Assembly: GCA_963678315.1 (NCBI GenBank)
Contig: OY782781.1
Location: forward strand, 1,536,001-1,600,000
Length of the DNA: 64,000 nt
Direction of reading: 5' to 3'
DNA from: Candidatus Cloacimonadales bacterium
Lineage (GTDB): Bacteria; Cloacimonadota; Cloacimonadia; Cloacimonadales; JAFGVF01
In this document: one piece after another, positions 1 to 64,000 of the stretch
How positions within the stretch are numbered: the stretch's first letter is position 1
Layout: the number at the start of each line of letters is the position of its first letter
The notes under the pieces: model-generated
Told to the model about the DNA's origin: nothing
The model's input: the letters and a program-made list of their open reading frames with translations, nothing else
Databases searched by the model: none
Position numbers and translations under genes: made by a program

Positions 1-1419
1 CCAGATTACTGGTACAATACCTATAACATCCCAATCCCTAAATCAGGTGCTAAACTTGTAACCACTGGGAACGCTCGGCTGCTAGCCGGCTCTTCAATTC
101 CTCTCACTGGGAACGCTGGCATCCTTGCCGGCTCTTCAAACACTTTACCAGGAGGCACGTCAAATGACGTTCCCTTTCTACCTTCAGGAATAGTATTTTC
201 TCAAAGCTATCTCAACAAAAGCAACAAAAAAGTCGCAAAAATAAACGAGAAATATCTCTCTAAACTGGACACCTTAGACAAAGCTAAAGATGCTTCTTTT
301 CCAGGTGATCTATATTATTACTTCGGGAATGAGCTTTCCAAGCTGCTTCTAGCATCTTACTCCCAACAAAAAGTTCAGACCTATCGCAAAACCTCCAACA
401 GAGAAGGCCTAGCCCCTGTGCTGGCATCAGATTCTTTCGATATTGACTGGAATCTCACAGACGTCAAAGCTCTCCATGCTTTCAGACAACAGGCCTTCCA
501 AGTAGCTGGAGTTAATTGTGAAAACCTTAGACAGATGATAAAAGACCAAGCAGAAAAAGCCATTACTGAAGGTATTACATTTGCTGAATTTAGAGAAAAC
601 CTCAAGCTGAATGGATTCGAAGCGGATAATCCTTATCATCTCAAGACCAACTTCGAAACAGCCATCAATGGTGCTAAATCTGCAGCCAAATGGCAAGACA
701 TCCAGGAGTTAGAAGACATCTTTCCATATCTCAGGTATTTAACTATGAATGACGATGCTGTGCGAGAAGAACACAAAGCTTGGCATGGCTTAGTCTTACC
801 AGTAAATGATCTCTTCTGGAATGAAAGCTATCCACCTAATGGTTACGGTTGTAGATGTGATGTTGAACAAATCACAGAGGATGAAGCCAAAGAATCAAAG
901 CGTTTCGGAGATAAACCAGATCCAGAAACTAAAACCGATAATCACTTCAAAGGCAATCCAGGTAAAGACAATTCAATCTGGGGAAACTGGCTGAAAGAGC
1001 AGTCTTTAAAATCAACCGATCCTAGCGAGCTAAAGCTCAAAGACTGGTCAACCGTCAAAGGAACTAAAAAAGAGCCTGAAAAGCTTGTTTTTGCTAAAAC
1101 AGACGAGGCTAAAGACTATTTCAACGATAACATTGCTGGCTTAAATATAGATGTATGCAAATACCCTACTAATATCCCTGATTCACTCTTCAATAATATC
1201 AAAAGCAAACATCAAGATAAAATGTCTTTCATCAAACCAACTCTTGAGTCTCCTACAGAAGTCTGGACTGACTCCAACAACCACACCAACTACCTCAAGA
1301 AATACCCTTCAGGAACTTCTAAAATTGTTGTTAACATTGCAGGTGATGTTATAGAATTTGATATACCAGGAGAGAGTAAAATTGATATACTAAGAAAAGG
1401 GGATTGTGTGAAGAAGTAA
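1..1419 (+). CDS. Portal (gp29/DUF935-like C-terminus)-MuF (gp30/SPP1 gp7) head morphogenesis ORF with C-terminal PBECR2-like nuclease-fold domain; 5'-truncated by window
   Basis: Frame +1 is open from base 1 (PDYWYNTYNIPIPK..., gp29 C-term-like) into the 418 ORF; MuF motifs YLRYLTMNDDAVREEH..WHG and YPPNGYGCRC; C-terminal TLESPTEVW..YLKKY..LRKG. Confidence 0.8.
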   Translation, partial: PDYWYNTYNIPIPKSGAKLVTTGNARLLAGSSIPLTGNAGILAGSSNTLPGGTSNDVPFLPSGIVFSQSYLNKSNKKVAKINEKYLSKLDTLDKAKDASFPGDLYYYFGNELSKLLLASYSQQKVQTYRKTSNREGLAPVLASDSFDIDWNLTDVKALHAFRQQAFQVAGVNCENLRQMIKDQAEKAITEGITFAEFRENLKLNGFEADNPYHLKTNFETAINGAKSAAKWQDIQELEDIFPYLRYLTMNDDAVREEHKAWHGLVLPVNDLFWNESYPPNGYGCRCDVEQITEDEAKESKRFGDKPDPETKTDNHFKGNPGKDNSIWGNWLKEQSLKSTDPSELKLKDWSTVKGTKKEPEKLVFAKTDEAKDYFNDNIAGLNIDVCKYPTNIPDSLFNNIKSKHQDKMSFIKPTLESPTEVWTDSNNHTNYLKKYPSGTSKIVVNIAGDVIEFDIPGESKIDILRKGDCVKK

Positions 1420-1422
1420 AAA

Positions 1423-1449
1423 AAGAGAGAAGATTTGCTTCTCTCTTAT
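1423..1449. terminator. Probable bidirectional intrinsic terminator
   Basis: aagagagaag-attt-gcttctctctt hairpin with A-run, between convergent genes. Confidence 0.6.
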
Positions 1450-1453
1450 CTAC

Positions 1454-2272
1454 TTATTTTCTACTAGATAATTTATGATAAAGTTCTAATATATCATTAA
1501 TTATAGCTATGTTTTTTTGATTACAATTTTTGGTTTTATTGATAATGTCAAAGAATTTTAATTGATAGTCAGTTTCCTGAATTGATTCAATATCACTGAT
1601 ATTTTTCATTGTCAACATTCCTTTTAAAGACTCTTTAATACCAATTAACTCTGATTTATAGTATCTACTCGAGTTCTCCTTATTTAATTTAACGCTTGTT
1701 TCAAGTGAATTTACCCACATTACCAGAGCAACTAGATAGTCTTTTTTTGTTTCAAAACTTAAACCTAAAGTTGAATATATCATATTAATTTCTATAAGTG
1801 TTTTATCATCATGCAGTTTTCTTAATTTATTAGCAGTCTCAAAATCCTTTGTTAATTTAGATATCTCCTCATCAGTTGTATCTTTTATCTCTTTAGGTAA
1901 CTTCCAGCCAACATACCAAGTGATAAACACAGTTAGAAAAACCCCAAAAATAGTAACAAACAAAGTATAAAACATATTAGTCTTTGCCAATTCATTAGAG
2001 AATATTGCTCTTTGTTCATCTAAATCATACTGTTTTAGAAGTAACAAATCAAGTTTAGCTCTTAGGGTATCATTCTCAGCAATTAGCACATCTACTTTTT
2101 CTCTAGTGCAGTAATCATCATAATTAATGTCTCTACTTTCTGTTACAGCAACATTTGTGTAATACTCATTTTCAGGATAAAATGTTCTTTTCCCAAGCAG
2201 AAAGAGCCCTACAATTATTAGCAATAGCACAACTAATGATAGCCCCCCAATCCAACTAGTAAGATTCTTCAC
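1454..2272 (-). CDS. Moron membrane protein (N-terminal TM, coiled coil, second TM, helical C-domain)
   Basis: 272 aa ORF, GTG start with GGAGG RBS, two hydrophobic segments; similar to 2495..3433 around the second TM. Confidence 0.75.
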   Translation of the reverse strand: MKNLTSWIGGLSLVVLLLIIVGLFLLGKRTFYPENEYYTNVAVTESRDINYDDYCTREKVDVLIAENDTLRAKLDLLLLKQYDLDEQRAIFSNELAKTNMFYTLFVTIFGVFLTVFITWYVGWKLPKEIKDTTDEEISKLTKDFETANKLRKLHDDKTLIEINMIYSTLGLSFETKKDYLVALVMWVNSLETSVKLNKENSSRYYKSELIGIKESLKGMLTMKNISDIESIQETDYQLKFFDIINKTKNCNQKNIAIINDILELYHKLSSRK

Positions 2273-2364
2273 ATATACCTCCTCAAATATTATGCTTCAT
2301 TAACATCATTGATATTTATATTGTCAATGCATTTTATATATCATTCCCTGAATAACATTAAAAA

Positions 2365-2433
2365 ATAGAATTTAATATAGCAATGAAATAGTATATGTGA
2401 TACACTAAGAAAAGGGGATTGTTTTAAAAGTAA
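2365..2433 (+). repeat. Degenerate second copy of the MuF gene 3' end (1351-1419)
   Basis: atagaattt(g/a)atata..ca ... gata(t/c)actaagaaaaggggattg...aagtaa shared. Confidence 0.8.
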
Positions 2434-2494
2434 TTTACTGGGAGTCAGTGCTGGTATCAATAAAGGGAGATGTGTGCTTTTCCCTTTTTATAAG

Positions 2495-3433
2495 TTAATC
2501 CCCAATTAGTCTTTGGATAATTCCTTTCTTCTTTTTCTTCTGTTTAATATGTTCATCTAATTCAACACTTCTTAGTTTCATATCTATTTGATCCCATAGT
2601 TTGATATTATTAGTTACAAGCTCTTTAAAACTATCTAATCCTTCGATTGTAGAAGACTTAATGTGATAGAGAAGATTTTTATAGTATGCTACTTCGTATT
2701 TATTTATTTCTAGTTCAATATTCCTACTCGTTAATAAGTCATCAGTTAAGTTTTCTATTCTTTTAATTAGACTCATCAAATTACTTTTTTCGTAATCAGA
2801 TATTTCTATATCTGTAAGATAACTAACCAAGGATGATAATTGAGAAATCACAATCAGCAACTCTGTTTTTTTTGACCCATATTTGTCAGTCATTTCATAA
2901 TAAAATTCATCAAAATGTTCATAGAAACTTGCTAACTGTAGCCATATAGTTTTTACTTCTTTTTGGTACATATCTCCTAAATCATCGATTTTAATTTGAA
3001 AATCATTTTTTGTGTTCACTATTTGCTTTATTGTGAATTTCTTAATCTCTTCGTTATGTTTGTTTACTTCATCTTTCATTTTATCTGGTAGTCTTAAACC
3101 AATAAACCATGTAAAAAAAATAGTTAGTACTGCTGATAAAACACCTGTTATCCACCAGAAAACAGACAAATATCTATCAAAATCATCTTTCAAATCATCA
3201 TATTCAATCTTATATAAATCCCTTTCAGTAGAAGATAGTACCTTTTGGGATTCAAGATATTTAATTCTTTTATCCTGCTGCTTAATGATAGATTGTAACT
3301 TATTTATTTCTTCAATATTACAAGCTTCAAGCTGCTTAAATCGCTCTTCAATATAAGTAATCTGTTTATCCGGTTCTAAGCCAAACAAACCACTAAACAC
3401 TAATATGAGAAAAACAACTATTTTAATTTTCAT
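2495..3433 (-). CDS. Moron membrane protein (signal/TM, coiled coil, TM, helical domain)
   Basis: ORF 2495..3463; ATG at 3433 with GAGG RBS; TM WWITGVLSAVLTIFFTWFIGLRLP. Confidence 0.75.
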   Translation of the reverse strand: MKIKIVVFLILVFSGLFGLEPDKQITYIEERFKQLEACNIEEINKLQSIIKQQDKRIKYLESQKVLSSTERDLYKIEYDDLKDDFDRYLSVFWWITGVLSAVLTIFFTWFIGLRLPDKMKDEVNKHNEEIKKFTIKQIVNTKNDFQIKIDDLGDMYQKEVKTIWLQLASFYEHFDEFYYEMTDKYGSKKTELLIVISQLSSLVSYLTDIEISDYEKSNLMSLIKRIENLTDDLLTSRNIELEINKYEVAYYKNLLYHIKSSTIEGLDSFKELVTNNIKLWDQIDMKLRSVELDEHIKQKKKKKGIIQRLIGD

Positions 3434-3558
3434 AAATAACCTCTTTAAATCTTTTCTAATCAAAATTTATCAAAATGAAAGATAGCAAAAATCAAACAAG
3501 ATCTTTGGATCCCTTTTCACATGTTTAAAAAAATGTTAAAGGCATAAACACCTTTAAT

Positions 3559-4464
3559 CTATAATCTGTTCAATGTCATAGAATCAAAACCGTTTATTAA
3601 TTTTTCTCTTAATCTAATTAGTTTTTCTTTATGTTCTTGTGTTAATATACCTTCTCCCTCAGAAAGTATGAATTTAATTTTCTCATTTAATTCTAACAAT
3701 TCTAAAGTTGTAGCATCAAAATCTTTAGTCATTTCAAAATATATACCATCTATTAAGATCATAAAGTCATTTAGAATCTCACTAACCTCAGGATATATTT
3801 GAACAATATTTATAATAGGACGGTAGCTGTTTATTAGCAATTTAAGAGAATGTTTGAATCTTCGATTATTTAATTCGTTTTTTATTAGTGTAAAATTGCT
3901 GTGCATAATAAGTTGAGTTTGATAAAGTATGGTTTTTTTATTTTGATCTGATTTCTTATCAAAATTTTCATTCAATAGATTTTTATAGCTTTCAACTAAT
4001 TCATTTGATCTCCTTTCAATTTTCTTGTGTTCTCTTGTAACATAATATAACAATATTGTAATAACTATAGCAAAAATTCCTACTATCCAACTTAGTAAAT
4101 TAGACCACAATGTTCTATACTCAATAAATCTAAAATGCAAATTGTTTAAGTTACAGTGTAAAGAATCTAATTTAGAAATTGTATCTATTTGTTTATTTAA
4201 CTTAGAGTTATTTTTGTGATAAAGACTATCAAGTTCGACAACATAATTTAGTAGTATTTCATCTAGATTGTTTACTAATATTGAGTCTGTTTCAGAAGAG
4301 TTGATAAAAATTCTTTGAGACCTTAGATCATTTATTCCTTCTTTCAAAATATTTTGCTCAGAAGTTTTTGAAAAAGTATTGAAAAAAACAATAAACATCA
4401 GAGTAATATAGACTATGTTTGTAATCGTTTCAATAACAGATAATTTAGATGACTTAGGCTTCAT
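3559..4464 (-). CDS. Moron membrane protein with two TM segments
   Basis: ORF with hydrophobic N-terminal segment and WIVGIFAIVITILLYYV; overlaps the stop of the upstream ORF. Confidence 0.7.
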   Translation of the reverse strand: MKPKSSKLSVIETITNIVYITLMFIVFFNTFSKTSEQNILKEGINDLRSQRIFINSSETDSILVNNLDEILLNYVVELDSLYHKNNSKLNKQIDTISKLDSLHCNLNNLHFRFIEYRTLWSNLLSWIVGIFAIVITILLYYVTREHKKIERRSNELVESYKNLLNENFDKKSDQNKKTILYQTQLIMHSNFTLIKNELNNRRFKHSLKLLINSYRPIINIVQIYPEVSEILNDFMILIDGIYFEMTKDFDATTLELLELNEKIKFILSEGEGILTQEHKEKLIRLREKLINGFDSMTLNRL

Positions 4465-5047
4465 ATATTTCCCTTGCAAACTGTAAATATTTTACTAATT
4501 TAATGATTTCTTTTAGTGTTACAGAATATGATAACTGTCCATAAATCTTTCTTTTCAATACTTCATAAATAATAGACATTTTTGATGATTTATATGAAAT
4601 ATAGTAAGCTACATATATTTCTTCAGAGCAGTTTTTAGAAATTACTATATACATTCCTATCATTGTCTTAGCAAGTTCTTCAGATAGGATTCCCTTTCGA
4701 GTTAGCCTTTTGATATATTTGGAGATATATACTATTTCTGTATAAAAATTTTTATACTCACGATAAGCCTTCTTATTTAAAACTCTTTCTAGAAATGCTA
4801 TAGCAATAGAATATTGATGAAAATCTTTGGTGTTAATGGCTGACACCCTAAAATCTGCAATGTAATCCTTAATTTTTGACTCTTGTGTTTTAATACTATC
4901 TGAAAAAAATTCTTTTCTATAAAACCTTTTTTGTTTATAATAAATCCATATTTTAACAAAAGATACTATTAAGAATAAAACATATACAATTATCATTACT
5001 TCTAATGACAAAGATTGTTTTAATGCTTCTACATATTTCTCTAACAT
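4454..5047 (-). CDS. Hypothetical protein with N-terminal TM helix
   Basis: 197 aa ORF, AAGGA RBS, TM VMIIVYVLFLIVSFVKIWIYY. Confidence 0.65.
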   Translation of the reverse strand: MLEKYVEALKQSLSLEVMIIVYVLFLIVSFVKIWIYYKQKRFYRKEFFSDSIKTQESKIKDYIADFRVSAINTKDFHQYSIAIAFLERVLNKKAYREYKNFYTEIVYISKYIKRLTRKGILSEELAKTMIGMYIVISKNCSEEIYVAYYISYKSSKMSIIYEVLKRKIYGQLSYSVTLKEIIKLVKYLQFAREIYEA

Positions 5048-5139
5048 CTATTATCCTTATCTGAAAATCACATATTATTTATTTTTATCTTTTTCTTGAT
5101 ACAAGTATTAATTTATGTCAAGTTTTCTTCTCTTCTTGT

Positions 5140-5329
5140 ATTTCATAGTCAGAGATTAAATCTTCTCGTGATTATCATCCCCTTAGTTTAGTTCCATTCA
5201 CCTACGACCTGCATTGCTACCTTTAATTTTCTTCTTTAAAATATCATACAAGTAGCTACTTACTTTTGACATATCACTGTTTTCAATATTAAAAGCTCTC
5301 AACTTAACTTGTTTATATTTTTTAGATAT
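5140..5329 (-). pseudogene. Decayed 5' fragment of a former moron gene
   Basis: AAGGAG RBS, then ATA where ATG is expected, reading (I)SKKYKQVKLRAFNIENSDMSK...NAGRR*MELN*GDDNHE with in-frame stops. Confidence 0.45.
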
Positions 5330-5445
5330 CTTTTCTCCTTTTCCCCTTGTTTATATTATAAATATTTATATCAAATTTTGTTGGTCAAGCTTTTTTTATT
5401 ATCTCGTGCTTACCATGGTCCCATTCTCAATAATCAATTATGCAC

Positions 5446-5658
5446 TTATCCGTGGCTTCCTCTTATCTCCTAATTAAATAAGCCACAAACATCCTCTTAA
5501 CAATCGGATGCTTTAGTCTCTGGGCATAAGCCTCATTCTTAAATATCTTCAACTGATTAAAGAAGGCAATCCAATCTTCTTCAGTGTAGTTTTCCAGGAT
5601 CTCTTTCTCTTTAGCTTTAAATTCTTCATTTTTCTTTATCTCTTCAGGAGACAGCTCT
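5446..5658 (-). repeat. ~200 bp diverged duplicate of the 3' end of the 6298..6945 gene
   Basis: ELSPEEIKKNEEFKAKEKE...MFVAYLIRR near-identical in ORFs 5463..5693 and 6298..6945; about 8 substitutions in the coding part. Confidence 0.92.
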
Positions 5659-5839
5659 ATTTCATTAAATAGTTTGTGTGATGATTCTCTCAAAGTTGTC
5701 TGATATTACATTCTTGTAAATAATCTAATTAATTGCATTGTGAAATGGTTGAAAAAAAACTAGACATCCTTTTATGTATACTTTCTTATGTATTTAACTA
5801 ATATAATCTTATATTAAATCTAAGAAAGGAGGTAAGCTC

Positions 5840-5995
5840 ATGGATAAGTGGGAAATCTACAAAGATAACAAGAATGAGTGGCGTTGGAGAAGAACTTCTT
5901 CTAATGGTCGTATCGTTGGTGCATCGTCTCAAGGTTATACAAATAAATCAGATTGTATCAGCAATGCTCAAAGACATGGATATACAGGCAACTAA
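5840..5995 (+). CDS. YegP/DUF1508-family small protein (51 aa; absent from ORF track)
   Basis: AAGGAGG RBS; MDKWEIYKDNKNEWRWRRTSSNGRIVGASSQGYTNKSDCISNAQRHGYTGN* fits the DUF1508 pattern. Confidence 0.85.
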   Translation: MDKWEIYKDNKNEWRWRRTSSNGRIVGASSQGYTNKSDCISNAQRHGYTGN

Positions 5996-6023
5996 TAGTT
6001 AGCTACCTGTATAAGTGATTAAC

Positions 6024-6063
6024 GCTCCAGTTTTATGTGACATCCAAAACTGGAGCTTTTTTA
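6024..6063 (+). terminator. Intrinsic terminator after DUF1508 gene
   Basis: gctccagtttt-N11-aaaactggagc followed by T-run. Confidence 0.75.
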
Positions 6064-6117
6064 TTATTTGATAAATGTCAAACAACTGTCAATTATTTTT
6101 TTTCTTATCCTCAATCC

Positions 6118-6151
6118 CCTCTTGCATAAAATCATCAATTAATGCAGGAGG
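6118..6151. repeat. Dispersed palindromic REP-like element (copy in prophage)
   Basis: cctcttgcat...atgcaggagg; related copies at 24126-24173 and 45400-45434. Confidence 0.7.
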
Positions 6152-6167
6152 TTATTCAGCATCCCCT

Positions 6168-6309
6168 TTCGTGTTCTTAGTGTTTTTCGTGGTTCAATTC
6201 TTATTGGTGAAGATTCGTGCCATTTGTGGCTATCCTTTCTTCTTCGTGTAATTAGTGCAATTCGTGGATAGTCTCTTTTTATCTGCCTTTATCCGTGCTA
6301 TCCGTGGCT
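6168..6309. repeat. Block A of 9-bp-period (WTYGTG)x3-GG repeat units
   Basis: Four ~27-31 bp units spaced ~36-39 bp; 6198-6309 closely matches 7005-7119. Confidence 0.85.
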
Positions 6310-6945
6310 TTCTTCCTCTCTCCTAATTAAATAAGCTACAAACATCCTTTTAACAATCGGATGGTTTAGCCTCTGAGCATAAGCCTCATTCTTAAATATC
6401 TTCAGCTGATTAAAGAAGGCAATCCAATCTTCTTCAGTGTAGTTTTCTAGGATCTCTTTCTCTTTAGCTTTAAATTCTTCATTCTTCTTTATCTCTTCAG
6501 GAGACAGCTCTGGCTCTTTATAAGATGTATATCTCTGCTTCTCTTTACGTTTTCTGCTATTATATTCCTGCAAATACCCCTCAAATTTAGTCCCAAACAG
6601 AGTTTTAGGCCTAAGATACCTATGTTGATCTGTTGTCAGCCACTGAGCCGATTTTACATCAATAACCTGTTTAAATTCATCAACATTAAATCCATCATTA
6701 AGTCTGGCTCTGATGAGTGCTTTCGTATCGGAGGTGGAAGCTCTATATTCTTTACCGGTTACATGGTTCAAGTAGCCAATTATCTCAAGACATTTACTCT
6801 CAAAATCCTCTTTCGGACTCACCTTCTGTGCTTTTCCATACTTCTTTAACAACCTAAGCAAGAACTGCCTTTGCTTTTGCTCTAGCAGTTCTTTACCTAT
6901 CAAGTCTTTAGCTTCTAAATAAAGCTCTCTATTATCTTTCTTCAT
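6298..6945 (-). CDS. Conserved phage C-terminal domain (Phg_2220_C) protein, replication-organiser-like
   Basis: IIGYLNHVTGKEYR..IRARLNDGF..FKQVIDVK..W..YLRPKTLFGTKFEGYLQE. Confidence 0.85.
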   Translation of the reverse strand: MKKDNRELYLEAKDLIGKELLEQKQRQFLLRLLKKYGKAQKVSPKEDFESKCLEIIGYLNHVTGKEYRASTSDTKALIRARLNDGFNVDEFKQVIDVKSAQWLTTDQHRYLRPKTLFGTKFEGYLQEYNSRKRKEKQRYTSYKEPELSPEEIKKNEEFKAKEKEILENYTEEDWIAFFNQLKIFKNEAYAQRLNHPIVKRMFVAYLIRREEESHG

Positions 6946-6960
6946 TCTCCATTATGCCTT

Positions 6961-7119
6961 TATCCGTGTTTATCTGTGCTATCCTTAGCTCTTTTTCTGC
7001 ATTCTTCTTATTAGTGTAGATTCGTGCCATTTGTGGCTATCCTTCCTTCTTCTTGGTGTAATTTGTGTAATTCGTGGATAGTCTCTTCTTATCTGCCTTT
7101 ATCCGTGCTATCTGTGGCT
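6961..7119. repeat. Block B of 9-bp-period repeat units
   Basis: Four units; direct repeat of block A, first unit matches 8315-8344. Confidence 0.85.
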
Positions 7120-7131
7120 AAATCGTCACAA

Positions 7132-7518
7132 CTAAGAAACGCTTTCATAGTAAATAGCTCTTACATGCCAGTAATTCAACAAATACTTCTCGGCTACAAT
7201 GTTTATAGCACATTTAACACTATATCCTGAACCTCTTAGTTTTCTTATTTCTTTCTTGATATACTTATTGCGTTGCAATAGCCTATTCTTACTAGCTCCA
7301 AAATTCTCAACTCTCACTCCCAACTGCTTTATCTTACGATTAGGATAAATCTTATTATGAACAGTAATCCAAGCATTCGACATCTTAACCAAAGATCTTA
7401 ACAACTTCCTATTCTCGATTTGCTCTTCTAAGAAGGCTTTTCGTAAGGCACAATCAGCTTTAATAGTATAATTACACTTTGATGCTATCTTACATTTATT
7501 CTTTAATATACAATCCAT
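7132..7518 (-). CDS. Mor/C-like transcription activator (putative)
   Basis: C-terminal RNKYIKKE..GYSV...VAEKYLLNYWHVRAIY resembles the Mor-family HTH; position at end of early operon. Confidence 0.55.
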   Translation of the reverse strand: MDCILKNKCKIASKCNYTIKADCALRKAFLEEQIENRKLLRSLVKMSNAWITVHNKIYPNRKIKQLGVRVENFGASKNRLLQRNKYIKKEIRKLRGSGYSVKCAINIVAEKYLLNYWHVRAIYYESVS

Positions 7519-7592
7519 TTTTCCTCACTAATTCCCCTCCCCAGGAGGAGTGCCATCCTAAGATGGCAGGGTGTGTCATTAACTCCTAACTC

Positions 7593-8213
7593 CTAAAGGC
7601 TTGCATAATTTACGTTAATCTTCTTCCAATCGATATATACTTTCACACCTTTGCCACGGTCTTCAGATATCTCTTCACGCTTATATACTTCGGTATAGGC
7701 TCTTTTATCTATCACTTTCATATTAGAAGTTATCAGATGAACTCCTTTTTGATATTCCTGGTCCTCAAAATCATAAGAACACAGTTTTTGTAGTTGTGAT
7801 TTTGATATTGAACCAGAAGATTTTACACTAAGAACATCTTTGAGAATAGTCTTGATTTTTCTGTTTAGATTAGGTTGAAGGTTTTCAACCCAATTAGCTA
7901 TCATTTGAATACCAGAAGAAACATTAGTATCAATTGCTACAATCTCAGCAAAACGTGTTTCAACTTTGATTTGCTCATCAAAGCTATAATCACTTGCAAA
8001 ACCATTCCAAACTTTAAGTCCTGATGCTTTAGCTTTACTATTCAAATAATTCTCAGTCAGCTTTCTCTCTTTAGCTTTTGCCTTCTCCATTTGTTCAGAG
8101 ATAGACTCTCTAATAGCCATTATTTCAGTTACATAATCATGTGCTTCTAATACTTCTTTCTTCAATAAATCTGCTCTAATCTTACCATCTTTCCCATTTA
8201 AATATCTTGCCAT
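7593..8213 (-). CDS. DUF3164-family Mu-like prophage protein
   Basis: MARYLNGKDG.., GFASDYSFDEQIKVE, KRAYTEVYKR...INVNYASL; GGAGG RBS before ATG 8213. Confidence 0.75.
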   Translation of the reverse strand: MARYLNGKDGKIRADLLKKEVLEAHDYVTEIMAIRESISEQMEKAKAKERKLTENYLNSKAKASGLKVWNGFASDYSFDEQIKVETRFAEIVAIDTNVSSGIQMIANWVENLQPNLNRKIKTILKDVLSVKSSGSISKSQLQKLCSYDFEDQEYQKGVHLITSNMKVIDKRAYTEVYKREEISEDRGKGVKVYIDWKKINVNYASL

Positions 8214-8313
8214 TTTATATTGCCTCCATTTCTTATTTTGGGTTGCATTCACCGTGTCCGGCAACTGCCTGATCTTGAATGCGATTCTTCTTAAAATTCT
8301 TCATTATCTTCCT

Positions 8314-8802
8314 TTATCCGTGTTTATCTGTGCCATCCGTGGCTATTCTCTCTTCTTTCGTGTCATTAGTGTCATTAGTGTAATTAGTGGATAAATACTT
8401 CCTCAACATCACTATAACTCCACTCTTCTGCCTGCTATCAAGTGCATTCCAATGTACTATCCCATAGCGTTTTCCTATGAACTTCCTGAATCTATCATTA
8501 CTCCATCCAAGCTCTCTTAACATGCTCCAGACAAAGTCTCCCTGCTTATCAAACTGACCAATCCCATACTTAGCTCGGTAATCCTGCATACTGGGAACGC
8601 TGGCCTCCGTGCCGGCATCAATTATGCTAAGTACCTCTTGCAATCCTCTAATACTAAGCTTCCTCAATGAATCACCATATCCCCAGCTAGCCAGATACTG
8701 ATGAAACTCCTCACTAGACCAACCTTTCTCACGCTTTACCTTTATCATGATTGTCTGTCTCAATGATTTAGCATATTGCTCTTGTTTAGCTGTCATTGCC
8801 AT
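8314..8802 (-). CDS. GemA/gp16 (DUF1018)-like regulatory protein
   Basis: GWSSEEFHQYL..GDSLRKLS...Q..VWSMLRELGW...FIGKRYGI..LD..Q.SGVIVML; Mu early-region position. Confidence 0.7.
   Translation of the reverse strand: MAMTAKQEQYAKSLRQTIMIKVKREKGWSSEEFHQYLASWGYGDSLRKLSIRGLQEVLSIIDAGTEASVPSMQDYRAKYGIGQFDKQGDFVWSMLRELGWSNDRFRKFIGKRYGIVHWNALDSRQKSGVIVMLRKYLSTNYTNDTNDTKEERIATDGTDKHG
8315..8392. repeat. Block C of 9-bp-period repeat units, translated as the GemA C-terminus
   Basis: Encodes STNYTNDTNDTKEERIATDGTDKHG*. Confidence 0.8.
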
Positions 8803-9256
8803 AGTTAAACTCCTCTTCCGATATACCTAACTCGGCTAATCTTTTTCTCTTATATTCTTCAAATTTTGGGTACTCAGTCTTATTAGCCTTTCTCAGTTGT
8901 GTATAGTTTCCTCTCTCTTCCATCCTATAAACTGTCCGAGTACATACTCCTAGTTCATCAGCCTTAGCCTGTACTTCAGCCTCTCTAGAACCTTCCTTAT
9001 ACACTTTTTTTGTGTTTTTAGTGCTTTTTGTGGTTAGCTTCTTTTTCTTTATTGCCTTTGGATATACATACCTATATAGTTTAGGAGTACATCCATCTCC
9101 AGTTCTTACGATTTTCCCTTCTTTCAGATACTTTTTGAGTACTCTTTGGCAGCTGCTTTTAGCAACCCCAGTATCTTCAGTTACCTGAACTAAACTAAAT
9201 GGTCTTCGTATCTGAAATATGTAATTTCTTATTATTTGCTCATTATTGTTTATCAC
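8786..9256 (-). CDS. HTH DNA-binding protein
   Basis: Winged-helix-like N-terminus FSLVQVTEDTGVAKSSCQRVLKKY and second HTH ADELGVCTRTVYR. Confidence 0.65.
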   Translation of the reverse strand: MINNNEQIIRNYIFQIRRPFSLVQVTEDTGVAKSSCQRVLKKYLKEGKIVRTGDGCTPKLYRYVYPKAIKKKKLTTKSTKNTKKVYKEGSREAEVQAKADELGVCTRTVYRMEERGNYTQLRKANKTEYPKFEEYKRKRLAELGISEEEFNYGNDS

Positions 9257-9332
9257 TATTCACTCTCTTCTTACTTTCTTAGTGCAACCTACTAGTTGCT
9301 TTCCTACTATTCACTCTTAATTATGAACTAAA

Positions 9333-10082
9333 TTATAGTTCGTTAGCTGCCTCTATAATATCAGATACTTCTAGTTTAGTTATACCTTTTTGCTTGCCAA
9401 TATACTCAAATTCTTTGATTATGGATTCTAATTGGTGAAGAGATCCTTTAGCCTTGTTTGCCATCATGCCATAAACATCTTTAGAAGCTGCAACTTCCAT
9501 TGATGAAACGGCTACTCCTAGCATATCAGCTAGATTTGGTACTTCAAATTGACAGAAGTTAGAACATCTATTGAAAAAGTGTGCGTTATACTTTTCTAAT
9601 CGTGCTTTTGTATCTTCTTCACCAATCATCATAATTTTTGCACCAGCAATATCTCTAAAATCTCTAATCAACTCAAGAACCTGCCACTTATGATGTTGTA
9701 TTGCTAAATTGACTTCATCAAAAATGAATACATAAGGCTCTATATCTGGACTTTGATCCCTAAGAAAACTCAACTCTCCAAATAAATCTATACAAGCCTT
9801 TGCAAGTGTTGACGATGTTCCTTTAATAGTTGTCTCATTGCCTGTTAAAGCATAGTTCAAACTTCGATATACTTCAGCTAAAAAACTTCTAGCTGTATCC
9901 ATTGTTTCAATCCTGTAATATCCCCATCCAGGTTTAGCAAAACTCTTCTTAGCAAAATGACTCTTTCCTGTTCCTGGATAACCGTATACCAATATCAGGT
10001 CTGCTCCCTTCTTGGTTAGCATCTTCTTCATTACCTTCTGCAATCGCTTAACATTTGCAGTTTCAAATAATACACTTTTCAT
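9333..10082 (-). CDS. MuB-like AAA+ transposition ATPase
   Basis: Walker A GYPGTGKS, Walker B FIFDE, directly downstream of the transposase. Confidence 0.88.
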   Translation of the reverse strand: MKSVLFETANVKRLQKVMKKMLTKKGADLILVYGYPGTGKSHFAKKSFAKPGWGYYRIETMDTARSFLAEVYRSLNYALTGNETTIKGTSSTLAKACIDLFGELSFLRDQSPDIEPYVFIFDEVNLAIQHHKWQVLELIRDFRDIAGAKIMMIGEEDTKARLEKYNAHFFNRCSNFCQFEVPNLADMLGVAVSSMEVAASKDVYGMMANKAKGSLHQLESIIKEFEYIGKQKGITKLEVSDIIEAANEL

Positions 10083-10146
10083 CTTAACTCCTTCTCTTAA
10101 CTATTGTTTCTCATTTTTAAATTTTCATTTTTCATTGCTTAATTAT

Positions 10147-12924
10147 CTACCCAATCCCTAACTTCTTAAATGCTTCTTCATATTCTCTGTTTTTATCTTC
10201 ATCAACATGCGTTTGCTTGGCTGATTCTATCATTTCATCTGTTACAACTGGCTCTTTATTAGAAGTATCTTCAACTAGCTTATTAGCTTCTGTGATAGCA
10301 TTATCTAGAATTGAATCATCAATTGTAACATCTTCAGCTTGTGCATTAATTTTAGTTCTACTTGGTTTACCCTTATGTAGATGTAGCTTAGAAGCGTGTT
10401 TTTGGTTATTTTGAATCCTCTCCTGATCATCAATTGTGTTCTCAGAAGATTCAGCTAAAGCTCTGTGCATTCCCTTAACTGATCTTACACCATCTAAAGC
10501 ACTATAAACACTTCTTCCTATCTTCTCTCTGTGTTTAGTCTCAATATAAGATGCCATATCATCACCAACTTGAAGGGCAGGATAGACTATCTTAGCTTTC
10601 TCTTCAAAAACTTCTCCAAACTCAGATGCTATAGTAACCTCTGTTATATCTCTTTCATCATAGAAATATTGAACCTGTCTATTCTGTAGAGCCATAAACA
10701 TAGGATGTGAGTAGTATATACCATTAACAAAAATCTCTCCTCGATTAACTTTAGCCATTGATGGGTAAGGAAACTTCATTATCATATCTAACTTCTCTTT
10801 ACTGGGAACGCTGGCATCCTTGCCGGCAAGCTCTTCTGCATAAGCTTCTAATGGAGACATACTCTCACCTTTGCCATTAGTTAAAACTGATCTTTTTCGG
10901 TTGTTCCAAATCTCGATAAACTGCTTTAATAGCTCTTCATATTGTTCCCAAGTTGGGATATACTTACCATATTTCTTGATTAACTTCTTATTAGTTAATT
11001 TAAGAACTTCAGGTCTCTTTTCTATTTTGTTACCTATCCATACAGGAAAGGCTTTCTCAAATTGACTTACACAGAATCCCCAAAATGGCTCTATCATCTT
11101 ACTTTCAGGGTTACCAGGTATCGTGAATGAATAACTTATCCCTAGATTTTTATATAAACCATTGTCTCCTCTAGCTATCATCTCAAGAGCCTTCTTTTTT
11201 GATGCAGTATTTCTTTTCTTACCTGCATAAAAGTGTGGAGTGTGATTAACATTCTTATAGCCAGATCCATTATCAACTCTAATCTGTGCTGGAACTCCAA
11301 AATGCTCAATCCCATCTCTAAGCGAAGTCCTAACTACATTTTGATTCTCAGCTATACATAATGCATGGCCTGTGATAACACCAGTTGCTATATCATACCA
11401 AGCTATCAGCTGTGGCCTCACTAAAAATCTTAGTGTAGGCTTGTGAGCATAAAAAGGTGAATAAATCAAGTTATTCATTGGATGACCATCACTCTCCCAG
11501 ATATCTCCAGGCATTGCATTATTAATCCTATGAACATGTGGTCTAATCGAATCCTTGTAAGCTTTCTTACCTTTAGCTCTAGCAACAGCCATAGCATCTT
11601 TTCTCGCCTCTGTGACAATATTTAACACCGTACGTGGTGATATTGGCATCTCTTGACCTACACAGGTAAACTCTTCTTCAATCAGTCTATATATCTCAGT
11701 TGATTTGATATCCCTGAAATCTACAGCTAACTTCTTAATCTTACTTTCAAGAGAACTAGAAACAACTTTCTTCCTTCCTGAAGATCCTTTCCTGTGCTCT
11801 AACAAACTAATTGGGTATTTAGTATTACCAGAATCTCTTAAAGCCTTTTCCCACTTCTTAATTGTCTTAATTGATATAGTTACTACATCAAGCTGTTTCA
11901 TAACATTAGAAAGTATTTCACGATTGTTAAGCTTTATCTCAAAATCTCTACCTGCTTTAGTTAATGATATTTTGTTAGCTTTAGCATAATCTCTAAACTT
12001 CAAGTACTCATCAACTATTGCCTTCTTATTCCAAGCTCTATTTTTCTCTTCACTTGTGTGTATCTCAAATTCTTGTTGTTCCTTAAGTAAAACTACACTC
12101 AAAGAGTTACTACTCTTCATGATCTCTGCTTGCCACTTCATCTGAACATCTTGAGTAAATCCATCAACCTTGATATAAGTCTTAAACTTGCTAACCTTGT
12201 CTGGCATGGTTACTGCAAATAACTCTTGTGAAGAAATCTTATTGTATATAGTTCTTCTTGAATATCCTGAAAGCCCAACTGCTCGATCTATCGGAATCCA
12301 CTTCAAAGAATTTTTCAGTTCCTTCTCATCAATCCACTCAGGAGTGTCCACTTTAAGAATGTCCACTTTAAGAATGTCCACTTTAGAAGTGTCCAGTTTA
12401 GCAATGTCCAGTTTATGAGATTGTTTTTCAGAATCAGAAGTGTCCAGTTTAGATAAATTTTCTTTTCTAGTTTCGTTAGATTTTGTAAATTGGACACCCT
12501 TTTTTCCAATGTCCAGTTTAGAATTATCTTTTTTAGCAATGTCCAATTTAGCTAAAGCACTATTTTTTAGCACTTTTCCTACTTTTTGGACATTACATTT
12601 AACGCTTTTTAATGTACTTTGCACAGCCGGCTGTGCAAAACCATGTCCACTTTGATGGCTTTTCTCATTTTCTGGGACAAAAAAATTAGGTTCATGAACT
12701 AAAGTGTCCAGTTTAGAAATCTCCTCTTTTGAAGAAATATTTCTCTCTTGAGAACAGCTTCCCTCAGAAGTGTCCAATTTAGAATCATACCACACAAGTA
12801 TAGTAGGACGACCAGGACCTACCTGTTCTTCTTTAGTCTTCCAGATCCCTTTCTTAATCTGCCTTCGAATAGTCTTAACTGACTTATCTAACCTGTCAGC
12901 CACTTCTTTAATTCTTAACCACAT
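10147..12924 (-). CDS. MuA-like DDE transposase
   Basis: N-terminal HTHs, WESDGH, VDNGSGY, PGNPESKMIEPFW, C-terminal GEIFVNGIYYS...YFYDERD. Confidence 0.93.
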   Translation of the reverse strand: MWLRIKEVADRLDKSVKTIRRQIKKGIWKTKEEQVGPGRPTILVWYDSKLDTSEGSCSQERNISSKEEISKLDTLVHEPNFFVPENEKSHQSGHGFAQPAVQSTLKSVKCNVQKVGKVLKNSALAKLDIAKKDNSKLDIGKKGVQFTKSNETRKENLSKLDTSDSEKQSHKLDIAKLDTSKVDILKVDILKVDTPEWIDEKELKNSLKWIPIDRAVGLSGYSRRTIYNKISSQELFAVTMPDKVSKFKTYIKVDGFTQDVQMKWQAEIMKSSNSLSVVLLKEQQEFEIHTSEEKNRAWNKKAIVDEYLKFRDYAKANKISLTKAGRDFEIKLNNREILSNVMKQLDVVTISIKTIKKWEKALRDSGNTKYPISLLEHRKGSSGRKKVVSSSLESKIKKLAVDFRDIKSTEIYRLIEEEFTCVGQEMPISPRTVLNIVTEARKDAMAVARAKGKKAYKDSIRPHVHRINNAMPGDIWESDGHPMNNLIYSPFYAHKPTLRFLVRPQLIAWYDIATGVITGHALCIAENQNVVRTSLRDGIEHFGVPAQIRVDNGSGYKNVNHTPHFYAGKKRNTASKKKALEMIARGDNGLYKNLGISYSFTIPGNPESKMIEPFWGFCVSQFEKAFPVWIGNKIEKRPEVLKLTNKKLIKKYGKYIPTWEQYEELLKQFIEIWNNRKRSVLTNGKGESMSPLEAYAEELAGKDASVPSKEKLDMIMKFPYPSMAKVNRGEIFVNGIYYSHPMFMALQNRQVQYFYDERDITEVTIASEFGEVFEEKAKIVYPALQVGDDMASYIETKHREKIGRSVYSALDGVRSVKGMHRALAESSENTIDDQERIQNNQKHASKLHLHKGKPSRTKINAQAEDVTIDDSILDNAITEANKLVEDTSNKEPVVTDEMIESAKQTHVDEDKNREYEEAFKKLGIG
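12344..12780. repeat. Array of RTGTCCANTTT motifs inside the transposase gene
   Basis: 11 direct copies (five tandem at 15-bp period), one perfect and one imperfect inverted copy. Confidence 0.9.
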
Positions 12925-13127
12925 AACTTAACCTCTTCTCTTCTGGGTACGCAATCATCCTGGTTGCCTCTTAATGGGTTGCATTCATCTTGAATGCGAT
13001 TCATCTCTTCGATTCCCCATCTAACCACTAAACCCATTGAACAAAGTAAGCAGTCCATCTTACTTATTATAAGGAGGAGGATTTGCCGTGATAGACTGCT
13101 TACAAGTATCAAAACTATACAATTCAT
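12915..13127 (-). CDS. Small hypothetical early protein
   Basis: AAGGAG RBS, overlaps transposase start; 3' part consists of hairpin repeats. Confidence 0.4.
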   Translation of the reverse strand: MNCIVLILVSSLSRQILLLIISKMDCLLCSMGLVVRWGIEEMNRIQDECNPLRGNQDDCVPRREEVKLCG

Positions 13128-13206
13128 TCTTCCTTCTCCTTCTTATTTTTTTAGCTATTAAATAGCCATAAGAGCCTGCACCACGCATGATGCAGGTTAC
13201 TTGTGG

Positions 13207-13473
13207 TTATTTATGGTTAGAGGTTACGTGTCCTAGGTTAGCATTATTTCCTTGACCATTTAGAGATGTTATTTTATCAATTGCCTTACTTATGGATTGA
13301 GCTTGTGACTTCAGCTTGCCGGCATTAATAGTCACTTGCTCTTCTTTATGCTCCAAATCATAGTTTTTAGCTCTTAAAACGGCATTATCCTGTACCAATT
13401 CACTTATCTTTCCACTAGCTATCAAATACTCTACTATTACTACTACTGATAATATTACTACTGCTGTTGTCAT
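13207..13473 (-). CDS. Hypothetical early protein (TM plus coiled coil)
   Basis: GAGGAG RBS before ATG 13473 (MTTAVVILSVVVIV...). Confidence 0.55.
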   Translation of the reverse strand: MTTAVVILSVVVIVEYLIASGKISELVQDNAVLRAKNYDLEHKEEQVTINAGKLKSQAQSISKAIDKITSLNGQGNNANLGHVTSNHK

Positions 13474-13475
13474 AG

Positions 13476-13565
13476 CTATTCTCCTCTTATATATTCTGCT
13501 ATCAAATCTGCTATCCTGAACACTACCCATATTACTGGAAGCACTATTAAAACTGTTATCATCAT
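13476..13565 (-). CDS. 29 aa single-TM peptide (absent from ORF track)
   Basis: MMITVLIVLPVIWVVFRIADLIAEYIRGE*; ATGA overlap with the upstream stop, ends 2 nt before the next start. Confidence 0.5.
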   Translation of the reverse strand: MMITVLIVLPVIWVVFRIADLIAEYIRGE

Positions 13566-13834
13566 TCACCTGCCACCAGCTTGTATTGTTCTTCTGATAT
13601 TGGTTCAACAAAGCTAGGTACTTTCTGGTTGCTAGAACTAGGTTTAAACACTATTCTCCTGGTATTTACGTTATATGATAGTAATGAATTACCTTCAAAT
13701 GTCATTGATAAGACTGCACTAATACCTTTAGGAATTGCATTGAAATTTAAATTCCTAAGTATAACTTTAAAATCTGCTGTAAATTGAGACTTTACTTCAG
13801 GATCGATAATTTCATAATGTATTGTTTTATTCAT
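13562..13834 (-). CDS. Hypothetical early protein
   Basis: Tightly packed ORF in early operon. Confidence 0.55.
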   Translation of the reverse strand: MNKTIHYEIIDPEVKSQFTADFKVILRNLNFNAIPKGISAVLSMTFEGNSLLSYNVNTRRIVFKPSSSNQKVPSFVEPISEEQYKLVAGE

Positions 13835-14060
13835 TACTTTCATCCTCTGTTTTTAACTCATCTATCAAGTCTTCTAAGGAGTCATCATAGGAGTTGCCAC
13901 TACCGAGTAATTGATCTATTCCATACCTTCCGTATGATTCATAATTAGCTTCTGAATCTGTTCCTTTCACAGCCTCATCTATCAAATCTTTTGCTTCTTT
14001 TATTAATTCTTGTGCTTGTCTTATCAATTCAATTCTATCTGTATTACTTAATGAATTCAT
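13827..14060 (-). CDS. Hypothetical acidic early protein
   Basis: 77 aa ORF with GGAG RBS in early operon. Confidence 0.6.
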   Translation of the reverse strand: MNSLSNTDRIELIRQAQELIKEAKDLIDEAVKGTDSEANYESYGRYGIDQLLGSGNSYDDSLEDLIDELKTEDESNE

Positions 14061-14068
14061 TATTGCTC

Positions 14069-14344
14069 CTAATTACTTTTCTGTTTGTTCATTGCTGTTT
14101 GATTAAATTCAATTGCTTCTGTAGGTATTTTTCTAAATTCAGTTACCCAGTCTCCTAATAGATCCCAGATAACTCTTTCTATAGTCCTATTACTACGTTT
14201 CCTATTTACAATCTTAGTGATATAGCTTGTTGAATAATCACTATCTAACACCATGTTCACATGCTCAGTTAGTATCTCCTGAGTCATACAAAATGACGCT
14301 AAAGCTGATTTTATTTCTGCAGGTTTAAACTTCTGTTTTATCAT
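14069..14344 (-). CDS. Ner/Cro-like small regulator
   Basis: First gene divergent from the repressor; EIKSALASFCMTQEIL...STSYITKIVNRKRSNR HTH-like. Confidence 0.6.
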   Translation of the reverse strand: MIKQKFKPAEIKSALASFCMTQEILTEHVNMVLDSDYSTSYITKIVNRKRSNRTIERVIWDLLGDWVTEFRKIPTEAIEFNQTAMNKQKSN

Positions 14345-14372
14345 TGTAACTCACTCCTATAAATTTTTTTTC

Positions 14373-14468
14373 TTGACCGTTGTAACCTTTCCGGGTTAAT
14401 GTCCGATATGTGACAACATTGCTCCATTATGGAACAATGTCAAGAAATAATTACCGTATTGGAGCATT
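14373..14468. promoter_or_regulatory. Divergent promoter/operator region
   Basis: Near-perfect IR acattgctcca-tta-tggaacaatgt (14416-14440) overlapping a minus-strand TTGACA; second site with tggagca half-site at 14450-14466. Confidence 0.65.
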
Positions 14469-14473
14469 AAATA

Positions 14474-15205
14474 GTGAAAGAAATTGCTAATAGACTTCGT
14501 AAAGTACGACAGGAACTTGATTTAACTCAACAACAATTTTGTGATAAAATTGAAGTTTCTAGAGGTACTTTTTCTAGATATGAGAGTGGATTACGTTCAC
14601 TTCCAGATGAAGTTAAACAAAAGCTGCTCCAATTTGGAGTCAATCTGCATTGGCTTCTTACTGGTAATGGTCCAATGTTCTTAAATCAAGAATCTACTAA
14701 ACCCAAAACTAAAGTTGAAGCAAATGTTGATAGATTACAACATTATATTGATTTAGGGAAAGCCCAAGCTCATCAAGATATTAGCTTAAATTCAGAAGAT
14801 GTTAACTATAGAACTCTACCTATTACAGGAGAAATAGCAGCAGGAAACCCTATTGAAATAAGAGATGTAGATCTCCTGGGTAAGATATTAGTCTCTGCTG
14901 ATATTATTGATGATATAGCTAACTTCTACTGCTTCAGAGTAAATGGATGGAGCATGAGTCCAGAGGTTCAACACGGTGATGTTGTTATTATTAACAAGAT
15001 CTACGACTGGGAAGACCTGGACAACCGTATTGTAGCTGTCAGAATAGATGATGGAGTTACTCTCAAGGTCCTTAAACTGGATCATGACAATCAATGCTCC
15101 TGGCTTATGCCTATTAATGATGACTACAAACCTATTCTCTTAAATGAATTCAGCACCGTGGTGGTTCTCGGTGTTATGGAATTCTTAATAAGATCGTATA
15201 AATAG
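14474..15205 (+). CDS. Prophage repressor, XRE HTH plus S24 (LexA/CI-type) peptidase
   Basis: LRKVRQELDLTQQQFC..SRYESG; GEIAAG cleavage site; GWSMSP Ser; TLK Lys. Confidence 0.92.
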   Translation: MKEIANRLRKVRQELDLTQQQFCDKIEVSRGTFSRYESGLRSLPDEVKQKLLQFGVNLHWLLTGNGPMFLNQESTKPKTKVEANVDRLQHYIDLGKAQAHQDISLNSEDVNYRTLPITGEIAAGNPIEIRDVDLLGKILVSADIIDDIANFYCFRVNGWSMSPEVQHGDVVIINKIYDWEDLDNRIVAVRIDDGVTLKVLKLDHDNQCSWLMPINDDYKPILLNEFSTVVVLGVMEFLIRSYK

Positions 15206-15260
15206 CATACTATAAAAGTGTTTCCAAATGGTAACACTTATCTATCATAAAGGAGGAATT

Positions 15261-15446
15261 ATGAAGACTTTGACACGAATGAATTTAATGTTATCTATTG
15301 TACTTTATTCACTTTTTGCAGTAGGTGGAGTAAGAAACAACAAATGGCTAGAGGAAACAGATAATAGCGAGATTAGACTTACGGTATCATGCTCTTATGC
15401 CATAAATACCCAGATTGATTTCTTAATTCGTAAAGTACAGTTATAA
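15261..15446 (+). CDS. Small hypothetical signal/TM protein or remnant
   Basis: AAGGAGG RBS, hydrophobic N-terminus. Confidence 0.4.
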   Translation: MKTLTRMNLMLSIVLYSLFAVGGVRNNKWLEETDNSEIRLTVSCSYAINTQIDFLIRKVQL

Positions 15447-15457
15447 TTGGTTGTACA

Positions 15458-16792
15458 ATGATTGAATTTAAAGATAAAGAAAACAGTTGTTTATTTCAGA
15501 ATCTACTATGGGATACAGTAAATAATATATTAGACATAACCCAAACAGCACCATTAATCTGTAAAACAAATAGAATGTATCAGGTTAAATTAAATCAATA
15601 TTTTTTTATGTTCTTCAAAAAATATGGAACTAAGAAAGGTGAAGGATATGAACTTTCAATCAACTCTAATTCACCAATAAAAATGACTTTTGATAAAATT
15701 AAGAGTCAACAAAGAGCAATAGACACAGCTCTAAAAAATTTACCTAATAGTATTTTTCTTAGTATTGTATCGCAGTATGATTACTTCTATGGAAATTTAC
15801 TTAGAATCATATATACTCTAAGTCCACAAAGGAGAAACCATATTGCTAAAACGATATCATTCACTGACCTTGAAAACTATGTGACCATCGAAGAAGCTAG
15901 AAACTCATTTATTCAGAAAGAGATTGATAAGTCATTAAGAGATAGTCATGAAAAACAATTAGAAACTTTAGGAAAACTGTTGGCAGATAAAGGTAAAGAT
16001 CATAATTTCTCAAGTTACAAAAGATGGACAGAATTCTTAGAAATCTTTGAAAGAAGGAATCTTATGGTGCATTGTGGAGGTAAAGTAAATAAGACCTACT
16101 TAAAAAACCACAAAAGTTTGTTTCCGGAGATTACAGAAGATACAACTCTTGAAATAAGTTTGGATTATTTAAGTAAATCAAGTGACATAATTCTTGATAT
16201 ATGTATCCAGCTAATTTTATTAAGTTGGAATGTAATAGAAGATATAGATAATCAAAATGTTATGCCTTCTGTTATGGTTGATTTATCTTATGGTTTAATG
16301 ATTGATAAACAATACCAGCTTATAATATATATATTAGAAAGTTATCTTCAAAACAAAAAATTCAAGATTGACGAAACTGAAAAATTCATTCTTACTATAA
16401 ACCTAGCTCAAGCTTATAAATGGAATGGACAAACAGAAAAAATGGGTTGTCTATTATCCAAGACTAACTGGGATACAAAGAAACTCCTACTCAGGTTTTC
16501 AGTACATGTACTTCGCGATGAGTTTAAAAAGGCGTTTGATTGCTTAAGAAAGATTAGTAAGATTGATGAAGATTTTAAGAAAAACGATTTACTTGAATGG
16601 CCTTTGTTCAAAGATTTACGCCAAGAAAGTGATTTCGGAGCTGTATTCAAGGAATGCTATAATGAAGACTACATTGATAACAAATACATCTTACAAAAAG
16701 AGGATTGTGAATTATTAAGCGAATTAGATGATATTGATGATAAACAAGTTAAACGTGATATTGAATTTGTAGAAAAAATTTTTCTCAAATAA
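15458..16792 (+). CDS. HEPN-motif protein, candidate defence/Abi RNase
   Basis: IFLSIVSQYDYF helix and EIFERRNLMVHCGG (R-N-x3-H) motif; helical C-terminal region. Confidence 0.65.
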   Translation: MIEFKDKENSCLFQNLLWDTVNNILDITQTAPLICKTNRMYQVKLNQYFFMFFKKYGTKKGEGYELSINSNSPIKMTFDKIKSQQRAIDTALKNLPNSIFLSIVSQYDYFYGNLLRIIYTLSPQRRNHIAKTISFTDLENYVTIEEARNSFIQKEIDKSLRDSHEKQLETLGKLLADKGKDHNFSSYKRWTEFLEIFERRNLMVHCGGKVNKTYLKNHKSLFPEITEDTTLEISLDYLSKSSDIILDICIQLILLSWNVIEDIDNQNVMPSVMVDLSYGLMIDKQYQLIIYILESYLQNKKFKIDETEKFILTINLAQAYKWNGQTEKMGCLLSKTNWDTKKLLLRFSVHVLRDEFKKAFDCLRKISKIDEDFKKNDLLEWPLFKDLRQESDFGAVFKECYNEDYIDNKYILQKEDCELLSELDDIDDKQVKRDIEFVEKIFLK

Positions 16793-16794
16793 TT

Positions 16795-17018
16795 TTTCTC
16801 GTTTATTCTTTCCATTTTAAAAGACCCAGCTTAGTTAAATTTCTCGTTTATTATTGCGAACTTTTAGCTAAACTAGGTCTTAATATTTTTTCTCGTTTAT
16901 TTCTGCGAAATTCTCAAAATTTCCACTTTTTTCTCATTTATTGTAAATGTCCATAAACCCCAACAAAGCCACTCACAACACAGCAGAACCCGTTTTTTAG
17001 TTTATCTCTTTTATTCTT
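16795..17018. repeat. Prophage terminal repeats, putative transposase-binding sites
   Basis: TTTCTCGTTTATT-type direct repeats at 16795, 16840, 16889, 16930, 17003. Confidence 0.75.
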
Positions 17019-17210
17019 ACCCCCCTTAGAAAAGTAGTTTTTCTTAAAGGTTTAAGTGAAGACATAGGTTCTAGGGTATGCTATGTGTCTTCTTCCTTGT
17101 GGTATATGCAATAAGTCCCTCCATAAGGCAAGGGTAGGCAGACTAAGCTGACAATCTGCTGTTACTATCAAGCTAATAATTATGTTAGTAAAAAAAATAA
17201 TTTTATAAAA

Positions 17211-17238
17211 TTGACACTTTTAAGTGAAATTGTATAAT
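17211..17238 (+). promoter_or_regulatory. Sigma70-type promoter
   Basis: TTGACA-N16-TATAAT upstream of the 17263 gene. Confidence 0.7.
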
Positions 17239-17262
17239 ATACCATAAGTGATAGGTGGTGAA

Positions 17263-20200
17263 ATGAATAAAACTAAGAAGATATACAAGTTGATAATTCT
17301 CATAATTGTAATGATGCTACCGCTTGTTTTAAATGCAAATGATATAGCACGAAAGCAAGTCATAGTTGTGCAATCATACAATAATCAATTTCCTTATGTA
17401 AGAGAGATACAAGATGGAATTAATAATGTATCTAAAACATATAAGAAATTTATGGATATTAACACAGTATACATAGATCTTGACAAGGAGGGTTTTAAAG
17501 AATCAGCCAGCAGATTGAAAATGTATTTATCTAATTTTTCGAGCATAGATGGGCTTATTGTAGTTGATTCACCTGCTTATGATGTCTTGACAAGCAATGA
17601 ATTTATATCTTTTAGAAATGTTCCGATTGTAATAGTTTCAAATGATGATATCAGACACTCCAACTATTCCTATTTCAAGAATACTATTCTTCTTAATGAA
17701 GAAGTATCAATTGGACCAACCTTATCCCTAGCTGTAAAGTTGTATCCACAGGCTAGAAATGTATATGTCTTAACAAACTCAAATTCAGAAGTTTATCATG
17801 GACAATATATGCAGATTGCAGAGTCTTTCAATGAAAGCTCTGAATACAATATTGAATTTGTTGATAATATGAAATATGAAGATTTTGTAAAATTTGTTGA
17901 TTCTATTAGGAATGAAAGTATAATAATTCTAGGATCTTATGAATTTTCTGATGGGAGTAGCAACTTTAATATTGAAATCCCTTTAAAGCTTCTGTCAAAC
18001 AACAAAAACAATAAAATATTTACAATATATAAGCATCATATTTTAGGAGATGTGATAGGTGGAAGTGCTGTAGATTTTAATTTTCTAGGGCAAGAATCAG
18101 TTAGATTAATAATGGAGTTAATTAGTAAAAGTTCAATAAAAAAGAGTTTTGATGTTGTATCTTTTAAAAATGAATATTATTTTAATAATGATGCCTTAAA
18201 GAAACTCAACATTTCAAGAGATAAGTTACCTCTTAAAAAAGAAATTATTGGTTTAAGCAACTGGAAAAAAGAGAAGACTAGTCCGATAATTATAATTATT
18301 TTAACAATCCTAATAATATTTAGTTTGCTTGTAACCATACTAGTTTTCCATTATAAAATTTCCTCCCTCAATCAGAAGAGAAGGAACAATAATATACTTG
18401 AAGTACTAAGATTTGTTTCCGAAAAACTATCATTAGGATTTTGGTGCTATAACAATAAGAAACAGAAGATCAAAAGCTCAAAATATTTATCTCAAATAAT
18501 AGACTTAAATGATTCTGGTGTTTATGGTATTGACGAAGTTAAGTCTTTTTTAGATAACTGTAAATTTGAAAGAAACAACATAGATGCTGTTACTGAACTC
18601 TTCACTAAGGGTGAACACGAAAGACCATTCACATATATTAATAAACAAGGTCTATCATACAATCTGACGAATTTCTGGAAAGTATTTGATGACACAGAGC
18701 ATATATTTGGTGTAGTGAAAAATAACCAATTAGATATTGATAAGAAAAACGAGTTAGATTATTATAAACAATATAAAATTGTTTTAATTGAAAACAGTAA
18801 TGATTGTATAATTATAACTAATTCAAAAGGTGGATTGCTTAATTATAATGATAGTGCACAGAAGCTTGTAAATAAGTTATTTCAGCTTTCCAATAGTAAT
18901 AAAGAAGATTCTACTATAATCGAAAACTTTTTGAAAACATACCTAAGTAAGTATATTCAAAGAGCTAAGTTTAAAAAGCAGATAAAAGATAGTTTCTATG
19001 TTGAGAGTATAAGTAATTTTCTTGAAGTTAGAATTACTACTTATGCAAGTAATTATGATAAAGAGATTATAATTATCATAAAAGAACAATTTACTCAGAC
19101 AAATTATACAAGTTTTCTCAACATAATTGATAAAAATAATGTGCAATCTTTACTTTCACAAAATATATCCTTCTGGGAATATAGCTATGCTTCAAAGGAG
19201 TTTGCCTTTAGTAAAAATGTGAAATATCTTTTAGATATTGAGACTAATATAGAGCAACTATCTAAAACAGAAATACTAAAAATTATCAATAGCAAAATAG
19301 GACATGAAGTATATAGCCAAATCCGTAGCCATATTGAAGATAATAAGAAGAACATTTATGTAAAAGCAGAGTATAAACCAAATAGTACTAGTATCCATTG
19401 GCTCAAAATAGTTGGTAAAAGAGTATTCAACTCAAATCTAAATTGTTATCTCATTGTTGGAATTATTGAGGATATAACAGAAACTGAGGAAATTAAGCAT
19501 AAGACTGAGCAAGTATTAGCTGAGTTAGATGAACGTGACGGAAAGATTAAAGAATTAAATAGCTCGATTGAATCAATTAAACAAGAGATAGAAAACAAAT
19601 ATTGTTCCAAGGTTGATAGGCTATTAACAGAGATTGAACATTTGAACTATATGGACGATTCAATACTAGATATTAAGACTGATTCGGTTATAAAGAAGTT
19701 GATTACTGGAATATATCATAAGGTTAACGAACCCATGAGTGTTCTCAACCTAGCGATGCAGTCTATTTATTTAGAGCTTGAAGATATATTTGTTAAACTA
19801 TATGAGCTGTCAGATAAATTATCAACAGATGAATGGGGACTTGTTTCTAGCTTATTTAAGGAAGTAATAAAGAGTCGTAATAAAGTAGATCCAGATGAAA
19901 GAATAGATGAAAATGAATTACTTGACAGTGAAACAATTATTGAGAATTCCTCTGCTGGTTCTTCAATCAGATTGTCTAATCTAATAGTACTACTAGGCTA
20001 TCAATCAAGGCTTAAAGAAATAAAATCACTCACGTCAAGTGTTCATAATATTGAGATATTTACATTGTTAGTTAATGCAAAGAATCTAATAAAACTCATA
20101 ACTTATAGTAAGTTTAGCTCTAAGAAGATAAATCATTCCCTTGATTCATTAAAACTCTTACAGAATGGGACATCTGATTTAAGATATGAAAAGAGGGATT

Positions 20201-20619
20201 TAATAAGTGATGTTAACTTCTTCCTCGAACAATATAGCTTCCCTTTATCGAATAGGTTTGAGTTAATTACTGATTTTCCTAAATCATTAGAGTTTAACTA
20301 TAGTCACCTTAATCTTAAACTAGTTTGGGAGTATTTGCTTGACTATATTCTAAATAAAGCACGAACTAAAAAACGGTTAACAATAAGTATTCAAGATGAA
20401 ATAAATGAAGTTCATGTTTCTATGGAACTAGGAAGTAGCAAAAATAAACAAGGGATTATGTTTGGAGAGGATAACGCTCTTACGATGTCTTTACAAAATT
20501 ATGATAAAATAGAACTTGATATCTTATTGGCAGAAAAGATAATTAATAAGCATAATGGCAAAATGAGATTATTTAGTAAGAATAATATGGATGTCATTGA
20601 AATTAGATTACCAAAATAG
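17263..20619 (+). CDS. Membrane sensor, histidine-kinase-like (substrate-binding-type sensor, PAS-like domains, degenerate HisKA/HATPase)
   Basis: Signal/TM, SYNNQFP sensor motif, TM near aa 350, H-box-like GIYHKVNEPM, IINKHNGKMRL...IEIRLP C-terminus. Confidence 0.75.
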   Translation: MNKTKKIYKLIILIIVMMLPLVLNANDIARKQVIVVQSYNNQFPYVREIQDGINNVSKTYKKFMDINTVYIDLDKEGFKESASRLKMYLSNFSSIDGLIVVDSPAYDVLTSNEFISFRNVPIVIVSNDDIRHSNYSYFKNTILLNEEVSIGPTLSLAVKLYPQARNVYVLTNSNSEVYHGQYMQIAESFNESSEYNIEFVDNMKYEDFVKFVDSIRNESIIILGSYEFSDGSSNFNIEIPLKLLSNNKNNKIFTIYKHHILGDVIGGSAVDFNFLGQESVRLIMELISKSSIKKSFDVVSFKNEYYFNNDALKKLNISRDKLPLKKEIIGLSNWKKEKTSPIIIIILTILIIFSLLVTILVFHYKISSLNQKRRNNNILEVLRFVSEKLSLGFWCYNNKKQKIKSSKYLSQIIDLNDSGVYGIDEVKSFLDNCKFERNNIDAVTELFTKGEHERPFTYINKQGLSYNLTNFWKVFDDTEHIFGVVKNNQLDIDKKNELDYYKQYKIVLIENSNDCIIITNSKGGLLNYNDSAQKLVNKLFQLSNSNKEDSTIIENFLKTYLSKYIQRAKFKKQIKDSFYVESISNFLEVRITTYASNYDKEIIIIIKEQFTQTNYTSFLNIIDKNNVQSLLSQNISFWEYSYASKEFAFSKNVKYLLDIETNIEQLSKTEILKIINSKIGHEVYSQIRSHIEDNKKNIYVKAEYKPNSTSIHWLKIVGKRVFNSNLNCYLIVGIIEDITETEEIKHKTEQVLAELDERDGKIKELNSSIESIKQEIENKYCSKVDRLLTEIEHLNYMDDSILDIKTDSVIKKLITGIYHKVNEPMSVLNLAMQSIYLELEDIFVKLYELSDKLSTDEWGLVSSLFKEVIKSRNKVDPDERIDENELLDSETIIENSSAGSSIRLSNLIVLLGYQSRLKEIKSLTSSVHNIEIFTLLVNAKNLIKLITYSKFSSKKINHSLDSLKLLQNGTSDLRYEKRDLISDVNFFLEQYSFPLSNRFELITDFPKSLEFNYSHLNLKLVWEYLLDYILNKARTKKRLTISIQDEINEVHVSMELGSSKNKQGIMFGEDNALTMSLQNYDKIELDILLAEKIINKHNGKMRLFSKNNMDVIEIRLPK

Positions 20620-20627
20620 GAGTATTA

Positions 20628-21473
20628 GTGCAGAATAATCATATTGTCATACTTAGCTCTAGATTATCACTAGCAAACTCACTGCAAATCTTTATTAACT
20701 CATTTTTTAAGAATAGTTTTATTTGTAACCACTTTACTAATGTTGCAAGTTTGGAAGTTTTCTTAAAAGGAATTGACACAGACAGTAAGATTGAATTCTT
20801 TTTTTGCTCTGAGATTATTGGAGATACTACTGGCTTAGAAATAGCTAAACGCTTTGAAAAATACCTAAAAGGAAGCTCAAAGATATTAATCTATACATCT
20901 CTTGAACTTGTAGATATAGTATATTCGCATAAGCTAGATAATATAGATTATTTTATCGAGGAACCACTTAGAGTTTCAGAAATAGTCAACCTAATGAGAA
21001 ACTTAATGTATCAAAATGAGCTAGAAGCAAAGTTGAATAAAGAGACAAAGAAGAGTCAAAACATAAAAGAATCTCTTTCTGTATTAAGAACTAAGTTTGA
21101 AAACAGAACTAGAAACATTGTTCAAATACTGGAAGCTTTTGATTCTATACTTTGGCGATTAAACCTTAACAATAGTCAGTTTGATGTTTTTACTTCCGAA
21201 GAAACAATCTATGGTTATGAAGCAGATTACTTTGATAGTTTGGATAAGTTTATAACCATAGTAGAGCCTGAGTATCATCAGACTATTATCCACAATCTCA
21301 AAGCTCTAAAAGTTAAAGAAAAAGATGTGGCAAGCTTAACAATCAATATACGAAGGAAAGACCAGTCTCTTGTGAAAGTAAAGATTCTAGGAAGAGTAGA
21401 AAGCTATTCTGATGAGGGTTTTCCAATAGATATTGTGGGTATTTTATCCATTGTGGAAGATATTATTAGCTAA
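20628..21473 (+). CDS. Degenerate response-regulator receiver plus PAS protein
   Basis: REC-like pattern (TTGLEIAK..., IDYFIEEP) and C-terminal PAS/PAC (IRRKDQSLVKVKILGR). Confidence 0.65.
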   Translation: MQNNHIVILSSRLSLANSLQIFINSFFKNSFICNHFTNVASLEVFLKGIDTDSKIEFFFCSEIIGDTTGLEIAKRFEKYLKGSSKILIYTSLELVDIVYSHKLDNIDYFIEEPLRVSEIVNLMRNLMYQNELEAKLNKETKKSQNIKESLSVLRTKFENRTRNIVQILEAFDSILWRLNLNNSQFDVFTSEETIYGYEADYFDSLDKFITIVEPEYHQTIIHNLKALKVKEKDVASLTINIRRKDQSLVKVKILGRVESYSDEGFPIDIVGILSIVEDIIS

Positions 21474-21512
21474 CAATATTATGCTATTTCTACTCTTCTA
21501 TGAGATCTAGTT

Positions 21513-21755
21513 TTAAATATTAAGTAGTTTGTTAATCTTATTCTTATCAAAACCAACAACAACTCGGTTGTTAATCCATATTTGTGGAACTCCAGTTTTC
21601 CCACTCTTACTAACCATGTCTCTAAGAGCTCTCTGGTTTTTAGATACATCAATATCTTTGTAAGTAAAGCCCTTTTCTCTAATATACTGCTTTAGCTTTT
21701 TACACCAAGCACAAGTTGGAGTTGAGAATATTACGATTGAAATTCTCTTATTCAT
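21513..21755 (-). CDS. Glutaredoxin/NrdH-redoxin
   Basis: FSTPTCAWC, GVPQ, VVGFD. Confidence 0.9.
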   Translation of the reverse strand: MNKRISIVIFSTPTCAWCKKLKQYIREKGFTYKDIDVSKNQRALRDMVSKSGKTGVPQIWINNRVVVGFDKNKINKLLNI

Positions 21756-21766
21756 ACATTATCCTC

Positions 21767-22216
21767 TTATTCGAATATTAAATCAACTATACTCTCAAGT
21801 CCTCGTCTGTCATCATCATCAAATGAGTTAAGTTCTTTACTATCTACGTCTAATACTCCGATAATTGTATTGTCTTTTTTTATTGGAATAACGATTTCAG
21901 ATTTTGAGCGAGAGTCACAAGCAATATGACCTGGGAACTGTTCTACATCAGCAACAATCATAGCTTTTTCTTCATTTATGGTTGCCCAACAAACCCCTTG
22001 ATTCTTTTTTAAAACCATACAGGCTAATGGCCCCTGATAAGTAGTTACTGTAAGTTCACCTTCTTGTAAGAAGTAGAAACCTGTCCAGAAATAGTAGTCA
22101 AATTTATGATGAAGAAGAGCACATATTGAAGCCATTCTTGCCTGCGGATTACTAGTCTTGATAAATAATTCTTTAAGTTGCTTTTTAATTCTTTCATATC
22201 TTCTTATCTTCTTCAT
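21767..22216 (-). CDS. msrC: GAF-domain free methionine-R-sulfoxide reductase-like protein
   Basis: WTGFY, YQGPLAC, GVC, FPGHIACDSRSKSEIVIP, GVLDVDS. Confidence 0.8.
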   Translation of the reverse strand: MKKIRRYERIKKQLKELFIKTSNPQARMASICALLHHKFDYYFWTGFYFLQEGELTVTTYQGPLACMVLKKNQGVCWATINEEKAMIVADVEQFPGHIACDSRSKSEIVIPIKKDNTIIGVLDVDSKELNSFDDDDRRGLESIVDLIFE

Positions 22217-22228
22217 TGAAATGTCTCC

Positions 22229-23329
22229 TTAATCTACTACAGTATTTGTATTCATATTTTTTAAGAAATTAATGAGCTGATCTTGATTAGCAGATTTGCA
22301 ATTTCTTACATAAAAGCCAGAAGATGCTACTCCTGTATTGAGTGACTCTAAAGGACTTAATCCATTTAGGATACCATAGCAAAAGCCAGCATTGAAGTTG
22401 TCCCCAGCTCCGGTAGAAAGCTTTGGAGTTGGTGTAAAAGGACCATCAATCCATTGAGCATAATCTTTATGGCTACTTGAAGCACCTTTTATATCATGAA
22501 TAACACAGCTATATAAATCTAGTTTTTCTCTAATTGCACTTGCTCTGGCTGTTAAATCATCTTCTTTTATCTTAAGAATCTCTGCTATTAATCTAGATTC
22601 ATTAGTGTTGAGCCCAAGAATTGTCTTACTTACTTTAGCAATTTCTTGGATATAAAAAAGACCTTCACGTATATCTTGCTTATCTCTTTTAGTCGGATCT
22701 GCTAAATCAAAGAAGACAAATGGATTAGTCTTCAATTCTTTTAAAACTTCAGTAAAGCCTTCAATAATACTGTTCATCCCAAAAAGAGCAGTCCAGTTTG
22801 TAAAAGCAATTAAATCAGAATAGCCTGTGAGTTGTTTTATTTCTGCAATTGTACTTGCGTCGACAATATTTGCCCAGTTAACTTTAGACATTGAATCGGT
22901 TTTACCTAGCATAATTTTTCCATCATGAAATTCTAATGCATCAGTATGACCTGGTTCTGCAATTGATATAAAGTTACAGCATTTATCTATAAAATCTTGG
23001 AAAAGAGGATTTATGCTTTGTTCTCCCACAGCACCTATAAAGGTTAAAAAGTTACCTGTTTCAAGAAGAGCATTACCCATGATTGGGGCATTACCACCTA
23101 ACTTCTTCTGAATAGGCACTATTTCTATGTTTCCAGAAAGCCCTGCATAAGAGCCAATCCTTTTTGCGTAAGCTTCTATTGTATCAATTCTCTTGAATGA
23201 ATTTTGTGTTATTCTTTCATCAACTACATGACAAATCTCATCTATAAAACCGTCAAAACCTATCATTATTTTGTAACTATTTTCTAAGTTGCTTTCTAAC
23301 TTACTAATAATATTTTCTAATTTATTCAT
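22229..23329 (-). CDS. PfkB-family carbohydrate kinase
   Basis: GFDGFIDEI, GGNAPIM, STGAGDNFNAGF. Confidence 0.85.
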   Translation of the reverse strand: MNKLENIISKLESNLENSYKIMIGFDGFIDEICHVVDERITQNSFKRIDTIEAYAKRIGSYAGLSGNIEIVPIQKKLGGNAPIMGNALLETGNFLTFIGAVGEQSINPLFQDFIDKCCNFISIAEPGHTDALEFHDGKIMLGKTDSMSKVNWANIVDASTIAEIKQLTGYSDLIAFTNWTALFGMNSIIEGFTEVLKELKTNPFVFFDLADPTKRDKQDIREGLFYIQEIAKVSKTILGLNTNESRLIAEILKIKEDDLTARASAIREKLDLYSCVIHDIKGASSSHKDYAQWIDGPFTPTPKLSTGAGDNFNAGFCYGILNGLSPLESLNTGVASSGFYVRNCKSANQDQLINFLKNMNTNTVVD

Positions 23330-23402
23330 TTATAAACACACCTTTTACTTGACACTTTCTCAAAAACTAAGTTCTGATTATTAAAAAAAATAAGGAATAA
23401 GT

Positions 23403-24023
23403 ATGAAAAAGCTACAATATATATTTGAAATACTGGTTATTTTTATTGGGTTACCAATCCTAATGTATTATAATGCAATCCCGCTTCCAAGGTTATTAGT
23501 ATTATTATCTGTATTTATTTTAACTCTTATAATATCAATTAATCAGAAGTATTTAACTAAGTCCAGCTTTAATTTAAGAGTTGCTGATAAGAAGTACATC
23601 ATCTTTTCTTCTTTAGCATATTTAGGGACTTTTTGTCTTTTGGTTGCTTACTTACATTTCTTTAGAGCTGATTTACTCTTCAATATTATTAGGCATAAAC
23701 CAAAGCTAATATTTTTAATTATAGTTTTCTATCCTCTTGTATCAGCATTCCCCCAAGAAGTAATATATAGAACTTTTTTTATAAAAAGATATAAATCTCT
23801 TTTCAATACTAAGTGGCAGATGTTGTTAGTAAACACCCTACTTTTCTCATTTCTTCACATCATTTATGATAATTGGTATGCTATAATTCTCACTCTTGTA
23901 GGAGGATTTATCATGACATATAATTACTATAGAAATAAATCATTAATGCTTGTAACTATAGAACATTCTATTTTTGGACTAATTGTTTTTATTAGTGGAA
24001 TGGGGAAGTTCTTTTATGAGTAG
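23403..24023 (+). CDS. CPBP/Abi-family intramembrane metalloprotease
   Basis: QEVIYR, FSFLH, EH motifs in a multi-TM protein. Confidence 0.85.
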   Translation: MKKLQYIFEILVIFIGLPILMYYNAIPLPRLLVLLSVFILTLIISINQKYLTKSSFNLRVADKKYIIFSSLAYLGTFCLLVAYLHFFRADLLFNIIRHKPKLIFLIIVFYPLVSAFPQEVIYRTFFIKRYKSLFNTKWQMLLVNTLLFSFLHIIYDNWYAIILTLVGGFIMTYNYYRNKSLMLVTIEHSIFGLIVFISGMGKFFYE

Positions 24024-24125
24024 AACTACTTTCTAAGAGATTAAGAAAAGCATATTAGAAGCAGAATTTCTATGATTAAACTCAAGAAGCAGTGTTGAGG
24101 TTTTCTTGAATGTTTATCTAATTTA

Positions 24126-24173
24126 TTACTAGCCTCCTGCATTAAATCCACTATTAATGCAGGTGGCTAGTAA
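24126..24173. repeat. Dispersed palindromic REP-like element
   Basis: ttactagcctcctgcatta...taatgcaggtggctagtaa. Confidence 0.7.
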
Positions 24174-24210
24174 TTTTTTATTAAAGAATATGTAATTTAT
24201 GATAAAAAAA

Positions 24211-24229
24211 TGCCCCTCAATGAGGGGCA
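24211..24229 (-). terminator. Intrinsic terminator of C25 gene
   Basis: tgcccctca-a-tgaggggca with adjacent A-run (U-run on minus strand). Confidence 0.7.
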
Positions 24230-24286
24230 ATATATTTAACTATAATATTAAAGTTAAATCAATATTTCTCGATTACGCTCGAGAGA

Positions 24287-27200
24287 TTATTTTAGCATTA
24301 TAGCTTTTCTTGTAGATTGGAACTCATCAGTGATTAATCTATAGAAGTAGATTCCTGATGAAACCTTTTGGTTATTGTCATCATTACCATTCCAAACAAC
24401 AGTATGATTACCTTTGTCTAATCTATCAGATACAAGAGTTTTAACTTTTTGACCTTTAACATTATAAACAATCATTGAAACTCTGCTATTATTCTTTAGT
24501 GAGAAGCTAATAGATGTTGAAGGGTTGAATGGATTAGGAATGTTTTGAGATAATGAATTAACTAAAGCATATTCAACTTCATTATCTGTTGTAACTTCAA
24601 CATGCCAAGTAGCACTTACAGTGAAAGATCCATCAGAAGCAAGACATTTAACAGTGTATTCAGCTGATTCAGTAAATACATAGTCAAGAGTGTCAGAAAC
24701 TTCACCGTCAACAACTTCATTGTCAATTTTCCATTGATAAGTAAGTTCACTATCGATATCTTCTACATCAACACCAAAAGCTACAGTATTACTTTCTGCA
24801 ACAAAATCTGATGTTTCAGGGAACTTATGAAGTAATCTAGGTCTATCATTAACAGGAGTAACTGTTACTAGCATTGATTCACTAATCACAGTATCATTAT
24901 AAGGATCTTGTGCTGAAACTGTGATAGCTTCTGTACCATTCCAGTTCTCAGCAGGGATAAGTGTAGCAATACCTTCTTCATCAACTTCTAAGGTGATGTT
25001 TTCTGATTCTGAAAGAGTGAATGTTAATTCATCATTGTTAGGATCTTTAAATACTGAGTATAAATCAATACCTGTATAATCATGGTCTTCTTCGAATGTT
25101 ACATCATTAAGTTCTGAGATAATAAATGGAGGTAACTGGCCAATTCTTGTTGTAATATAAAGAGCAAATTCATCTTCTAATGGATGACAAGCATCTGGGT
25201 ATTGGTTGTTATAAGTATATTCTAAACCAATAGTACCTGTGTGGTCTTCAATACCAACTGTAGCATATTCACCATGTGAGTTACCACCAGTAGCATCTAC
25301 ATTATTAATTTCTTTGTATTGGATTTTGATTGGAGCATCACCAGTTGCTGAGCCATAGAAATCAGGGTCATATAAAATAACTTGGAAAGTTTCTAAAGCA
25401 CTTGAACTGTACATGTTTTGCCAGTTTTCCCATTGAACAACAAAGTAGTGTTCACCTTGGTTATGTGATATCCATGTATGTGTTCCAGAAGTTTGTTTTA
25501 AATCATCCCAGAAAGGAGCAACCATTGGAGAAGCACCTAAAGGACCAGGAATTCTCCAGTTTCTAAAGGTAGATTGTTCAGTTTCACCAAAAGATAACCA
25601 ACCGTTAGAACAAATAGAAATTTGATCATATTCAATACCGTAGAATTTGAAAGTGAAAGGTAAGTCAACAGTTTCAACTTTCTCTTGATTAGCACCATTG
25701 TCGTTTAATTCAACTTCAGTACCAGTTCCACCTTCAGAAGGATCAAGTTCAATCCATTCATAAACAGGACATTCATCATATTCAGTATCATAAGAATCAT
25801 AGATAACATAACCATAAGCGTCTGTTCCGTAAGGGTCAGTTTCATTAGCGATACCAACTTGAACATTCATACCACAGAAAGTTTCATAATCACCATCGTT
25901 AACAGTAACTGTTAATGGAATCATATTTCCTGGTAAGAATTCATTGCTTGCAGTAATATTGAAACTTACATCTGCAGTTGCACCGATAGCTAATGCACCA
26001 AGAACAGCACTATCAGTATTAATAGTAACACGACTATCTGGTGATGATAATACAGCAGTACCATTAGCAAAGTCGCCAGTACCAATATTCTCTAAAGTAA
26101 TAGTAATATCTGAAGATGCACCTGGAGCAAAGTTTGAGTTTGCAACTGAAAGCTCATTAGATTGAACAGCTGGGCAGTGCATATCTAGATTAAATTGTCT
26201 TTTCCATGATTCACTATTTGTAGAAAGTTCAACAGTCATTGGAACAGTTTCATCAAAAGTAGTATTAGGTATAGTGATTTCAAATCTACTAGTTGTAGAA
26301 CCAGTTTGTGTTGCAGCAATATCTTCTAAGTCAACAATAGGTGTATCAACAATGATACCATTAACGAAAGAAGTAAGACTTGCTGAAATATTAACTAAGT
26401 CAGAAGAACCATTATTGATAGCTGTAACATCTATTTCATAGGTCTCGCCAGGAGTAACAAAGTCAACTTCTGTGTCATTATGATAAATAGTTACATCTTC
26501 AATATTTAGGTTTGCAGCATCTTGACCAAACATAACATCAAATTGCTTAACGAAGTAACCTTCTTTTGAAATAGTTAGTTTACCAGCACCTGTAGCATCA
26601 GCAGGGATATCAAAGAAGATTTGTCCCATTGAATTCATGTAGCCAGTGTAATAGTTTTCACCAATATTAAGTGTAACCCATGCATCTTCGAATGGAACGC
26701 CGTATTCATCAGCCATTACAGAGTATTGGTTAGCACCAGCAGGAACATTTTCAATTACTGTTGCTTGATAGTTGTTTGGATATTCTTTCCATACTCTTAA
26801 TGAAGAATCACCCATTAAGTTACAAATAGTAGAGAAGAATTGAACTCTTTCAGGTTTAGAAATATGATAAGCTTGCCATAAATAGTTTTTACCTCTATTT
26901 ACAGCTCCACCCATTGTCCAACCACCTTCAGAGAAGATATGACCAAAGATACCACCATTAAGGCAGTTATTAAATGTTGTATGAGTACCTGATGTTGCAA
27001 GACCAACTGAGCAAACACCACCAGTTTGGTTAGCAGAAGTACCTGCTCTTAAAAGAGCTTCAGTATTTGATGTACCTGAGTAGAAAGTACCTGTTGAACA
27101 TGTTAGAATAACAGTAATAGCAGGCATGTTAGCGTTTGTTAGAGCATTGATTTGTGATTCACCAAAGCCTTCCATACCGATCCAACCACGATAGTTAAAG

Positions 27201-28483
27201 TATAAAACACCATCGTTTAAACCAAATGGATTAGATGTACCATTAGAGATAACACTTGGGTCAAATGAATCAGCATAATATTCTGAGAATTCAAAGTCAT
27301 CATTATAGTCTGACATTATTTCTTTAACATATTTGTTAGTAATAATACATGATTGACCTGATGGTGATGTGTCACCAATTAAAAGTGCTCTATTAAAGTG
27401 TGTAGAATCAACTATTGTAGATTGCTTTTCAAAAATTACAGTCTTAGCAACTACAGTTGTTAACTGAGTTAAATTCTCTACAGAAAGTCTTCCAACAAAA
27501 ATATCTTCTAATTCATCATTACCTTCTAATTGAGCATAATAGTGATCTCCACCGCCACTGTAGCTTGTAGATAATTGATATACAGGAATAGAAGCTGAAC
27601 CAGATCCATCACCTACGAAAGTAACGTATGCAGGTGGATTTTCCCATGTATCATAAGCGTTTTGAATATAAGCTTTAATTGCTGATGTTGAAGAACCAGC
27701 TTCTGATGTGCTAGCAGTGTAAACTGTCCAACCTAGTTGTCTTCTCCAAGTGAAAAGGTTTTCTAGAACAGGACTACCATCAAAACTGCTATGATAAATA
27801 TAAAGAATTGTAGGGTTTTGGTAATCATCTCTAGTTGATTCTTGAGTGAAGTTTAAGATTGAACCAGCAAATAGTTCATCGAATTCTTTTGTTGGTTTAA
27901 TATTAGTATTTGTAACTTCATTTACACCAGGAGTGTTAACATCGAAGTTAACGGTAATGTTTGCTTTTTTAATAACTTGAAGTGTCTTTTGTGAGTCGTT
28001 ATATCTGAAAGGATTAAAGTTAATACTTACAACTCTTTTGTTTCTGATTACAGCAGGTTCACTGATAGCTGCAATTCTTGAAGGGTAAAAAACGTTTTTA
28101 GTATAAACACTTCTGTCAAAGGTAAGAGCTTGTTCTCTGTTTTCTCTGAATGGCTTAATGTGGATGTTTTTAATAGTTTCTTCTTCTAATACTTCAATCT
28201 CTAGTGTGGCTGTTCCATGATTAGGAATTTCGAGCATTGAAGAGTAAAATGGTAGTTCAGGTGATCCTACGTCGATTGTTACAGTTGGGACTTGAGTGCT
28301 AATGTAGTCTAATTTTGTAGCACCAATCATTTCTTGTTTAATTTCGAAGTCAGGGTTTTCAAATAAAATGTTTAGATCGGAGCGTGTTTGGTTTTCAACG
28401 TGGAATTGACCAAAAACGCTAATAGGAGCTAGCACAAGAACCATGCAAGCAATAACAAAAAAAAGGTTTTTTTTCTGATTCAT
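24287..28483 (-). CDS. C25 gingipain-family cysteine peptidase-like secreted protein with C-terminal FlgD-Ig/T9SS-type sorting domain
   Basis: Propeptide GSPELP, FVGD, DHYY, VGRLS, NYRG, TCSTG, NLMGD; SQNIPNPFNPSTSI...SGIYFY tail. Confidence 0.9.
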   Translation of the reverse strand: MNQKKNLFFVIACMVLVLAPISVFGQFHVENQTRSDLNILFENPDFEIKQEMIGATKLDYISTQVPTVTIDVGSPELPFYSSMLEIPNHGTATLEIEVLEEETIKNIHIKPFRENREQALTFDRSVYTKNVFYPSRIAAISEPAVIRNKRVVSINFNPFRYNDSQKTLQVIKKANITVNFDVNTPGVNEVTNTNIKPTKEFDELFAGSILNFTQESTRDDYQNPTILYIYHSSFDGSPVLENLFTWRRQLGWTVYTASTSEAGSSTSAIKAYIQNAYDTWENPPAYVTFVGDGSGSASIPVYQLSTSYSGGGDHYYAQLEGNDELEDIFVGRLSVENLTQLTTVVAKTVIFEKQSTIVDSTHFNRALLIGDTSPSGQSCIITNKYVKEIMSDYNDDFEFSEYYADSFDPSVISNGTSNPFGLNDGVLYFNYRGWIGMEGFGESQINALTNANMPAITVILTCSTGTFYSGTSNTEALLRAGTSANQTGGVCSVGLATSGTHTTFNNCLNGGIFGHIFSEGGWTMGGAVNRGKNYLWQAYHISKPERVQFFSTICNLMGDSSLRVWKEYPNNYQATVIENVPAGANQYSVMADEYGVPFEDAWVTLNIGENYYTGYMNSMGQIFFDIPADATGAGKLTISKEGYFVKQFDVMFGQDAANLNIEDVTIYHNDTEVDFVTPGETYEIDVTAINNGSSDLVNISASLTSFVNGIIVDTPIVDLEDIAATQTGSTTSRFEITIPNTTFDETVPMTVELSTNSESWKRQFNLDMHCPAVQSNELSVANSNFAPGASSDITITLENIGTGDFANGTAVLSSPDSRVTINTDSAVLGALAIGATADVSFNITASNEFLPGNMIPLTVTVNDGDYETFCGMNVQVGIANETDPYGTDAYGYVIYDSYDTEYDECPVYEWIELDPSEGGTGTEVELNDNGANQEKVETVDLPFTFKFYGIEYDQISICSNGWLSFGETEQSTFRNWRIPGPLGASPMVAPFWDDLKQTSGTHTWISHNQGEHYFVVQWENWQNMYSSSALETFQVILYDPDFYGSATGDAPIKIQYKEINNVDATGGNSHGEYATVGIEDHTGTIGLEYTYNNQYPDACHPLEDEFALYITTRIGQLPPFIISELNDVTFEEDHDYTGIDLYSVFKDPNNDELTFTLSESENITLEVDEEGIATLIPAENWNGTEAITVSAQDPYNDTVISESMLVTVTPVNDRPRLLHKFPETSDFVAESNTVAFGVDVEDIDSELTYQWKIDNEVVDGEVSDTLDYVFTESAEYTVKCLASDGSFTVSATWHVEVTTDNEVEYALVNSLSQNIPNPFNPSTSISFSLKNNSRVSMIVYNVKGQKVKTLVSDRLDKGNHTVVWNGNDDNNQKVSSGIYFYRLITDEFQSTRKAIMLK

Positions 28484-28702
28484 ATAATACCTCTATTCTT
28501 CTTTTGTGTATATAAATCTGTGAAGTAAGAAATTAATCTTAATTCTGGGTTTCATGTAACACATTTACTACTTGTAATATTCGTTCCAAAACTTATATTT
28601 TCTTTGATAAAAGTTGTAAACAATGTTTATAGCTTTTAAGCCTATTTATTGGAATTAGTAAACGATATAGTCAATTAAATTGTTCTGTAAAAAGAATAAT
28701 AA

Positions 28703-29725
28703 TTATTGTTGATAGAGGAATTTATAGACTGCTGAAGTGTTGTTTTTAATTAATTGAATAAGAAGATTGTTATCAGGAAAATAGAGAGGACTTCCATCTG
28801 GGGTAATTGGTCCAACTTCTAAAGTGAAAACAAAAGTTCCGTGTTCACGATACAACCAATCTCTCAAATAACCATACTGCGAAGTGTAACCAGTGTAAAC
28901 TTCATACTTTTCCATACTATAAAGTCCGGGTAAATTGTTAACTAAATCCTTAGCTAAAGAGACAATCTTATCCCAGTCCTTAGATTTCTCTTCTACCCAA
29001 TTATAAGGAATGAAAACTAATTCGTTATAAGCGCCATTATAAGATGTATGATAGCTAAAGGCGTAATCGAAAGTTATTCTATTACAAAGAGATATAACTG
29101 ATTGAGTTTCATCTTCTGAAGCAGCTCCAGAGCCTTTGTAATAAGGGTTATCTGGATCATTTAAATCAGCAATTTCCCAGTTAGAAGGATAGTTTTTGTT
29201 CAAATCAACCCCGTCATACTCCAATTCAAATAGGCCATTTTCATTAGAATCAGTGTTGTTTTTTCTTTTCAGAGGATAGACACCATTGTTTACAATTTGA
29301 AAAGCTTCCGGATTTACTGTAGGCACAATCACAAAGTAGTACTTTTCTTTTAACTCTTTATACTCAGAAGAACTAGTAAGATCTTCTATGAATTTGATAG
29401 CGATTTCGACTCCTACAGGCTCTTCACCATGATGTTGTCCAATAATTAGAACTTTCTTGATGTCCTCAGCTATTTTTCTTTTTTCAAATGGCAAGTTGCT
29501 TGTATCTGCAAAAGAATGAATGTGCATGGCATAAATTGGTAATTTGTTATTTGTAGAATAACCAATTATCTCTAATTTGCTGTTAGATAGGTCTCTCGAA
29601 TGCAATTCTAACATTTCATCATCTAAATTATCCCAGCTATGGTAAGCTGTATCTAGAGGGTATTGATTAATCCCTTGTAGTAAAGAAAAAGAAAATATTA
29701 CAGCAAGCAGAAGAAGCTTATACAT
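28703..29725 (-). CDS. M14 zinc carboxypeptidase
   Basis: HHGEE, RKN, GVDLNKNY, SYHT, FTLEVG. Confidence 0.88.
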   Translation of the reverse strand: MYKLLLLAVIFSFSLLQGINQYPLDTAYHSWDNLDDEMLELHSRDLSNSKLEIIGYSTNNKLPIYAMHIHSFADTSNLPFEKRKIAEDIKKVLIIGQHHGEEPVGVEIAIKFIEDLTSSSEYKELKEKYYFVIVPTVNPEAFQIVNNGVYPLKRKNNTDSNENGLFELEYDGVDLNKNYPSNWEIADLNDPDNPYYKGSGAASEDETQSVISLCNRITFDYAFSYHTSYNGAYNELVFIPYNWVEEKSKDWDKIVSLAKDLVNNLPGLYSMEKYEVYTGYTSQYGYLRDWLYREHGTFVFTLEVGPITPDGSPLYFPDNNLLIQLIKNNTSAVYKFLYQQ

Positions 29726-29729
29726 TAAG

Positions 29730-30488
29730 TTATCTGAAGATAGATTTTGCTTTGAATAATTCTGTATTATCATCTTTTCTTATTATTGAATGAGTGAATT
29801 CTTTAGCTGATAATTTACATGTTTCAATCTTTAGTTTATCTCCAAATCGTGCTTCCTTGATAAAATTAGAGTTAATTTCTACAAGGGGTGTATATTGATC
29901 TAAATAATCTGCGATAGAGTCAATCAACATATCTAAATATACAATATTGTTCATGTGCCCATTGATATCTATATCTGTGAATCTAACTTGTTTCTCAAAA
30001 GAATTCACAAGGTCATTTTCTTGAATAAGAACTTTATCTATTTTGTTGTTATAGAAATCATTATTGATTTTAGTCACTTCAGGAAGTCGTATCTTTGACA
30101 TAGGTATAATTCTTCTTTTTTCAAGGTTAATGATTACCCATTCTGTTTTTACTTTTACAAGCTCATTTTCTTTTTCATCAACGACTAAGAAATTTCTAAA
30201 AGCTGTAATTTTTGTAACATAAGAACACCATGTGTATACTTTAAACTTCTCTAAAGCATTAGGTAAACGAGTAATATTTATTAATTGTTTAGTAAGAACC
30301 CAAGCCCCATTTTGTGATTTTAAATCATCAAATCCTATTCCAAGAATTTCAGAATGCTTTGAAGCTAATTCTTGTAAGTATTTAAATATATCGGAGATTT
30401 TCATTGTTCTAAAATAACTAGTATTATAAGTTTCAACTTCATAGTTTCTTTCAAGAACTCCGGAACTATTCTTTAGCAAATCTAGCAT
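29730..30488 (-). CDS. Acyl-ACP thioesterase
   Basis: LQELASKH, WVLTK, DIDINGHMNNIVY. Confidence 0.88.
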   Translation of the reverse strand: MLDLLKNSSGVLERNYEVETYNTSYFRTMKISDIFKYLQELASKHSEILGIGFDDLKSQNGAWVLTKQLINITRLPNALEKFKVYTWCSYVTKITAFRNFLVVDEKENELVKVKTEWVIINLEKRRIIPMSKIRLPEVTKINNDFYNNKIDKVLIQENDLVNSFEKQVRFTDIDINGHMNNIVYLDMLIDSIADYLDQYTPLVEINSNFIKEARFGDKLKIETCKLSAKEFTHSIIRKDDNTELFKAKSIFR

Positions 30489-31615
30489 TATTCCACCATC
30501 CAATCAATTAGTAATTGTTCCCAATAACTTGCATTTAAGTGTTTTAAACTAGTTAAGGAAATTCCAATTAATCTTACTTTTCTTTCAGTATTATAACTGT
30601 CAATCAAAAGTCTTCTCGCCTCCTTTTCAATCTTTCCTTTTTCATTAACAAATTCTCTCAAACTCACTGATCTTGTTAAAGTCTCAAAATTGCTGTATCT
30701 TAGTTTCAGAGTAATCGTTTTTATTTTAATGTTTTCTAGAATTATCTTAGAATGGAGTTTATTTACAATCTTTTCTAAATGTTTAAAAAGACTTGCTAAA
30801 TCACCAATATCATTATGGAAGGTAGATTCTTTACCTATGGATTTTCTGGTATGGGATGTGGCTACTTCTCTATTATCAATCCCTCTTACAAGATAGTAAT
30901 ATTGGAATCCGATTTTCCCAAAAGTATCCATTAACCAAGTAAGTTCTTTCTTTAGTAGATCTTTTCCAGTGAATATACCATGGTTTTTCATATTATTAGC
31001 AGTAGATTTTCCGATTCCATGGAATTTCTTTATGGGAAGATTAGAAAGAACTTCAATTGCTTTATCAGGCGTTATGACACATAATCCATCTGGTTTATTC
31101 ATATCTGAACCTATCTTAGCAAGAAACTTATTGTAAGAAACTCCTGCTGAGGCTGTTAGTCTGACTTCCTGTTTGATTCTTTCCCGTATCTTTTGGGCAA
31201 TTCTTGTAGCAGAAGGAATATCAAATTTATTCTCTGTTACATCTAAATATGCCTCATCTAAAGAAACAGGCTGTACTTTATCGGTGAATTCTCTGAAAAT
31301 ATTGAAGATTTGTTCCGTGGCTTCTTTGTAAGCTTCATATCTACCTCTCACAAATATTCCATGTGGACATAATTTATGGGCTGTTGTTGCTGGCATTGCT
31401 GAATGAATTCCATATTTTCTCGCTTCATAAGAACAAGTTGAAACAACTCCCCGTTCACCCACAGAACCTCCTACAATTACAGGTTTACCCCGTAATTCTG
31501 GAAAGTCTCTTTGCTCTATTGAGGCAAAGTAAGCATCCATATCAACATGGATTATTTTCCTAATTTTCTTCTCAATTTTTAGTGAATTCTCATTGTACAA
31601 AGTTCCAGTCTCCAT
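30488..31615 (-). CDS. dinB: DNA polymerase IV
   Basis: HVDMDAYFAS, SYEARKYG, SLDEAYLD, KFLAKIGSDMNKPDG. Confidence 0.95.
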   Translation of the reverse strand: METGTLYNENSLKIEKKIRKIIHVDMDAYFASIEQRDFPELRGKPVIVGGSVGERGVVSTCSYEARKYGIHSAMPATTAHKLCPHGIFVRGRYEAYKEATEQIFNIFREFTDKVQPVSLDEAYLDVTENKFDIPSATRIAQKIRERIKQEVRLTASAGVSYNKFLAKIGSDMNKPDGLCVITPDKAIEVLSNLPIKKFHGIGKSTANNMKNHGIFTGKDLLKKELTWLMDTFGKIGFQYYYLVRGIDNREVATSHTRKSIGKESTFHNDIGDLASLFKHLEKIVNKLHSKIILENIKIKTITLKLRYSNFETLTRSVSLREFVNEKGKIEKEARRLLIDSYNTERKVRLIGISLTSLKHLNASYWEQLLIDWMVE

Positions 31616-31994
31616 TTATTAAATTAACTAATACTTAATTTAGTAAAGATTAGTTACAAGTCAATTAATATTTTTTAATATGTAACTCCTCTTTCACAAG
31701 GTCTCTACATAACCGTAATAAGTTCACTCTTACTGGTCTCCTTGAAAAATCGGCTTTTTTTCAATGGGGCAAGTAAGGCAGAAGTGGAGAGTTAGGAATA
31801 ATGGAGTGTAAGCATCCACCGATAGTTTGAAGAAACTTCATGCTTACGCTAAGATGTTGTATTGTCCTGTAAAGACATATCACAACAAAGCCCATGATTT
31901 CAATCGAGGGTAATATGAGGGGAATTGAAAATGATAATTAGCATGTAGTATTTGTTGAATGAATGTTATATGTATTAAACAAAATAATAATAGA

Positions 31995-32153
31995 TATGAG
32001 CGCATGTTCATATAAAAACTTCAGGAACAAGTAAGAAAGTATTAAAAATGTATAATATATAAATTATTATAAAACATTGATAAAATATAATATAGAGATA
32101 ATAGAAAATAAGAAAATAAAAAATATAAGAAAAATATTTGCATATGAACATAA
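31995..32153. promoter_or_regulatory. Two related palindromic operator-like sites upstream of DUF5320-NifX genes
   Basis: atatgagcgcatgttcatat (~31995-32014) and tttgcatatgaacataa (~32137-32153). Confidence 0.5.
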
Positions 32154-32196
32154 GTTAGATATATTTAATAAATAAAAAAATAAAAGGAGAATAATT

Positions 32197-32349
32197 ATGC
32201 CTAATGGTGACAGAACAGGTCCTCAAGGAAAAGGACCAAGAACAGGACGTGGATTAGGAAAATCAGTTGGAAACAAAAGTGGAAGAGACAGTAATAAGCC
32301 CGGTCGTGGCTCAGGAATGGGATTAAGAAGAAACGATAAATCTAAATAA
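32197..32349 (+). CDS. DUF5320-family Gly/Arg-rich small protein (absent from ORF track)
   Basis: AAGGAG RBS; MPNGDRTGPQGKGPRTGRGLG... Confidence 0.85.
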   Translation: MPNGDRTGPQGKGPRTGRGLGKSVGNKSGRDSNKPGRGSGMGLRRNDKSK

Positions 32350-32427
32350 GCTTGAAAAGAGTGGGTGTCTACGGATGCTCACTCAACAAATATCTATTTG
32401 GATTAAAGTATTATAATAAGAGGAAAA

Positions 32428-32823
32428 ATGGATAAATTATTGTTTGCATTTGCTAGTAATGATGGAGTTAATTTTAATAAAGAACATTTCGGCGACTCGG
32501 ATTATTACTATATTTATAAGATAGGTCAAAACAGTTGTGAATATATTAAGAAGATTGCAAACACAACTACTGATATTGAAGAAGAAGTTCATGCAGATCC
32601 TAAGAAAGCAGGTGGAGTATCATCTATGTTAAAGAAAGAGAATATTGATGTTGTTGTGTCAGCTGTTTTTGGTCCAAATATTAAACGAATCAAAAAGAAA
32701 TTTGTATGTATAATTATTAGGAATAGAGTTTTAGATGATAGTATAGAAGTTATAAAAGACAACTATTCTAAAATTATTGGTGAGATGGGTAAAGACCAAG
32801 CTAGATCTCATCTAATGCTATAG
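32428..32823 (+). CDS. NifB/NifX-family FeMo-cofactor-binding-like protein
   Basis: HFGDSDYYYIY, IDVVVSAVFGPN. Confidence 0.8.
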   Translation: MDKLLFAFASNDGVNFNKEHFGDSDYYYIYKIGQNSCEYIKKIANTTTDIEEEVHADPKKAGGVSSMLKKENIDVVVSAVFGPNIKRIKKKFVCIIIRNRVLDDSIEVIKDNYSKIIGEMGKDQARSHLML

Positions 32824-33011
32824 ATTTTTATTAAACCCAGATCATGCATTAGGTTTGACGAAAATATTGCAGATTATTTCAGCAAAATAGCTTACTGAAT
32901 CGAAGCTCGAATAATATATATTCTAGTTGAGATTATGGAAGTTATTATTGCCAAATAATATAGTGCTATTTTTCAAGTCCTAGTGTATTATTTGGGTTAA
33001 AGAGGATATAA

Positions 33012-34379
33012 ATGACAAAATATAATATACTTGTAATTGGGGGTGGACCTGCAGGGGTAACACTTGCCAAAATGTTAGGAAAGAAAGAGAAAGTTGCAGT
33101 AATTAGACCTGAAGACTTTAGTATGATATATTGTGCAATGCCTTACGCAGTTGAAGGTTTAATGGAACTTGAAAAGACTTTTAAGAAAGATGAAATAGTC
33201 ACAGATGCGGGTGCTGACTTAATTCGTTCAAAGGCAATCCATGTTGATTTCGATAACAAGATAGTCACTTTAGAGAGCAAGGATATAGTTGAATATGATA
33301 AACTAATTATTGCAACTGGAGCTCAGCCTTTTATTCCTCCTATCAAAGGTGCTGATTTAAAAGGAGTAAGTGGCTTTAAAACAGAAAAAGATATGAGGTT
33401 TGTAATTGAAAGCTCTCAATATGGGATTAAGAGTGCCTTAGTTGTGGGGGCAGGTGCTATTGGAATTGAACTAGCTTTGTCGCTTAGAAAATTGGGACTC
33501 AATGTGGAGTTAGTGGATATGGCTTCTTCATTATTGCCAAATCTAGTAGACCCAGAAATGTCTGAGCCGATTTACGAAGAGATAGTCAGGACTGGTATTC
33601 ATGTGCATTTGAATGCTAGAGTTGACGAATTAGTTGGTAAAGAATATGTTCAACAGGTTAAGCTTAGTAATGGCAAAGTTATTCATTTTGATACATTTGA
33701 GGACTGTAATGTAACTAATGTTGAACAGTATAGAGGACTCGTTGTCTTTGCTACTGGAATGAAACCGGTAGTAGAGCTTTTCCAAAATACTGGCTTAGAG
33801 ATTGGTAGAGACGGAATAATCATAGATAACAAAATGCAAAGCAATATCGAAGATGTCTATGCAGTAGGAGATTGTGCTCAATTCCATAGTGGGATAACAA
33901 ATGAAATTTTATCTGGAAAACTGGCAACCAATGCTGTACCAATGGCAAAAGTTCTAGGTTTTAATTTGTTAGGTCAAGATAGAACATATAAAGGTTTCTA
34001 TAATGGAGCAGCTACAAAAGTTGGAGACTATTATGTTGGTGGAACAGGACTATCTGAAGCTCATGCTGAAAAATCAGGATTCAAGGTTGCTGTTACATAT
34101 AGTGAGGTGACGACTAAATTCCCAATAATGCCAACAGCAAAGAAAGTTTCTATGAAATTAATCTTTGATAAAGTTACAAAAAGAGTTTTAGGAGGACAGG
34201 TGGTTAGTCAAGAACCTGTCACAGATAAAATAGATATTTTAACCTTAGCTATTCAAAATAACTTTGTTTTAGAACAACTGACAGAATTGAGTTATTCATC
34301 ACAGCCATATCAAAGTTATTATCCTGCAGCAAATCTAATTGTCCTAGCTGCTGAGGATGCCTTAAAGAAAATTAGTTAA
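33012..34379 (+). CDS. FAD-dependent pyridine nucleotide-disulfide oxidoreductase (NADH oxidase/CoA-disulfide reductase-like)
   Basis: GGGPAG, YCAMPY, IATGA, GAGAIG, YAVGDC. Confidence 0.9.
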   Translation: MTKYNILVIGGGPAGVTLAKMLGKKEKVAVIRPEDFSMIYCAMPYAVEGLMELEKTFKKDEIVTDAGADLIRSKAIHVDFDNKIVTLESKDIVEYDKLIIATGAQPFIPPIKGADLKGVSGFKTEKDMRFVIESSQYGIKSALVVGAGAIGIELALSLRKLGLNVELVDMASSLLPNLVDPEMSEPIYEEIVRTGIHVHLNARVDELVGKEYVQQVKLSNGKVIHFDTFEDCNVTNVEQYRGLVVFATGMKPVVELFQNTGLEIGRDGIIIDNKMQSNIEDVYAVGDCAQFHSGITNEILSGKLATNAVPMAKVLGFNLLGQDRTYKGFYNGAATKVGDYYVGGTGLSEAHAEKSGFKVAVTYSEVTTKFPIMPTAKKVSMKLIFDKVTKRVLGGQVVSQEPVTDKIDILTLAIQNNFVLEQLTELSYSSQPYQSYYPAANLIVLAAEDALKKIS

Positions 34380-34403
34380 GTTTTTCCCCCAGATCTAATA
34401 CCT

Positions 34404-34434
34404 AAGAGGTTGTGGAATCAATCTACAACCTCTT
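34404..34434. terminator. Hairpin between convergent genes
   Basis: aagaggttgtgg...ctacaacctctt. Confidence 0.55.
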
Positions 34435-34467
34435 GTTTAATAAATAGTTGAATATCTTTTTTCTCCC

Positions 34468-37400
34468 TTACAAAGGATTAGATTCATTTAAAAGTTGTTC
34501 TTTAATGATTCTATTGACTTCTTGCATAGATAAAGGCTTTGCAAGAAAATCAACCATGCCAATGTCTAAACAATTCTTCTTATCCTTCTCTGAAGCATTA
34601 GCGGTTAGGGCAACAATAGGAGGATTCTTTCTATTCATCTTTGCAATAATCATCTTACTAGCAGATAAACCATCAAGAACAGGCATCTGTAAGTCCATTA
34701 AGATTAAATCAAATTGCATATTCAAAGCTTTTTCAACAGCTTCATTGCCATTGATTGCAATATCAATTCTTGCATTTGGGAGTACTTTTTTTATGACTTT
34801 GCCTATCAGCTTACGGTTAAGCTTATTATCATCTACAACTAATATACAATGTTCAGATTGACTCAATGTCTTGTATGAACTTTTAGAATTAGACTCGTTG
34901 GAGAGCTTAATACTGTTTATCTCATCGTTATCATCTTGACCACTTCTAATAGTGCTAATGAGCTTTCTCGGTTTAATTGGCTTCCTAAATAGATGGATTT
35001 TATAGTCTTTAAAGTCTGATAGTAATTGAGATTCATTGTGTGATGAATATAGTAAAATAATCTTTGTTCTAGGATAATTATCATTGATAAGTGTTATAAT
35101 TGAGCTAATTTTTTTTATACAGTCAGGTTCATGAACAATGTAATCAAGAAGAACAACATCAGGTTTCTGTTTTTTGAGAATATTAATAATATCATAGTTT
35201 TCTTGATATTCAATAACACTATGATTTGCCCGTTTTATATACTTCTCACAATATTTATGTGTTTCATAATATTTAGATAAAATCAAAATCTTTAACTGTT
35301 TTGCAGGATCTAGTTTATCTTCTATAAAATCCTTGTAGTTTACAGGAATATCAAAGCTAAAAGTAGAACCTTTATCTACTTGGCTAGTGAAAGATATGGA
35401 ACCACCCATTTGTTCAATTAAACTTTTTGATATTATTAAACCTAAACCTGTGCCACCATAATTTCTAGTAATTGTGTTATCTGCTTGAGAAAAGGCTTTG
35501 AAAAGTCTGTTTGTATTAGTCGCATCAATGCCTATTCCGGTATCTATTACTTTGAAAGTAAGTTTTCCATGAGAGGAATCAATTTTCTGGAAATTAACAT
35601 CTAATTTAACAGAGCCCTTTTTAGTGAACTTAAAAGCATTAGACAATAGATTAGTAAGAATTTGTTGAAGTCTTAAAGAATCAATCTCGACAGTATCAGG
35701 TATAATTTCATTGTAATCAAGGTAGAAATCCAAGTTTCTCTTAGAGGCAGTTAGCTGGAAATTATCAAGTATTTGTTCAAGAAAATCAAGCAAATGCTCA
35801 TCTTGATAATATAAGCTAAACTTACCCGATTCAATTTTAGAGAAATCGAGAATGTCGTTAACAATCTGTAATAAATCTTTTGCTGATCGGTTTGCGAAGC
35901 TAATATATTGACGTTGATTAGTGTCAAGTTTAGTATCTAAGACAATGTCAGTAAAACCAATCATACTATTAATCGGAGTTCTGATTTCATGACTCATATT
36001 GGCGATAAATTCAGACTTAGATTTGTTGGCTTCATAAGATGTCCTAGCATATTCTTGAGCAATTTTAGTCTTCTTTGTAAGTTGTTGGTTAACCTTAATT
36101 AACTGGTTCTCGGCAATCAGTTTTGAAGTAATATTAATGTATATTGGAGCAAAAGTTTCTAGCATGTTTATTTCTTTACTAGTTATAGTTTTTTTTACAT
36201 CAAAGAAGCTTGCACCAATAAAGCCTGACGGAGTGTTATTTCTAAATATTGGTACTACAACTAAGCTTTTAACTGGTCGACCTTGTAATTTATCTAATAA
36301 TGATTTTGGGGCTTCATTTATAAAGTCAGAAAAAATAATCGTTTCACCATTTCGCAATGCATTAACAATGGACTCATTTTTGGATAGTCCTATTGAACTA
36401 AGGGTATTAGCTAAATGACTATATTTCTTGGAGTACCAATCGTAATTAGTTTGAGAAAGGTGGTTTTCAAAATCGTAAGCATAAATATAAACTCTATCAG
36501 CTTGCATGACCTTGCCAATTTTCCCTAACACTGAATTGAACTTATTATCAACATCTTTAGAATTAATGTCTATCAAGTCTGTTGTGAAATCTCTGATTAA
36601 TCTATTAAAATCAATTACATTGTGAAGTTCTTTATTTATTTGAACTTGATCTGTTAAATCAGTAAAAGTAGTTAAAAGATATTTTTGTTTGTTCAATTCA
36701 AAGACTCGAGAATAAAGCTTGCCCTGACAAATATTCCCTTGTTTTGTGTAAATAGAAACAGGAACTTCAGAGCTAATAGATGAGGAAGTGATAAGTTTTT
36801 TTATATCGGTAAATATTTCTAAATCACTGATTAACCCAAGTTCATAAAAATTATTACCTATTACCTCTTCTTCAGTGTAACCTAATGTTTTAGTGAAATT
36901 ATGATTTATATCTAAATATGCCAAAGTATCAAAATCACATAGTGCGATAGGATTTGGAACATTATTTATCATATATTTAAATTTTAAATCACTCTCATCT
37001 TTAGCACCAGAGAGATGCTTAACTCTTCTTCTCCAGAAGAATACAACAAATATAATAGTTAAAAATAGAAGAATTACGACAAGAGCAATGATGACAAAAT
37101 CTTGAATGTTTAAGCCGTATTGAAAATCGATACCAATCCAATTATTGAGTATTTCTTGCTTATTTTGTTCAGTAGTAGCAGATAGTGATTTATTTATTAT
37201 AGATGCAATTTCAGGCCAATCTTTTCTTACAGCAATTCTTTGATTCTTACAATTAAAAGGTGTAGGACCTAAAATCTTAAACCCAGAAAGATTAAGTTTA
37301 TTGATAATGTGAGTGCCAACAACCAAATCGCCTACATAAGCGTCAACTTGTCCTGATTTAACGTGTAGAAAGCATTGTTCAACAGCATTTTCATGTTCAA

Positions 37401-37920
37401 CAGTTTGAATATTAATTTTTGGATAAAAGCGACTAATATCTTGTTTCAAAGCATAGCCTTCAGGAATAGCAATAGTTTTATTTTCAAGATTCCCCAAACC
37501 ATCAATATCATCTCTATTTGAAAGAGTGAAAATAACATTGTGAAGATCAATATAACCATCAGAGAAAGCTAAAAAATTCTCCCTTTCAGAAGTTCTTTTC
37601 ATAGTCATTGCTAAATCAAATTGTTCATGACTCTTTATTTTATCAAGTACTTGATTAAAGGTAAGATCACCGGTTGGGACAAATTGATAAGCTATACCAG
37701 TCATATCTAAAAAGTGTTTAATATAATCAACAGAAATCCCTTTAGCTTCGCCATTTTCCATAAATTCGTAAGGAGCCCAATTAGTAACTGCTATTCTAAC
37801 GACATGTTTCTTTAATAACCAATCTTCTTCAGTATTAGTTAAATTTATGTCTTGAACAGGTTTACTAAATAACGGTGTTAATAAAGCAAGAAGAACAAAG
37901 AATATTGTAACTTTTCTCAT
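34468..37920 (-). CDS. Hybrid sensor histidine kinase (SBP, PAS, GAF, HisKA, HATPase, REC)
   Basis: ANMSHEIRTP, NLLSNAFKFT, DTGIG, YGGTGLGL, ILMDLQMP. Confidence 0.95.
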   Translation of the reverse strand: MRKVTIFFVLLALLTPLFSKPVQDINLTNTEEDWLLKKHVVRIAVTNWAPYEFMENGEAKGISVDYIKHFLDMTGIAYQFVPTGDLTFNQVLDKIKSHEQFDLAMTMKRTSERENFLAFSDGYIDLHNVIFTLSNRDDIDGLGNLENKTIAIPEGYALKQDISRFYPKINIQTVEHENAVEQCFLHVKSGQVDAYVGDLVVGTHIINKLNLSGFKILGPTPFNCKNQRIAVRKDWPEIASIINKSLSATTEQNKQEILNNWIGIDFQYGLNIQDFVIIALVVILLFLTIIFVVFFWRRRVKHLSGAKDESDLKFKYMINNVPNPIALCDFDTLAYLDINHNFTKTLGYTEEEVIGNNFYELGLISDLEIFTDIKKLITSSSISSEVPVSIYTKQGNICQGKLYSRVFELNKQKYLLTTFTDLTDQVQINKELHNVIDFNRLIRDFTTDLIDINSKDVDNKFNSVLGKIGKVMQADRVYIYAYDFENHLSQTNYDWYSKKYSHLANTLSSIGLSKNESIVNALRNGETIIFSDFINEAPKSLLDKLQGRPVKSLVVVPIFRNNTPSGFIGASFFDVKKTITSKEINMLETFAPIYINITSKLIAENQLIKVNQQLTKKTKIAQEYARTSYEANKSKSEFIANMSHEIRTPINSMIGFTDIVLDTKLDTNQRQYISFANRSAKDLLQIVNDILDFSKIESGKFSLYYQDEHLLDFLEQILDNFQLTASKRNLDFYLDYNEIIPDTVEIDSLRLQQILTNLLSNAFKFTKKGSVKLDVNFQKIDSSHGKLTFKVIDTGIGIDATNTNRLFKAFSQADNTITRNYGGTGLGLIISKSLIEQMGGSISFTSQVDKGSTFSFDIPVNYKDFIEDKLDPAKQLKILILSKYYETHKYCEKYIKRANHSVIEYQENYDIINILKKQKPDVVLLDYIVHEPDCIKKISSIITLINDNYPRTKIILLYSSHNESQLLSDFKDYKIHLFRKPIKPRKLISTIRSGQDDNDEINSIKLSNESNSKSSYKTLSQSEHCILVVDDNKLNRKLIGKVIKKVLPNARIDIAINGNEAVEKALNMQFDLILMDLQMPVLDGLSASKMIIAKMNRKNPPIVALTANASEKDKKNCLDIGMVDFLAKPLSMQEVNRIIKEQLLNESNPL

Positions 37921-38153
37921 TATTAACCTCCTTTTAAAATAATAGTACTAACTATATCATCATAAACAAAATTGTCTATATATTTATTTAGCAATATGCT
38001 AGAATTTGAAGAGCTGAAATATAATTGGTTAAGAAGTATCAACACATCGAGAGCTTTGAAAATAAAGTATTATTGAATGGTGGATATTTAATTTGACATA
38101 TATTATTACATTATATATATAGGAAGTTCTAATACTATTAAATAGGAGACGAT

Positions 38154-38453
38154 ATGCAAAATCAAAAAAAGATTAATTTGAAGTTAGATGAGAAAGTAGG
38201 GGAAGGAGTGTATTCAAATCTTGTGGTTATCTCACATAATCAATCAGAATTTATTATAGATTTTGGTAGATTATTACCAGGCTTGCAGGATGCTAAGATT
38301 ATGAGTAGAATTATTCAAACACCTCAGCATGCTAAACAATTGCTTAAAACACTTGAAACCAACATTAAGAATTATGAGAAGCAACATGGGGAGATTAAGA
38401 CTACTAATAATCAGTCAGATAATAAATCTATAGGATTTACTAATAAGCAGTAA
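38154..38453 (+). CDS. DUF3467-family protein
   Basis: EGVYSNLVVISHNQSEFIIDF..SRIIQTPQHAK. Confidence 0.88.
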   Translation: MQNQKKINLKLDEKVGEGVYSNLVVISHNQSEFIIDFGRLLPGLQDAKIMSRIIQTPQHAKQLLKTLETNIKNYEKQHGEIKTTNNQSDNKSIGFTNKQ

Positions 38454-38480
38454 TCAATGAACACCTAAAAAGGATCAAAA

Positions 38481-39524
38481 ATGGGTTATAAGACGAAAGC
38501 AATAGTTATTTCAGTTATGTTTTTATCATTGCTAGTTGGAATATACTTCTTTTATAAAGCCAACAACAAGGAATCAATCTCGATCAATTCTACCAAACAC
38601 GTTAAAGAATTGCAGGAAGGTATACAGTATGTTCTTGAAATTGATTCCTCTAACTTAAAAGAACACAATATAGAAGAGGCTCGGGAAAATATTATAAAAG
38701 TGATTGAAAAGAGGTTAATATCAACGAAAATTGAAAGCTACAATATATTCAAAGTTTCTAACAATAGGATAACCTTACAAGTTCCTTATATGAATGACTC
38801 TGGAAGATTGATTGAATTGGTAGCTATAAGGGGTAATCTTGAATTCAAACTTGTTGAAACAACTCTTAACAGAGATAGAACTATCAATGCAATTGATAAG
38901 TATTTTGTTAAAAACAACCTTGAAGATATCAAAAGTATAGCTGAAGAGAACAATCTTCCTGAAATGGAAGCTTACCAAAAAGTTAAGCCATTCTCTGAGT
39001 TTATTGTAGAAAATGGGTTAATAAGACCAGCATATATTAATTATATGCAACCATACTTTGATTCACTATTTGTATCCAGGAAAATTGTAAGAAGTGATGC
39101 TCAAATTGCTTTGCAAAAGGTTGATAATGAGACAAGAGAAAACAAAGGACTCCCTTTTATTGTATTAAACTCTAATGTAGAATTAGATGGAAGAGACATC
39201 AGTGATGCAAGTTGGAGCTATAGTAACAATAGTTCTGAGCTAAAACGTAACCCAACCCGTGAAATCAACCTTAGTTTTGACAAAGAAGGTGCTGCAATAT
39301 TCTCAAAAGTTACTGGAGATAATGTTGGTAGACAACTTGCTATCATGTTAGATAATTTAGTTTATTCAGCTCCAAGAATTAATGGTAAGATTTCTGGTGG
39401 AAGAGCTCAGATTACTGGTTATTTCACTATTGAAGAGGCAAGAGACCTTGCAAATATTCTTAATAGTGGTGCTTTATCAGCTCCAATAAGACTAATCTCG
39501 AATGAACATTTTTCTAATAAATAG
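38481..39524 (+). CDS. Truncated SecD paralogue (TM1 plus periplasmic P1 only)
   Basis: High similarity to the P1 region of 39673..41238; ends at GALSAPIRLISNEHFSNK*. Confidence 0.85.
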   Translation: MGYKTKAIVISVMFLSLLVGIYFFYKANNKESISINSTKHVKELQEGIQYVLEIDSSNLKEHNIEEARENIIKVIEKRLISTKIESYNIFKVSNNRITLQVPYMNDSGRLIELVAIRGNLEFKLVETTLNRDRTINAIDKYFVKNNLEDIKSIAEENNLPEMEAYQKVKPFSEFIVENGLIRPAYINYMQPYFDSLFVSRKIVRSDAQIALQKVDNETRENKGLPFIVLNSNVELDGRDISDASWSYSNNSSELKRNPTREINLSFDKEGAAIFSKVTGDNVGRQLAIMLDNLVYSAPRINGKISGGRAQITGYFTIEEARDLANILNSGALSAPIRLISNEHFSNK

Positions 39525-39672
39525 AAAATGATTGACATATAGTGCATTTAATTCAAAATTAATTTTCTTGACTGATTGAATGCTAAATAAGATATTGTAT
39601 TAATTTCCAATGATAAAAGGATTTTAGTAAAAAAATATTATAAATTTTTAATAATACATGAGGGAGTTATCG

Positions 39673-41238
39673 ATGAGAAATTCAACATTTAACAGAGTTC
39701 TAATAGCTGTGTTTTTGATTGTTACCGCATACTTTATGTATGTGATGTTCGATAATGAATCACCTGTAAATTTCGCTAATAAGAAATTAAATTTAGGTCT
39801 AGACCTTGCTGGTGGTTCATATTTTGTTCTAGAAGTAGACACTTCAGACCTTAAGGACAAAGATAGCAATGGAATCCAATCAGCATTAGATTCAAACATT
39901 GAAGTTATTCGAAATCGTGTGGACAAATTTGGTTTAACTGAACCAGTTATCCAACAAAAAGGTGAAAAACAAATTATTGTTCAATTACCTGGTATGAAAG
40001 ATGCAACAAGAGCAAAAGAACTTTTAGGTAGTACAGCTATTCTTGAGTTCAAACTTGTTGAATCATCTCTTAACAGAGACAGAACTATCAAAGCAATTGA
40101 TAAGTATTTTGCAGAACACAATCTTGAAGATATCAAGACTATTGCTGAAGAAATGAATCTTCCTGCAATGGTTGAAAACCAAGAAAGCAAACCATTCTCA
40201 ACATTTATAGTTGAAAATGGATTAATTAGACCTGCTTACATTAATTACATGCAACCATACTTTGATTCTTTATTTGTTACTAAGAAGATAGTTAAAAAAG
40301 ACTATCAAATTGCTTTACAAAAAGTTGATAAAGAAACAAGAGAAACTAAAGGTCTTCCTTATGTAGTTTTAAATTCTAATGCAGAATTAGAAGGTGGAAG
40401 TTTAAGTGATGCAAGCTGGGGCTATAACAATAATAGTTCTGAATTAAAAAGTAGCACAAGTCCTGAAATCAATCTAAGCTTTGATAGAGAAGGTGCTGCA
40501 ACATTCTCAAAAGTAACAGGTGATAATGTTGGTAAACAATTAGCTATCATGTTAGATAATGTTGTTTATTCTGCTCCTAGAATTAATGGTAAGATTAGCG
40601 GTGGTAGAGCTCAGATTACTGGTTCTTTCACAGTTGAAGAAGCAAAAGACCTTGTAAACATTCTTAATAATGGTGCTTTAAAAGCTCCTCTTAAGATTGC
40701 TCAAGAATCTACAGTTGGTCCTTCATTAGGTAAAGATAGTATAGAAACTGGTAAATTTGCTGCAATTATTGGCTTGATTGCTGTTTTTGTATTCATGTTG
40801 ATTTACTACAAAGTTTCAGGTATTTATGCAAATATAGCACTTTTGTTCAATATTTGTTTTATCTTAGCAATGCTAACTATGTTTGGCGCAGCTTTAACAA
40901 TGCCTGGTATTGCTGGTATCATTCTTACAATTGGTATGGCAGTTGACGCTAACGTTCTTATATTCGAAAGAATTAAAGAAGAACTTAAAGTTGGAAAATC
41001 TGTTGGTTCAGCAATTGAGTCTGGATTTAACAGAGCTGTAATTACAATTGCTGATGCTAATATCACTACTCTTATTGCTGCTGCTGTTCTATATAACTTC
41101 GGTAGTGGTGCTATTAGAGGTTTTGCAGTTACTTTAATGATTGGTATTATTGGTTCAATGTTCTCAGCAATTATTCTTGTTAAGACAATGTTCAATCAAT
41201 TTATTGTTAGCAAAAAGAAAACTAAGTTAAGCATCTAA
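39673..41238 (+). CDS. secD: Protein translocase subunit SecD
   Basis: LGLDLAGG, VGPSLG, GMAVDANVLIFERIKEE. Confidence 0.96.
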   Translation: MRNSTFNRVLIAVFLIVTAYFMYVMFDNESPVNFANKKLNLGLDLAGGSYFVLEVDTSDLKDKDSNGIQSALDSNIEVIRNRVDKFGLTEPVIQQKGEKQIIVQLPGMKDATRAKELLGSTAILEFKLVESSLNRDRTIKAIDKYFAEHNLEDIKTIAEEMNLPAMVENQESKPFSTFIVENGLIRPAYINYMQPYFDSLFVTKKIVKKDYQIALQKVDKETRETKGLPYVVLNSNAELEGGSLSDASWGYNNNSSELKSSTSPEINLSFDREGAATFSKVTGDNVGKQLAIMLDNVVYSAPRINGKISGGRAQITGSFTVEEAKDLVNILNNGALKAPLKIAQESTVGPSLGKDSIETGKFAAIIGLIAVFVFMLIYYKVSGIYANIALLFNICFILAMLTMFGAALTMPGIAGIILTIGMAVDANVLIFERIKEELKVGKSVGSAIESGFNRAVITIADANITTLIAAAVLYNFGSGAIRGFAVTLMIGIIGSMFSAIILVKTMFNQFIVSKKKTKLSI

Positions 41239-41250
41239 GAGGTAATAGTA

Positions 41251-42300
41251 ATGAAAAATTTTAAATTTATATATAATCGTAAGATAACTTATGTTATTTC
41301 AACAATATTAGTACTAACAAGTATTATTGCCTTAGTTGTAAAAGGTCCTAACTGGAGTATTGACTTTACTGGTGGACAACAAATCATGGTTAAAATTGAC
41401 CCTACTACAGAAGGTCAAGCAAAGATTGATGTTGAAACAGTAAGACAAGCTTTGGAGAAAGAAGGTCTAAGTGAAGCAAACATTCAAGAGCTTTCATATA
41501 AACTAACTTCTGGTGATGAAGATGGAACTTCTTCAGAGAATTCAGCTATGTTTGTAATTAAAACAACTGAAGATGAAGAAGCTGTTGCTGAAGAAGCTAC
41601 TGAAGCTGGTGAAAAGAAAGTTGAAAAGACTGAGATTAAAGCTCAAAGTTCATTAGAAAGTTCAAATATTATTACAGCTATCCAAAAGAATATCCCTAAT
41701 TATAAGGTAGATATGGATGGTTCAAATATTGAAATTGTTAAGAGTTCAATCGGTAAAGAACTAAAAGATAAAGCTTGGAAATCAGTGTTGATTTCATTAT
41801 TATTGATGGTTCTTTATATTGGTATCAGATTCCAATTTAACTTTGGTATTGCTGCTATTATTGCTCTTTTCCATGATGTTACAATTACACTTGGTGTATT
41901 CTGTATTCTTGGTTTAGATGTATCAGCTGCAATCATTGCTGCTCTTCTTTCTATAGTTGGTTACTCAATCAATGATACTATTGTGGTATTTGATAGAATT
42001 AGAGAAGATTTAAGAAAGAGAAAAGCTGACCAAGATTTAGATTCTGTATTTAATACATCTATTAACAGAACTTTAAGTCGTACAATTATCACATCATGTA
42101 CTACATTGTTAGCAGCAGTTGCATTATATGTATTTGCTGGTATCGTAATCAGAGATTTTGCATTTGCAATAATCATTGGTACTTTGATTGGTACTTATTC
42201 TTCAATCTTTGTGGCTAGTCCACTAGTTCTTGATTATTTCCATTCACAAAAAAATGATTCTCATGTTTTCAGTAGAATCATGAACAGAAAAAAGAAATAA
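41251..42300 (+). CDS. secF: Protein translocase subunit SecF
   Basis: SIDFTGG, HDV, GYSINDTIVVFDRIRE. Confidence 0.96.
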   Translation: MKNFKFIYNRKITYVISTILVLTSIIALVVKGPNWSIDFTGGQQIMVKIDPTTEGQAKIDVETVRQALEKEGLSEANIQELSYKLTSGDEDGTSSENSAMFVIKTTEDEEAVAEEATEAGEKKVEKTEIKAQSSLESSNIITAIQKNIPNYKVDMDGSNIEIVKSSIGKELKDKAWKSVLISLLLMVLYIGIRFQFNFGIAAIIALFHDVTITLGVFCILGLDVSAAIIAALLSIVGYSINDTIVVFDRIREDLRKRKADQDLDSVFNTSINRTLSRTIITSCTTLLAAVALYVFAGIVIRDFAFAIIIGTLIGTYSSIFVASPLVLDYFHSQKNDSHVFSRIMNRKKK

Positions 42301-42335
42301 TAGAATGTAATATAGTTTAAGTGATTTTCACTTAG

Positions 42336-42368
42336 GAGTGTAGTTTTTATAACTACACTCTTTTTTTA
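42336..42368 (+). terminator. Intrinsic terminator after secF
   Basis: gagtgtagtt-tttat-aactacactc followed by T-run. Confidence 0.8.
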
Positions 42369-42444
42369 TGTATAAATATTTATCTGATTTTTATTGACTT
42401 ATTCTGCTTGGTTAAAAAATGAGAAAAAAACTTCTGGAGAATAA

Positions 42445-43656
42445 ATGGAATCTATAAAAACGCTTTATAAAATTGGCTATGGACCTTCAAGTAGTCATAC
42501 AATGGGACCAAGTAGTGCATCACTAAAATTTGTGCTAAAAAATAAAAGTGCTTACAAAATTAGAGTTACCTTGTATGGTAGTTTGGCAGCTACAGGGAAG
42601 GGGCATTTAACAGATAAAGCTATTATTGAGACTATTGGAAATAAAGAATATGAGATTATTTGGAAGCCAGAAGTCTTCTTGGATTATCATCCCAACGGCA
42701 TGAAGTTGGAATCATTAGATGAAAGTAATAATCTGATAAATGAAGAGGTAGTTTATAGTGTAGGTGGCGGGGCAGTAGTCTATGAGAATCAAGATGTTGT
42801 TCCAACTAGTAGTTATAAATTCAATCAGATGGAACAAATTATATCTTACTGTCAAAGTTCTGGAAAAACATATTGGGAATATGTATTTGAGAATGAAGAT
42901 GAATCTCTTGCCAGCTACTTAAAAGTTGTTTGGAAGACCATGCAGGATGCAGTTGAAAGAGGTCTTATCGAAGAGGGTGTTCTTCCTGGTGGACTAGGTG
43001 TATCAAGAAAAGCTTACCAATATCATAAGAAAGTTCAGTTTGTAACTCATAATCATAAAAGATCAGGATTCTTGTATTCCTATGCTTTAGCTGTTGCTGA
43101 GGAAAATGCTAGTGCTGGTAAGGTTGTTACTGCTCCAACATGTGGTTCATCAGGAGTTTTACCTGCTGTCCTATATTTCCTTAAAAATGATATGAAGTTA
43201 AGAGAAATTGAGATAATCAGAGCTTTAGCAACAGCTGGCTTGATAGGTAATTTAGTAAGACATAATGCTTCGATATCCGGAGCAGAGGTGGGATGTCAAG
43301 GTGAAATAGGTGTAGCTTGTGCAATGGCTTCAGCAGCTGCCACACAGTTAATGGGAGGAACTATTAGGCAGATAGAATATGCTGCTGAGATAGGTTTAGA
43401 ACATAATTTAGGGTTAACATGTGATCCAATCTGTGGCTTAGTACAAATCCCATGTATTGAAAGAAATGCTTTTGCTGCCCGTTCAGCTATGTCTGCTAGT
43501 GATTATGCCTTATTCTCAGATGGAACTCACTTTGTTAAATTTGATGAAGTAGTTCGAGTAATGAAAAAGACAGGCCACGATATTCCTTCTTTATATAAAG
43601 AAACATCTATTGGAGGACTTGCTTTAGAATATCAGAACCGACAAATGAAGGTTTAA
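42445..43656 (+). CDS. sdaA: Fe-S L-serine dehydratase, single chain
   Basis: GPSSSHT, TAPTCGSSG, GAEVGCQGE, GLTCDP, PCIERN. Confidence 0.93.
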   Translation: MESIKTLYKIGYGPSSSHTMGPSSASLKFVLKNKSAYKIRVTLYGSLAATGKGHLTDKAIIETIGNKEYEIIWKPEVFLDYHPNGMKLESLDESNNLINEEVVYSVGGGAVVYENQDVVPTSSYKFNQMEQIISYCQSSGKTYWEYVFENEDESLASYLKVVWKTMQDAVERGLIEEGVLPGGLGVSRKAYQYHKKVQFVTHNHKRSGFLYSYALAVAEENASAGKVVTAPTCGSSGVLPAVLYFLKNDMKLREIEIIRALATAGLIGNLVRHNASISGAEVGCQGEIGVACAMASAAATQLMGGTIRQIEYAAEIGLEHNLGLTCDPICGLVQIPCIERNAFAARSAMSASDYALFSDGTHFVKFDEVVRVMKKTGHDIPSLYKETSIGGLALEYQNRQMKV

Positions 43657-43676
43657 ACATTTATTAAAGATAATAA

Positions 43677-43707
43677 AAAGAGCTATCAGTTTTTGATAGC
43701 TCTTTTT
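43677..43707. terminator. Bidirectional terminator
   Basis: aaagagctatca...tgatagctcttttt between convergent genes. Confidence 0.8.
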
Positions 43708-43727
43708 ACATAGAAAGTTATAATTAT

Positions 43728-44597
43728 TTATATGGGCTTTTCTTGAAGCTCAAGCATCTGGGATGCTTTTACCATATTGTAGCCAATTTTATTTACCTCT
43801 TCAATGAAGTATTTTAAGTTATCTAGTCTTTCTTTAGAAGTGCAATGAGTGATAATTAAAATATCTTTTTCATACTTGTAGTATTTCTTCATTCTCTCGA
43901 TATACTTATCAACATTTGTAGCTGTAGGATTTGGTACATCCAAGAATATAGCCCTCTTAGCTGTAGGAACGCTCATTTGTTTTGCTAAGCTATAAGCAAC
44001 AGTTTGGGTGCTGGTTGCTGAATCTATAAAGAAGAGATCATTTGCATGGCACCAGTTTAGTACAGTTTCCATGGTAGTAGAATCGGCTGTTGCAAGACTT
44101 CCCATGTGATTGTTTATTCCTACTGCTTTCGACACTTGTTTATGAAAATCATTTAGTTTATTGATAATTGTTATCTCATCATCACTAGGGCGGATGTATT
44201 CTTTACCTGGATTAACTGATTTATTAGTCGGTTCCATGGGTACATGAATAATGACATCGTGTGAGTAATCTATAGCTAGATCCATCACCCTTTCTGTATA
44301 AGCTAAATTTGGTAATACAGCGAAAGTGACTTCCTCAGGTAATTGGCAAAATTGGATCAATAGAGAGTCTTTCACTTTTTCATTGTAGTTTCCAAAATCA
44401 TCAATTACGATAGAAAACTTTGGAGAAGAATCAATAATATCTTGATCCGGACTTCTCTCAATTACTTGTATAGTTTCCATAGAAGCCAACAATGAATCTT
44501 TAGAAGTATCGTCATCTGTTTTCTTATTGTCGTTTTTACAAGCTTGCATTGTAAGTACTAGTAATATTAGTAAAATTACTTTTATAGCTTTTTCCAT
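43728..44597 (-). CDS. Divergent polysaccharide deacetylase (YibQ-like) lipoprotein
   Basis: IVIDDFG, HVPMEP, GINNHMGS, FIDS; lipobox-like MQAC. Confidence 0.88.
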   Translation of the reverse strand: MEKAIKVILLILLVLTMQACKNDNKKTDDDTSKDSLLASMETIQVIERSPDQDIIDSSPKFSIVIDDFGNYNEKVKDSLLIQFCQLPEEVTFAVLPNLAYTERVMDLAIDYSHDVIIHVPMEPTNKSVNPGKEYIRPSDDEITIINKLNDFHKQVSKAVGINNHMGSLATADSTTMETVLNWCHANDLFFIDSATSTQTVAYSLAKQMSVPTAKRAIFLDVPNPTATNVDKYIERMKKYYKYEKDILIITHCTSKERLDNLKYFIEEVNKIGYNMVKASQMLELQEKPI

Positions 44598-45079
44598 GAA
44601 ATTCTATCTCCAATTTTTATATTATATTTATCGCAAAATCCTGCATTAACTTCAAGAGTGTATTTACTGTATTCTTCACTGAATATATTTTCTTCAGAAT
44701 AAGGTTCAGCATATTCATATTTATCTAATATCTGACCTTCTTCACTAATAAAGATTAAATCTAATGAGATATGGGTATTCTTCATCCAGAAACTCATTGG
44801 TCTAATATCTTCATAGATAAAAAGCATTCCTGCCTTCCAGTTCATCTCTTTCCTATACATGAGCCCTTGCATCATTTCTTCATTATTTTCGGCTAATTCA
44901 ATATCAATTACCAGTGAATCATGATCTGCAGTTGGTAAAAATATCAACTCTCCTTCTTTCTGAAAATCAATATTTTCACCCATAGGATCATCAATACTAT
45001 TGCTTGCACAAAAGTAGATTGTAACTGTAAGAACTAAGGTGATTAAGGCTAAATACTTTTTACTTATCAGTTTTAACAT
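44582..45079 (-). CDS. DUF192-family protein
   Basis: GLMYR, GMLF, FWMKNT..LDLIFI, LEVNAG. Confidence 0.9.
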   Translation of the reverse strand: MLKLISKKYLALITLVLTVTIYFCASNSIDDPMGENIDFQKEGELIFLPTADHDSLVIDIELAENNEEMMQGLMYRKEMNWKAGMLFIYEDIRPMSFWMKNTHISLDLIFISEEGQILDKYEYAEPYSEENIFSEEYSKYTLEVNAGFCDKYNIKIGDRISWKKL

Positions 45080-45257
45080 TTTCAACCTTTTGTGTATTCT
45101 TGCTAGAATTGACTTTGTCAAATAGTTGGTGATTTTCAAGATAATTAATAATAAAGAAAATTAAGATTATTCCAACAATATATAACATTATTTTTCCGTA
45201 GAAATTAGCTCTATTCTGTTTTTTCTTCATTTGTTTTAACTCATCTTTATAACTCAT
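45060..45257 (-). CDS. Small single-TM protein
   Basis: AAGGAG RBS, TM segment, overlaps next gene. Confidence 0.6.
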   Translation of the reverse strand: MSYKDELKQMKKKQNRANFYGKIMLYIVGIILIFFIINYLENHQLFDKVNSSKNTQKVENVKTDK

Positions 45258-45399
45258 TTTCAGCTCCTTAAAGATTTATGTTAGTATATGAAATTAGATT
45301 TAATACTTCAAATAAATTATATATTTACAAGTGCTATATCTGTCAATAAAAACCATAAACACAATGAATCCTGACTATATCTTCATGCATTCATTAATG

Positions 45400-45434
45400 G
45401 CCTCCTGCATTAAATCTACTTTCTATGCAGGTGG
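45400..45434. repeat. Dispersed palindromic REP-like element
   Basis: gcctcctgcattaaatc...tatgcaggtgg. Confidence 0.7.
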
Positions 45435-45917
45435 GGCAAGGGCACAACGGCATAGGAGTAAGTGTGGAGTGTAAAGGGAAAATGTAAGGGGGATTGCCTA
45501 CGTCTAGAAGGCTGTGAGCATCACTTCATAAATCATCAAAAAAAAGATCAACTTTTTAATTGATTTGTACAATTCATAATAGACTGAAAGGGCATGTGAA
45601 TGACAAGAAAATTAGCTAAAAAATAGTGTTGAAAAAAATGAACACAATTAAGACTAGAAATAGTCCTTATTTTTAGTAAAATCTGGTAGAAAATGCTATG
45701 ATTTTCTAGGAAAAAGATACTTAATAAAATTATGAACAAAAAAAGGCTCAAATGCCTAAAAATAAAGGCAAAAATGCCCAGAAATCTATTGACAAAAAAG
45801 GTAAAAAATATATGTTGAAACTAGGATTTGAGGTGAAAAATGAGTAATGAAATTAGCAGGAAAAATTGAATAAAAAACAGCATTAAGAATAATAAAATTT
45901 AAATAATGCAATTATAG

Positions 45918-47855
<1,938 letters not shown>

Positions 47856-47864
47856 GAGGTTATA

Positions 47865-50336
47865 ATGGAAGAAAATAATAGAGTAATATCAAGACAGATT
47901 GAAGAAGAATTAAAAAAATCATACATGGAATATTCAATGAGTGTGATTGTTTCTCGTGCCTTACCAGATGTAAGAGACGGATTAAAACCATCACAAAGAA
48001 GAATCCTTTATGCGATGAATGAATTGAATTTAACCCCTGGTGGACATTTTAGAAAGTGTGCTAAAATTGCTGGTGATACATCAGGTAACTATCACCCACA
48101 CGGTGAACAAGTTGTGTATCCAACTCTTGTTAGATTAGCTCAAGAATGGAACATGAGATACCCACTTATCAATGGACAAGGAAACTTTGGTTCTATTGAT
48201 GGTGACCCACCAGCTGCTATGCGTTATACTGAAGCTAGACTTCATAAAACAGCTATAGATTTAATGATGGATATTGAGAAAGATACAGTTGATTATCGTG
48301 GTAACTATGATGATACACGTAAGGAACCAGAAGTTTTTCCTACTAGACTTCCAAACTTGTTAATTAATGGTTCTTCTGGTATAGCTGTTGGTATGGCTAC
48401 CAACATGGCTCCTCATAATATTGGTGAAATTAGTGATGGAATAGTGGCTCTAATTGACAATCCGGAAATGACAGATTTAGAGCTAATGCAATATATTCCA
48501 GGTCCTGATTTCCCAACAGGCGGTTATATTGTTGGTCGTTCAGGCATTAAAGATTACTTCACTACTGGAAGAGGTAAAGTTAAGGTTAGAGGTAAAGCTG
48601 ATATTCACGTTAATAAGAAAACAGGTCAAGAATCAATTATTATTTCTGAAATACCTTATATGTTAAATAAGACTCTTCTTATAGAAAAAATAGCATCTCT
48701 AGTTAAAGAAAAACGAATTGATGGTATTAGTGATATCAGAGATGAATCTGGTAGAGATGGAATGCGCTTAGTTATTGTTGTTAAAAAGAATGCAGATGCT
48801 AATGTAGTATTAAACAGTCTCTATAAATTTACTCAACTTCAAGGAACTTTCGGTGTAAATAACCTTGCTTTAGTTGATGGTGTTCCACAAACACTTTCTA
48901 TGACAAGATTGATTTCTGAGTTTATAAGTTTTAGGCATGAAGTAGTTGTAAGAAGAACTAAGTTTGAACTTAGAAAAACTGAAGCAAGATTACATATTTT
49001 AGAAGGTCTAAAAATTGCCTTAGATAATATCGACGAAATAATAGCCTTAATTAGAGCTTCTGCTAGTACACAAGATGCAAGAGATAGTCTGATGGAAAGA
49101 TTCGAATTAAGTGAAATTCAAGCAAAAGCTATTCTAGAAATGAGACTACAAAAGTTGACAGGTTTAGAAAGAGAAAAAATCGAAGATGAATTTAAAGAAC
49201 TTTCTGAGCTAAAAGCTCAACTTATTGCAATTCTTGAGAGTGAAGAGCTTCAAATGAATATCATTAAAGAAGAAACTCTTGAAATGAAAGAAAAATATAG
49301 TGATCCTAGAAGGACTATTATTATTGATAACGACTTATCTTTAGATGAAGAAGATTTGATTCCTGAAGAAAATGTTGTTGTTACTATAACTAAAGAAGGT
49401 TATATCAAGAGAATGTCGCTTGATTCATATAAGACTCAAAATAGAGGTGGAAGAGGACTATCTGGTTCAAACTTGAAAGACTCTGACTTTATTCAAAACA
49501 TATTTGTAGCATCAACACATTCTTACATTCTTTTCTTTACAGATTATGGTAAATGCTATTGGTTAAAAGTTTATCAAATACCTTCAGCTGGACGCTTAGC
49601 AAGAGGTAAGGCAATAGTAAATCTTATCAATATCGAGAAGAATGAAAATATTAAAGCATTTGTGACAGTTGATGAATTTGATGAAACAAAATATATCGTA
49701 ATGGCTACACGTAATGGCTTATTCAAGAAAACTTCTCTTTCAGCATACTCAAGACCACGTACTAATGGTATTATTGCAATTAAACTTGTTGATGGTGATG
49801 AGCTACTTGAAGCAAAGTTGACTAATGGTAATAATGATATTTTATTAGCAACAAACCATGGATATAGTAACAGATTCTCAGAAGTTGCCATCAGAGCACT
49901 AGGAAGAAATTCCCAAGGTGTATGTGGTATTAAATTAAGAGAAGATGATACTGTTGTTTCTATGATTGTTGTCGAAGAAGATGATGATAGAACAGCTTTA
50001 TCTATTAGTGAAAATGGATATGGTAAACGTACCCCTCTAAATATGTACAAGACAACAAATCGTGGTACAAAAGGTGTTATTACTCTTAAGACAACTATGC
50101 GTAATGGTTACTTAGTTAAGATGCTGGTAATATGTGATGACGATGATTTAATGATAACAACTAAAGATGGAATGATTATTAGACAATCTGGAGCTTCAAT
50201 TTCTCAAGTTAGTAGAAATACTGCTGGAGTTAAGCTTATTAATCTTCTTAAGAAAGATAAAGTTTTCGATGCAACTTGCATTAGAAGTGAAGATGCTGAA
50301 ACTGAAGATTCTGAAAATGATCAGGTGAATGAATAG
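47865..50336 (+). CDS. gyrA: DNA gyrase subunit A
   Basis: [19 protein letters not shown], GyrA-box QNRGGRG. Confidence 0.97.
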
Positions 50337-50438
50337 TTAATTTTAAGTTTATCTTTAATCAATTGTAAGTTTATTTTTAAAATAGCTTGACTAAAATTGT
50401 TGTAATTGATTAAACTTGATTAATATTGGAGGATTTAA

Positions 50439-51323
50439 TTGTTAATACAAAAATATTTTGTTACAAGACAGAAATTAGTTGATGATGCATTAGAAGAATA
50501 TTTTGTTCTAAGTTCTAGGAATACAAGTAAATTCGATAAAGCTGTCAGATATTCTTTACTGTCTGAAGGAAAGAGACTTAGGCCTATATTGCTTTTTGCA
50601 GTTTATGAAATGCTCAAAGGAAGAAAGAATATAAAATCTCTCAACAAGATTATGCCAGTTGCTTGTGCTTTAGAAATGGTTCATACTGCTTCTCTTGTTC
50701 ATGATGATTTACCAAGCCTAGATAATGCTAAATATCGTAGAGGTAAATTAACTTCTCACGAAAAGTATGACCCTGCTACAGCTATTTTAGTTGGTGACGC
50801 ATTATTAACAAAAGCTTTCGAAGTTCTTACAGAAATGGAGGATAAGAAGAAAGCTGTTCAATGCATTGATATTCTTGCTAAAGCAATCTCAACTAGAGGA
50901 ATGATTGGTGGACAAACAGTAGACCTTCTTTCTGCAGATAAAAATGTTAGAATTAATGTCCTAAAATATATACATTTGAAGAAGACAGGGGCACTCTTAC
51001 AAGCTGCTACTGATATGGCTTGTGCTTTATGTGATGTAGAAGAAAATCAGATGATTACATTAGGTAACTATGCTCTTAATTTGGGATTGTCATATCAAAT
51101 CATTGATGATATTCTTGATGATGTTGGAGCATTGGATATCTTAGGTAAGGAATCTGAGGATAGTAAAAACCATAAAACAACTTATGCAACTCTACTTGGT
51201 ATAGAGGGAGCAAAGAAAACTGCTGAAAAGCTTTTATCAGATGCTCATAAAATGATTAAAAACATTGATAATAGCGATGTTTTAGTGGAGTTCATAAATA
51301 GGATAAAAGAAAGATTACCATAA
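50439..51323 (+). CDS. ispA: Polyprenyl (farnesyl/geranylgeranyl) diphosphate synthase
   Basis: GKRLRP, HDDLPSLD, KTGALL, QIIDDILD. Confidence 0.85.
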   Translation: MLIQKYFVTRQKLVDDALEEYFVLSSRNTSKFDKAVRYSLLSEGKRLRPILLFAVYEMLKGRKNIKSLNKIMPVACALEMVHTASLVHDDLPSLDNAKYRRGKLTSHEKYDPATAILVGDALLTKAFEVLTEMEDKKKAVQCIDILAKAISTRGMIGGQTVDLLSADKNVRINVLKYIHLKKTGALLQAATDMACALCDVEENQMITLGNYALNLGLSYQIIDDILDDVGALDILGKESEDSKNHKTTYATLLGIEGAKKTAEKLLSDAHKMIKNIDNSDVLVEFINRIKERLP

Positions 51324-52114
51324 TGAAAATAATTGATATCCATACTCATATATTACCAAATGTTGATGATGGATCTGATTCAATAGATAAATCTATTGAG
51401 TTTATAAAAAATTCTATAGGAGAAGGGGTGGAAACTATTTTTCTCACCCCTCACTATATGTATGGCAAGTATATATCATCCAATGAGGAAACTAGCAAGC
51501 AATTTGATAAACTAGTAGCTGAAGTGAAGAAAAGAAATTTAGATATTCAGCTGTTTAAAGGTGCAGAAGTATATACTGACATGAATTATGTTGACCTTAT
51601 TGAAGAAGAAAAGTTAACTTTAGGTGAATCAAATTATGTTCTGTTTGAGACATCGCTTAACTCAAGCAGTAGCGATATCAATGAATTTGTGTTTGCCTTA
51701 CAGAGAAAAGGATACAGACCTATCCTAGCACACCCGGAGCGGTATAGTTCTGTACATTCTAACAGTAAGATTCTTGAAGATTTGATGTATAGAGATGTTT
51801 TACTACAGATAAATGCAAGTAGTCTTTTAGGATTATATGGTAAAAAAGTTAAGCAAGTAGCTTGGAAATTGCTTCATAAAGGTTATGCTCATTTTATAGC
51901 TTCTGACGAACATTGTAGAGTTGAAAACGATAGCTTAAAAGAGGCTTATGATAAGGTTGTTGATCATATTGATGAGTTTACAGCAAATCTTTTGTTTTAT
52001 AAGAATCCTCTTAAAATAGTTCAGAATAAGCCTATCTCAACATTCTATGTTACAGTAGTTGCTAAGCATCACAGGAAAAGAAAATCAATTTGGAATATAC
52101 TCTTTAGAAGATGA
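51323..52114 (+). CDS. CpsB/YwqE PHP-family protein-tyrosine phosphatase
   Basis: DIHTHILPNVDDG, TPH, ILAHPERY, ASDEH. Confidence 0.92.
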   Translation: MKIIDIHTHILPNVDDGSDSIDKSIEFIKNSIGEGVETIFLTPHYMYGKYISSNEETSKQFDKLVAEVKKRNLDIQLFKGAEVYTDMNYVDLIEEEKLTLGESNYVLFETSLNSSSSDINEFVFALQRKGYRPILAHPERYSSVHSNSKILEDLMYRDVLLQINASSLLGLYGKKVKQVAWKLLHKGYAHFIASDEHCRVENDSLKEAYDKVVDHIDEFTANLLFYKNPLKIVQNKPISTFYVTVVAKHHRKRKSIWNILFRR

Positions 52115-53115
52115 AAAATACGAAAGCTAAAGTTTTGATAACAAACATAATTGGGTATGTTGGTCAAAATCTATGTAAGAAAATTAAAGCCAAAAATTAT
52201 GATTTATATGGAATTGTTCCAGTAGGCACTGATCCTATGAAATATGAAGAATTCCGTGATATTATTACTGTAATTGAAATTACAATAAATGATATAATTA
52301 ATTTGAGAAATCATCTTGAAGAAAATTATTACGACTTTATAATTCATGTTCAAGATGACCCTACAGATAAGTATTTTAAGAAGAAAAGGTTCATAAATAA
52401 TTCAGTAAATATTGTAGAGCAAATTGTAGAATATTGCATGAAAAATGATTCTGTTTTAATTCATCTCTCTAATACAGATGTTTTTGAAACAGCTCCAGTT
52501 GAATTACCAGCATATTTCAGAAAGAAAAACAATTACAAAAGTAAGTATGCTAAAGTTCTAGCAGAAGAGGAAGCAATAATTGAGAAAAATCGGATTAAGG
52601 GATTGAAAGCAATTATACTCAGACATTCTGTTTGGTATGGAGAAGGGTGCAAAGGCTTTAGTAAAAATATGATTTCTGCAATCAAACTTAGATTATTCCC
52701 ATTAGTAAATGAACGGATTTATATTCATCTGACAAATATATTATTGTTCTGTGAAATCATTGAGCAAGCAATAACTAACACTCAAGCTATTGGTAAAAAC
52801 TACAATGTTACAGATCATGAACCAGTAGTATTATCAGAGCTAACACATTTTATAAATCAATTACTCAAGGAAAAGAAGTATGGGGCTTATCACAGTATGA
52901 ATTTATATTTTGGACGTAATATTGCTGAACTTCTAAGCAAACTAAGGTTATACAGGTGCTCAAAGTTCTTTGAGCAAATAACTCATAATTGGTTTTACGA
53001 TAGTACAAATTTAAAGAGAGATTTTAATCCGCCCAGATATAATACAATTCCTGCAATAGCTATTGCAGTTACTGGTGAACAGATGAATTTCTGGAAGGAT
53101 AATGAACAAGATTAG
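52111..53115 (+). CDS. NAD-dependent epimerase/dehydratase-like protein (degenerate)
   Basis: SDR-like layout (VLIT..IGYVG, ILRHSVWYG, GKNYNVTD). Confidence 0.7.
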   Translation: MKNTKAKVLITNIIGYVGQNLCKKIKAKNYDLYGIVPVGTDPMKYEEFRDIITVIEITINDIINLRNHLEENYYDFIIHVQDDPTDKYFKKKRFINNSVNIVEQIVEYCMKNDSVLIHLSNTDVFETAPVELPAYFRKKNNYKSKYAKVLAEEEAIIEKNRIKGLKAIILRHSVWYGEGCKGFSKNMISAIKLRLFPLVNERIYIHLTNILLFCEIIEQAITNTQAIGKNYNVTDHEPVVLSELTHFINQLLKEKKYGAYHSMNLYFGRNIAELLSKLRLYRCSKFFEQITHNWFYDSTNLKRDFNPPRYNTIPAIAIAVTGEQMNFWKDNEQD

Positions 53116-54100
53116 AAAGACTTTAATTATTGGTCTTAGTATTGGACTTCTTATGTTATCTGCATGGCTGTATTTCTTTGATTTTAATGCCCTTAAAGAT
53201 AACTTAATGAATTTGAATGTTGGATATGTTCTTCTTAGTTTATTGAGTTATGTCCTAGCATACTTTGTTAGATCTCTCAGATGGAATCAACTTCTAATAC
53301 CAACTAAAAAAGTAAAAGTAAAAGAAACATATCTTTGGTCGATAGCAGGTAATTTTGTTAATTATTTAATACCAATTAGAGCAGGTGAATTAGCAAAAGC
53401 AATAATTGCAAAGAGGAACTCAAATATCGCAATCGCTAGCTCTTTACCTTCAATATTTATAGACAAGTTCTTTGACACAATAGGTATTTTTATAATTTTG
53501 ATAATGATACCATTCTTGCATATTCAAGTTGTTCCGGCACTTAACTGGCTAATAACTGTTTTACTTATAGTATTTACTTTGGGAATATTAATCCTAATTG
53601 GAGCAATAGTAGCAGAAGATAAACTGATTAAACTTCTCCACAAGTGTTTCTATTTTATTCCTGAGAAATACCAGAATAAAGTATTTGATTTCATAGAGTT
53701 GTTTGTTAAAGGAACTGCTATTTTTAAAGAACATTCTGGCATTCTAATAAAAGTGATATTTTTTACTGCATTAGGAATAATTCTTGACGGAATTTACTTC
53801 TATTTAATGTTTAAAGCATTCGGATTCATTAATGTAAGTCTTTCATTTATATTCTTTGGATATACATTATTGAATCTTTCATATATTTTACCTCAACCAC
53901 CAGCTCAATTAGGTAGTAATGAGTGGTTAATGACTCTAATATTTGTTACTGGAATGGGAATGAATTTAGGAGAGGCAAGTTCACTAATGGCTTTCGCTCA
54001 CATAGCTACAGGTATAATTGTTAGCTTATTGGGTATTATCGCTATGAGTATGATTGGAGTTAAGGTTGTGGATTTAATCAAAAGGAGCTCAAATGAGTAA
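53102..54100 (+). CDS. Lysylphosphatidylglycerol-synthase-TM/flippase-like membrane protein
   Basis: RSLRW, NYLIPIRAGE, PPAQLGSNE. Confidence 0.85.
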   Translation: MNKIRKTLIIGLSIGLLMLSAWLYFFDFNALKDNLMNLNVGYVLLSLLSYVLAYFVRSLRWNQLLIPTKKVKVKETYLWSIAGNFVNYLIPIRAGELAKAIIAKRNSNIAIASSLPSIFIDKFFDTIGIFIILIMIPFLHIQVVPALNWLITVLLIVFTLGILILIGAIVAEDKLIKLLHKCFYFIPEKYQNKVFDFIELFVKGTAIFKEHSGILIKVIFFTALGIILDGIYFYLMFKAFGFINVSLSFIFFGYTLLNLSYILPQPPAQLGSNEWLMTLIFVTGMGMNLGEASSLMAFAHIATGIIVSLLGIIAMSMIGVKVVDLIKRSSNE

Positions 54101-55058
54101 TCAAAGTGTTGATTTAATAGAAAAATTAGCTGATATAAAAAAAGATATACTAAAAGAACTAAGCAAAGTAATTGTTGGGCAAGATAAAGTAATAGAGCAA
54201 ATACTCGTTGCACTCTTTGCTGATGGACATGTACTACTAGAAGGTGTTCCAGGGCTGGCTAAAACCTTGTTGATTTCTAGTCTGGCTAAAGTTCTTAACC
54301 TAGATTTTAGTCGTATTCAATTTACTCCAGACCTTATGCCTTCTGACATAACAGGTACAGACATACTTTCTGAAAATAAAGCAGATGGTAAAAGATATTT
54401 TGAGTATATTAAAGGTCCAATATTTGCTAATATTATTTTGGCTGATGAAATTAATAGAACACCCCCTAAAACGCAATCTTCATTGTTGCAAGCAATGCAG
54501 GAATATGAAGTTACTAATGGTAATGAGACTTATCAGTTAGCAAGACCATTTCTTGTTCTAGCAACTCAAAATCCAATTGAGCAAGAAGGTACATATCCTT
54601 TACCAGAAGCTCAGTTAGATAGATTTATGTTTAATATAGTGATAGATTATCCGACTTATGATGAAGAACTTGAAATTGTAAGAGTTACAACATCAAATCA
54701 AAAGCAAACAATAAAGCCTGTCATTGATGCTAAGAGTATTATTGCTCTACAAAAAGCTATCTTAGACATACCAGTCAGTGACCACGTTCTTAAATATGCT
54801 GTAGATTTAGTAAGATCTACAAGACCAGATAAGTCAAATAGCAATGAGCTAATATCTTGGGGAGCTGGTCCACGTGCTTCTCAATATTTAATATTAGCAG
54901 CTAAATCACGGGCAGCTTTAACTGGTAGATTAACTCCTTCAGAAGATGATATTCGATATGTTGCACCTTTAGTTTTACGCCACAGAGTAATTCCTTCATT
55001 CACTGCAGAAGCAGAAGGAATTAAATCACTCGATATTGTAGATAAACTATTAAAGTAA
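54093..55058 (+). CDS. MoxR-family AAA+ ATPase
   Basis: GVPGLAKT, RIQFTPDLMPSD, DEINR, ATQNPIEQEGTYPLPEAQLDRF. Confidence 0.95.
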   Translation: MSNQSVDLIEKLADIKKDILKELSKVIVGQDKVIEQILVALFADGHVLLEGVPGLAKTLLISSLAKVLNLDFSRIQFTPDLMPSDITGTDILSENKADGKRYFEYIKGPIFANIILADEINRTPPKTQSSLLQAMQEYEVTNGNETYQLARPFLVLATQNPIEQEGTYPLPEAQLDRFMFNIVIDYPTYDEELEIVRVTTSNQKQTIKPVIDAKSIIALQKAILDIPVSDHVLKYAVDLVRSTRPDKSNSNELISWGAGPRASQYLILAAKSRAALTGRLTPSEDDIRYVAPLVLRHRVIPSFTAEAEGIKSLDIVDKLLK

Positions 55059-55990
55059 TGAGAAAAATAGCACTTCTAGCTTTCATATTTGCTCTTAGTC
55101 TTTCTGCTTTAACAGCTTCTAGTAAGTATTTGTGGTCCACAGGGAGAACAATTGAATTAGTTGCTAACAAGATAGACTATAAAGACAATATTCTTGCTGT
55201 AGCAAATAATAATGTTGTCTATATATATAAAACTTTTGGTGTATCATCATTTACATTGAAAAGTTCTTATATTCTAGAAGAAGAAGTGCTTGATATTGAA
55301 GTATTATCAACGGGGGATGTTGGGATTGCTATCAACTCAATTTCAACAATATATACTGAAAATGATTCTGTTGATACCGTTGGTCGTGATATCGAAATAG
55401 AAATATTTAATGGCAATGATATAGATCAAGAAGGATCTAATTTATATGTAGCTAATCAGGATAAAGGTCTGACTATTTATAATTTAGGTAATAATGGGGT
55501 AGAGGATATTGTAAGCAATTATAGAAAAGAGTGGGGGCTTAATTCAATTGAACCCCAATGGCCACTTCTATATACTGCGAATAAACATGGAGTTGCTACA
55601 GTAAATTTAAGTAATCTTAAAAAACCTATGCCATTTGGAAATAATTATGATGTGTTTTCTACTTCTAAAGTAGCTTATTGTAATGATTATTTGTTTGCTG
55701 TATCTAGTAGAACCTTGAATATTCTAGACGTATCAATTCCTGGTAAACTGAAAAAATTTACATCAGAGGTCTTTCCTTACAATATTCACGATATCAAAGT
55801 CAAAGATAATGAAGTATTTGTAATTTTGGGAGATGGTGGATTTGTAATTTATCATATTGATGAGAATAAGGAAATTTATCAAACAGATTCTTATGATGAT
55901 GGGACATTTATTGAAGATATTGCCTTTATTGGAGATTATATTCTAGTTGTTAGAAGGAATCAAGATATAAAGATTGTAGGATATAATTAG
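55058..55990 (+). CDS. Secreted LVIVD-repeat/beta-propeller-like protein
   Basis: Signal peptide; LYVANQDKGLTIY, LNILDVSIP repeats. Confidence 0.7.
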   Translation: MRKIALLAFIFALSLSALTASSKYLWSTGRTIELVANKIDYKDNILAVANNNVVYIYKTFGVSSFTLKSSYILEEEVLDIEVLSTGDVGIAINSISTIYTENDSVDTVGRDIEIEIFNGNDIDQEGSNLYVANQDKGLTIYNLGNNGVEDIVSNYRKEWGLNSIEPQWPLLYTANKHGVATVNLSNLKKPMPFGNNYDVFSTSKVAYCNDYLFAVSSRTLNILDVSIPGKLKKFTSEVFPYNIHDIKVKDNEVFVILGDGGFVIYHIDENKEIYQTDSYDDGTFIEDIAFIGDYILVVRRNQDIKIVGYN

Positions 55991-58755
55991 AATTTTGAAA
56001 CAGGTATAATGAACTCAATCTGATGCCTATCATTAGACCTATTAAATAAAAATGAGTAACGTAGACCTAGTTTTAATTCTATTTCATTAAACAATTTGTA
56101 GTCTAATAATATTTCTGTACCTGCTGAGTTACGCTCTATTTTTGTTTTATTATCATTACTATCCCTGACAGAGTTTGAGTAACATATAAATGGACTAGCA
56201 TATATCCTTTTTAAGTAAACAGTGTCCTTTATTCCTACTTCAGGATAAAAGAGACTAGTATACATCTTAAGTTTAGTATTTACTTGTCTATCAAATTCAA
56301 GATCATCAAAATAACCATAAGCTTTAGTCAGATTATCTGAAAATCTATATTCATTTTGGCTGTCTTCATTAACAAAGCTATTTTCTAAAAGAAAAGAATA
56401 GTTTTCCCAGAAGCTATCAAAAGAAAAATCTGCTTGAATTGTTATTTGTTCTGCATCAATTTCATCAACAGATTTCTTGTAGTTAATTGAATAGTATTGA
56501 CCTAAAGGAGAATAAAAATCATTTTGAGCTTTAGGAGCTAGTGATGTAAGGGATAAGGAAGTGTTTATATAATTAAAGGTTAAATCTGCTCTTTCTGTAA
56601 AATTAAATATACTTTTACTTCTGTATCTATCAAGATGATTAAGCCCTAATGAATAATTCATGTTACCATTATTGCTTCCTTCAATGAAATTAAGCGGTAA
56701 TATTAAACTAACACCATACATTATTTCTTCGTGATTATCATTTGAATGCCTTGAGTTAGAATGAGAAATTTCAGTTCGTATATTTGGATAAAAGGAAGAG
56801 AAAAGGCTTGATAATGATGTTTTCATGCCTAAGTTCTTAAAACTAAGTTTAGAAGTTGCGTTGATTGTAAAAGTCTTCATCGGGTTCCTAGAATAAGTAT
56901 AAATATTAGCTTCTCTCTGGTCATATTGCAATCTTAACGCCCTAAATCTTATTAGCTCGAACATTGGGTCTAACTGCTTTTCTCCTTTATAATATTTCTT
57001 AAGATTATCAATAATTATTGAACAATCATCTACAAGCATTTCATTTTTGTTCCACATTGTAGGAGTGAAGCTATTTTTATCTAATTGGATTATTCTTAGT
57101 TCCTTACCCCAATATTTGTTAGCAGTGTAGATTAAAGTATCTCCTTTTATATATGGATAGCAGACACTATTATCTGAATAAAAGGTTTGATAAGCAAGAC
57201 TATCATTCTGAGATAAATAGCAAACATTGTAAATATCATTAATTGGGTAAGTAAAGTAAATTGCCGAATCTGAAACATGTAAATCTTTTATAGGATCTGT
57301 TGAAAATGGAGTTAATACTTGTTCTTTTTTGGTGCTGATGTTATATTTAACAATTGCAGTCTGACCAAGAAAATTCTCAGCAATATAAACAATTGTATAT
57401 TGATCCAGCCAAGTAATCTTATTGAAACTCCAACAATTATTATTAGGAATATAGTATATTCTATCGCCAGTATCAAAATCTAAAATTGTAATGTTTTGAC
57501 TATATTTATCAGATATTCTTATTGTTGCAATTTTACTTTTATCTGGGGACATTTTTGGCTTAACAAAAATTTCATTAGTTTTAATGATTCTTTTCTTTCT
57601 GTTCTGTAAGTTATAAAATACTAATGAGCTATTTTCAATATTATTTAAATTTAGCTCTTTATGCTTTTCATTCCACAAAATATAAGGTTCATTAACATCA
57701 ATTTCAATATCATTCATGTACCCAATGGAGACAACTTTTTCAATTGAATCTTCACTTATTTGGATAACTTGTTTTGGGTGTTTATAGCTTTCTTTAACAG
57801 CAATAATATTACCGTTATTTAGTAAAAACGCTTGGGTTATTGAATTGTTGTATTGCTGATTTTGTGCGTAATAAGGGGAGCTTAGGTCAGGAGGTAGTAG
57901 ATTAATATCATGTAAGAATTGTCTCTTATAAAAGTTGTGAAAATCGTTATAAAATTCTTCAATTGTTATATCAGTATTTTTCTTAAAAGACCTAGAATAA
58001 GGATAGAAAAAGTATTCAAAATACTCTATATCGTTAACAATCGCTTGCCATCTTTCAGGTCCGTATCTTTGCAAAAAGTAGTTGCTTGCAAGAATTCCAA
58101 AATCTGTTAAGTTAGGAGTTTTATTTCTATATGAGCCATTTACTAAATTCTGATAAGGGATATATTTGTTGTAGAGTGCAAAATCTCTATAAGAATCATA
58201 AGTCTGAAGTTCAAGTCTTCTTCTGAAACTTTCTAATATAGCTTCATTGTATTCCTCTTTAGAAGAATGAAACCATTCTGGATAAATTATACTTTTTGTT
58301 GATTTTAAAGACTTACCTCTAGATATGTTATAAGTTAATTGTAAGACACTTTTCCTTAATTCTCTAGAATTAATTGTTAGTGGTATATCTACTAAATTTG
58401 ATATATTACTTAGCTCAATTTCATCATATGTAACTTGAGTTCGTTTATTCTTGTAAATGTAAGAATCAATAAATTTATTGAAATTAAAGTCTAGATTGTT
58501 AGCCACTGATTCTTTATCAATAACAATGTAGCCATCTTTTAAATAATCGTGTAAAGACTCGGTGTTGTTGTTAAGGTAGTCTATAAATGTAGCAATTAAC
58601 TTAGCTCTATACTCAAATTTCTCTTCATAAATTATTTTTGTATCGCCCACATCTATGTAGTACCAATTTGGAATTTCGAAGAATGAGTTTGCTTCTAATA
58701 AAGATAAGGCAATGGATAATATTGTCGATATAAGTAAGGATTTAGATTTAATCAT
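55987..58755 (-). CDS. Secreted/outer-membrane protein (TolB-like propeller, probable C-terminal beta-barrel)
   Basis: Signal peptide, PKMSPDKSKIA, alternating C-terminal strands ending in F. Confidence 0.6.
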   Translation of the reverse strand: MIKSKSLLISTILSIALSLLEANSFFEIPNWYYIDVGDTKIIYEEKFEYRAKLIATFIDYLNNNTESLHDYLKDGYIVIDKESVANNLDFNFNKFIDSYIYKNKRTQVTYDEIELSNISNLVDIPLTINSRELRKSVLQLTYNISRGKSLKSTKSIIYPEWFHSSKEEYNEAILESFRRRLELQTYDSYRDFALYNKYIPYQNLVNGSYRNKTPNLTDFGILASNYFLQRYGPERWQAIVNDIEYFEYFFYPYSRSFKKNTDITIEEFYNDFHNFYKRQFLHDINLLPPDLSSPYYAQNQQYNNSITQAFLLNNGNIIAVKESYKHPKQVIQISEDSIEKVVSIGYMNDIEIDVNEPYILWNEKHKELNLNNIENSSLVFYNLQNRKKRIIKTNEIFVKPKMSPDKSKIATIRISDKYSQNITILDFDTGDRIYYIPNNNCWSFNKITWLDQYTIVYIAENFLGQTAIVKYNISTKKEQVLTPFSTDPIKDLHVSDSAIYFTYPINDIYNVCYLSQNDSLAYQTFYSDNSVCYPYIKGDTLIYTANKYWGKELRIIQLDKNSFTPTMWNKNEMLVDDCSIIIDNLKKYYKGEKQLDPMFELIRFRALRLQYDQREANIYTYSRNPMKTFTINATSKLSFKNLGMKTSLSSLFSSFYPNIRTEISHSNSRHSNDNHEEIMYGVSLILPLNFIEGSNNGNMNYSLGLNHLDRYRSKSIFNFTERADLTFNYINTSLSLTSLAPKAQNDFYSPLGQYYSINYKKSVDEIDAEQITIQADFSFDSFWENYSFLLENSFVNEDSQNEYRFSDNLTKAYGYFDDLEFDRQVNTKLKMYTSLFYPEVGIKDTVYLKRIYASPFICYSNSVRDSNDNKTKIERNSAGTEILLDYKLFNEIELKLGLRYSFLFNRSNDRHQIEFIIPVSKF

Positions 58756-58779
58756 AGCATCAACAATAAGGTCAAATTA

Positions 58780-59514
58780 CTATTTCAAAGCAGTATAAAC
58801 GCTTAACATAAATGATAGAGTTGCTAAAACTGCAGTATAAATGTGCCAAGGAAATTCTCTAGGGGGAGGAATAATAATTGTATCGCCAGCATTGATAATA
58901 AGCTGATCTTCAAACTCACTAATTTCTTCAGAAAACCAGATATCCTCAATATTTACATTGAAGACCTCTCCATCAACTCTAATGATTCTTATAATTGATA
59001 CATCACGGATATTTGTTATTCCTTTTGCTAGTGCAAGGGCGTCAGTAAGTTTCATTGATTCATATATTTGAAAGTCTCCAGGTTGATTCACATAACCTAA
59101 AATACTTATTTTATGTCCATAAATTTTATCTACATAGATAGTTACAACTGGTATCGTTACATAGGGTAAGAGCTTTTTCTCTATTATTTCCCTTAGCTTT
59201 GAAACAGTCATGTTTTCTACCCTAATATTACCAAGTAGGGGATATTCTATTCCTCCATCAGGTAGAACTTTGATACCCTTTTTGGTAAATTCACCGTGCT
59301 CCATTACTATTATAGAAATCTGATCACCTTTTTGTAGTCTATATTGCTCATCTAAAGATACAGAAAGAGAATCATTTGGTTCCAAATCAGTAGATGTAAG
59401 ATTCTTAATAATATCATCTTTAGTTATCATAGGTATTGAATCATCGTAAATATCCTGTCCACTAAGTGAAAACAAGAATCCAAGCATTACAATTAAGATA
59501 AAAAGCTTTTTCAT
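58780..59514 (-). CDS. Polysaccharide export protein (Wza-like, Poly_export plus SLBB)
   Basis: YRLQKGDQISI, VLPDGGIEYPLLG, GYVNQPG. Confidence 0.88.
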   Translation of the reverse strand: MKKLFILIVMLGFLFSLSGQDIYDDSIPMITKDDIIKNLTSTDLEPNDSLSVSLDEQYRLQKGDQISIIVMEHGEFTKKGIKVLPDGGIEYPLLGNIRVENMTVSKLREIIEKKLLPYVTIPVVTIYVDKIYGHKISILGYVNQPGDFQIYESMKLTDALALAKGITNIRDVSIIRIIRVDGEVFNVNIEDIWFSEEISEFEDQLIINAGDTIIIPPPREFPWHIYTAVLATLSFMLSVYTALK

Positions 59515-60618
59515 TTAATCTCCAACTCTCTTTAAATCTTCTTTAAACTGTTTATAGGTATCAAGGTTAGTATCCCAGTATTTCTTTCCATTTATTCTTC
59601 TTACTACTCCAGGTAAAGTATAGAACTCAATCTTGGCATTCTTCATTGAAGATACTCTTCTTGCTACAGCCATAGCAAATTTAGGGTCGATATTAGTATC
59701 TGCTTCACTTAGAATTTGAGGTCCTACCTTTGATGAAATAAAGAAATCCATAGACTTAAACTTTTTATACAATTCTCTCATAAAGTCCTTTTGTCGTTTT
59801 ATTCTATTGTGTGAACCTGTAGTTACATCAATCTTTCGCATATCTTCTGAAATGTATGTAATATATCTCCAGGAAGTATAGCCATCAATAATGTGTATAC
59901 CTGAGTTAATTCTATACTGTTTAGCAAATTCCTTAGGTATATCTACCTTAATACCCTGCAAATGATCGATAAACTTCATCCAAGATTTCCTGTCATGGGC
60001 GAAATAGTGATTAATATCTAGTGAAGTTAGAGCTTCTACAGATTTTACTAGAGAGCTTGGTCCTCCAATTAGATACATCTCATATAAGGTTCTTAGTTCT
60101 TTGTTAGAATTTGGAATTATGGTATACCAAGGAATGTGTCCTACCTTGATTAACTCCAATTCTGGATAAACAGTTATTAGAATAAAGGTTCTAGGCAATC
60201 CAGCATATACTATGTTAACTTCTTCAATATCTTGCTTGTAGTTCTTTAGTTTTACTTCTGGTTCAGAATAAACTTTAACAGGTTTAGGTTCTTTTTTTGA
60301 TAATGTAGAAGAATAAGGAATACAGTAAGTTTCCCAAGGAGTCAAAAGTTGGTTTATATCAACTTTTTCAAGATTAGCATTTGGAGTAATTCCTTTGGCT
60401 TTTTGAATTAGTTCATAAAGAGTTTCACCTTCAGTTATTGGGTAAACTCCTCTATCAACTACTGCTCCTCCAATTCCGGCATAGATAGTCTTATCTATTA
60501 CAGTGCAAGTTCTGAGAGACAGCAATATAATAATAACTATAGCCACACAAAGAATTATAGAAATAGCAGCACCAATACGTTTACCTTTATCATAGGAATA
60601 GTGATTATTTTTAGTCAT
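59515..60618 (-). CDS. SLBB-LCP (LytR/CpsA/Psr) fusion protein
   Basis: GAVVDRGVY..LIQKAKG (SLBB); VEALTSLDINHY, IDHLQGIKVD, RIKRQKDF, TNI (LCP). Confidence 0.75.
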   Translation of the reverse strand: MTKNNHYSYDKGKRIGAAISIILCVAIVIIILLSLRTCTVIDKTIYAGIGGAVVDRGVYPITEGETLYELIQKAKGITPNANLEKVDINQLLTPWETYCIPYSSTLSKKEPKPVKVYSEPEVKLKNYKQDIEEVNIVYAGLPRTFILITVYPELELIKVGHIPWYTIIPNSNKELRTLYEMYLIGGPSSLVKSVEALTSLDINHYFAHDRKSWMKFIDHLQGIKVDIPKEFAKQYRINSGIHIIDGYTSWRYITYISEDMRKIDVTTGSHNRIKRQKDFMRELYKKFKSMDFFISSKVGPQILSEADTNIDPKFAMAVARRVSSMKNAKIEFYTLPGVVRRINGKKYWDTNLDTYKQFKEDLKRVGD

Positions 60619-63388
60619 AATCTATATCATCAGAAAGACCGAACACTTTCTTAATTTTGTTTAAGTACTTCTCAAACTTTGTTGGCTTATGATTTTTACT
60701 GTATGTTGATTCAAATTCATCATCGATTTCTTTATCTCTTTGGGATGACAAACCAACAAACTCGTCTTCATCGTCGTCATCAATATCATTTTGGAAGGTA
60801 AAGTTTTTTAGATAGTTTACTAACTTCATAAACCAGTCCTTACTGACAAAGTGACTTTCTTTTTTCTTTCCACTTTTCTTATGCTTTTTCTTTACTTTTT
60901 CATTATCTTTATAATAGTAATAATATTCGTAACCGTAGTAGTAGTCGTTGTAAGCTGTGTCGAAAATATCATTAGTTACTGAATTTGCAATAAATCCAGC
61001 ATTTCTTATACCTATTACATCAAGCTTTTTCGCCATTCTTCTAATGTTCTTAGTTGTAGTTAGATTCATTTTGGTTGCAGTCAGAACACAATCAAGATGA
61101 CTAAGTAAAATTGATGTTTCAGGGAAATACATAGACGCTGGTGTATCAATTATTACAATATCATAATCTTCTTTTAACTTTTCAAGATATTGAACAAACT
61201 TAGGACTATGGTATAGTTGATTAACACTTGGTGGTTTCTTCCCTGAAGGTAGAACATTCAAGTTTTGAATCCTAGTCTCAACAATAGCTTCTTCAAGATT
61301 TACTTGCTCGGATAGTACTTCTGAGAAACCAACGAGATGAGACATTTTATGGTACCTAGAAACTCTAGGATTATAAAAATCTGCATCAACGAGAAGAACT
61401 CTCTTATTATGCTTGGCTGTGGCTATTGCAAGGAAGTTAGTAATTGTAGATTTACCTTCACCTTTTATTGAGCTAATCACACCAATGATATTTTTTTCTC
61501 TATTTAGAATTAAGTACTTGAAGTTTAATGAAATTTCTTCGAAAACTTTAAGCAGGACATCTTTTTTATCTTCAATTTCTGCCTGATCTTTAGAAGTAAA
61601 AACATTTAAATCTAGTGGAGAGAAGTTAAGTTGTGGTATTGTTCCAATTACAGGAATATTCGGGAAATTATTAATTAACTCTTTTACAGTACGTATTTTG
61701 TTATCTAACATGTTAAGAAGAAGAGCAATACCATAACCAAGACCCAATCCTAGAATTAAACCTATAAGAAGGTTCATCTTTAATTTATTATTAGATGGTT
61801 TTGTTGGTATTTCAGCTTCTTGTAATTGAACTATTCTACTTGCTTCAATATTTTCGCTTAACCTTGTTTGATTTAGTTGAGCTTGAAGATTCAACCTGAT
61901 AACATCAAACGATTTTTTTAAACTCTGTAACTTATTTAACTTAGAAGTATCTTTATCATTTAACTCCATTGAAGCTATAACTTTATCAAGAGCTTTAATC
62001 TTTTGTGTTAATGAAATCTCAGTTGTCTGAGCTTTAATTAAGTCACTAAGTAATTGCTGTTTTAAAGGATTTTGACCAATACTCTTAAATTGTACATTTT
62101 TTTCAGCTCCTTCTTGAATAAGGTGCTCTAAATTAGTAATATTTGTTTTTATTCCTAGAACCTTTGGATGGTTTTCACCATATTTTGTTAAGGCACGTGC
62201 TAGGTCTACTTCAAGATTTAATAATCTCATTTTGAGAGGCTCACTATAAGTTGTCTCCGAAATATAAGAATTATCTTCTTCTTTTATCTTTTTCTCAAGC
62301 TCTGCAATATTGGCTTGTTGAGATTCAAGTTCAACTTTATAAGTTGTTCTCATATCTTTAAATGAATTTAATCTTTTTAGGTTAACTTCAACATTATTAT
62401 CATTGAAATTTTTACCAGCATATAACTTCTTTATTTCAACATCTAAAGAATCAATATCCTTATTCTTTTTGTCTAATTGATCCTCAAGATACATAATTGA
62501 CTTAGCATAACTATCAGTTCTAATAGCTAAATCATATTCATTTAATGCAATAAAATAATTATTTGCAATAGATGCTGCTATATTGGGATTAATATGGTTA
62601 ACATTGATTGTAAGAATATTCTCGACATCGCGTTCAGATGTGCAAGTCATGGAAGCTTTTGCTTGTCCTGGAGTAATAAAGTTGTTCATTAGCTTTGATA
62701 CTCTAGATGAAAGTTCTGACGAATTTATTATTTGAATCCAAGTTTTTAAATCCATCTCTTCTTTGAAATATTGTTTCTGATTTATCAAGTTCATCTCAAT
62801 TAAATTATCTTTAATCAAGATCTGTGTAGAAGAAGTGTATTTTGGAACTTGATACATAGAAAATAAATAAGCTACCAAAATAGCTGTAATTGTGCTCAAT
62901 AAAATCAATAGCTTGTAACGATAAGCTATCTCCAAGTAGTCCATAATATTAACTTCATCTTCAAAGATATTCTTTTTCTGTGCTACATCATTATATTCAT
63001 AACTTGTCTCATTATGATTAGTTAGGTTCTCTGGACTTTTAGTGTTGTGTAGAGTCTTACCAGAGTTATTAATCTCTTTTATTACTTCTTTTTGAGGTAA
63101 CTCAACAGTTGGATTCTTCCCTGGTTTATGATCTATATCTTCTGTATTGCTAGCTTTTGCCCTTTCAGAAGGCGATATTGTTTCTTCTTGCTCTTTTATA
63201 CCTTTAAGTTTTTGGTCATTTTCTTTAAGGTTAGAGTAAGGGGTGCCTATGGAAGCTGTTTCACTAGAATCAACAAAAATAGATCTCTTTTCAGAAATGT
63301 TATTGGCTGACTCTTTATTTAAATCAATTTCAACATTGCTTTTTCTTTTTTTTCTTAGGTCTGATATTGATAATCTTTTTTGTGTCAT
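60611..63388 (-). CDS. wzc: Wzc-type polysaccharide co-polymerase/tyrosine autokinase
   Basis: Two TMs, YGENHPKV, GEGKS, LLVDAD, IIDTP, Tyr cluster YNDYYYGYEYYYYY. Confidence 0.88.
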   Translation of the reverse strand: MTQKRLSISDLRKKRKSNVEIDLNKESANNISEKRSIFVDSSETASIGTPYSNLKENDQKLKGIKEQEETISPSERAKASNTEDIDHKPGKNPTVELPQKEVIKEINNSGKTLHNTKSPENLTNHNETSYEYNDVAQKKNIFEDEVNIMDYLEIAYRYKLLILLSTITAILVAYLFSMYQVPKYTSSTQILIKDNLIEMNLINQKQYFKEEMDLKTWIQIINSSELSSRVSKLMNNFITPGQAKASMTCTSERDVENILTINVNHINPNIAASIANNYFIALNEYDLAIRTDSYAKSIMYLEDQLDKKNKDIDSLDVEIKKLYAGKNFNDNNVEVNLKRLNSFKDMRTTYKVELESQQANIAELEKKIKEEDNSYISETTYSEPLKMRLLNLEVDLARALTKYGENHPKVLGIKTNITNLEHLIQEGAEKNVQFKSIGQNPLKQQLLSDLIKAQTTEISLTQKIKALDKVIASMELNDKDTSKLNKLQSLKKSFDVIRLNLQAQLNQTRLSENIEASRIVQLQEAEIPTKPSNNKLKMNLLIGLILGLGLGYGIALLLNMLDNKIRTVKELINNFPNIPVIGTIPQLNFSPLDLNVFTSKDQAEIEDKKDVLLKVFEEISLNFKYLILNREKNIIGVISSIKGEGKSTITNFLAIATAKHNKRVLLVDADFYNPRVSRYHKMSHLVGFSEVLSEQVNLEEAIVETRIQNLNVLPSGKKPPSVNQLYHSPKFVQYLEKLKEDYDIVIIDTPASMYFPETSILLSHLDCVLTATKMNLTTTKNIRRMAKKLDVIGIRNAGFIANSVTNDIFDTAYNDYYYGYEYYYYYKDNEKVKKKHKKSGKKKESHFVSKDWFMKLVNYLKNFTFQNDIDDDDEDEFVGLSSQRDKEIDDEFESTYSKNHKPTKFEKYLNKIKKVFGLSDDIDYD

Positions 63389-63999
63389 TAAATATAGCTA
63401 CCGTTATTCTCTAAATCTTGAAATATTATTTCCATTAGTTCATTATCAATAATCTTGATCTCTTCTGTAGAAGCAATATCCATCGCTATTTTACAAGCTC
63501 TGTTGATTTCTCTTGGAATACCATGTGTTTTTCTATTTATAAGCTTACTTGCTTCTTCAGTGAATATCTCATCTTTCGCACCAGCAATTTTTAGTCTATG
63601 TTTAATATAATCTATTGTGTCAGTTTCGGACATATTTGTTAAATGATATCTCATACCAATTCTTTGGTCAACTTGAGGTAATTTCTTAACATTATTCATT
63701 AAAGAAGGTTGACCTATCAATATTATAATTATTGGGCAAGAAAAACCTATTGTGATGTTAGTTAAATCCTTTATATAATCCAAATCTTTACTGGCAATTT
63801 TCTGAGCTTCATCAAATAATAGATAAAGGCTATTCTTATTACTAACTATATTGTTCTCTAAGAACTTTTTTAGCTTTAATTCCAGATAATAACGTTTTGA
63901 TGGCAATGATTCAGGATCTTGTCCAGTTATTTGCCATAGGACTTCTGTAAGAATCTCACTATAATTATAGGTTGTAGAATTTATGTTAACGATAAAGTT
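63388..63999 (-). CDS. ExeA/GspA-like AAA ATPase (5'-truncated by window end)
   Basis: LLFDEAQ, ILIGQP, QRI, YIKHRL, GIPREIN; frame open to the window edge. Confidence 0.88.
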   Translation of the reverse strand, partial: NFIVNINSTTYNYSEILTEVLWQITGQDPESLPSKRYYLELKLKKFLENNIVSNKNSLYLLFDEAQKIASKDLDYIKDLTNITIGFSCPIIIILIGQPSLMNNVKKLPQVDQRIGMRYHLTNMSETDTIDYIKHRLKIAGAKDEIFTEEASKLINRKTHGIPREINRACKIAMDIASTEEIKIIDNELMEIIFQDLENNGSYI

Positions 64000-64000
64000 A

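Follow-up and report, generated by a model that had tools for sequence, protein, structure and literature searches.

REP-type repeats bearing a previously undescribed tag within three Mu-like prophage genes of a Cloacimonadales bacterium

How does the same 27-nt hairpin come to lie in frame in three unrelated phage genes? The question is raised by a 64-kb stretch of a Candidatus Cloacimonadales genome (the window, 64,000 nt), in which an initial annotation had noticed two identical 27-mers and two variants, all on the + strand, inside open reading frames and GC-rich in an AT-rich context. These observations were borne out by shuffling tests and by a covariance model (Table 1). An exact 27-mer was found twice, together with a variant carrying two mismatches, and at least three matches occurred in 0 of 100 dinucleotide shuffles of the window. 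The 11-base tag CTGGGAACGCT also recovered copy 1, giving four matches (0.24 expected), a number reached in 0 of 100 shuffles. The covariance model, built from the tag and hairpin and applied unfiltered to each strand of the 64 kb, recovered the same four copies (E 1.4e-11 to 3.4e-8) and no fifth; the next match was noise (E 2.1, 7.6 bits), and the 48 kb of chromosome flanking the phage region contained zero family copies. GC content is 0.67-0.74 in the elements versus 0.35-0.40 in the genes that carry them, and this foreign composition counts for acquisition of a REP. Each copy begins on a codon boundary of an intact ORF. Because the canonical 27-mer is nine codons long and has no stop in any of the six frames, an in-frame position is on its own weak evidence.

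Table 1. Repeat copies and the genes that carry them; positions are counted from the first nucleotide of the window.
Feature	Position	Strand	Evidence and remarks
REP-type element copy 1 (variant hairpin)	64..90	+	35.9 bits, E 3.4e-8; TGNARLLAG in portal-MuF linker
REP-type element copy 2 (canonical 27-mer)	106..132	+	48.2 bits; TGNAGILAG in portal-MuF linker
REP-type element copy 3 (2 loop differences)	8590..8616	+	42.5 bits; antisense AGTEASVPS, GemA residues 63-71
REP-type element copy 4 (identical to copy 2)	10801..10827	+	48.2 bits; antisense AGKDASVPS, MuA residues 700-708
3' part of portal-MuF-PBECR2 (nuclease-toxin type) fusion gene	1..1419	+	Pfam Phage_Mu_F 1.3e-16, PBECR2 8.5e-6
GemA-like gene	8314..8802	-	Pfam GemA 8.1e-7 and homologue alignment
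MuA-type transposase gene	10147..12924	-	Pfam Mu-transpos_C, DDE_2, HTH_17; PHROG transposase 2.6e-64; homologue alignment
9 bases after copy 4, encoding EEL on - strand	10828..10836	+	Differ from closest homologue; contain GCTCTTC

The 27-mers belong to a repeat family of the REP type (repetitive extragenic palindrome). They combine a short GC-rich stem-loop with a conserved tag at the foot of the hairpin. The full tag reads ACTGGGA[A/G/T][C/T]GC, and columns 2-7 (C2-A7), G10 and C11 (CTGGGA..GC) do not vary among 27 copies, drawn from the window and three phyla. It is neither GTAG nor CGTC, the tags of the two REP super-families described in PMC3733652. Among 15 sequences chosen as 27-nt forms, 94.3% of the cells in the 7-bp hairpin 3' of the tag are paired, compared with 17-63% when the 3' partner is slid. 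Two of the pairs have compensatory changes (GC/CG in four sequences, AU/GC in five), and the covariation score was matched by 0 of 500 shuffles. Folded as DNA, the copies in the window reach -4.0 to -6.0 kcal/mol. Copy 2 forms a 7-bp stem with a 4-nt loop (-6.0 kcal/mol, a stability matched by 1 of 200 shuffles), copy 1 forms a 5-bp stem plus two pairs (-5.7 kcal/mol), and the fold of copy 3 is no more stable than those of its own shuffles (79/200). The extragenic location expected of REPs is not seen in the window, where 4/4 copies are inside intact ORFs. What is new is a REP family with a previously undescribed tag and its location in phage genes, not the kind of element. Literature searches pairing Cloacimonas with palindromic elements found nothing, and searches for RAYT or REP with prophage or bacteriophage returned no title or abstract reporting REPs inside phage genes.

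The idea that the element is REP-like came from the initial annotation, which also suggested looking for a RAYT/Y1 gene flanked by the motif. Such genes were identified in other genomes; in the window, tblastn with P0190 found no RAYT at E up to 10. A related Cloacimonadales locus chosen by the motif (L016) has 25 tag matches in 12,027 bp, including seven head-to-tail 29-nt units trailed by TCTTCT. Both repeat orientations occur side by side there, and family copies lie on both sides of ORF 1003-1755. This ORF matches Pfam Y1_Tnp (37.5 bits, cut-off 23) and has an HVH motif, and its best NCBIfam match is REP-associated tyrosine transposase (RAYT; 2.6e-15), at 56.5 bits, below the curated cut-off of 80. 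A PDB sequence search with this protein gave weak matches only, to ISDra2-type transposase chains (Y1) at E 0.29. A second locus, from Opitutaceae (L004), encodes a homologue of the L016 RAYT (38% identical, E 1e-40), also with family copies on both sides.

Similar organization is known from the REP-BIME/REPIN elements and RAYTs (REPtrons) of E. coli and Pseudomonas. These likewise have a short GC-rich imperfect palindrome with a single-stranded 5' tag, a single HUH/Y1 gene flanked by repeats, and clusters, tandem arrays and inverted doublets in intergenic DNA. In the present family, tandem arrays are seen in L016 and inverted repeat pairs about 85 nt apart in Hydrogenedentota, and copies at the Cloacimonadales and Hydrogenedentota loci lie between Pfam-supported genes, i.e., they are intergenic. 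The REPtrons differ in their tag (GTAG versus CTGGGA..GC) and in their hosts, which for the present family are Cloacimonadota, Hydrogenedentota and Verrucomicrobiota. Not every locus from the genome contig scan belongs to the family: 26 of 37 score at most 30.4 bits, have no hairpin and were set aside as chance matches. A uniform base composition predicts about 17 such matches for 18 fixed bases over both strands of 596 Gb.

Other classes of repeat were considered and rejected. A CRISPR array or solitary CRISPR repeat does not fit, as the units in L016 are joined directly head to tail, repeating every 29 nt with no spacer in between, and the window has two units 42 nt apart plus two singletons. 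A MITE or classical IS element was rejected on the lack of terminal inverted repeats and target-site duplication; in the flanks of the four copies no shared duplication was found, and the stem inside the element is the sole inverted repeat. Variation between copies is not adenine-specific, unlike that of a diversity-generating retroelement. An Rfam gathering scan and a tRNA/tmRNA scan of the window both gave 0 matches; the 27-mer corresponds to no known RNA family and to no att site derived from a tRNA.

The genes carrying the repeats had been named portal-MuF, GemA and MuA, and Pfam agrees with all three names. ORF 1-1419 is open at its 5' side, with its start outside the window; homologues of 800-870 aa have the Mu portal domain upstream. 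Copies 1 and 2 are read sense in this ORF (residues 22-30 and 36-44) and sit in two tandem 42-nt units (64-105 and 106-147; 32/42 bases identical) that share a TCTTCAA tail. Both the length and the sequence of the portal-MuF junction are hypervariable across 11 fusion homologues. A near-length search, whose length band was shorter than the full fusion, gave no homologue above 40% identity, and the best match in a representative search was 42%, so the portal-MuF gene has no element-free close relative in these searches. For the other two genes such relatives were found. The closest MuA relative found (P0001, 97% identical) and the closest GemA relative found (P0030, 82% identical) are both without the element, which suggests that the gain was recent. 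The sites also appear tolerant of change, being predicted loops or a hypervariable linker and not conserved core. In the predicted structures, MuA 700-708 coincides exactly with the coil that joins helices 691-699 and 709-717, and pLDDT is below 50 across GemA 65-81. The corresponding MuA loop has 10 residues in close homologues, and the GemA linker has 13-14.

The initial annotation regarded the element as a micro-element colonizing coding sequence, inserted so as to add 9-aa peptides. The colonizer is indeed a REP family and the closest homologues do lack the peptides at variable sites; simple insertion was not upheld. Net of gains and losses, and measured against the closest relatives, MuA is 4 aa longer and GemA 1 aa shorter, where a simple insertion would make each 9 aa longer; local sequence therefore appears to have been replaced. 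In both genes the reading frame continues through the element into well-aligned sequence on each side, the divergent patch is longer than 27 nt, and residues at the element edge coincide with residues already present in homologues. Judged from these alignments, each event resembles a replacement, or an insertion accompanied by a deletion, more than a clean 9-aa insertion. The nine bases following copy 4 resemble the tails after REP units elsewhere and are possibly part of the imported patch.

We consider it probable (about 0.7) that these are copies of a REP-type family, with a tag and hairpin of the RAYT-substrate kind, that were written into the Mu-like prophage, most likely by a host RAYT or by the repair or replication it triggered. 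According to PMC3479197, E. coli TnpA-REP binds a hairpin with its 5' tag, cleaves single-stranded DNA and transfers strands in vitro. The tag and short GC hairpin described here would suit a RAYT, an enzyme that recognizes and cleaves such structures in single-stranded DNA. The target of a host RAYT, or of the repair and replication events that it triggered, was most likely phage DNA in single-stranded form. Selection would then have retained only stop-free events of 3n length at loops or linkers tolerant of small peptides rich in Gly, Ala, Ser and Pro. The RAYT as agent, the timing and the strand logic of the events are what we infer. Counting against this reading are the lack of a RAYT in the window and of family copies in the flanking chromosome, the tag outside the GTAG and CGTC types, and the modest NCBIfam and PDB scores of the candidate enzyme. 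IS200/IS605 elements share with the present system a related Y1 HUH enzyme, recognition of a hairpin and guide on single-stranded DNA, and the lack of terminal inverted repeats and target-site duplication. Each of those elements encodes its own transposase and has left and right ends that differ, whereas the present unit is non-autonomous, 27 nt long and served by an enzyme encoded elsewhere. Insertion of their type alone would not predict the observed length changes or a patch exceeding 27 nt. Also against this reading, the common orientation rests on only three independent sites (chance about 0.25), and L016 holds both orientations.

The length changes also fit a templated replacement without transposition: while phage DNA was being replicated or repaired, a nascent strand would have jumped by microhomology to a chromosomal REP unit, used it as template for about 27-36 nt and returned, overwriting a short stretch of the gene. 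The writer would then be replication or repair and not a RAYT, with the same REP family as source. Edge residues found in homologues (the 'PS' after I/V in MuA relatives P0001-P0004, and GemA Gly64, which is invariant) would fit microhomology at the junctions, and the MuA patch runs on into GCTCTTC, like the tails of REP units in L016 and ORF 1-1419. However, the comparison behind this putative microhomology is at protein level, an insertion followed by compensating deletion under the length constraint of the MuA loop and GemA linker would yield the same picture, and the 64 kb holds no donor REP. We regard this route as rather unlikely. It is improbable that the repeat is a motif selected by the phage, such as a gyrase or IHF-type site aiding Mu-type transposition or an RNA or DNA structure affecting expression, and not a passive passenger. 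E. coli REPs are reported in PMC3479197 to serve as cleavage sites for gyrase and as binding sites for IHF and Pol I. In addition, about 11 kb of phage DNA contains four copies, all on one strand and in one codon phase, and the flanking 48 kb contains none. Yet the closest MuA and GemA relatives do without the element, outside phages, in three phyla, the element lies between genes and is linked to a RAYT, and a common role in mRNA is unlikely for a sequence that one gene reads sense and the other two read antisense. The element is also absent from the 50,697 records of the phage collection, where megablast of 1-16000 gave no match and a 32-nt query around copy 4 gave five partial chance matches (E about 3); in the plasmid collection the same query gave partial matches only (best E 0.7). 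An assembly or sequencing artefact, or an ancestral peptide motif conserved across the three proteins, is very improbable, having nothing in its favor except that it is odd to find an identical 27-mer in unrelated genes, and being contradicted by the same 27-mer in independent public assemblies, other phyla included (L016, L021, L022, L028, L037), by frames that run through the element into well-aligned sequence, and by the lack of conservation of the peptides in homologues.

To our knowledge, the spread of REPs in vivo has not been directly demonstrated. We offer as a speculative and, at present, doubtful extension that REP units of a RAYT system were written into a transposable phage genome by an event that overwrote a few codons, creating new loop peptides in essential phage proteins, and that the phage ferries REPs between cells. 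If this were true, REPs would not be strictly vertical passengers of chromosomes, and element-bearing and element-free sister prophages would form a natural before-and-after pair for the chemistry of REP insertion in vivo. Element-free relatives could give the exact junctions of a recent acquisition. The window also shows that a 27-nt REP open in six frames can be accommodated as a loop peptide by a transposase, by a GemA protein and by the linker of a portal-MuF protein, which extends to phage genes the picture of selfish DNA in proteins known from Rickettsia.

Rickettsia palindromic elements of the RPE-1 type are about 100-150 bp and much longer than the 27-mer. Like the window copies, RPEs lie in frame in genes of an AT-rich genome, in ORFs that stay intact with apparently functional proteins, and RPE-4 and RPE-6 carry CGTC tags, unlike the present element, according to PMC3733652. 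Given its tag and length, the element is not a member of the RPE sequence family (CGTC tag, longer consensus), and the window copies replace local sequence where RPEs simply add to it. The closer comparison is with the REPs inside genes that Di Nocera et al. (2013; PMC3733652) catalogued, for example in Opitutus terrae, Thauera and Stenotrophomonas. The word "phage" has 0 occurrences in the main text of that paper; of five peptide strings of our element sought in its supplements, four were absent and VPS had one unrelated match, in the O. terrae GTAG-19 peptide. As described there, those REPs have GTAG or CGTC tags and reside in chromosomal genes, many of them for DNA repair. They resemble the copies described here in lying wholly inside ORFs, sometimes two per ORF, and in adding short peptides to genes that are thought to be functional.

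The window is AT-rich (GC 0.27-0.37 per 2 kb), and it carries four copies of a GC-rich 27-nt hairpin element inside prophage genes (Table). The initial annotation had described two exact copies and two variants, and these were confirmed. Three 27-mer matches were obtained, a number reached in 0 of 100 shuffles, and the first 11 bases matched four times against 0.24 expected. A covariance model run with filters off on both strands of the window returned precisely the four copies (next match, E 2.1). Only eight places in the 64 kb have a 27-mer reaching 18 G+C, four of them element copies. Elsewhere the window is bacterial chromosome, with gyrB/gyrA, secD, dinB and a gene whose product has a T9SS sorting tail.

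Table. Prophage genes and element copies in the window, and family loci in other genomes
Feature	Position	Strand	Remarks
3' part of portal-MuF-toxin fusion gene	1-1419	+	5' end open; Phage_Mu_F and PBECR2 domains
GemA-like gene	8314-8802	-	domain/family matches
MuB-like ATPase gene	9333-10082	-	domain/family matches
MuA-type transposase gene	10147-12924	-	domain/family matches
S24 repressor gene	14474-15205	+	domain/family matches
Element copy 1	64-90	+	found with first 11 bases of 27-mer
Element copy 2	106-132	+	exact 27-mer
Element copy 3	8590-8616	+	27-mer with two mismatches
Element copy 4	10801-10827	+	exact 27-mer
Cloacimonadales chromosome			L016
Hydrogenedentota, two MAGs			L010, L021, L036; and L013, L022, L028, L037
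Verrucomicrobiota, three MAGs			L004, L007, L019

In fusion proteins of 800-870 aa, the C-terminal end of the Mu-type portal domain is matched by ORF 1-1419 from its first residues onward, which marks this ORF as the 3' part of a portal-MuF-toxin fusion. This gene reads the element sense (residues 22-30 and 36-44), and GemA (residues 63-71) and MuA (residues 700-708) read it antisense. A codon boundary coincides with the element start in every window copy. The canonical 27-mer is stop-free in all six frames, so any insertion into a gene keeps the frame open. Codon phase is equal at all three sites, giving Gly/Ala/Ser/Pro-rich and not Trp/Cys/Arg-rich readings; this could be due to selection, the probability by chance being about 1 in 9. 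In an AlphaFold2 model of MuA (17 sequences, mean pLDDT 67), residues 700-708 are exactly the coil predicted between helices 691-699 and 709-717, with 10-residue block pLDDT of 81 and 75 at the element. For GemA, modelled from 8 sequences (mean pLDDT 71), the pLDDT of residues 65-81 falls below 50. With shallow alignments and moderate models, these predictions support a loop setting and not more.

In protein alignments the closest relatives of MuA (P0001, 916 aa, 97% identical over residues 430-925) and GemA (P0030, 82% identical) lack the element, and its peptides are not conserved core. The MuA stretch between conserved EAY and EKLD has 10 residues in P0001-P0004 and P0006 and 14 in the window. 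The PS ending the element aligns with PS in P0001, P0002 and P0004 and with PA in P0003; the three residues preceding the element differ too, and their coding string resembles the tail after REP (repetitive extragenic palindrome) units elsewhere. The GemA linker has 14 residues in P0030, 13 in three other homologues, and 13 in the window, where nine are element-encoded, the following four also differ, and the element's Gly occupies the position of invariant Gly64. Local sequence has been replaced, with net changes of +4 aa (MuA) and -1 aa (GemA), and the clean addition of nine residues initially proposed was not upheld. The closest fusion-gene homologue obtained is 42% identical, and among 11 fusion homologues both the length and the sequence of the portal-MuF junction are hypervariable.

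We scanned 185,579 species genomes with a pattern in which nine free bases separate the conserved 5' tag from the last six bases. Among 37 loci, 11 contain 23 matches scoring at least 35 bits with the covariance model; these come from six assemblies of three phyla. Some Hydrogenedentota loci represent one site present in both MAGs (L013 and L036 match over their flanks), so there are fewer sites than loci. The other 26 loci (at most 30.4 bits, hairpin absent) were rejected as family members, and their number is near the chance expectation of about 17 by our own arithmetic. In the 27 copies compared, tag positions C2-A7, G10 and C11 never vary. The stem varies but keeps pairing (94.3% of cells paired, against 17-63% with slid partners). 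Compensatory changes occur in two pairs, and 0 of 500 shuffles reached the covariation score for 15 sequences, limited to 27-nt forms because columns must stay in register. The hairpins have modest DNA folding energies (-4.0 to -6.0 kcal/mol), and that of copy 3 is no better than those of its own shuffles.

REP-associated tyrosine transposases (RAYTs) accompany the element elsewhere. Within the 12,027 bp of L016 the tag matches 25 times; the matches include seven perfectly abutting 29-nt units without spacer (649-851), and additional units point either way. Units lie on both sides of an ORF (1003-1755, -) matching Pfam Y1_Tnp (37.5 bits, cut-off 23). Its best NCBIfam match is REP-associated tyrosine transposase (2.6e-15; 56.5 bits, below the cut-off of 80), against 24.5 bits for IS200. 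The protein has an H-V-H motif and, at its C terminus, a Tyr-rich block that is presumably the catalytic region. Two hairpin subtypes are intermixed within the L016 intergenic regions, and the window's exact 27-nt form occurs there once (6001-6027), in the company of forms shorter by one base. A homologue (5378-5896; 38% identity, E 1e-40) is encoded in L004 (Opitutaceae), and copies of the family lie nearby (4910-4936, 5161-5187, 6001-6027). The RAYT/Y1 gene flanked by the motif, which the initial annotation had suggested seeking, is thus present in L016 and L004, and a tblastn search of the 64-kb window with a RAYT protein (E up to 10) found none. In the Hydrogenedentota loci, where the neighbouring genes are supported by Pfam, the intergenic copies stand as inverted pairs with about 85 nt between the partners, resembling REP doublets. 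The anatomy of these loci is that of REP/RAYT systems. PMC3733652 describes GTAG- and CGTC-tagged REP super-families; the element's tag is neither. In six Hydrogenedentota loci (L010, L013, L021, L028, L036, L037; MAG GC 0.55-0.62), the 27-mer, identical or with one mismatch, is one arm of a REPIN-like inverted doublet with a conserved spacer. Although the phyla are distant, the Hydrogenedentota 27-mer is identical to that of the AT-rich window.

The E. coli RAYT needs the hairpin and 5' tag, cuts single-stranded DNA at CT dinucleotides, and is capable of strand transfer in vitro, according to PMC3479197. The best reading of the window copies is that a host RAYT system would have written REP units into phage DNA that was single-stranded, either in the prophage or while it replicated, and that selection would have retained 3n, stop-free copies in tolerant loops. 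A templated patch is a live rival, consistent with the replacement of local sequence in MuA and GemA. A phage function is a weak explanation, since the element is missing from the closest relatives and usually occupies intergenic, RAYT-linked sites. All four copies lie on the + strand; this orientation is common to genes transcribed in opposite directions, which speaks against a role in mRNA and fits a DNA-strand process, although it is not significant with three independent sites. REPs inside genes, and the intragenic palindromic elements of Rickettsia, are already covered in PMC3733652. Our literature search brought up nothing on REPs in Cloacimonas, and titles and abstracts retrieved for RAYT/REP with prophage or bacteriophage did not report REPs inside phage genes. 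A transposable prophage is a notable location for REP copies.

Other features were noted in and around the prophage. A PBECR2 nuclease-type domain forms the end of the portal-MuF fusion, a MuF polymorphic-toxin architecture (window 1-5047), and four convergent minus-strand ORFs (1454-5047) have no Pfam/PHROG matches. The late-gene fragment and early region face each other, unlike the gene order of Mu, which may reflect two prophages or a rearrangement. The N-terminal third of MuA (12328-12730) contains 15-nt tandem repeats (eight copies in repeat family D2) encoding KLD/KVD-type pentapeptides; P0001 lacks one of these units (5 aa), making the array length-polymorphic. A 211-nt duplication (5457-5667 and 6310-6520) is 93% identical. 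A segment of ~110 nt occurs three times (6198-6309, 7005-7119, 8272-8361), at the 3' ends of and downstream of successive early genes, including the GemA C-terminus. A further small repeat, ~46 nt long and containing an internal palindrome (families D7, I2 and I5), has one inverted copy in the prophage (6106-6151) and two in the flanking chromosome (24121-24166, 45389-45434), and may be a separate hairpin repeat or terminator family.

Follow-up and report, generated by a model that had tools for sequence, protein, structure and literature searches.

Repeats of the REP/REPIN type are hairpin repeats whose partner RAYT is a Y1 HUH transposase. The repeats described here, from the early operon of a prophage of a Candidatus Cloacimonadales bacterium, are similarly short, intergenic and dispersed, occur in tens to hundreds of copies that are very unequally distributed among relatives, and flank as inverted copies a few copies of a small nuclease-type gene, GxxExxY, which is far outnumbered by gene-less singles and inverted doublets. 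Unlike REP sequences, the unit is built of three direct sub-repeats of 9-10 nt and contains no hairpin, and its partner has a PD-(D/E)XK fold (PDDEXK_3) rather than that of a Y1 HUH transposase. Direct arrays dominate, also in contrast to the REP/REPIN system, and across the phylum the link between gene and unit is weak (p 0.13).

The ORF-bearing intervening sequences of 23S rRNA encode a four-helix-bundle protein (TIGR02436). A GxxExxY cassette is comparable to these in being a small gene of unknown function that is enclosed by inverted repeats and that transcribed units can accommodate, whereas the blocks in the prophage contain neither a gene nor an inverted partner. A first-pass annotation of the locus had named four-helix-bundle genes, beside GxxExxY, as possible associates of the repeats; in the source genome (G000) the flanks of the sole TIGR02436 gene (995271-995597) have a different inverted motif of the TTGATAAT type and no CAC units. 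Enterobacterial BIMEs and neisserial NIME arrays are likewise intergenic and made of short repeat modules stacked in variable order, but the CAC units differ from both in having a defined gene partner and in occurring in phage genomes. Of the marks of MITEs and TIR transposons (inverted ends, a target-site duplication, filled versus empty sites), inverted ends occur in the cassettes and in 21 inward-facing unit pairs of the source genome that enclose no gene. No empty insertion site was found for a cassette; the single site compared, after a nucleotide-sugar dehydrogenase gene, is filled in every genome with the orthologous gene, while G112 and G113 possess no more than a paralogue of that gene (34%). 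We know of no transposition mechanism for a 125-aa nuclease.

Like phage Mu, whose transposase end sites are paired CGAAA-type half sites about 9 bp apart, the prophage encodes a Mu-type transposase. The units were nevertheless rejected as Mu transposase binding sites because those listed for 1,500,000-1,553,000 include none close to an expected end of the prophage and because the units are distributed chromosome-wide and flank an unrelated gene family. DnaA boxes, CsrA sites and Hfq ARN tracts were considered from sequence alone and fit only some of the unit types.

The PeSL (promoter-early stem-loop) cassettes of T4-type phages consist of a promoter and a terminator hairpin, and experiments on them demonstrated mini-circles (Arbiol et al. 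2010, PMC2839356). The units resemble PeSL in being repeated intergenic motifs of non-essential early phage regions, in bracketing small, functionally uncharacterised genes, and in that close relatives, here a single pair of prophages, differ mainly at the motifs. Unlike PeSL they have no promoter or terminator signal above chance and no hairpin, and the host chromosome has them too.

Units and blocks in the early operon

The window is the whole 64,000-nucleotide stretch of contig OY782781.1 that was analysed. Genes for a Mu-type transposase and a MuB-like ATPase indicate that the repeats lie in the early operon of a transposable prophage (Table 1). About ten units in three blocks on one strand had been proposed, and this description was confirmed with 10 units of about 30 nt in blocks A, B and C of the minus strand and extended by an eleventh unit in an HTH gene. 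Each unit comprises three or four CAC-led sub-repeats with a period of 9-10 nt, usually begins with TA(G/T/A)CCAC and follows the consensus (C)CAC-R-A-A-W-W-R x3 in the window, with 37-40 nt between unit starts. The pattern CAC-N6-CAC-N6-CAC matches seven times in the window where 0.04 matches are expected from 100 shuffles, and six of the seven fall on the minus strand between 6171 and 9032. A regular expression for doublets and triplets returns 11 units, four each in blocks A and B, two in block C and one (9009-9032) in the HTH gene.

Table 1 Repeat features and neighbouring genes of the prophage early operon (positions in the window)
Feature	Position	Strand	Description
Stub	5445..5457	-	first sub-repeat of a truncated arm, after the partial second copy of the Phg_2220_C 3' end
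Partial second copy of Phg_2220_C 3' end	5457..5667	-	211 nt, 93% identical to 6310-6520
Block A	6166..6309	-	three-unit arm 6279-6309, 6243-6270, 6200-6233 (91% identical to block B) and a fourth unit type 6166-6194
Phg_2220_C gene	6298..6945	-	between blocks B and A
Block B	6957..7120	-	full arm of three different units 7089-7120, 7053-7080, 7007-7040 and an extra unit 6957-6982
128-aa gene	7132..7518	-	upstream of block B
Repeat-mosaic module of another type	7522..7596	-	AGGAGTT heptamers and G+C-rich hairpin, between DUF3164 gene and 128-aa gene
DUF3164 gene	7593..8213	-	query for finding prophage relatives
Block C	8311..8393	-	unit with four CAC sub-repeats (8355-8393) and a three-part unit (8311-8346)
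GemA-like gene	8314..8802	-	3' end enters block C
Eleventh unit	9006..9035	-	three-part, within 156-aa HTH gene, translated TTKSTKNTKK
MuB-like ATPase	9333-10082		early operon marker
Mu-type transposase	10147..12924	-	early operon marker

Blocks A and B form a direct repeat that bracket the Phg_2220_C gene in direct orientation; its length, put at about 110 bp by the first-pass annotation, was measured as 115 nt at 91% identity (in pieces, 73 nt at 93% and 51 nt at 92%). Block B starts 12 nt past the stop of the 128-aa gene and its extra unit immediately precedes the start of Phg_2220_C, the frame of which ends at a TAG inside the first unit of block A. Block C overlaps the final 27 codons and the stop of GemA, and the frame does run through the block as had been noticed, ending in ...TNYTNDTNDTKEERIATDGTDKHG. 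The block itself terminates at the ribosome-site-like sequence AAAGGAAG, which is followed by a mini-ORF of 23 codons. A stub suspected near 5446 also proved real. Between the two copies of the Phg_2220_C 3' end lie block A, a hairpin and, on the opposite strand, a DUF1508 gene (5840-5995); the module with this gene measures 642 nt and its flanking direct repeats 211 nt.

The blocks are non-palindromic, as first described, since a repeat search found no arm pairs near each other inside them, and when folded as RNA they score no better than shuffles (z of -0.93, -0.87 and -1.50). Counted over the entire prophage there are 13 units, all on the same strand, and neither a GxxExxY gene nor an inverted partner unit was found within it. 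Single prophage units recur elsewhere in the source genome with 91-100% identity over 27-35 nt, whereas entire arms are duplicated only inside the prophage.

GxxExxY cassettes as the probable source of the units

The first-pass annotation described the repeats at the 3' ends of early genes. They are not an early-gene device of the phage, as 171 of the 184 units of the source genome lie elsewhere in the chromosome. The prophage, with 1.0% of the genome, still holds 13 of them. Intergenic positions account for 145 of the 184 units, and a doublet expression matches the genome 300 times compared with 21 times on the reversed sequence. Direct arrays of different unit types predominate, 86 of the 119 adjacent unit pairs being direct arrays with no gene between, and the units alternate with hairpin modules and heptamer runs. 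In a family of 12 genomes the pattern matches range from 0 to 140 per genome.

GxxExxY is a PD-(D/E)XK nuclease of about 120-130 aa (Pfam PDDEXK_3). A connection of such repeats with GxxExxY-type genes, which the first-pass annotation mentioned for other anaerobes, was borne out. All five GxxExxY genes of the source genome have units within 300 nt, compared with 96 of its 2232 genes overall; in the family, 25 of 30 GxxExxY loci have units within 500 nt, 18 of the 30 with sense units upstream and inverted units downstream of the gene; and across many phyla 47 of 76 loci have at least one inward-facing periodic pair. Over these 76 loci, 117 periodic motif pairs point inward and 43 outward, and inside the genes such pairs occur at 2 per 61.7 kb. 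Judged by the flanks alone, the inverted repeat beats every shuffle in 43 of 77 loci from many phyla, mostly through CAC/ACG..AAT triplets. A heptamer consensus was obtained for 79 of 106 cassette loci, most commonly CACGAAT and frequently also CACAAAT or CACAGAT.

A complete cassette consists of one to three different units, the nuclease gene and then the same units inverted in mirror order; at its two ends the sequence is TA..CCAC and GTGG..TA. One GxxExxY cassette of the source genome, at 759.7 kb, has two arms to each of which blocks A and B align unit for unit, with order and spacing preserved, and block C matches two units of this cassette. Inward-facing unit pairs of this genome were not found to enclose any cargo gene other than GxxExxY. 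In the raw counts, one column of the protein tracks one base of the motif (13 of 15 against 12 of 64), with only two supported independent pairs behind this comparison. GxxExxY proteins of unrelated phyla are 50-61% identical.

Within the phylum the gene and the units appear less tightly coupled. Among 232 genomes the gene is present in 31 of the 39 that are rich in units (at least 20 matches) and in 159 overall (odds ratio 1.97, p 0.13). Even at an E value of 0.01, GxxExxY goes unmatched in five of the unit-rich genomes, namely G081 (113 matches), G195 (53), G016 (50), G072 (31) and G229 (25), although these are assemblies of 90-310 contigs from which repeat-flanked genes may be missing. Conversely, some genomes such as G023 and G134 contain the gene and lack the strict unit pattern, and G112 has neither units nor gene. 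Regarding the function of the nuclease, a PADLOC search gave only weak Cas4-like matches and a sequence-based search of solved structures gave none. The literature passages found to name the family do not describe its function, and one published survey enters it as 'Unknown'. A literature search did not turn up a description of the link between GxxExxY and its end repeats, and a literature search with four unit sequences returned no paper.

The single strand of all 13 prophage units and the lack of a GxxExxY gene among them mean that the blocks are solo arms and not complete cassettes. On balance we favour, with a confidence slightly above even, that the blocks are one-sided copies of GxxExxY-cassette end repeats, devoid of the gene, and behave as selfish DNA that supplies homology for recombination in the phage. 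The units would have multiplied in this Cloacimonadota lineage, mostly without the gene and mostly as direct arrays, and some would have settled in intergenic gaps of the resident Mu-like prophage. They may be the binding or cutting sites of a trans-acting protein, for which the GxxExxY nuclease is the prime candidate. Such DNA would be expected to spread into harmless places, often at or just past stop codons, and its main effect in the phage would be to provide homology where duplications, insertions and changes of gene order arise.

Units between the genes of phages

Matches to the motif in viral contigs amount to 72 stretches, compared with five for the reversed control, and no GxxExxY frame lies within 1.5 kb of any of the 72. 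Since automatic coding and intergenic calls are unreliable in viral contigs of high G+C content, only the number of matches outside any long open frame is given here, which is 25 of 67; some of the viral matches are coding nonamer runs. Viral contigs with gene-less units span 35-70% G+C, and A+T-rich solo units remain intact in contigs of 60-70% G+C. The intactness of these units, the uniform strand in the prophage and the units that abut stop codons could alternatively reflect a function for the phage.

The most serious competitor of the selfish-DNA reading, though still an unlikely one, is that the units are RNA-level parts of phage operons. They would then represent an unstructured, purine- and CA-rich element between a stop and the next start that serves in ribosome hand-over, in transcript processing or stability, or in the loading of a termination factor such as Rho, and GxxExxY cassettes would carry this element in order to sit inside operons. 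The flanking genes are co-oriented for 12 of the 13 prophage units, several arms finish in AAAGG(A/C)A..ATG, and the poor folding of the blocks agrees with an unstructured RNA. A related Mu-like viral contig has four units that are all intergenic and co-oriented, three of them 17-21 nt past a stop, while two viral contigs of high G+C content have intact units that directly adjoin a TAG or TGA stop and are followed by ribosome-site-like sequence. The persistence of units in genomes without a GxxExxY match also suits such a role.

This role in transcripts is harder to reconcile with the arrangement of the units outside the prophage. The strand bias predicted by the first-pass annotation is complete within the prophage but disappears relative to genes genome-wide, where 22 unit regions are co-oriented with the flanking genes and 18 are anti-oriented (19 versus 17 when the prophage is excluded). 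Two units of the viral contig G235 are opposite to their co-directional flanking genes and a third lies between divergent genes, and the downstream arm of full cassettes is antisense. In G112, a related prophage with the same early genes has no units. Known signals are lacking as well: Rfam 15 gave no match in the window at the gathering score, its sole match (Acido-Lenti-1) being in another repeat locus (L004), and promoters and terminators show no excess, with 14 promoter-like sites against 15.8 expected and none of the 14 inside a block.

Possible recombination at the units, and related prophages

A contig of a sister prophage (X2) is collinear with the window across 6180-12937 and differs from it at few places. 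Block A has 23 gap letters, part of block C (41 nt, 8304-8344) is duplicated with 237 extra letters between the copies, 7518-7592 is replaced by about 120 other letters, and 8799-9055, around the HTH-gene unit, by 311 other letters. The large differences between these near-identical prophages are at two of the blocks and at the two replaced segments, as seen in one pair only; two further sequencing runs (X5 and X6) yielded only short contigs for this comparison. The prophage of G112 is a more distant relative (DUF3164 60% identical) with packed early genes and a single weak doublet in 20 kb. Its 128-aa homologue comes after Phg_2220_C and not before it as in the source genome. An inversion of the late-gene block was considered and rejected, the layout being identical in G112. 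No units were found at two other DUF3164-bearing loci of the source genome, which are probably further Mu-like prophages, and a search by DUF3164 protein found no prophage relatives among viral and metagenome contigs.

The difference in gene order between the source genome and G112, the three structures of this prophage lineage in which an insert lies between direct repeats, and the single genes found between direct solo units in two viral contigs (G236 and G234) make it possible that cassettes move by recombination at the units. A stronger form of this idea holds that the units are active recombination sites, at which a site-specific enzyme or nick-stimulated recombination excises genes lying between direct units and re-inserts them, much as with PeSL mini-circles or integron cassettes. 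The position of Phg_2220_C between its direct arms, the DUF1508 module between direct repeats and the insert between duplicated copies in X2 would all be expected from such sites, as would a Phg_2220_C homologue that is found upstream of a transposase in the viral contig G232. We consider it doubtful nonetheless, because ordinary homologous recombination between any repeats yields the same structures and because most adjacent unit pairs of the source genome are direct arrays that enclose no gene. The prophages compared are moreover either nearly identical or very distant, and the change of order is not attributable to the units. The first-pass annotation had inferred an oriented element that mobilises single genes, for which bracketed genes should vary between relatives. 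The units are indeed sequence-specific and oriented. The compared prophages showed no bracketed gene that was gained or lost, and Phg_2220_C is present both in X2 and in G112.

Cluster A mycobacteriophages contain oriented 'stoperator' sites, and the single orientation, intergenic position and multiple copies of the prophage units are reminiscent of such operator-like sites for a phage-encoded regulator. This highly improbable reading is close to refuted by the genome-wide distribution, as nearly all units lie outside the prophage, relatives without this prophage have as many as 140 pattern matches, the flanks of GxxExxY genes carry the same units in many phyla and the related prophage of G112 does without them. 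Chance low complexity or repeats driven by coding (TN.TN. peptide tails) would account for the two genes that read through units and for the coding nonamer runs of viral contigs, but is already refuted by the counts in the window and the genome, by the largely intergenic placement of the units and by the conservation of their sequence across phyla.

The solo-arm reading ties the prophage blocks to a very widespread small gene family, GxxExxY (PDDEXK_3), to which no function has been assigned. What is new here is that its end repeats also occur as gene-less copies, both inside a prophage and on viral contigs. The repeats vastly outnumber the gene in one lineage, where they form direct arrays, and they have entered phage genomes without the gene; the Mu-like prophage is one example, the Mu-like viral contig related to it another, and viral contigs with 35-70% G+C supply more. 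A wider proposal, which we regard as speculative and rather unlikely, is that the 30-nt unit is a portable recombination site common to phages and hosts. A GxxExxY-type nuclease would nick or pair the units, so that genes between direct units are excised, exchanged or captured, and phages would be beneficiaries, by the shuffling of modules in their early region, as well as vehicles between phyla. Phages that carry the unit and nuclease system from one phylum to another would explain the similarity of GxxExxY proteins in unrelated phyla. If the units are sites of the nuclease, phages would thus be both a route between phyla and a place where gene order is reshaped, and if they instead serve the expression of phage genes, they would represent a new type of intergenic signal that is common to unrelated phages.

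Repeat blocks of the prophage early region

The early-gene region of a Mu-like prophage contains three minus-strand blocks of ~30-nt units, placed between its genes; the host genome is a single 2.99-Mb contig of 32.8% G+C. According to a greedy ORF map, window positions 5-15 kb encode a repressor, a Mu-type transposase, a MuB-like ATPase, an HTH protein, GemA, DUF3164, a 128-aa gene product and Phg_2220_C, all on the minus strand except the repressor, and the head, tail and lysis genes extend upstream of the window. Each unit is composed of three, and once four, sub-repeats that start with CAC and follow one another with a period of 9-10 nt. The window contains the triplet CAC-N6-CAC-N6-CAC 7 times, where 0.04 occurrences would be expected, with six of the seven matches on the minus strand between 6171 and 9032. 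A regular expression of at least two CAC[AGT][AG]A cores spaced 9-10 nt retrieves the units listed in the table as well as one inside the 156-aa HTH gene, and all 13 prophage units are on the minus strand. The blocks are non-palindromic and fold no better than shuffles; blocks A and B form a 115-nt direct repeat of 91% identity with the Phg_2220_C gene between them. The first-pass annotation had described oriented, non-palindromic arrays of 9-nt period in three blocks, a direct repeat bracketing Phg_2220_C and overlap with stop codons, all of which are present as stated.

Coordinates of the repeat blocks and associated features (window positions unless marked as genome)
Feature	Position	Strand	Remarks
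Stub	5445-5457		ends a second copy (211 nt, 93%) of the Phg_2220_C 3' end
Repeat-flanked module	5457-6520		642 nt with the Phg_2220_C 3' end repeated directly on both sides (211 nt, 93%)
Promoter-like site	6092-6063		strong, 11/12 matches
Block A	6166-6309	minus	4 units; contains the Phg_2220_C stop codon, TAG
Phg_2220_C gene	6298-6945	minus	
Block B	6957-7120	minus	4 units
Block C	8311-8393	minus	2 units; read through by the GemA frame
15-bp tandem repeat	12345-12415 and 12507-12552	minus	N-terminal part of the Mu-type transposase gene; 4.7 copies, 87% matches
Head-tail adaptor, neck, terminase and portal-MuF block	genome 1,531,328-1,537,419		relative in G112 at 2635-8619 of locus L034
TIGR02436 gene	genome 995,271-995,597		
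~190-nt element	e.g. genome 2,076,033; 1,119,475; 818,392		26 near-identical copies
Tandem array (locus L001)	genome 2,075,900-2,077,500		260-bp period, five or more copies

The blocks are identified by alignment with the cassette at 759.7 kb, in which a PD-(D/E)XK nuclease gene of the GxxExxY type is framed by inverted units. Blocks A and B match both arms of this cassette unit for unit, with equal order and spacing, and block C matches them in two units; each block is therefore a whole arm without the gene and without the inverted partner. Outside the prophage only single units match the blocks (27-35 nt at 91-100%), and the block linkers have no match there. The identification of the blocks as solo arms from the GxxExxY-cassette repeat family, which the host chromosome shares, is well supported.

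Several other features of the prophage were observed. The 15-bp repeat of the transposase gene codes KLD(T/I)-type pentapeptides (SKLDT, AKLDI, KVDIL). The 642-nt module comprises block A, a hairpin, the promoter-like site and an opposite-strand DUF1508/HVO_2922-like gene with its terminator hairpins, a layout of the kind that circle integration, or unequal exchange between two phage variants, would leave behind. The head-tail, terminase and portal-MuF block is opposite in strand to the early, protease and capsid genes; a recent inversion was ruled out, as the layout is conserved in the prophage and its G112 relative.

Units and GxxExxY cassettes in the host and beyond

The host genome contains 184 units in total (300 doublet matches versus 21 on the reversed sequence), 145 of which lie outside a crude ORF map. 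They are found on both strands, and relative to co-directional flanking genes 22 regions are co-oriented and 18 anti-oriented; counted by unit the tally is 66 to 35, but the units are clustered. The units do not constitute a phage device: they are genome-wide, and their orientation is independent of the flanking genes. Together with hairpin modules and runs of heptamers they make up mosaics. Most neighbouring units form direct arrays, with 86 of 119 pairs on the same strand, 21 inward and 12 outward; the inward pairs have spacers of mostly 19-160 nt, one of which holds a gene. The strict pattern yields 0 to 140 matches in 12 family genomes (controls 0-21) and at least one match in 175 of 232 phylum genomes.

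The ~190-nt element comprises three G+C-rich hairpins and has no match in Rfam. It carries a terminal CAC unit followed by a sharp border, and the adjoining modules vary among copies. In the L001 array one period consists of this element, two CAC units and a mini ribosome-site-plus-ATG motif.

The small genes beside unit clusters encode GxxExxY proteins (TIGR04256, Pfam PDDEXK_3). All five such genes of the host, one of them frameshifted, have units within 300 nt, compared with 96 of 2232 genes overall, and four of the five are in one polysaccharide gene cluster and therefore not independent. Of 30 GxxExxY loci across the family, 25 are accompanied by units inside 500 nt, and 18 show upstream units in sense and downstream units inverted. 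The cassettes are mirror-nested, with up to three different units, the gene, and then the same units inverted in reverse order; their outer ends read TA(G/T/A)CCAC, and the TAG or TAA there is often the stop codon of the upstream gene. Neither an empty cassette site nor a target duplication besides the terminal TA was found.

A scan of species genomes found 593 GxxExxY relatives, the best 80 of which share 50-61% identity and belong to Bacteroidota, Acidobacteriota, Planctomycetota, Chloroflexota, Verrucomicrobiota, Campylobacterota and others. A flank inverted repeat, mostly of CACGAAT-like heptamer triplets, beats all 20 shuffles in 43 of 77 usable loci. Periodic motif pairs at GxxExxY loci are inward in 117 cases versus 43 outward, and only 2 per 61.7 kb occur inside the genes themselves. 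The family and cross-phylum loci thus bear out the lead of the first-pass annotation, that similar repeats flank GxxExxY-type genes in other anaerobes.

Two further arrangements were noted. The sole four-helix-bundle (TIGR02436) gene of the host likewise has short-period repeats in inverted orientation on its two sides, built on another motif (TTGATAAT type); the packaging is the same and the repeat differs. At a nucleotide-sugar dehydrogenase/lipoprotein gene junction (loci L042, L048, L049, L043 and L066; the host, G105, G103, G109 and G106), GxxExxY cassettes occur in two genera with differing layers. G106 has the outer unit type around a gene with an internal stop, and G109, G105 and G103 have an inner cassette of another unit type within the remnants of the outer one, a picture suggestive of nested insertion, or of an exchange of cargo, at a single site.

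Other results run against a simple story of a nuclease and its site. A GxxExxY gene is present in 31 of 39 phylum genomes with at least 20 pattern matches versus 159 among all 232 (odds ratio 1.97, p 0.13), where the p-values overstate the case, given the clustering of the unit counts and the lack of independence among related genomes. Five unit-rich genomes of the phylum (G081, G195, G016, G072 and G229; 25-113 matches, controls 0-5) have no GxxExxY match even at E 0.01; being split into 90-310 contigs, these assemblies may lack a gene flanked by repeats. Most of the units behind the 113 matches of G081 are near-identical and stand in direct array at a spacing of 60-100 nt, in many cases at the end of a contig. 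The protein column that follows the conserved YLK.TG varies with base four of the heptamer, K going with A in 13 of 15 rows versus 12 of 64 for other residues, a raw association for which the tree offers only 2 supported independent pairs.

Related prophages and viral contigs

The closest relative in the species collection is the prophage of G112, a genome of the same family, with identities of 60% for DUF3164, 39% for the repressor and 41% for the 128-aa gene. Its early genes adjoin or overlap, with one weak doublet in a 20-kb region, and the G112 genome has neither a strict-pattern match nor a GxxExxY gene. There Phg_2220_C is followed by a 121-aa gene; the order in the host prophage is 128-aa gene, block B, Phg_2220_C, block A. 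Two further DUF3164-bearing (probably Mu-like) loci of the host are without units.

A sister prophage on an 11.3-kb contig of sequencing run X2 runs collinear with 6180-12937, differing at few bases. Compared through a table of contig pieces for this one relative, it has the stretch 8304-8344 in duplicate with 237 extra letters between the copies; block A shows 23 gap letters, and ~120 and 311 other letters replace 7518-7592 and 8799-9055, respectively. The bracketed gene had been expected to vary, but Phg_2220_C is retained in this sister and is also present in G112 (39% identical).

The pattern CCACGAAT-NN-CAC-N-AAT-NN-CAC identifies 72 stretches in the viral collection versus 5 for the backwards-read pattern, and a profile of alignment A1, uncalibrated on a known GxxExxY frame, detects no such frame within 1.5 kb of any of the 72. 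Some of the matches are coding nonamer runs or belong to a single conserved gene. Of 67 distinct matches, at least 25 are not contained in any long open frame; 21 of these are solo and 4 have an inverted partner. Intact A+T-rich units are conspicuous in viral contigs of 60-70% G+C. Viral contig G232 (27.6 kb) represents a related phage of the Mu-like kind, with tblastx matches to the transposase and Phg_2220_C. Each of its four units shares the strand of the genes beside it, and three lie 17-21 nt past a stop. G236 and G234 each hold a single gene between two direct units, with the stop codon touching the unit. Orientation in viral contigs is not uniform, since G235 has two units opposed to co-directional flanking genes and a third between divergent genes.

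G235 (L186/L187; 9.7 kb, 39% G+C) also combines CAC units with AGGAGTG heptamer runs and a GGGGAATTA-type hairpin module, as in the host, and is probably a phage of a related host. Long perfect nonamer tandem runs such as GCCACGAAT occur in open frames or A+T-rich spacers of viral contigs (loci L180, L189, L201, L215 and L168).

Proposed selfish spread of the units and comparison with known systems

The favoured reading, held to be somewhat probable, is that protein-recognised units spread selfishly into harmless intergenic slots. Homologous recombination between unit copies would then explain three structures: the directly repeated arms on either side of Phg_2220_C, the duplicated 211 nt that enclose the DUF1508 module, and the insert carried by the X2 sister. 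A function of the solo units in phage gene expression seems unlikely; it is favoured by the uniform strand in three phage genomes and by units that abut stop codons. The same two observations also favour units that actively move cassettes, which is more doubtful still.

In its working the system comes nearest to the REP/REPIN elements with their RAYT, although here the unit is not a hairpin and the partner is a PD-(D/E)XK protein. Within phages the closest likeness is to the PeSL motifs (PMC2839356), from which the units differ in having no promoter, terminator or demonstrated circles. PF13366 is entered as 'Unknown' in a table of Steczkiewicz et al. 2012 (PMC3424549), the available passages of GxxExxY papers give no function, and the literature searched held no paper on the gene-and-repeat layout and none with the unit strings. 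The partnership of GxxExxY gene and repeat is thus undescribed in the open literature searched. What is new is that solo arms occur within a transposable prophage as well as on viral contigs, and that the sister-prophage differences, in one near-identical pair, concentrate at the blocks.

Follow-up and report, generated by a model that had tools for sequence, protein, structure and literature searches.

Why should a transposase gene carry, within its own coding sequence, thirteen copies of one short DNA word, and which protein would read them? The question arises in a 64,000-nucleotide stretch of DNA (the window), where the host element is a Mu-like prophage of 32.8 kb. The features concerned are:

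10147 to 12924, minus strand: gene for a MuA-like DDE transposase of 925 aa, assigned by Pfam and Foldseek
12784 to 12924, minus strand: DNA coding for the N-terminal winged helix (aa 1–47), the presumed reader of the word
12344 to 12780, minus strand: array of 13 copies of the word (11 sense, 2 antisense), which reads AAANTGGACAY in the coding direction
12331 to 12774, minus strand: DNA coding for a linker predicted by the structure model to be disordered (aa 51–198), which holds the array
12169 to 12300, minus strand: DNA coding for a second winged helix (aa 209–252), modelled as strand 209–211, helices 212–219 and 223–231, and strands 237–241 and 247–252

By scoring for the word as RTGTCCANTTT we found 11 copies on the plus strand of the array (12344, 12359, 12374, 12389, 12404, 12440, 12509, 12539, 12643, 12704 and 12770) and one on the minus strand (12487), that is 12 exact copies, plus an imperfect inverted copy at 12583 (TGGACA core at 12587, context TTTTTGGACATT). 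This pattern count confirms the original observation of eleven direct, one perfectly inverted and one imperfectly inverted copy. The whole 64-kb window holds 13 exact copies, including one on the minus strand at 262–272, far from the array, compared to a mean of 0.45 and a maximum of 2 in shuffled windows (0 of 100 shuffles reach 13). Genome-wide there are 28 copies, 12 in the array and 16 elsewhere; the latter are background, because the reversed control pattern gives 29. The TGGACA/TGTCCA hexamer occurs 13 times in the 437 bp of the array, 1053 times in the genome (0.35 per kb) and 11 times in the remaining prophage, where the word is at background level. Tandem Repeats Finder detects only a 15-nt tandem section (12345–12415, 4.7 copies). 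Reading the array region as a promoter or terminator was dropped: between 12000 and 14600 promoter-like sites number 10, where 10.6 would be expected, and terminator-like sites number 0.

By its predicted fold the gene is a MuA-family DDE transposase and not a replication initiator. Foldseek gives 4fcy_B from the Mu transpososome as the best match (E 4.9e-16) and 1bcm_B at E 4.5e-12, and Pfam Mu-transpos_C scores 25.4 bits, above its cutoff of 21.7; DDE_2 (19.2 bits) falls below its own cutoff and phmmer against the PDB reaches only E 0.02. At the N-terminus, Pfam HTH_17 (aa 2–26, E 6.9e-6) scores 26.7 bits, just below the cutoff of 27, and the AF2 model (pLDDT 87.6) has an E-H-H-E-E topology. 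Its best fold match is Xis of phage Pukovnik (4j2n, E 0.04, TM 0.64), with BldC (6amk) and a P2 DNA-binding protein (4lhf) among the other top matches; all are weak (E at least 0.04), the fold search giving no match at E ≤0.001, and the Mu repressor DNA-binding domain (1qpm) ranks 33rd. The linker is modelled with pLDDT below 50 throughout (block means 26–32, 44 in the last block) and lacks secondary structure. The array begins 4 nt past the segment coding for the N-terminal domain and lies between two helix-turn-helix regions (aa 2–45 and aa 209–252), a placement in a linker that had been read from the letters and that the domain and structure predictions bear out.

The array is not peculiar to the window. 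We scored a gene as having an array when an 8-mer occurred five or more times within its first 780 nt. Of 29 related transposase genes that possess the N-terminal domain, 25 pass this threshold, with the array at the same place; among 3831 genome windows of equal length just 46 do. In 26 arrays the start is always at aa 48–74, the spacing of copies is irregular (7 to 183 nt), and 253 copies are sense versus 2 antisense, with just 1 copy elsewhere in these genes. Approximately 13 different words are used, each chosen post hoc as the commonest k-mer of its locus; many loci are near-duplicates (L018/L014/L019; L015/L016/L057; L021/L022), so that the independent lineages are about 13 words, not 26 arrays. 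Word copies are confined to the arrays (22 of 23 in genome G009, 6 of 7 in G005, 11 of 11 in the record of locus L056). Elements with different words can share one genome (three in G007, at least four in G005), and the two prophages of G009 have a word in common.

Nine loci combine a (K/E)T[IV]RR helix with a TGGACA array, their cores being just 21–59% identical to the window transposase. Nine others, with cores 41–51% identical to it, have a different helix (27–29% identity) and words of their own; here sense TGGACA is absent and a single antisense hexamer occurs, in L014. In these comparisons the word follows the N-terminal domain and not the catalytic core. Covariation of homologous arrays with the helix-turn-helix had been put forward as a check, and both this contrast and the natural swap described below answer it positively. 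In one related gene (L046) the domain is present and the array absent, another (L009) has only 3 copies, and in the transposase of Fusobacterium phage phiRTG5 the linker is short and free of any array. A tblastn search of 50,697 cultured-phage records with the 52-aa domain gave no match at E up to 0.01, and among nine loci with short G048 transposases tblastn found no split N-terminal domain gene nearby except in L046/L010. A word-indexed protein search with aa 1–50 returned a single relative, P0002, and says little on spread.

The swap is seen in two loci, L011 and L062, which are 96–100% identical from about aa 130 on, with upstream ORFs at 77–97% and downstream DNA at 91% identity. Their DNA homology breaks only at gene nt 100–352, which is the wing plus the array, with GGTGGACAC giving way to CAGATGGT as the word. 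Both loci have the recognition helix TIRRRIKK, and any difference in specificity would therefore have to reside in the wing. Between Mu and D108, otherwise similar transposable phages, the transposase N-terminus and the internal sites also change together. The Mu/D108 cassette includes the repressor and operators as well and is intergenic, whereas that of the window family consists of the domain and the DNA of its own linker.

A further relative, the G033 element, has a KTIRRR domain and no linker array. Instead, six direct copies and one inverted copy of TCACATGGACAT are packed into 350 bp in the stretch that separates its repressor gene from the end-type sites. This cluster repeats the TGGACA word, is non-coding and is located approximately 0.9–1.2 kb upstream of the transposase gene, past the divergent repressor gene; the opposite end of the element has no cluster of the array word. 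An array can exist outside the transposase gene. Read from the repressor-proximal end towards the interior, the word appears as TGGACA in both the window prophage and the G033 element.

We inspected the rest of the prophage for its ends and neighbouring genes:

9333 to 10082, minus strand: MuB-like AAA ATPase gene (Pfam AAA_22, E 3.4e-7), adjoining the transposase gene
14474 to 15205, plus strand: repressor-like gene (Pfam HTH_3/HTH_19 and Peptidase_S24), divergent from the early operon
16795 to 17064, plus strand: repressor-proximal prophage end with 5 end-type sites of the TTTCTCGTTTATTnTTGCGAA type and a shared terminal word at 17039–17057
233 to 272, minus strand: lone internal pair at the prophage centre, a perfect end-type site (core 240–252) with RTGTCCANTTT at 262–272

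The context is Mu-like, with the AAA_22 protein, GemA, DUF3164, Phage_Mu_F and inverted multi-site ends. Upstream of the array are the repressor-like gene and small ORFs, downstream Phg_2220_C and HTH proteins. The repressor-like protein has a DNA-binding domain of the Pfam families HTH_19, HTH_31 and HTH_3 and the transposase N-terminus an HTH_17-like one, a contrast of Pfam families. The sites of the repressor-proximal end (16795, 16840, 16889, 16930 and 17003) have inverted counterparts at genome positions 1520275–1520528; each end carries three to five sites in inverted order. All 6 perfect TTTCTCGTTTATT cores of the genome fall within this prophage; in 14 related loci the strict form of the end-site pattern gave 0 matches. 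The end site is 21 bp long and differs from the TGGACA word. We could thus rule out the array word as a prophage end site: the ends carry another sequence, and outside the array the word is at background level. The array itself sits 4.3–4.7 kb inside the repressor-proximal end and does not overlap operators.

The array is also split by a conserved dyad, with word copies on both sides:

12618 to 12639, no strand assigned: perfect 22-bp palindrome, TTTGCACAGCC and GGCTGTGCAAA, inside the array and unique in the genome

This palindrome is the local form of a dyad with 7-bp arms that is kept in all 10 genes of the window transposase family. All 70 of 70 cells are paired, compensatory change is seen at 3 of the 7 pairs, and the covariation score was reached by 0 of 500 shuffles. 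The hairpin alleles do not track word type, and the dyad is no recognised IHF site. Sense RNA from 12330–12800 folds better than shuffles (z −3.47); no Rfam match was found between 11500 and 17300 at E up to 0.1. An antisense terminator was considered, given the antisense T-run that follows the stem in most relatives, and dropped because this run is missing in the window.

What, then, is being maintained? One explanation is a peptide repeat, or a linker of low complexity prone to slippage, with the DNA word as a by-product. Ten of the 13 window copies do encode K-[LV]-D-[TI], 7 of 26 arrays keep to a single frame, and the 15-nt tandem part and the differences in copy number show slippage; tandem duplication alone also produces copies on one strand and in one frame. 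However, the remaining window copies depart from the pattern (12643 encodes QSGH in another frame, and the inverted copies at 12487 and 12583 encode GVQF and NVQK); our frame analysis bears out the peptides originally read here, mostly KLDT and KVDI. In 19 of the 26 arrays one word is used in two or three reading frames and therefore the peptide differs while the word stays: CAAYGTGCCA gives QRA and NVP, CAAAGTGCAA is found in three frames and ATTGGACA gives QLDI, PIGH and NWTP. The word is spelled throughout with codons that are rare in their families (GAC 20%, CTG 4%, TTG 10%, GTG 8%), and synonymous resampling yields a mean of 0.21 copies in the window array versus 11 observed, and means of 0.05–0.86 versus 7–12 in 14 arrays. 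At orthologous positions (nt 159, 204 and 312 of the gene) the surrounding sequence is kept but the word differs by lineage, with GTGCCA in one and GTGCAA or GTGCAG in the other, a concerted change that includes a synonymous GCC/GCA site. A conserved peptide with freely varying synonymous sites had been named as the pattern that would speak against selection on DNA; in the homologues we see the reverse, the word being kept and the peptide varying. We reject the peptide repeat because of the frames used, the choice of codons and the position of the G033 array outside coding DNA; this explanation is close to refuted. Selection on the words as DNA and not as peptide, which had been proposed for this locus, is strongly supported by the frames, the resampling, the orthologous positions and the family-wide spread, and holds across the whole transposase family. 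The word could alternatively function in the transposase mRNA, as a repeated regulatory or protein-binding element together with the hairpin. The strong sense bias, the folding of the sense RNA and the covarying hairpin are compatible with this, but in the G033 element the array is not part of the transposase transcript; it lies downstream of the repressor gene, which runs in the opposite direction and any RNA of which would carry the complement. Since hairpin alleles are also independent of word type and Rfam gives no match, we regard an RNA element as very improbable.

We consider it probable that the words are sites for the N-terminal domain of the transposase itself, acting as an internal enhancer of the Mu type. 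The winged helix would read words encoded in the DNA of the disordered linker just behind it, and transposase held at the array, 4.3–4.7 kb inside the end, would help to bring together the two prophage ends, which carry a different site. This reading draws on the multi-frame words, their spread in the family and covariation with the domain, the swap, the orthologous positions, the G033 element, the privacy of the words, the distinct ends, the fold matches and the splitting of the array by the dyad. Counting against it are the post hoc choice of the words, the near-duplicate loci, the copies that tandem duplication by itself can produce, the irregular spacing, the weak matches of the small domain, the distance of the array from the end and its lack of operator overlap, the genes with few copies or none, and the recognition helix shared by both sides of the swap. 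Of three roles originally suggested, an enhancer fits best, in particular with the G033 array outside the gene and beside an end, and an autoregulatory operator is a live rival, whereas an iteron origin, possibly bound by the Phg_2220_C protein, finds no support: the gene is a DDE transposase, and the word tracks the N-terminus of that transposase even where the neighbours are 77–97% identical. The same binding might serve another purpose, either negative autoregulation through a roadblock on the gene itself or a cis-tether, in which the nascent N-terminal domain is caught just downstream of its own coding segment and the transposase acts on its own copy. The start of the array so close behind the domain segment (4 nt in the window, aa 48–74 in the 26 arrays) is suggestive here, and different-word elements sharing a genome (G007, G005) would favour private, cis-acting specificity. 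Against this, the position of the G033 array makes a roadblock on the transposase transcript impossible there and co-translational capture less direct, and the two G009 prophages have one word in common; we therefore see such roles as rather unlikely. Another reader altogether, such as the repressor, a Ner/Cro-like protein, the 8786 HTH protein, a Phg_2220_C iteron initiator or some other phage or host protein, is improbable. Candidates are encoded on both sides of the array, but in L011 and L062 the word and the transposase N-terminus differ while the neighbours stay similar, and the array gene encodes a transposase and no replication initiator. Across elements with three different words the repressor-like proteins share 60–69% identity in their C-terminal parts, a weak argument since the helix-turn-helix lies outside the parts compared.

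Domain and sites on one short stretch of DNA would amount to a portable specificity cassette. More tentatively, winged helix and linker array may form a self-contained, swappable addressing cassette, perhaps with capture in cis, by which each transposable phage marks its own genome for its own transposase; the dyad could then be a supercoil-sensitive hinge like the IHF site of Mu. Since a disordered linker can accommodate any word, whatever its frame, such cassettes might diversify quickly. If true, this would allow many related Mu-like elements to share one cell without cross-activation.

To our knowledge, an internal enhancer has been characterised in no transposable phage other than Mu, and we know of little documentation of co-evolution between enhancer and transposase N-terminus outside Mu and D108. 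The present family supplies about 13 natural domain–word pairs, a clean swap and lineages one word base apart, with which the requirement for an enhancer and a recognition code of the winged helix can both be tested directly. It is a clear example of dual coding as well, with a presumed regulatory DNA array overprinted on a protein linker in up to three frames, which explains the odd low-complexity repeats of these transposases; annotators and repeat finders would call them peptide repeats. A literature search of titles and abstract openings did not turn up any account of a transposase gene with site arrays inside it, and a Cloacimonadota paper was absent among the matches listed.

The E element of Mu is described as two clusters of MuA sites separated by an IHF site (PMC3145075). 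The window likewise has an internal cluster of candidate transposase sites, unlike the end sites, on the repressor side and split by a central element, together with a transposase that is MuA-like by fold. Unlike in Mu, the array is inside the transposase coding sequence, 4.3–4.7 kb instead of about 1 kb from the end, and free of the operator overlap seen there; at its centre stands a covarying dyad instead of a recognised IHF site. The presumed reading domain would be Xis/HTH_17-like, and while the Mu repressor shares the DNA-binding domain of the transposase, the window repressor is S24/HTH_3 as opposed to HTH_17 by Pfam. For the lambda O type of initiator, sites of the N-terminal DNA-binding part are reported to lie in its own gene, where extra sites add residues (PMC7466680). 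Here too the site array is within the protein's own coding sequence, coding for a disordered linker, and copy number alters protein length; however, the protein is a DDE transposase, and its words, spread over several frames, are much greater in number and variety. BldC is reported to bind direct repeats as multimers (PMC5859096) and the sites of Apl to be direct repeats (PMC7498355). The fold matches that tie the window domain to Xis and BldC, small winged-helix proteins of the same kind as Apl and Cox, are weak (E at least 0.04). Its candidate sites are likewise direct repeats (253 sense to 2 antisense), but it is fused to a transposase, and the spacing is 7–183 nt and not one helical turn as in the Apl type.

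Two smaller observations concern word copies. At the prophage centre the end-type site lies 9 nt from the only copy of RTGTCCANTTT that the prophage has outside the array. A comparable extra copy is absent in the G009 prophage regions and in the record of L056, and the pair may be private to the window phage or due to chance. The array of the relative P0002 has one 15-nt unit fewer than that of the window, copy number thus drifting and protein length changing with it.

The transposase gene that houses the array belongs to a Mu-like prophage whose two ends are marked by oppositely oriented clusters of a 21-bp site:

10147-12924, minus strand: transposase ORF, 925 aa, holding the array
window 16795-17018: repressor-proximal cluster of the 21-bp site TTTCTCGTTTATTnTTGCGAA
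genome 1520304-1520528: end-site cluster at the other end, inverted relative to the repressor-proximal one
window 17039-17057 and genome 1520293-1520275: terminal word common to both ends

The end clusters and terminal words therefore delimit an element of about 32.8 kb, with no target-site duplication readable at its ends. The array lies 4.3-4.7 kb inward of the repressor-proximal end. Around the transposase, Pfam identifies an AAA_22 ATPase, GemA, DUF3164, Phg_2220_C, a Phage_Mu_F protein and a divergent HTH_3/S24 repressor-like gene; within it, Mu-transpos_C scores over the cutoff, DDE_2 under it, and HTH_17 (aa 2-26) reaches 26.7 bits against a cutoff of 27. The top structure match of the full-length AlphaFold model (14 homologues in the alignment) is the Mu transpososome (4fcy_B, E 4.9e-16), followed by TnsB. 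Winged helices are predicted at aa 2-45 and 209-252. The stretch between them, aa 51-198, lacks secondary structure and stays below pLDDT 50; it is the predicted disordered linker, and the array, which spans aa 49-194, occupies its coding DNA.

A pattern search of the window finds 13 exact copies of RTGTCCANTTT, 12 within 12344-12780 (11 on the plus strand, one on the minus strand at 12487) and one at 262-272 (minus strand), compared with a mean of 0.45 in shuffled windows, none of 100 reaching 13. At 12587 a TGGACA core marks a further copy, inverted and imperfect. Of the array copies, ten encode K-[LV]-D-[TI] and one, at 12643, is QSGH in a different frame; the inverted copies give GVQF and NVQK. 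Search and translation agree throughout with the copies, orientations and frames of the original prediction. In the window the word is written in rare codons (GAC 20%, CTG 4%, TTG 10% and GTG 8% of their respective families). The whole 2.99-Mb genome contains 28 copies; the 16 outside the array are background, because a reversed control pattern has 29. The core hexamer TGGACA occurs 13 times in the 437 bp of the array, against 0.35 per kb genome-wide.

Relatives were collected from 61 related genomes (34 with a match at E up to 0.001), from GTDB species genomes (24 loci, of which 23 are in MAGs titled Cloacimonadota or Cloacimonadales and one is in Ratteibacteria) and from IMG/VR (8 loci); together these contain 29 transposase genes encoding an N-terminal winged helix. 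In 25 of the 29 the first 780 nt repeat one 8-mer five times or more, a density reached by only 46 of 3831 windows of 780 nt from the host genome. A further gene (L019) has 6 copies when its degenerate word is counted, and the remaining three have 3 (L009), 3 (L020) and 2 (L046). Every array starts at aa 48-74, directly behind the N-terminal domain. Over all arrays 253 copies are sense and 2 antisense, both from the window's array, and the rest of these genes holds one copy in total, although such copy and array counts overstate independence because near-duplicate loci are common in the set and words were picked post hoc, per locus. About 13 distinct words are in use:

TGGACA: nine loci
CAGATGGT: one type
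CAGAGTGMCA: one type
AGTGACGACA: one type
CAAYGTGCCA: one type
CAAWGTGCAA: one type
CAACCCTTCA and GACTTAACAAC: two types
CAAAGGAAC and CGACAACC: two types
9-nt tandem words: three types

Single genomes carry several related Mu-like elements, mostly with differing words (three in G007, at least four in G005). Separately, the host genome has arrays of the 8-mer GGAGTTAG / CTAACTCC, reaching 14 copies in 780 nt, at genome 868141, 1783081, 1854841, 1966381 and 1989781.

Of 26 arrays, 19 read their word in two or three frames, as in these loci:

L018: CAAYGTGCCA, peptides QRA and NVP
L013: CAAAGTGCAA, three frames, QSA, KVQ and KCK
L056: ATTGGACA, QLDI, PIGH and NWTP
L027: CAGATGGACA, QMDT and SDGH
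L028: AGTGACGACA, SDDx and SVTT

Synonymous-codon resampling of 14 arrays, using the codon table of the window genome for all, gave means of 0.05-0.86 copies and a maximum of 5, against 7-12 observed. At the orthologous gene nt 159, 204 and 312, where flanks are conserved, GTGCCA of one lineage corresponds to GTGCAA or GTGCAG of its sister, a contrast that includes a synonymous GCC/GCA difference and is P/Q in the other frame. These three results support the original prediction of selection on DNA and show that the array words are selected as DNA. A pure peptide repeat instead of DNA sites is unlikely: the seven single-frame arrays could be plain tandem repeats, but the 19 others keep the word while frame and peptide differ. 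Slippage is evident in the array, a 97% identical relative (P0002) having one 15-nt unit fewer. Genome-wide, the words are almost private to arrays, which hold 22 of 23 copies in G009, 6 of 7 of CAAYGTGCCA in G005, 22 of 31 of CAAWGTGCAA in G007 and 11 of 11 in the record of L056.

The word tracks the N-terminal domain rather than the catalytic core, and arrays covary with the HTH among homologues as the original prediction envisaged. All nine loci with a (K/E)T[IV]RR domain, 47-65% identical to the window's, have TGGACA arrays of 6-13 copies, with cores of 21-59% identity. Nine others with cores 41-51% but domains 27-29% identical use three other words and contain no sense TGGACA (one antisense hexamer in L014). 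The pair L011 and L062 is a natural experiment: protein identity is 96-100% beyond about aa 130, that of the upstream ORFs 77-97% and that of the downstream DNA 91%, and DNA homology is lost solely at gene nt 100-352, the domain's wing plus the array, where the word changes from GGTGGACAC to CAGATGGT. Since the recognition helix is unchanged, the wing would have to account for this difference. L046 and phage phiRTG5 have the domain and lack an array, which counts against the binding and enhancer reading given below.

Word and end sites differ in sequence, and the array can lie outside the gene. In the G033 element a KTIRRR domain is followed by a short linker without an array, and TCACATGGACAT occurs 6 times directly and once inverted in 350 bp of non-coding DNA between end-type sites (TTTCTCAACAATTATTGCCAA) and the repressor gene, with no word cluster at the opposite end; the array is therefore a DNA element whose place may be within the gene or outside it. 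In this element and the window prophage alike, TGGACA points inward from the repressor-proximal end. The G033 element, roughly 24 kb long, is flanked immediately outside its two ends by a perfect 127-bp direct repeat (G033:C148 42187-42313 and 17586-17712; L065, L063), far longer than a Mu-type target duplication. Dense clusters also occur upstream of related transposase genes, CAAAGCAA 24 times in L045 (400-1400) and AGAATTGA 11 times in L057 (1-1200), and ATAGGCGA occurs 9 times in L050 (1-270), about 3.3 kb upstream of a gene whose own linker array is weak; these may be end sites or external arrays.

Modelled alone, with 21 sequences as input, the N-terminal domain is a confident E-H-H-E-E winged helix (pLDDT 87.6). 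Fold E-values are weak, with no PDB match at E <=0.001: the best is mycobacteriophage Pukovnik Xis (4j2n, E 0.04, TM 0.64, 35% identity), others include BldC (6amk) and a phage P2 DNA-binding protein (4lhf), and the Mu repressor DNA-binding domain (1qpm) ranks 33. A tblastn search with the 52-aa domain gave no hit among 50,697 phage records at E up to 0.01. BldC forms multimers on direct repeats, according to an excerpt of PMC5859096. Apl sites, in an excerpt of PMC7498355, are direct repeats spaced one helical turn, whereas array spacing is irregular, 7 to 183 nt overall (15 nt in the window's tandem part, 11/19 in L018).

On the best-supported reading, the array would be bound by the N-terminal winged helix of the transposase itself and would then serve as an internal transposition enhancer like the Mu E element, at a distance from the end that differs from Mu's. 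The layout resembles that of the lambda O gene, where sites for the protein's N-terminal domain likewise lie within its own gene; in an excerpt of PMC7466680 these iterons are mid-gene, and additional ones lengthen the protein by residues. That the domain binds but the array acts as a roadblock or cis-tether has perhaps one chance in five. Binding by a different protein is unlikely, the word following the transposase's own domain, and so is action at the RNA level, although sense RNA 12330-12800 folds better than shuffles (z -3.47): the G033 array is non-coding and lies outside the transposase transcript. The enhancer reading thus combines a Mu-type enhancer with lambda-O-type embedding, both known kinds of design; article listings and abstract openings contained no description of site arrays inside a transposase gene, and no paper among the matches listed mentions 'Cloacimonadota'. 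The family offers a high-value natural series of matched domain/word pairs.

Within the array, 12618-12639 is a perfect 22-bp palindrome found once in the genome, where perfect GC-rich palindromes whose arms reach 11 bp or more number only about 14. At the same place all 10 genes of the window transposase's family have an inverted repeat with 7-bp arms on either side of CCGG, taking three forms (TGACACA/TGTGTCA, TGGCAGA/TCTGCCA and TGCACAG/CTGTGCA). Pairing holds in 70 of 70 cells, with compensatory change in 3 of 7 pairs and no one-sided change; the covariation score is reached by none of 500 shuffles, slid controls are 21-44% paired, and RNAalifold predicts the same helix. The overlying peptide varies (TQPGVS, ADPALP, AEPGLP, AQPAVQ, THPAVS). 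Word copies flank the dyad on either side, and its form does not track the word. An RNA hairpin, a cruciform and a dimer site are candidates for its role. The two prophages of G009 share one word and have different dyad forms. Other transposase families too have GC-rich palindromes next to their arrays, with 8-13 bp arms, within the first 780 nt of L021, L009 (13-bp arms, TGTTGAGGTTGAT/ATCAACCTCAACA), L007, L020 and L028.

The copy at 262-272 is the prophage's sole RTGTCCANTTT outside the array; it reads KLDT in frame, in rare codons, inside a Phage_Mu_F-like gene, 9 nt from a perfect end-type site (core 240-252, minus strand). No counterpart of this pair (233-272) was seen in the relatives. 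It sits almost exactly mid-prophage, with the termini about 16.0 and 16.8 kb away, recalling the central gyrase site of phage Mu. All six perfect TTTCTCGTTTATT cores in the genome fall within this prophage. The gene housing the pair (window 1-1419, plus strand) encodes a fusion of the Phage_Mu_F domain with a PBECR2 nuclease-like one, and its frame extends left beyond the window to 836 aa.
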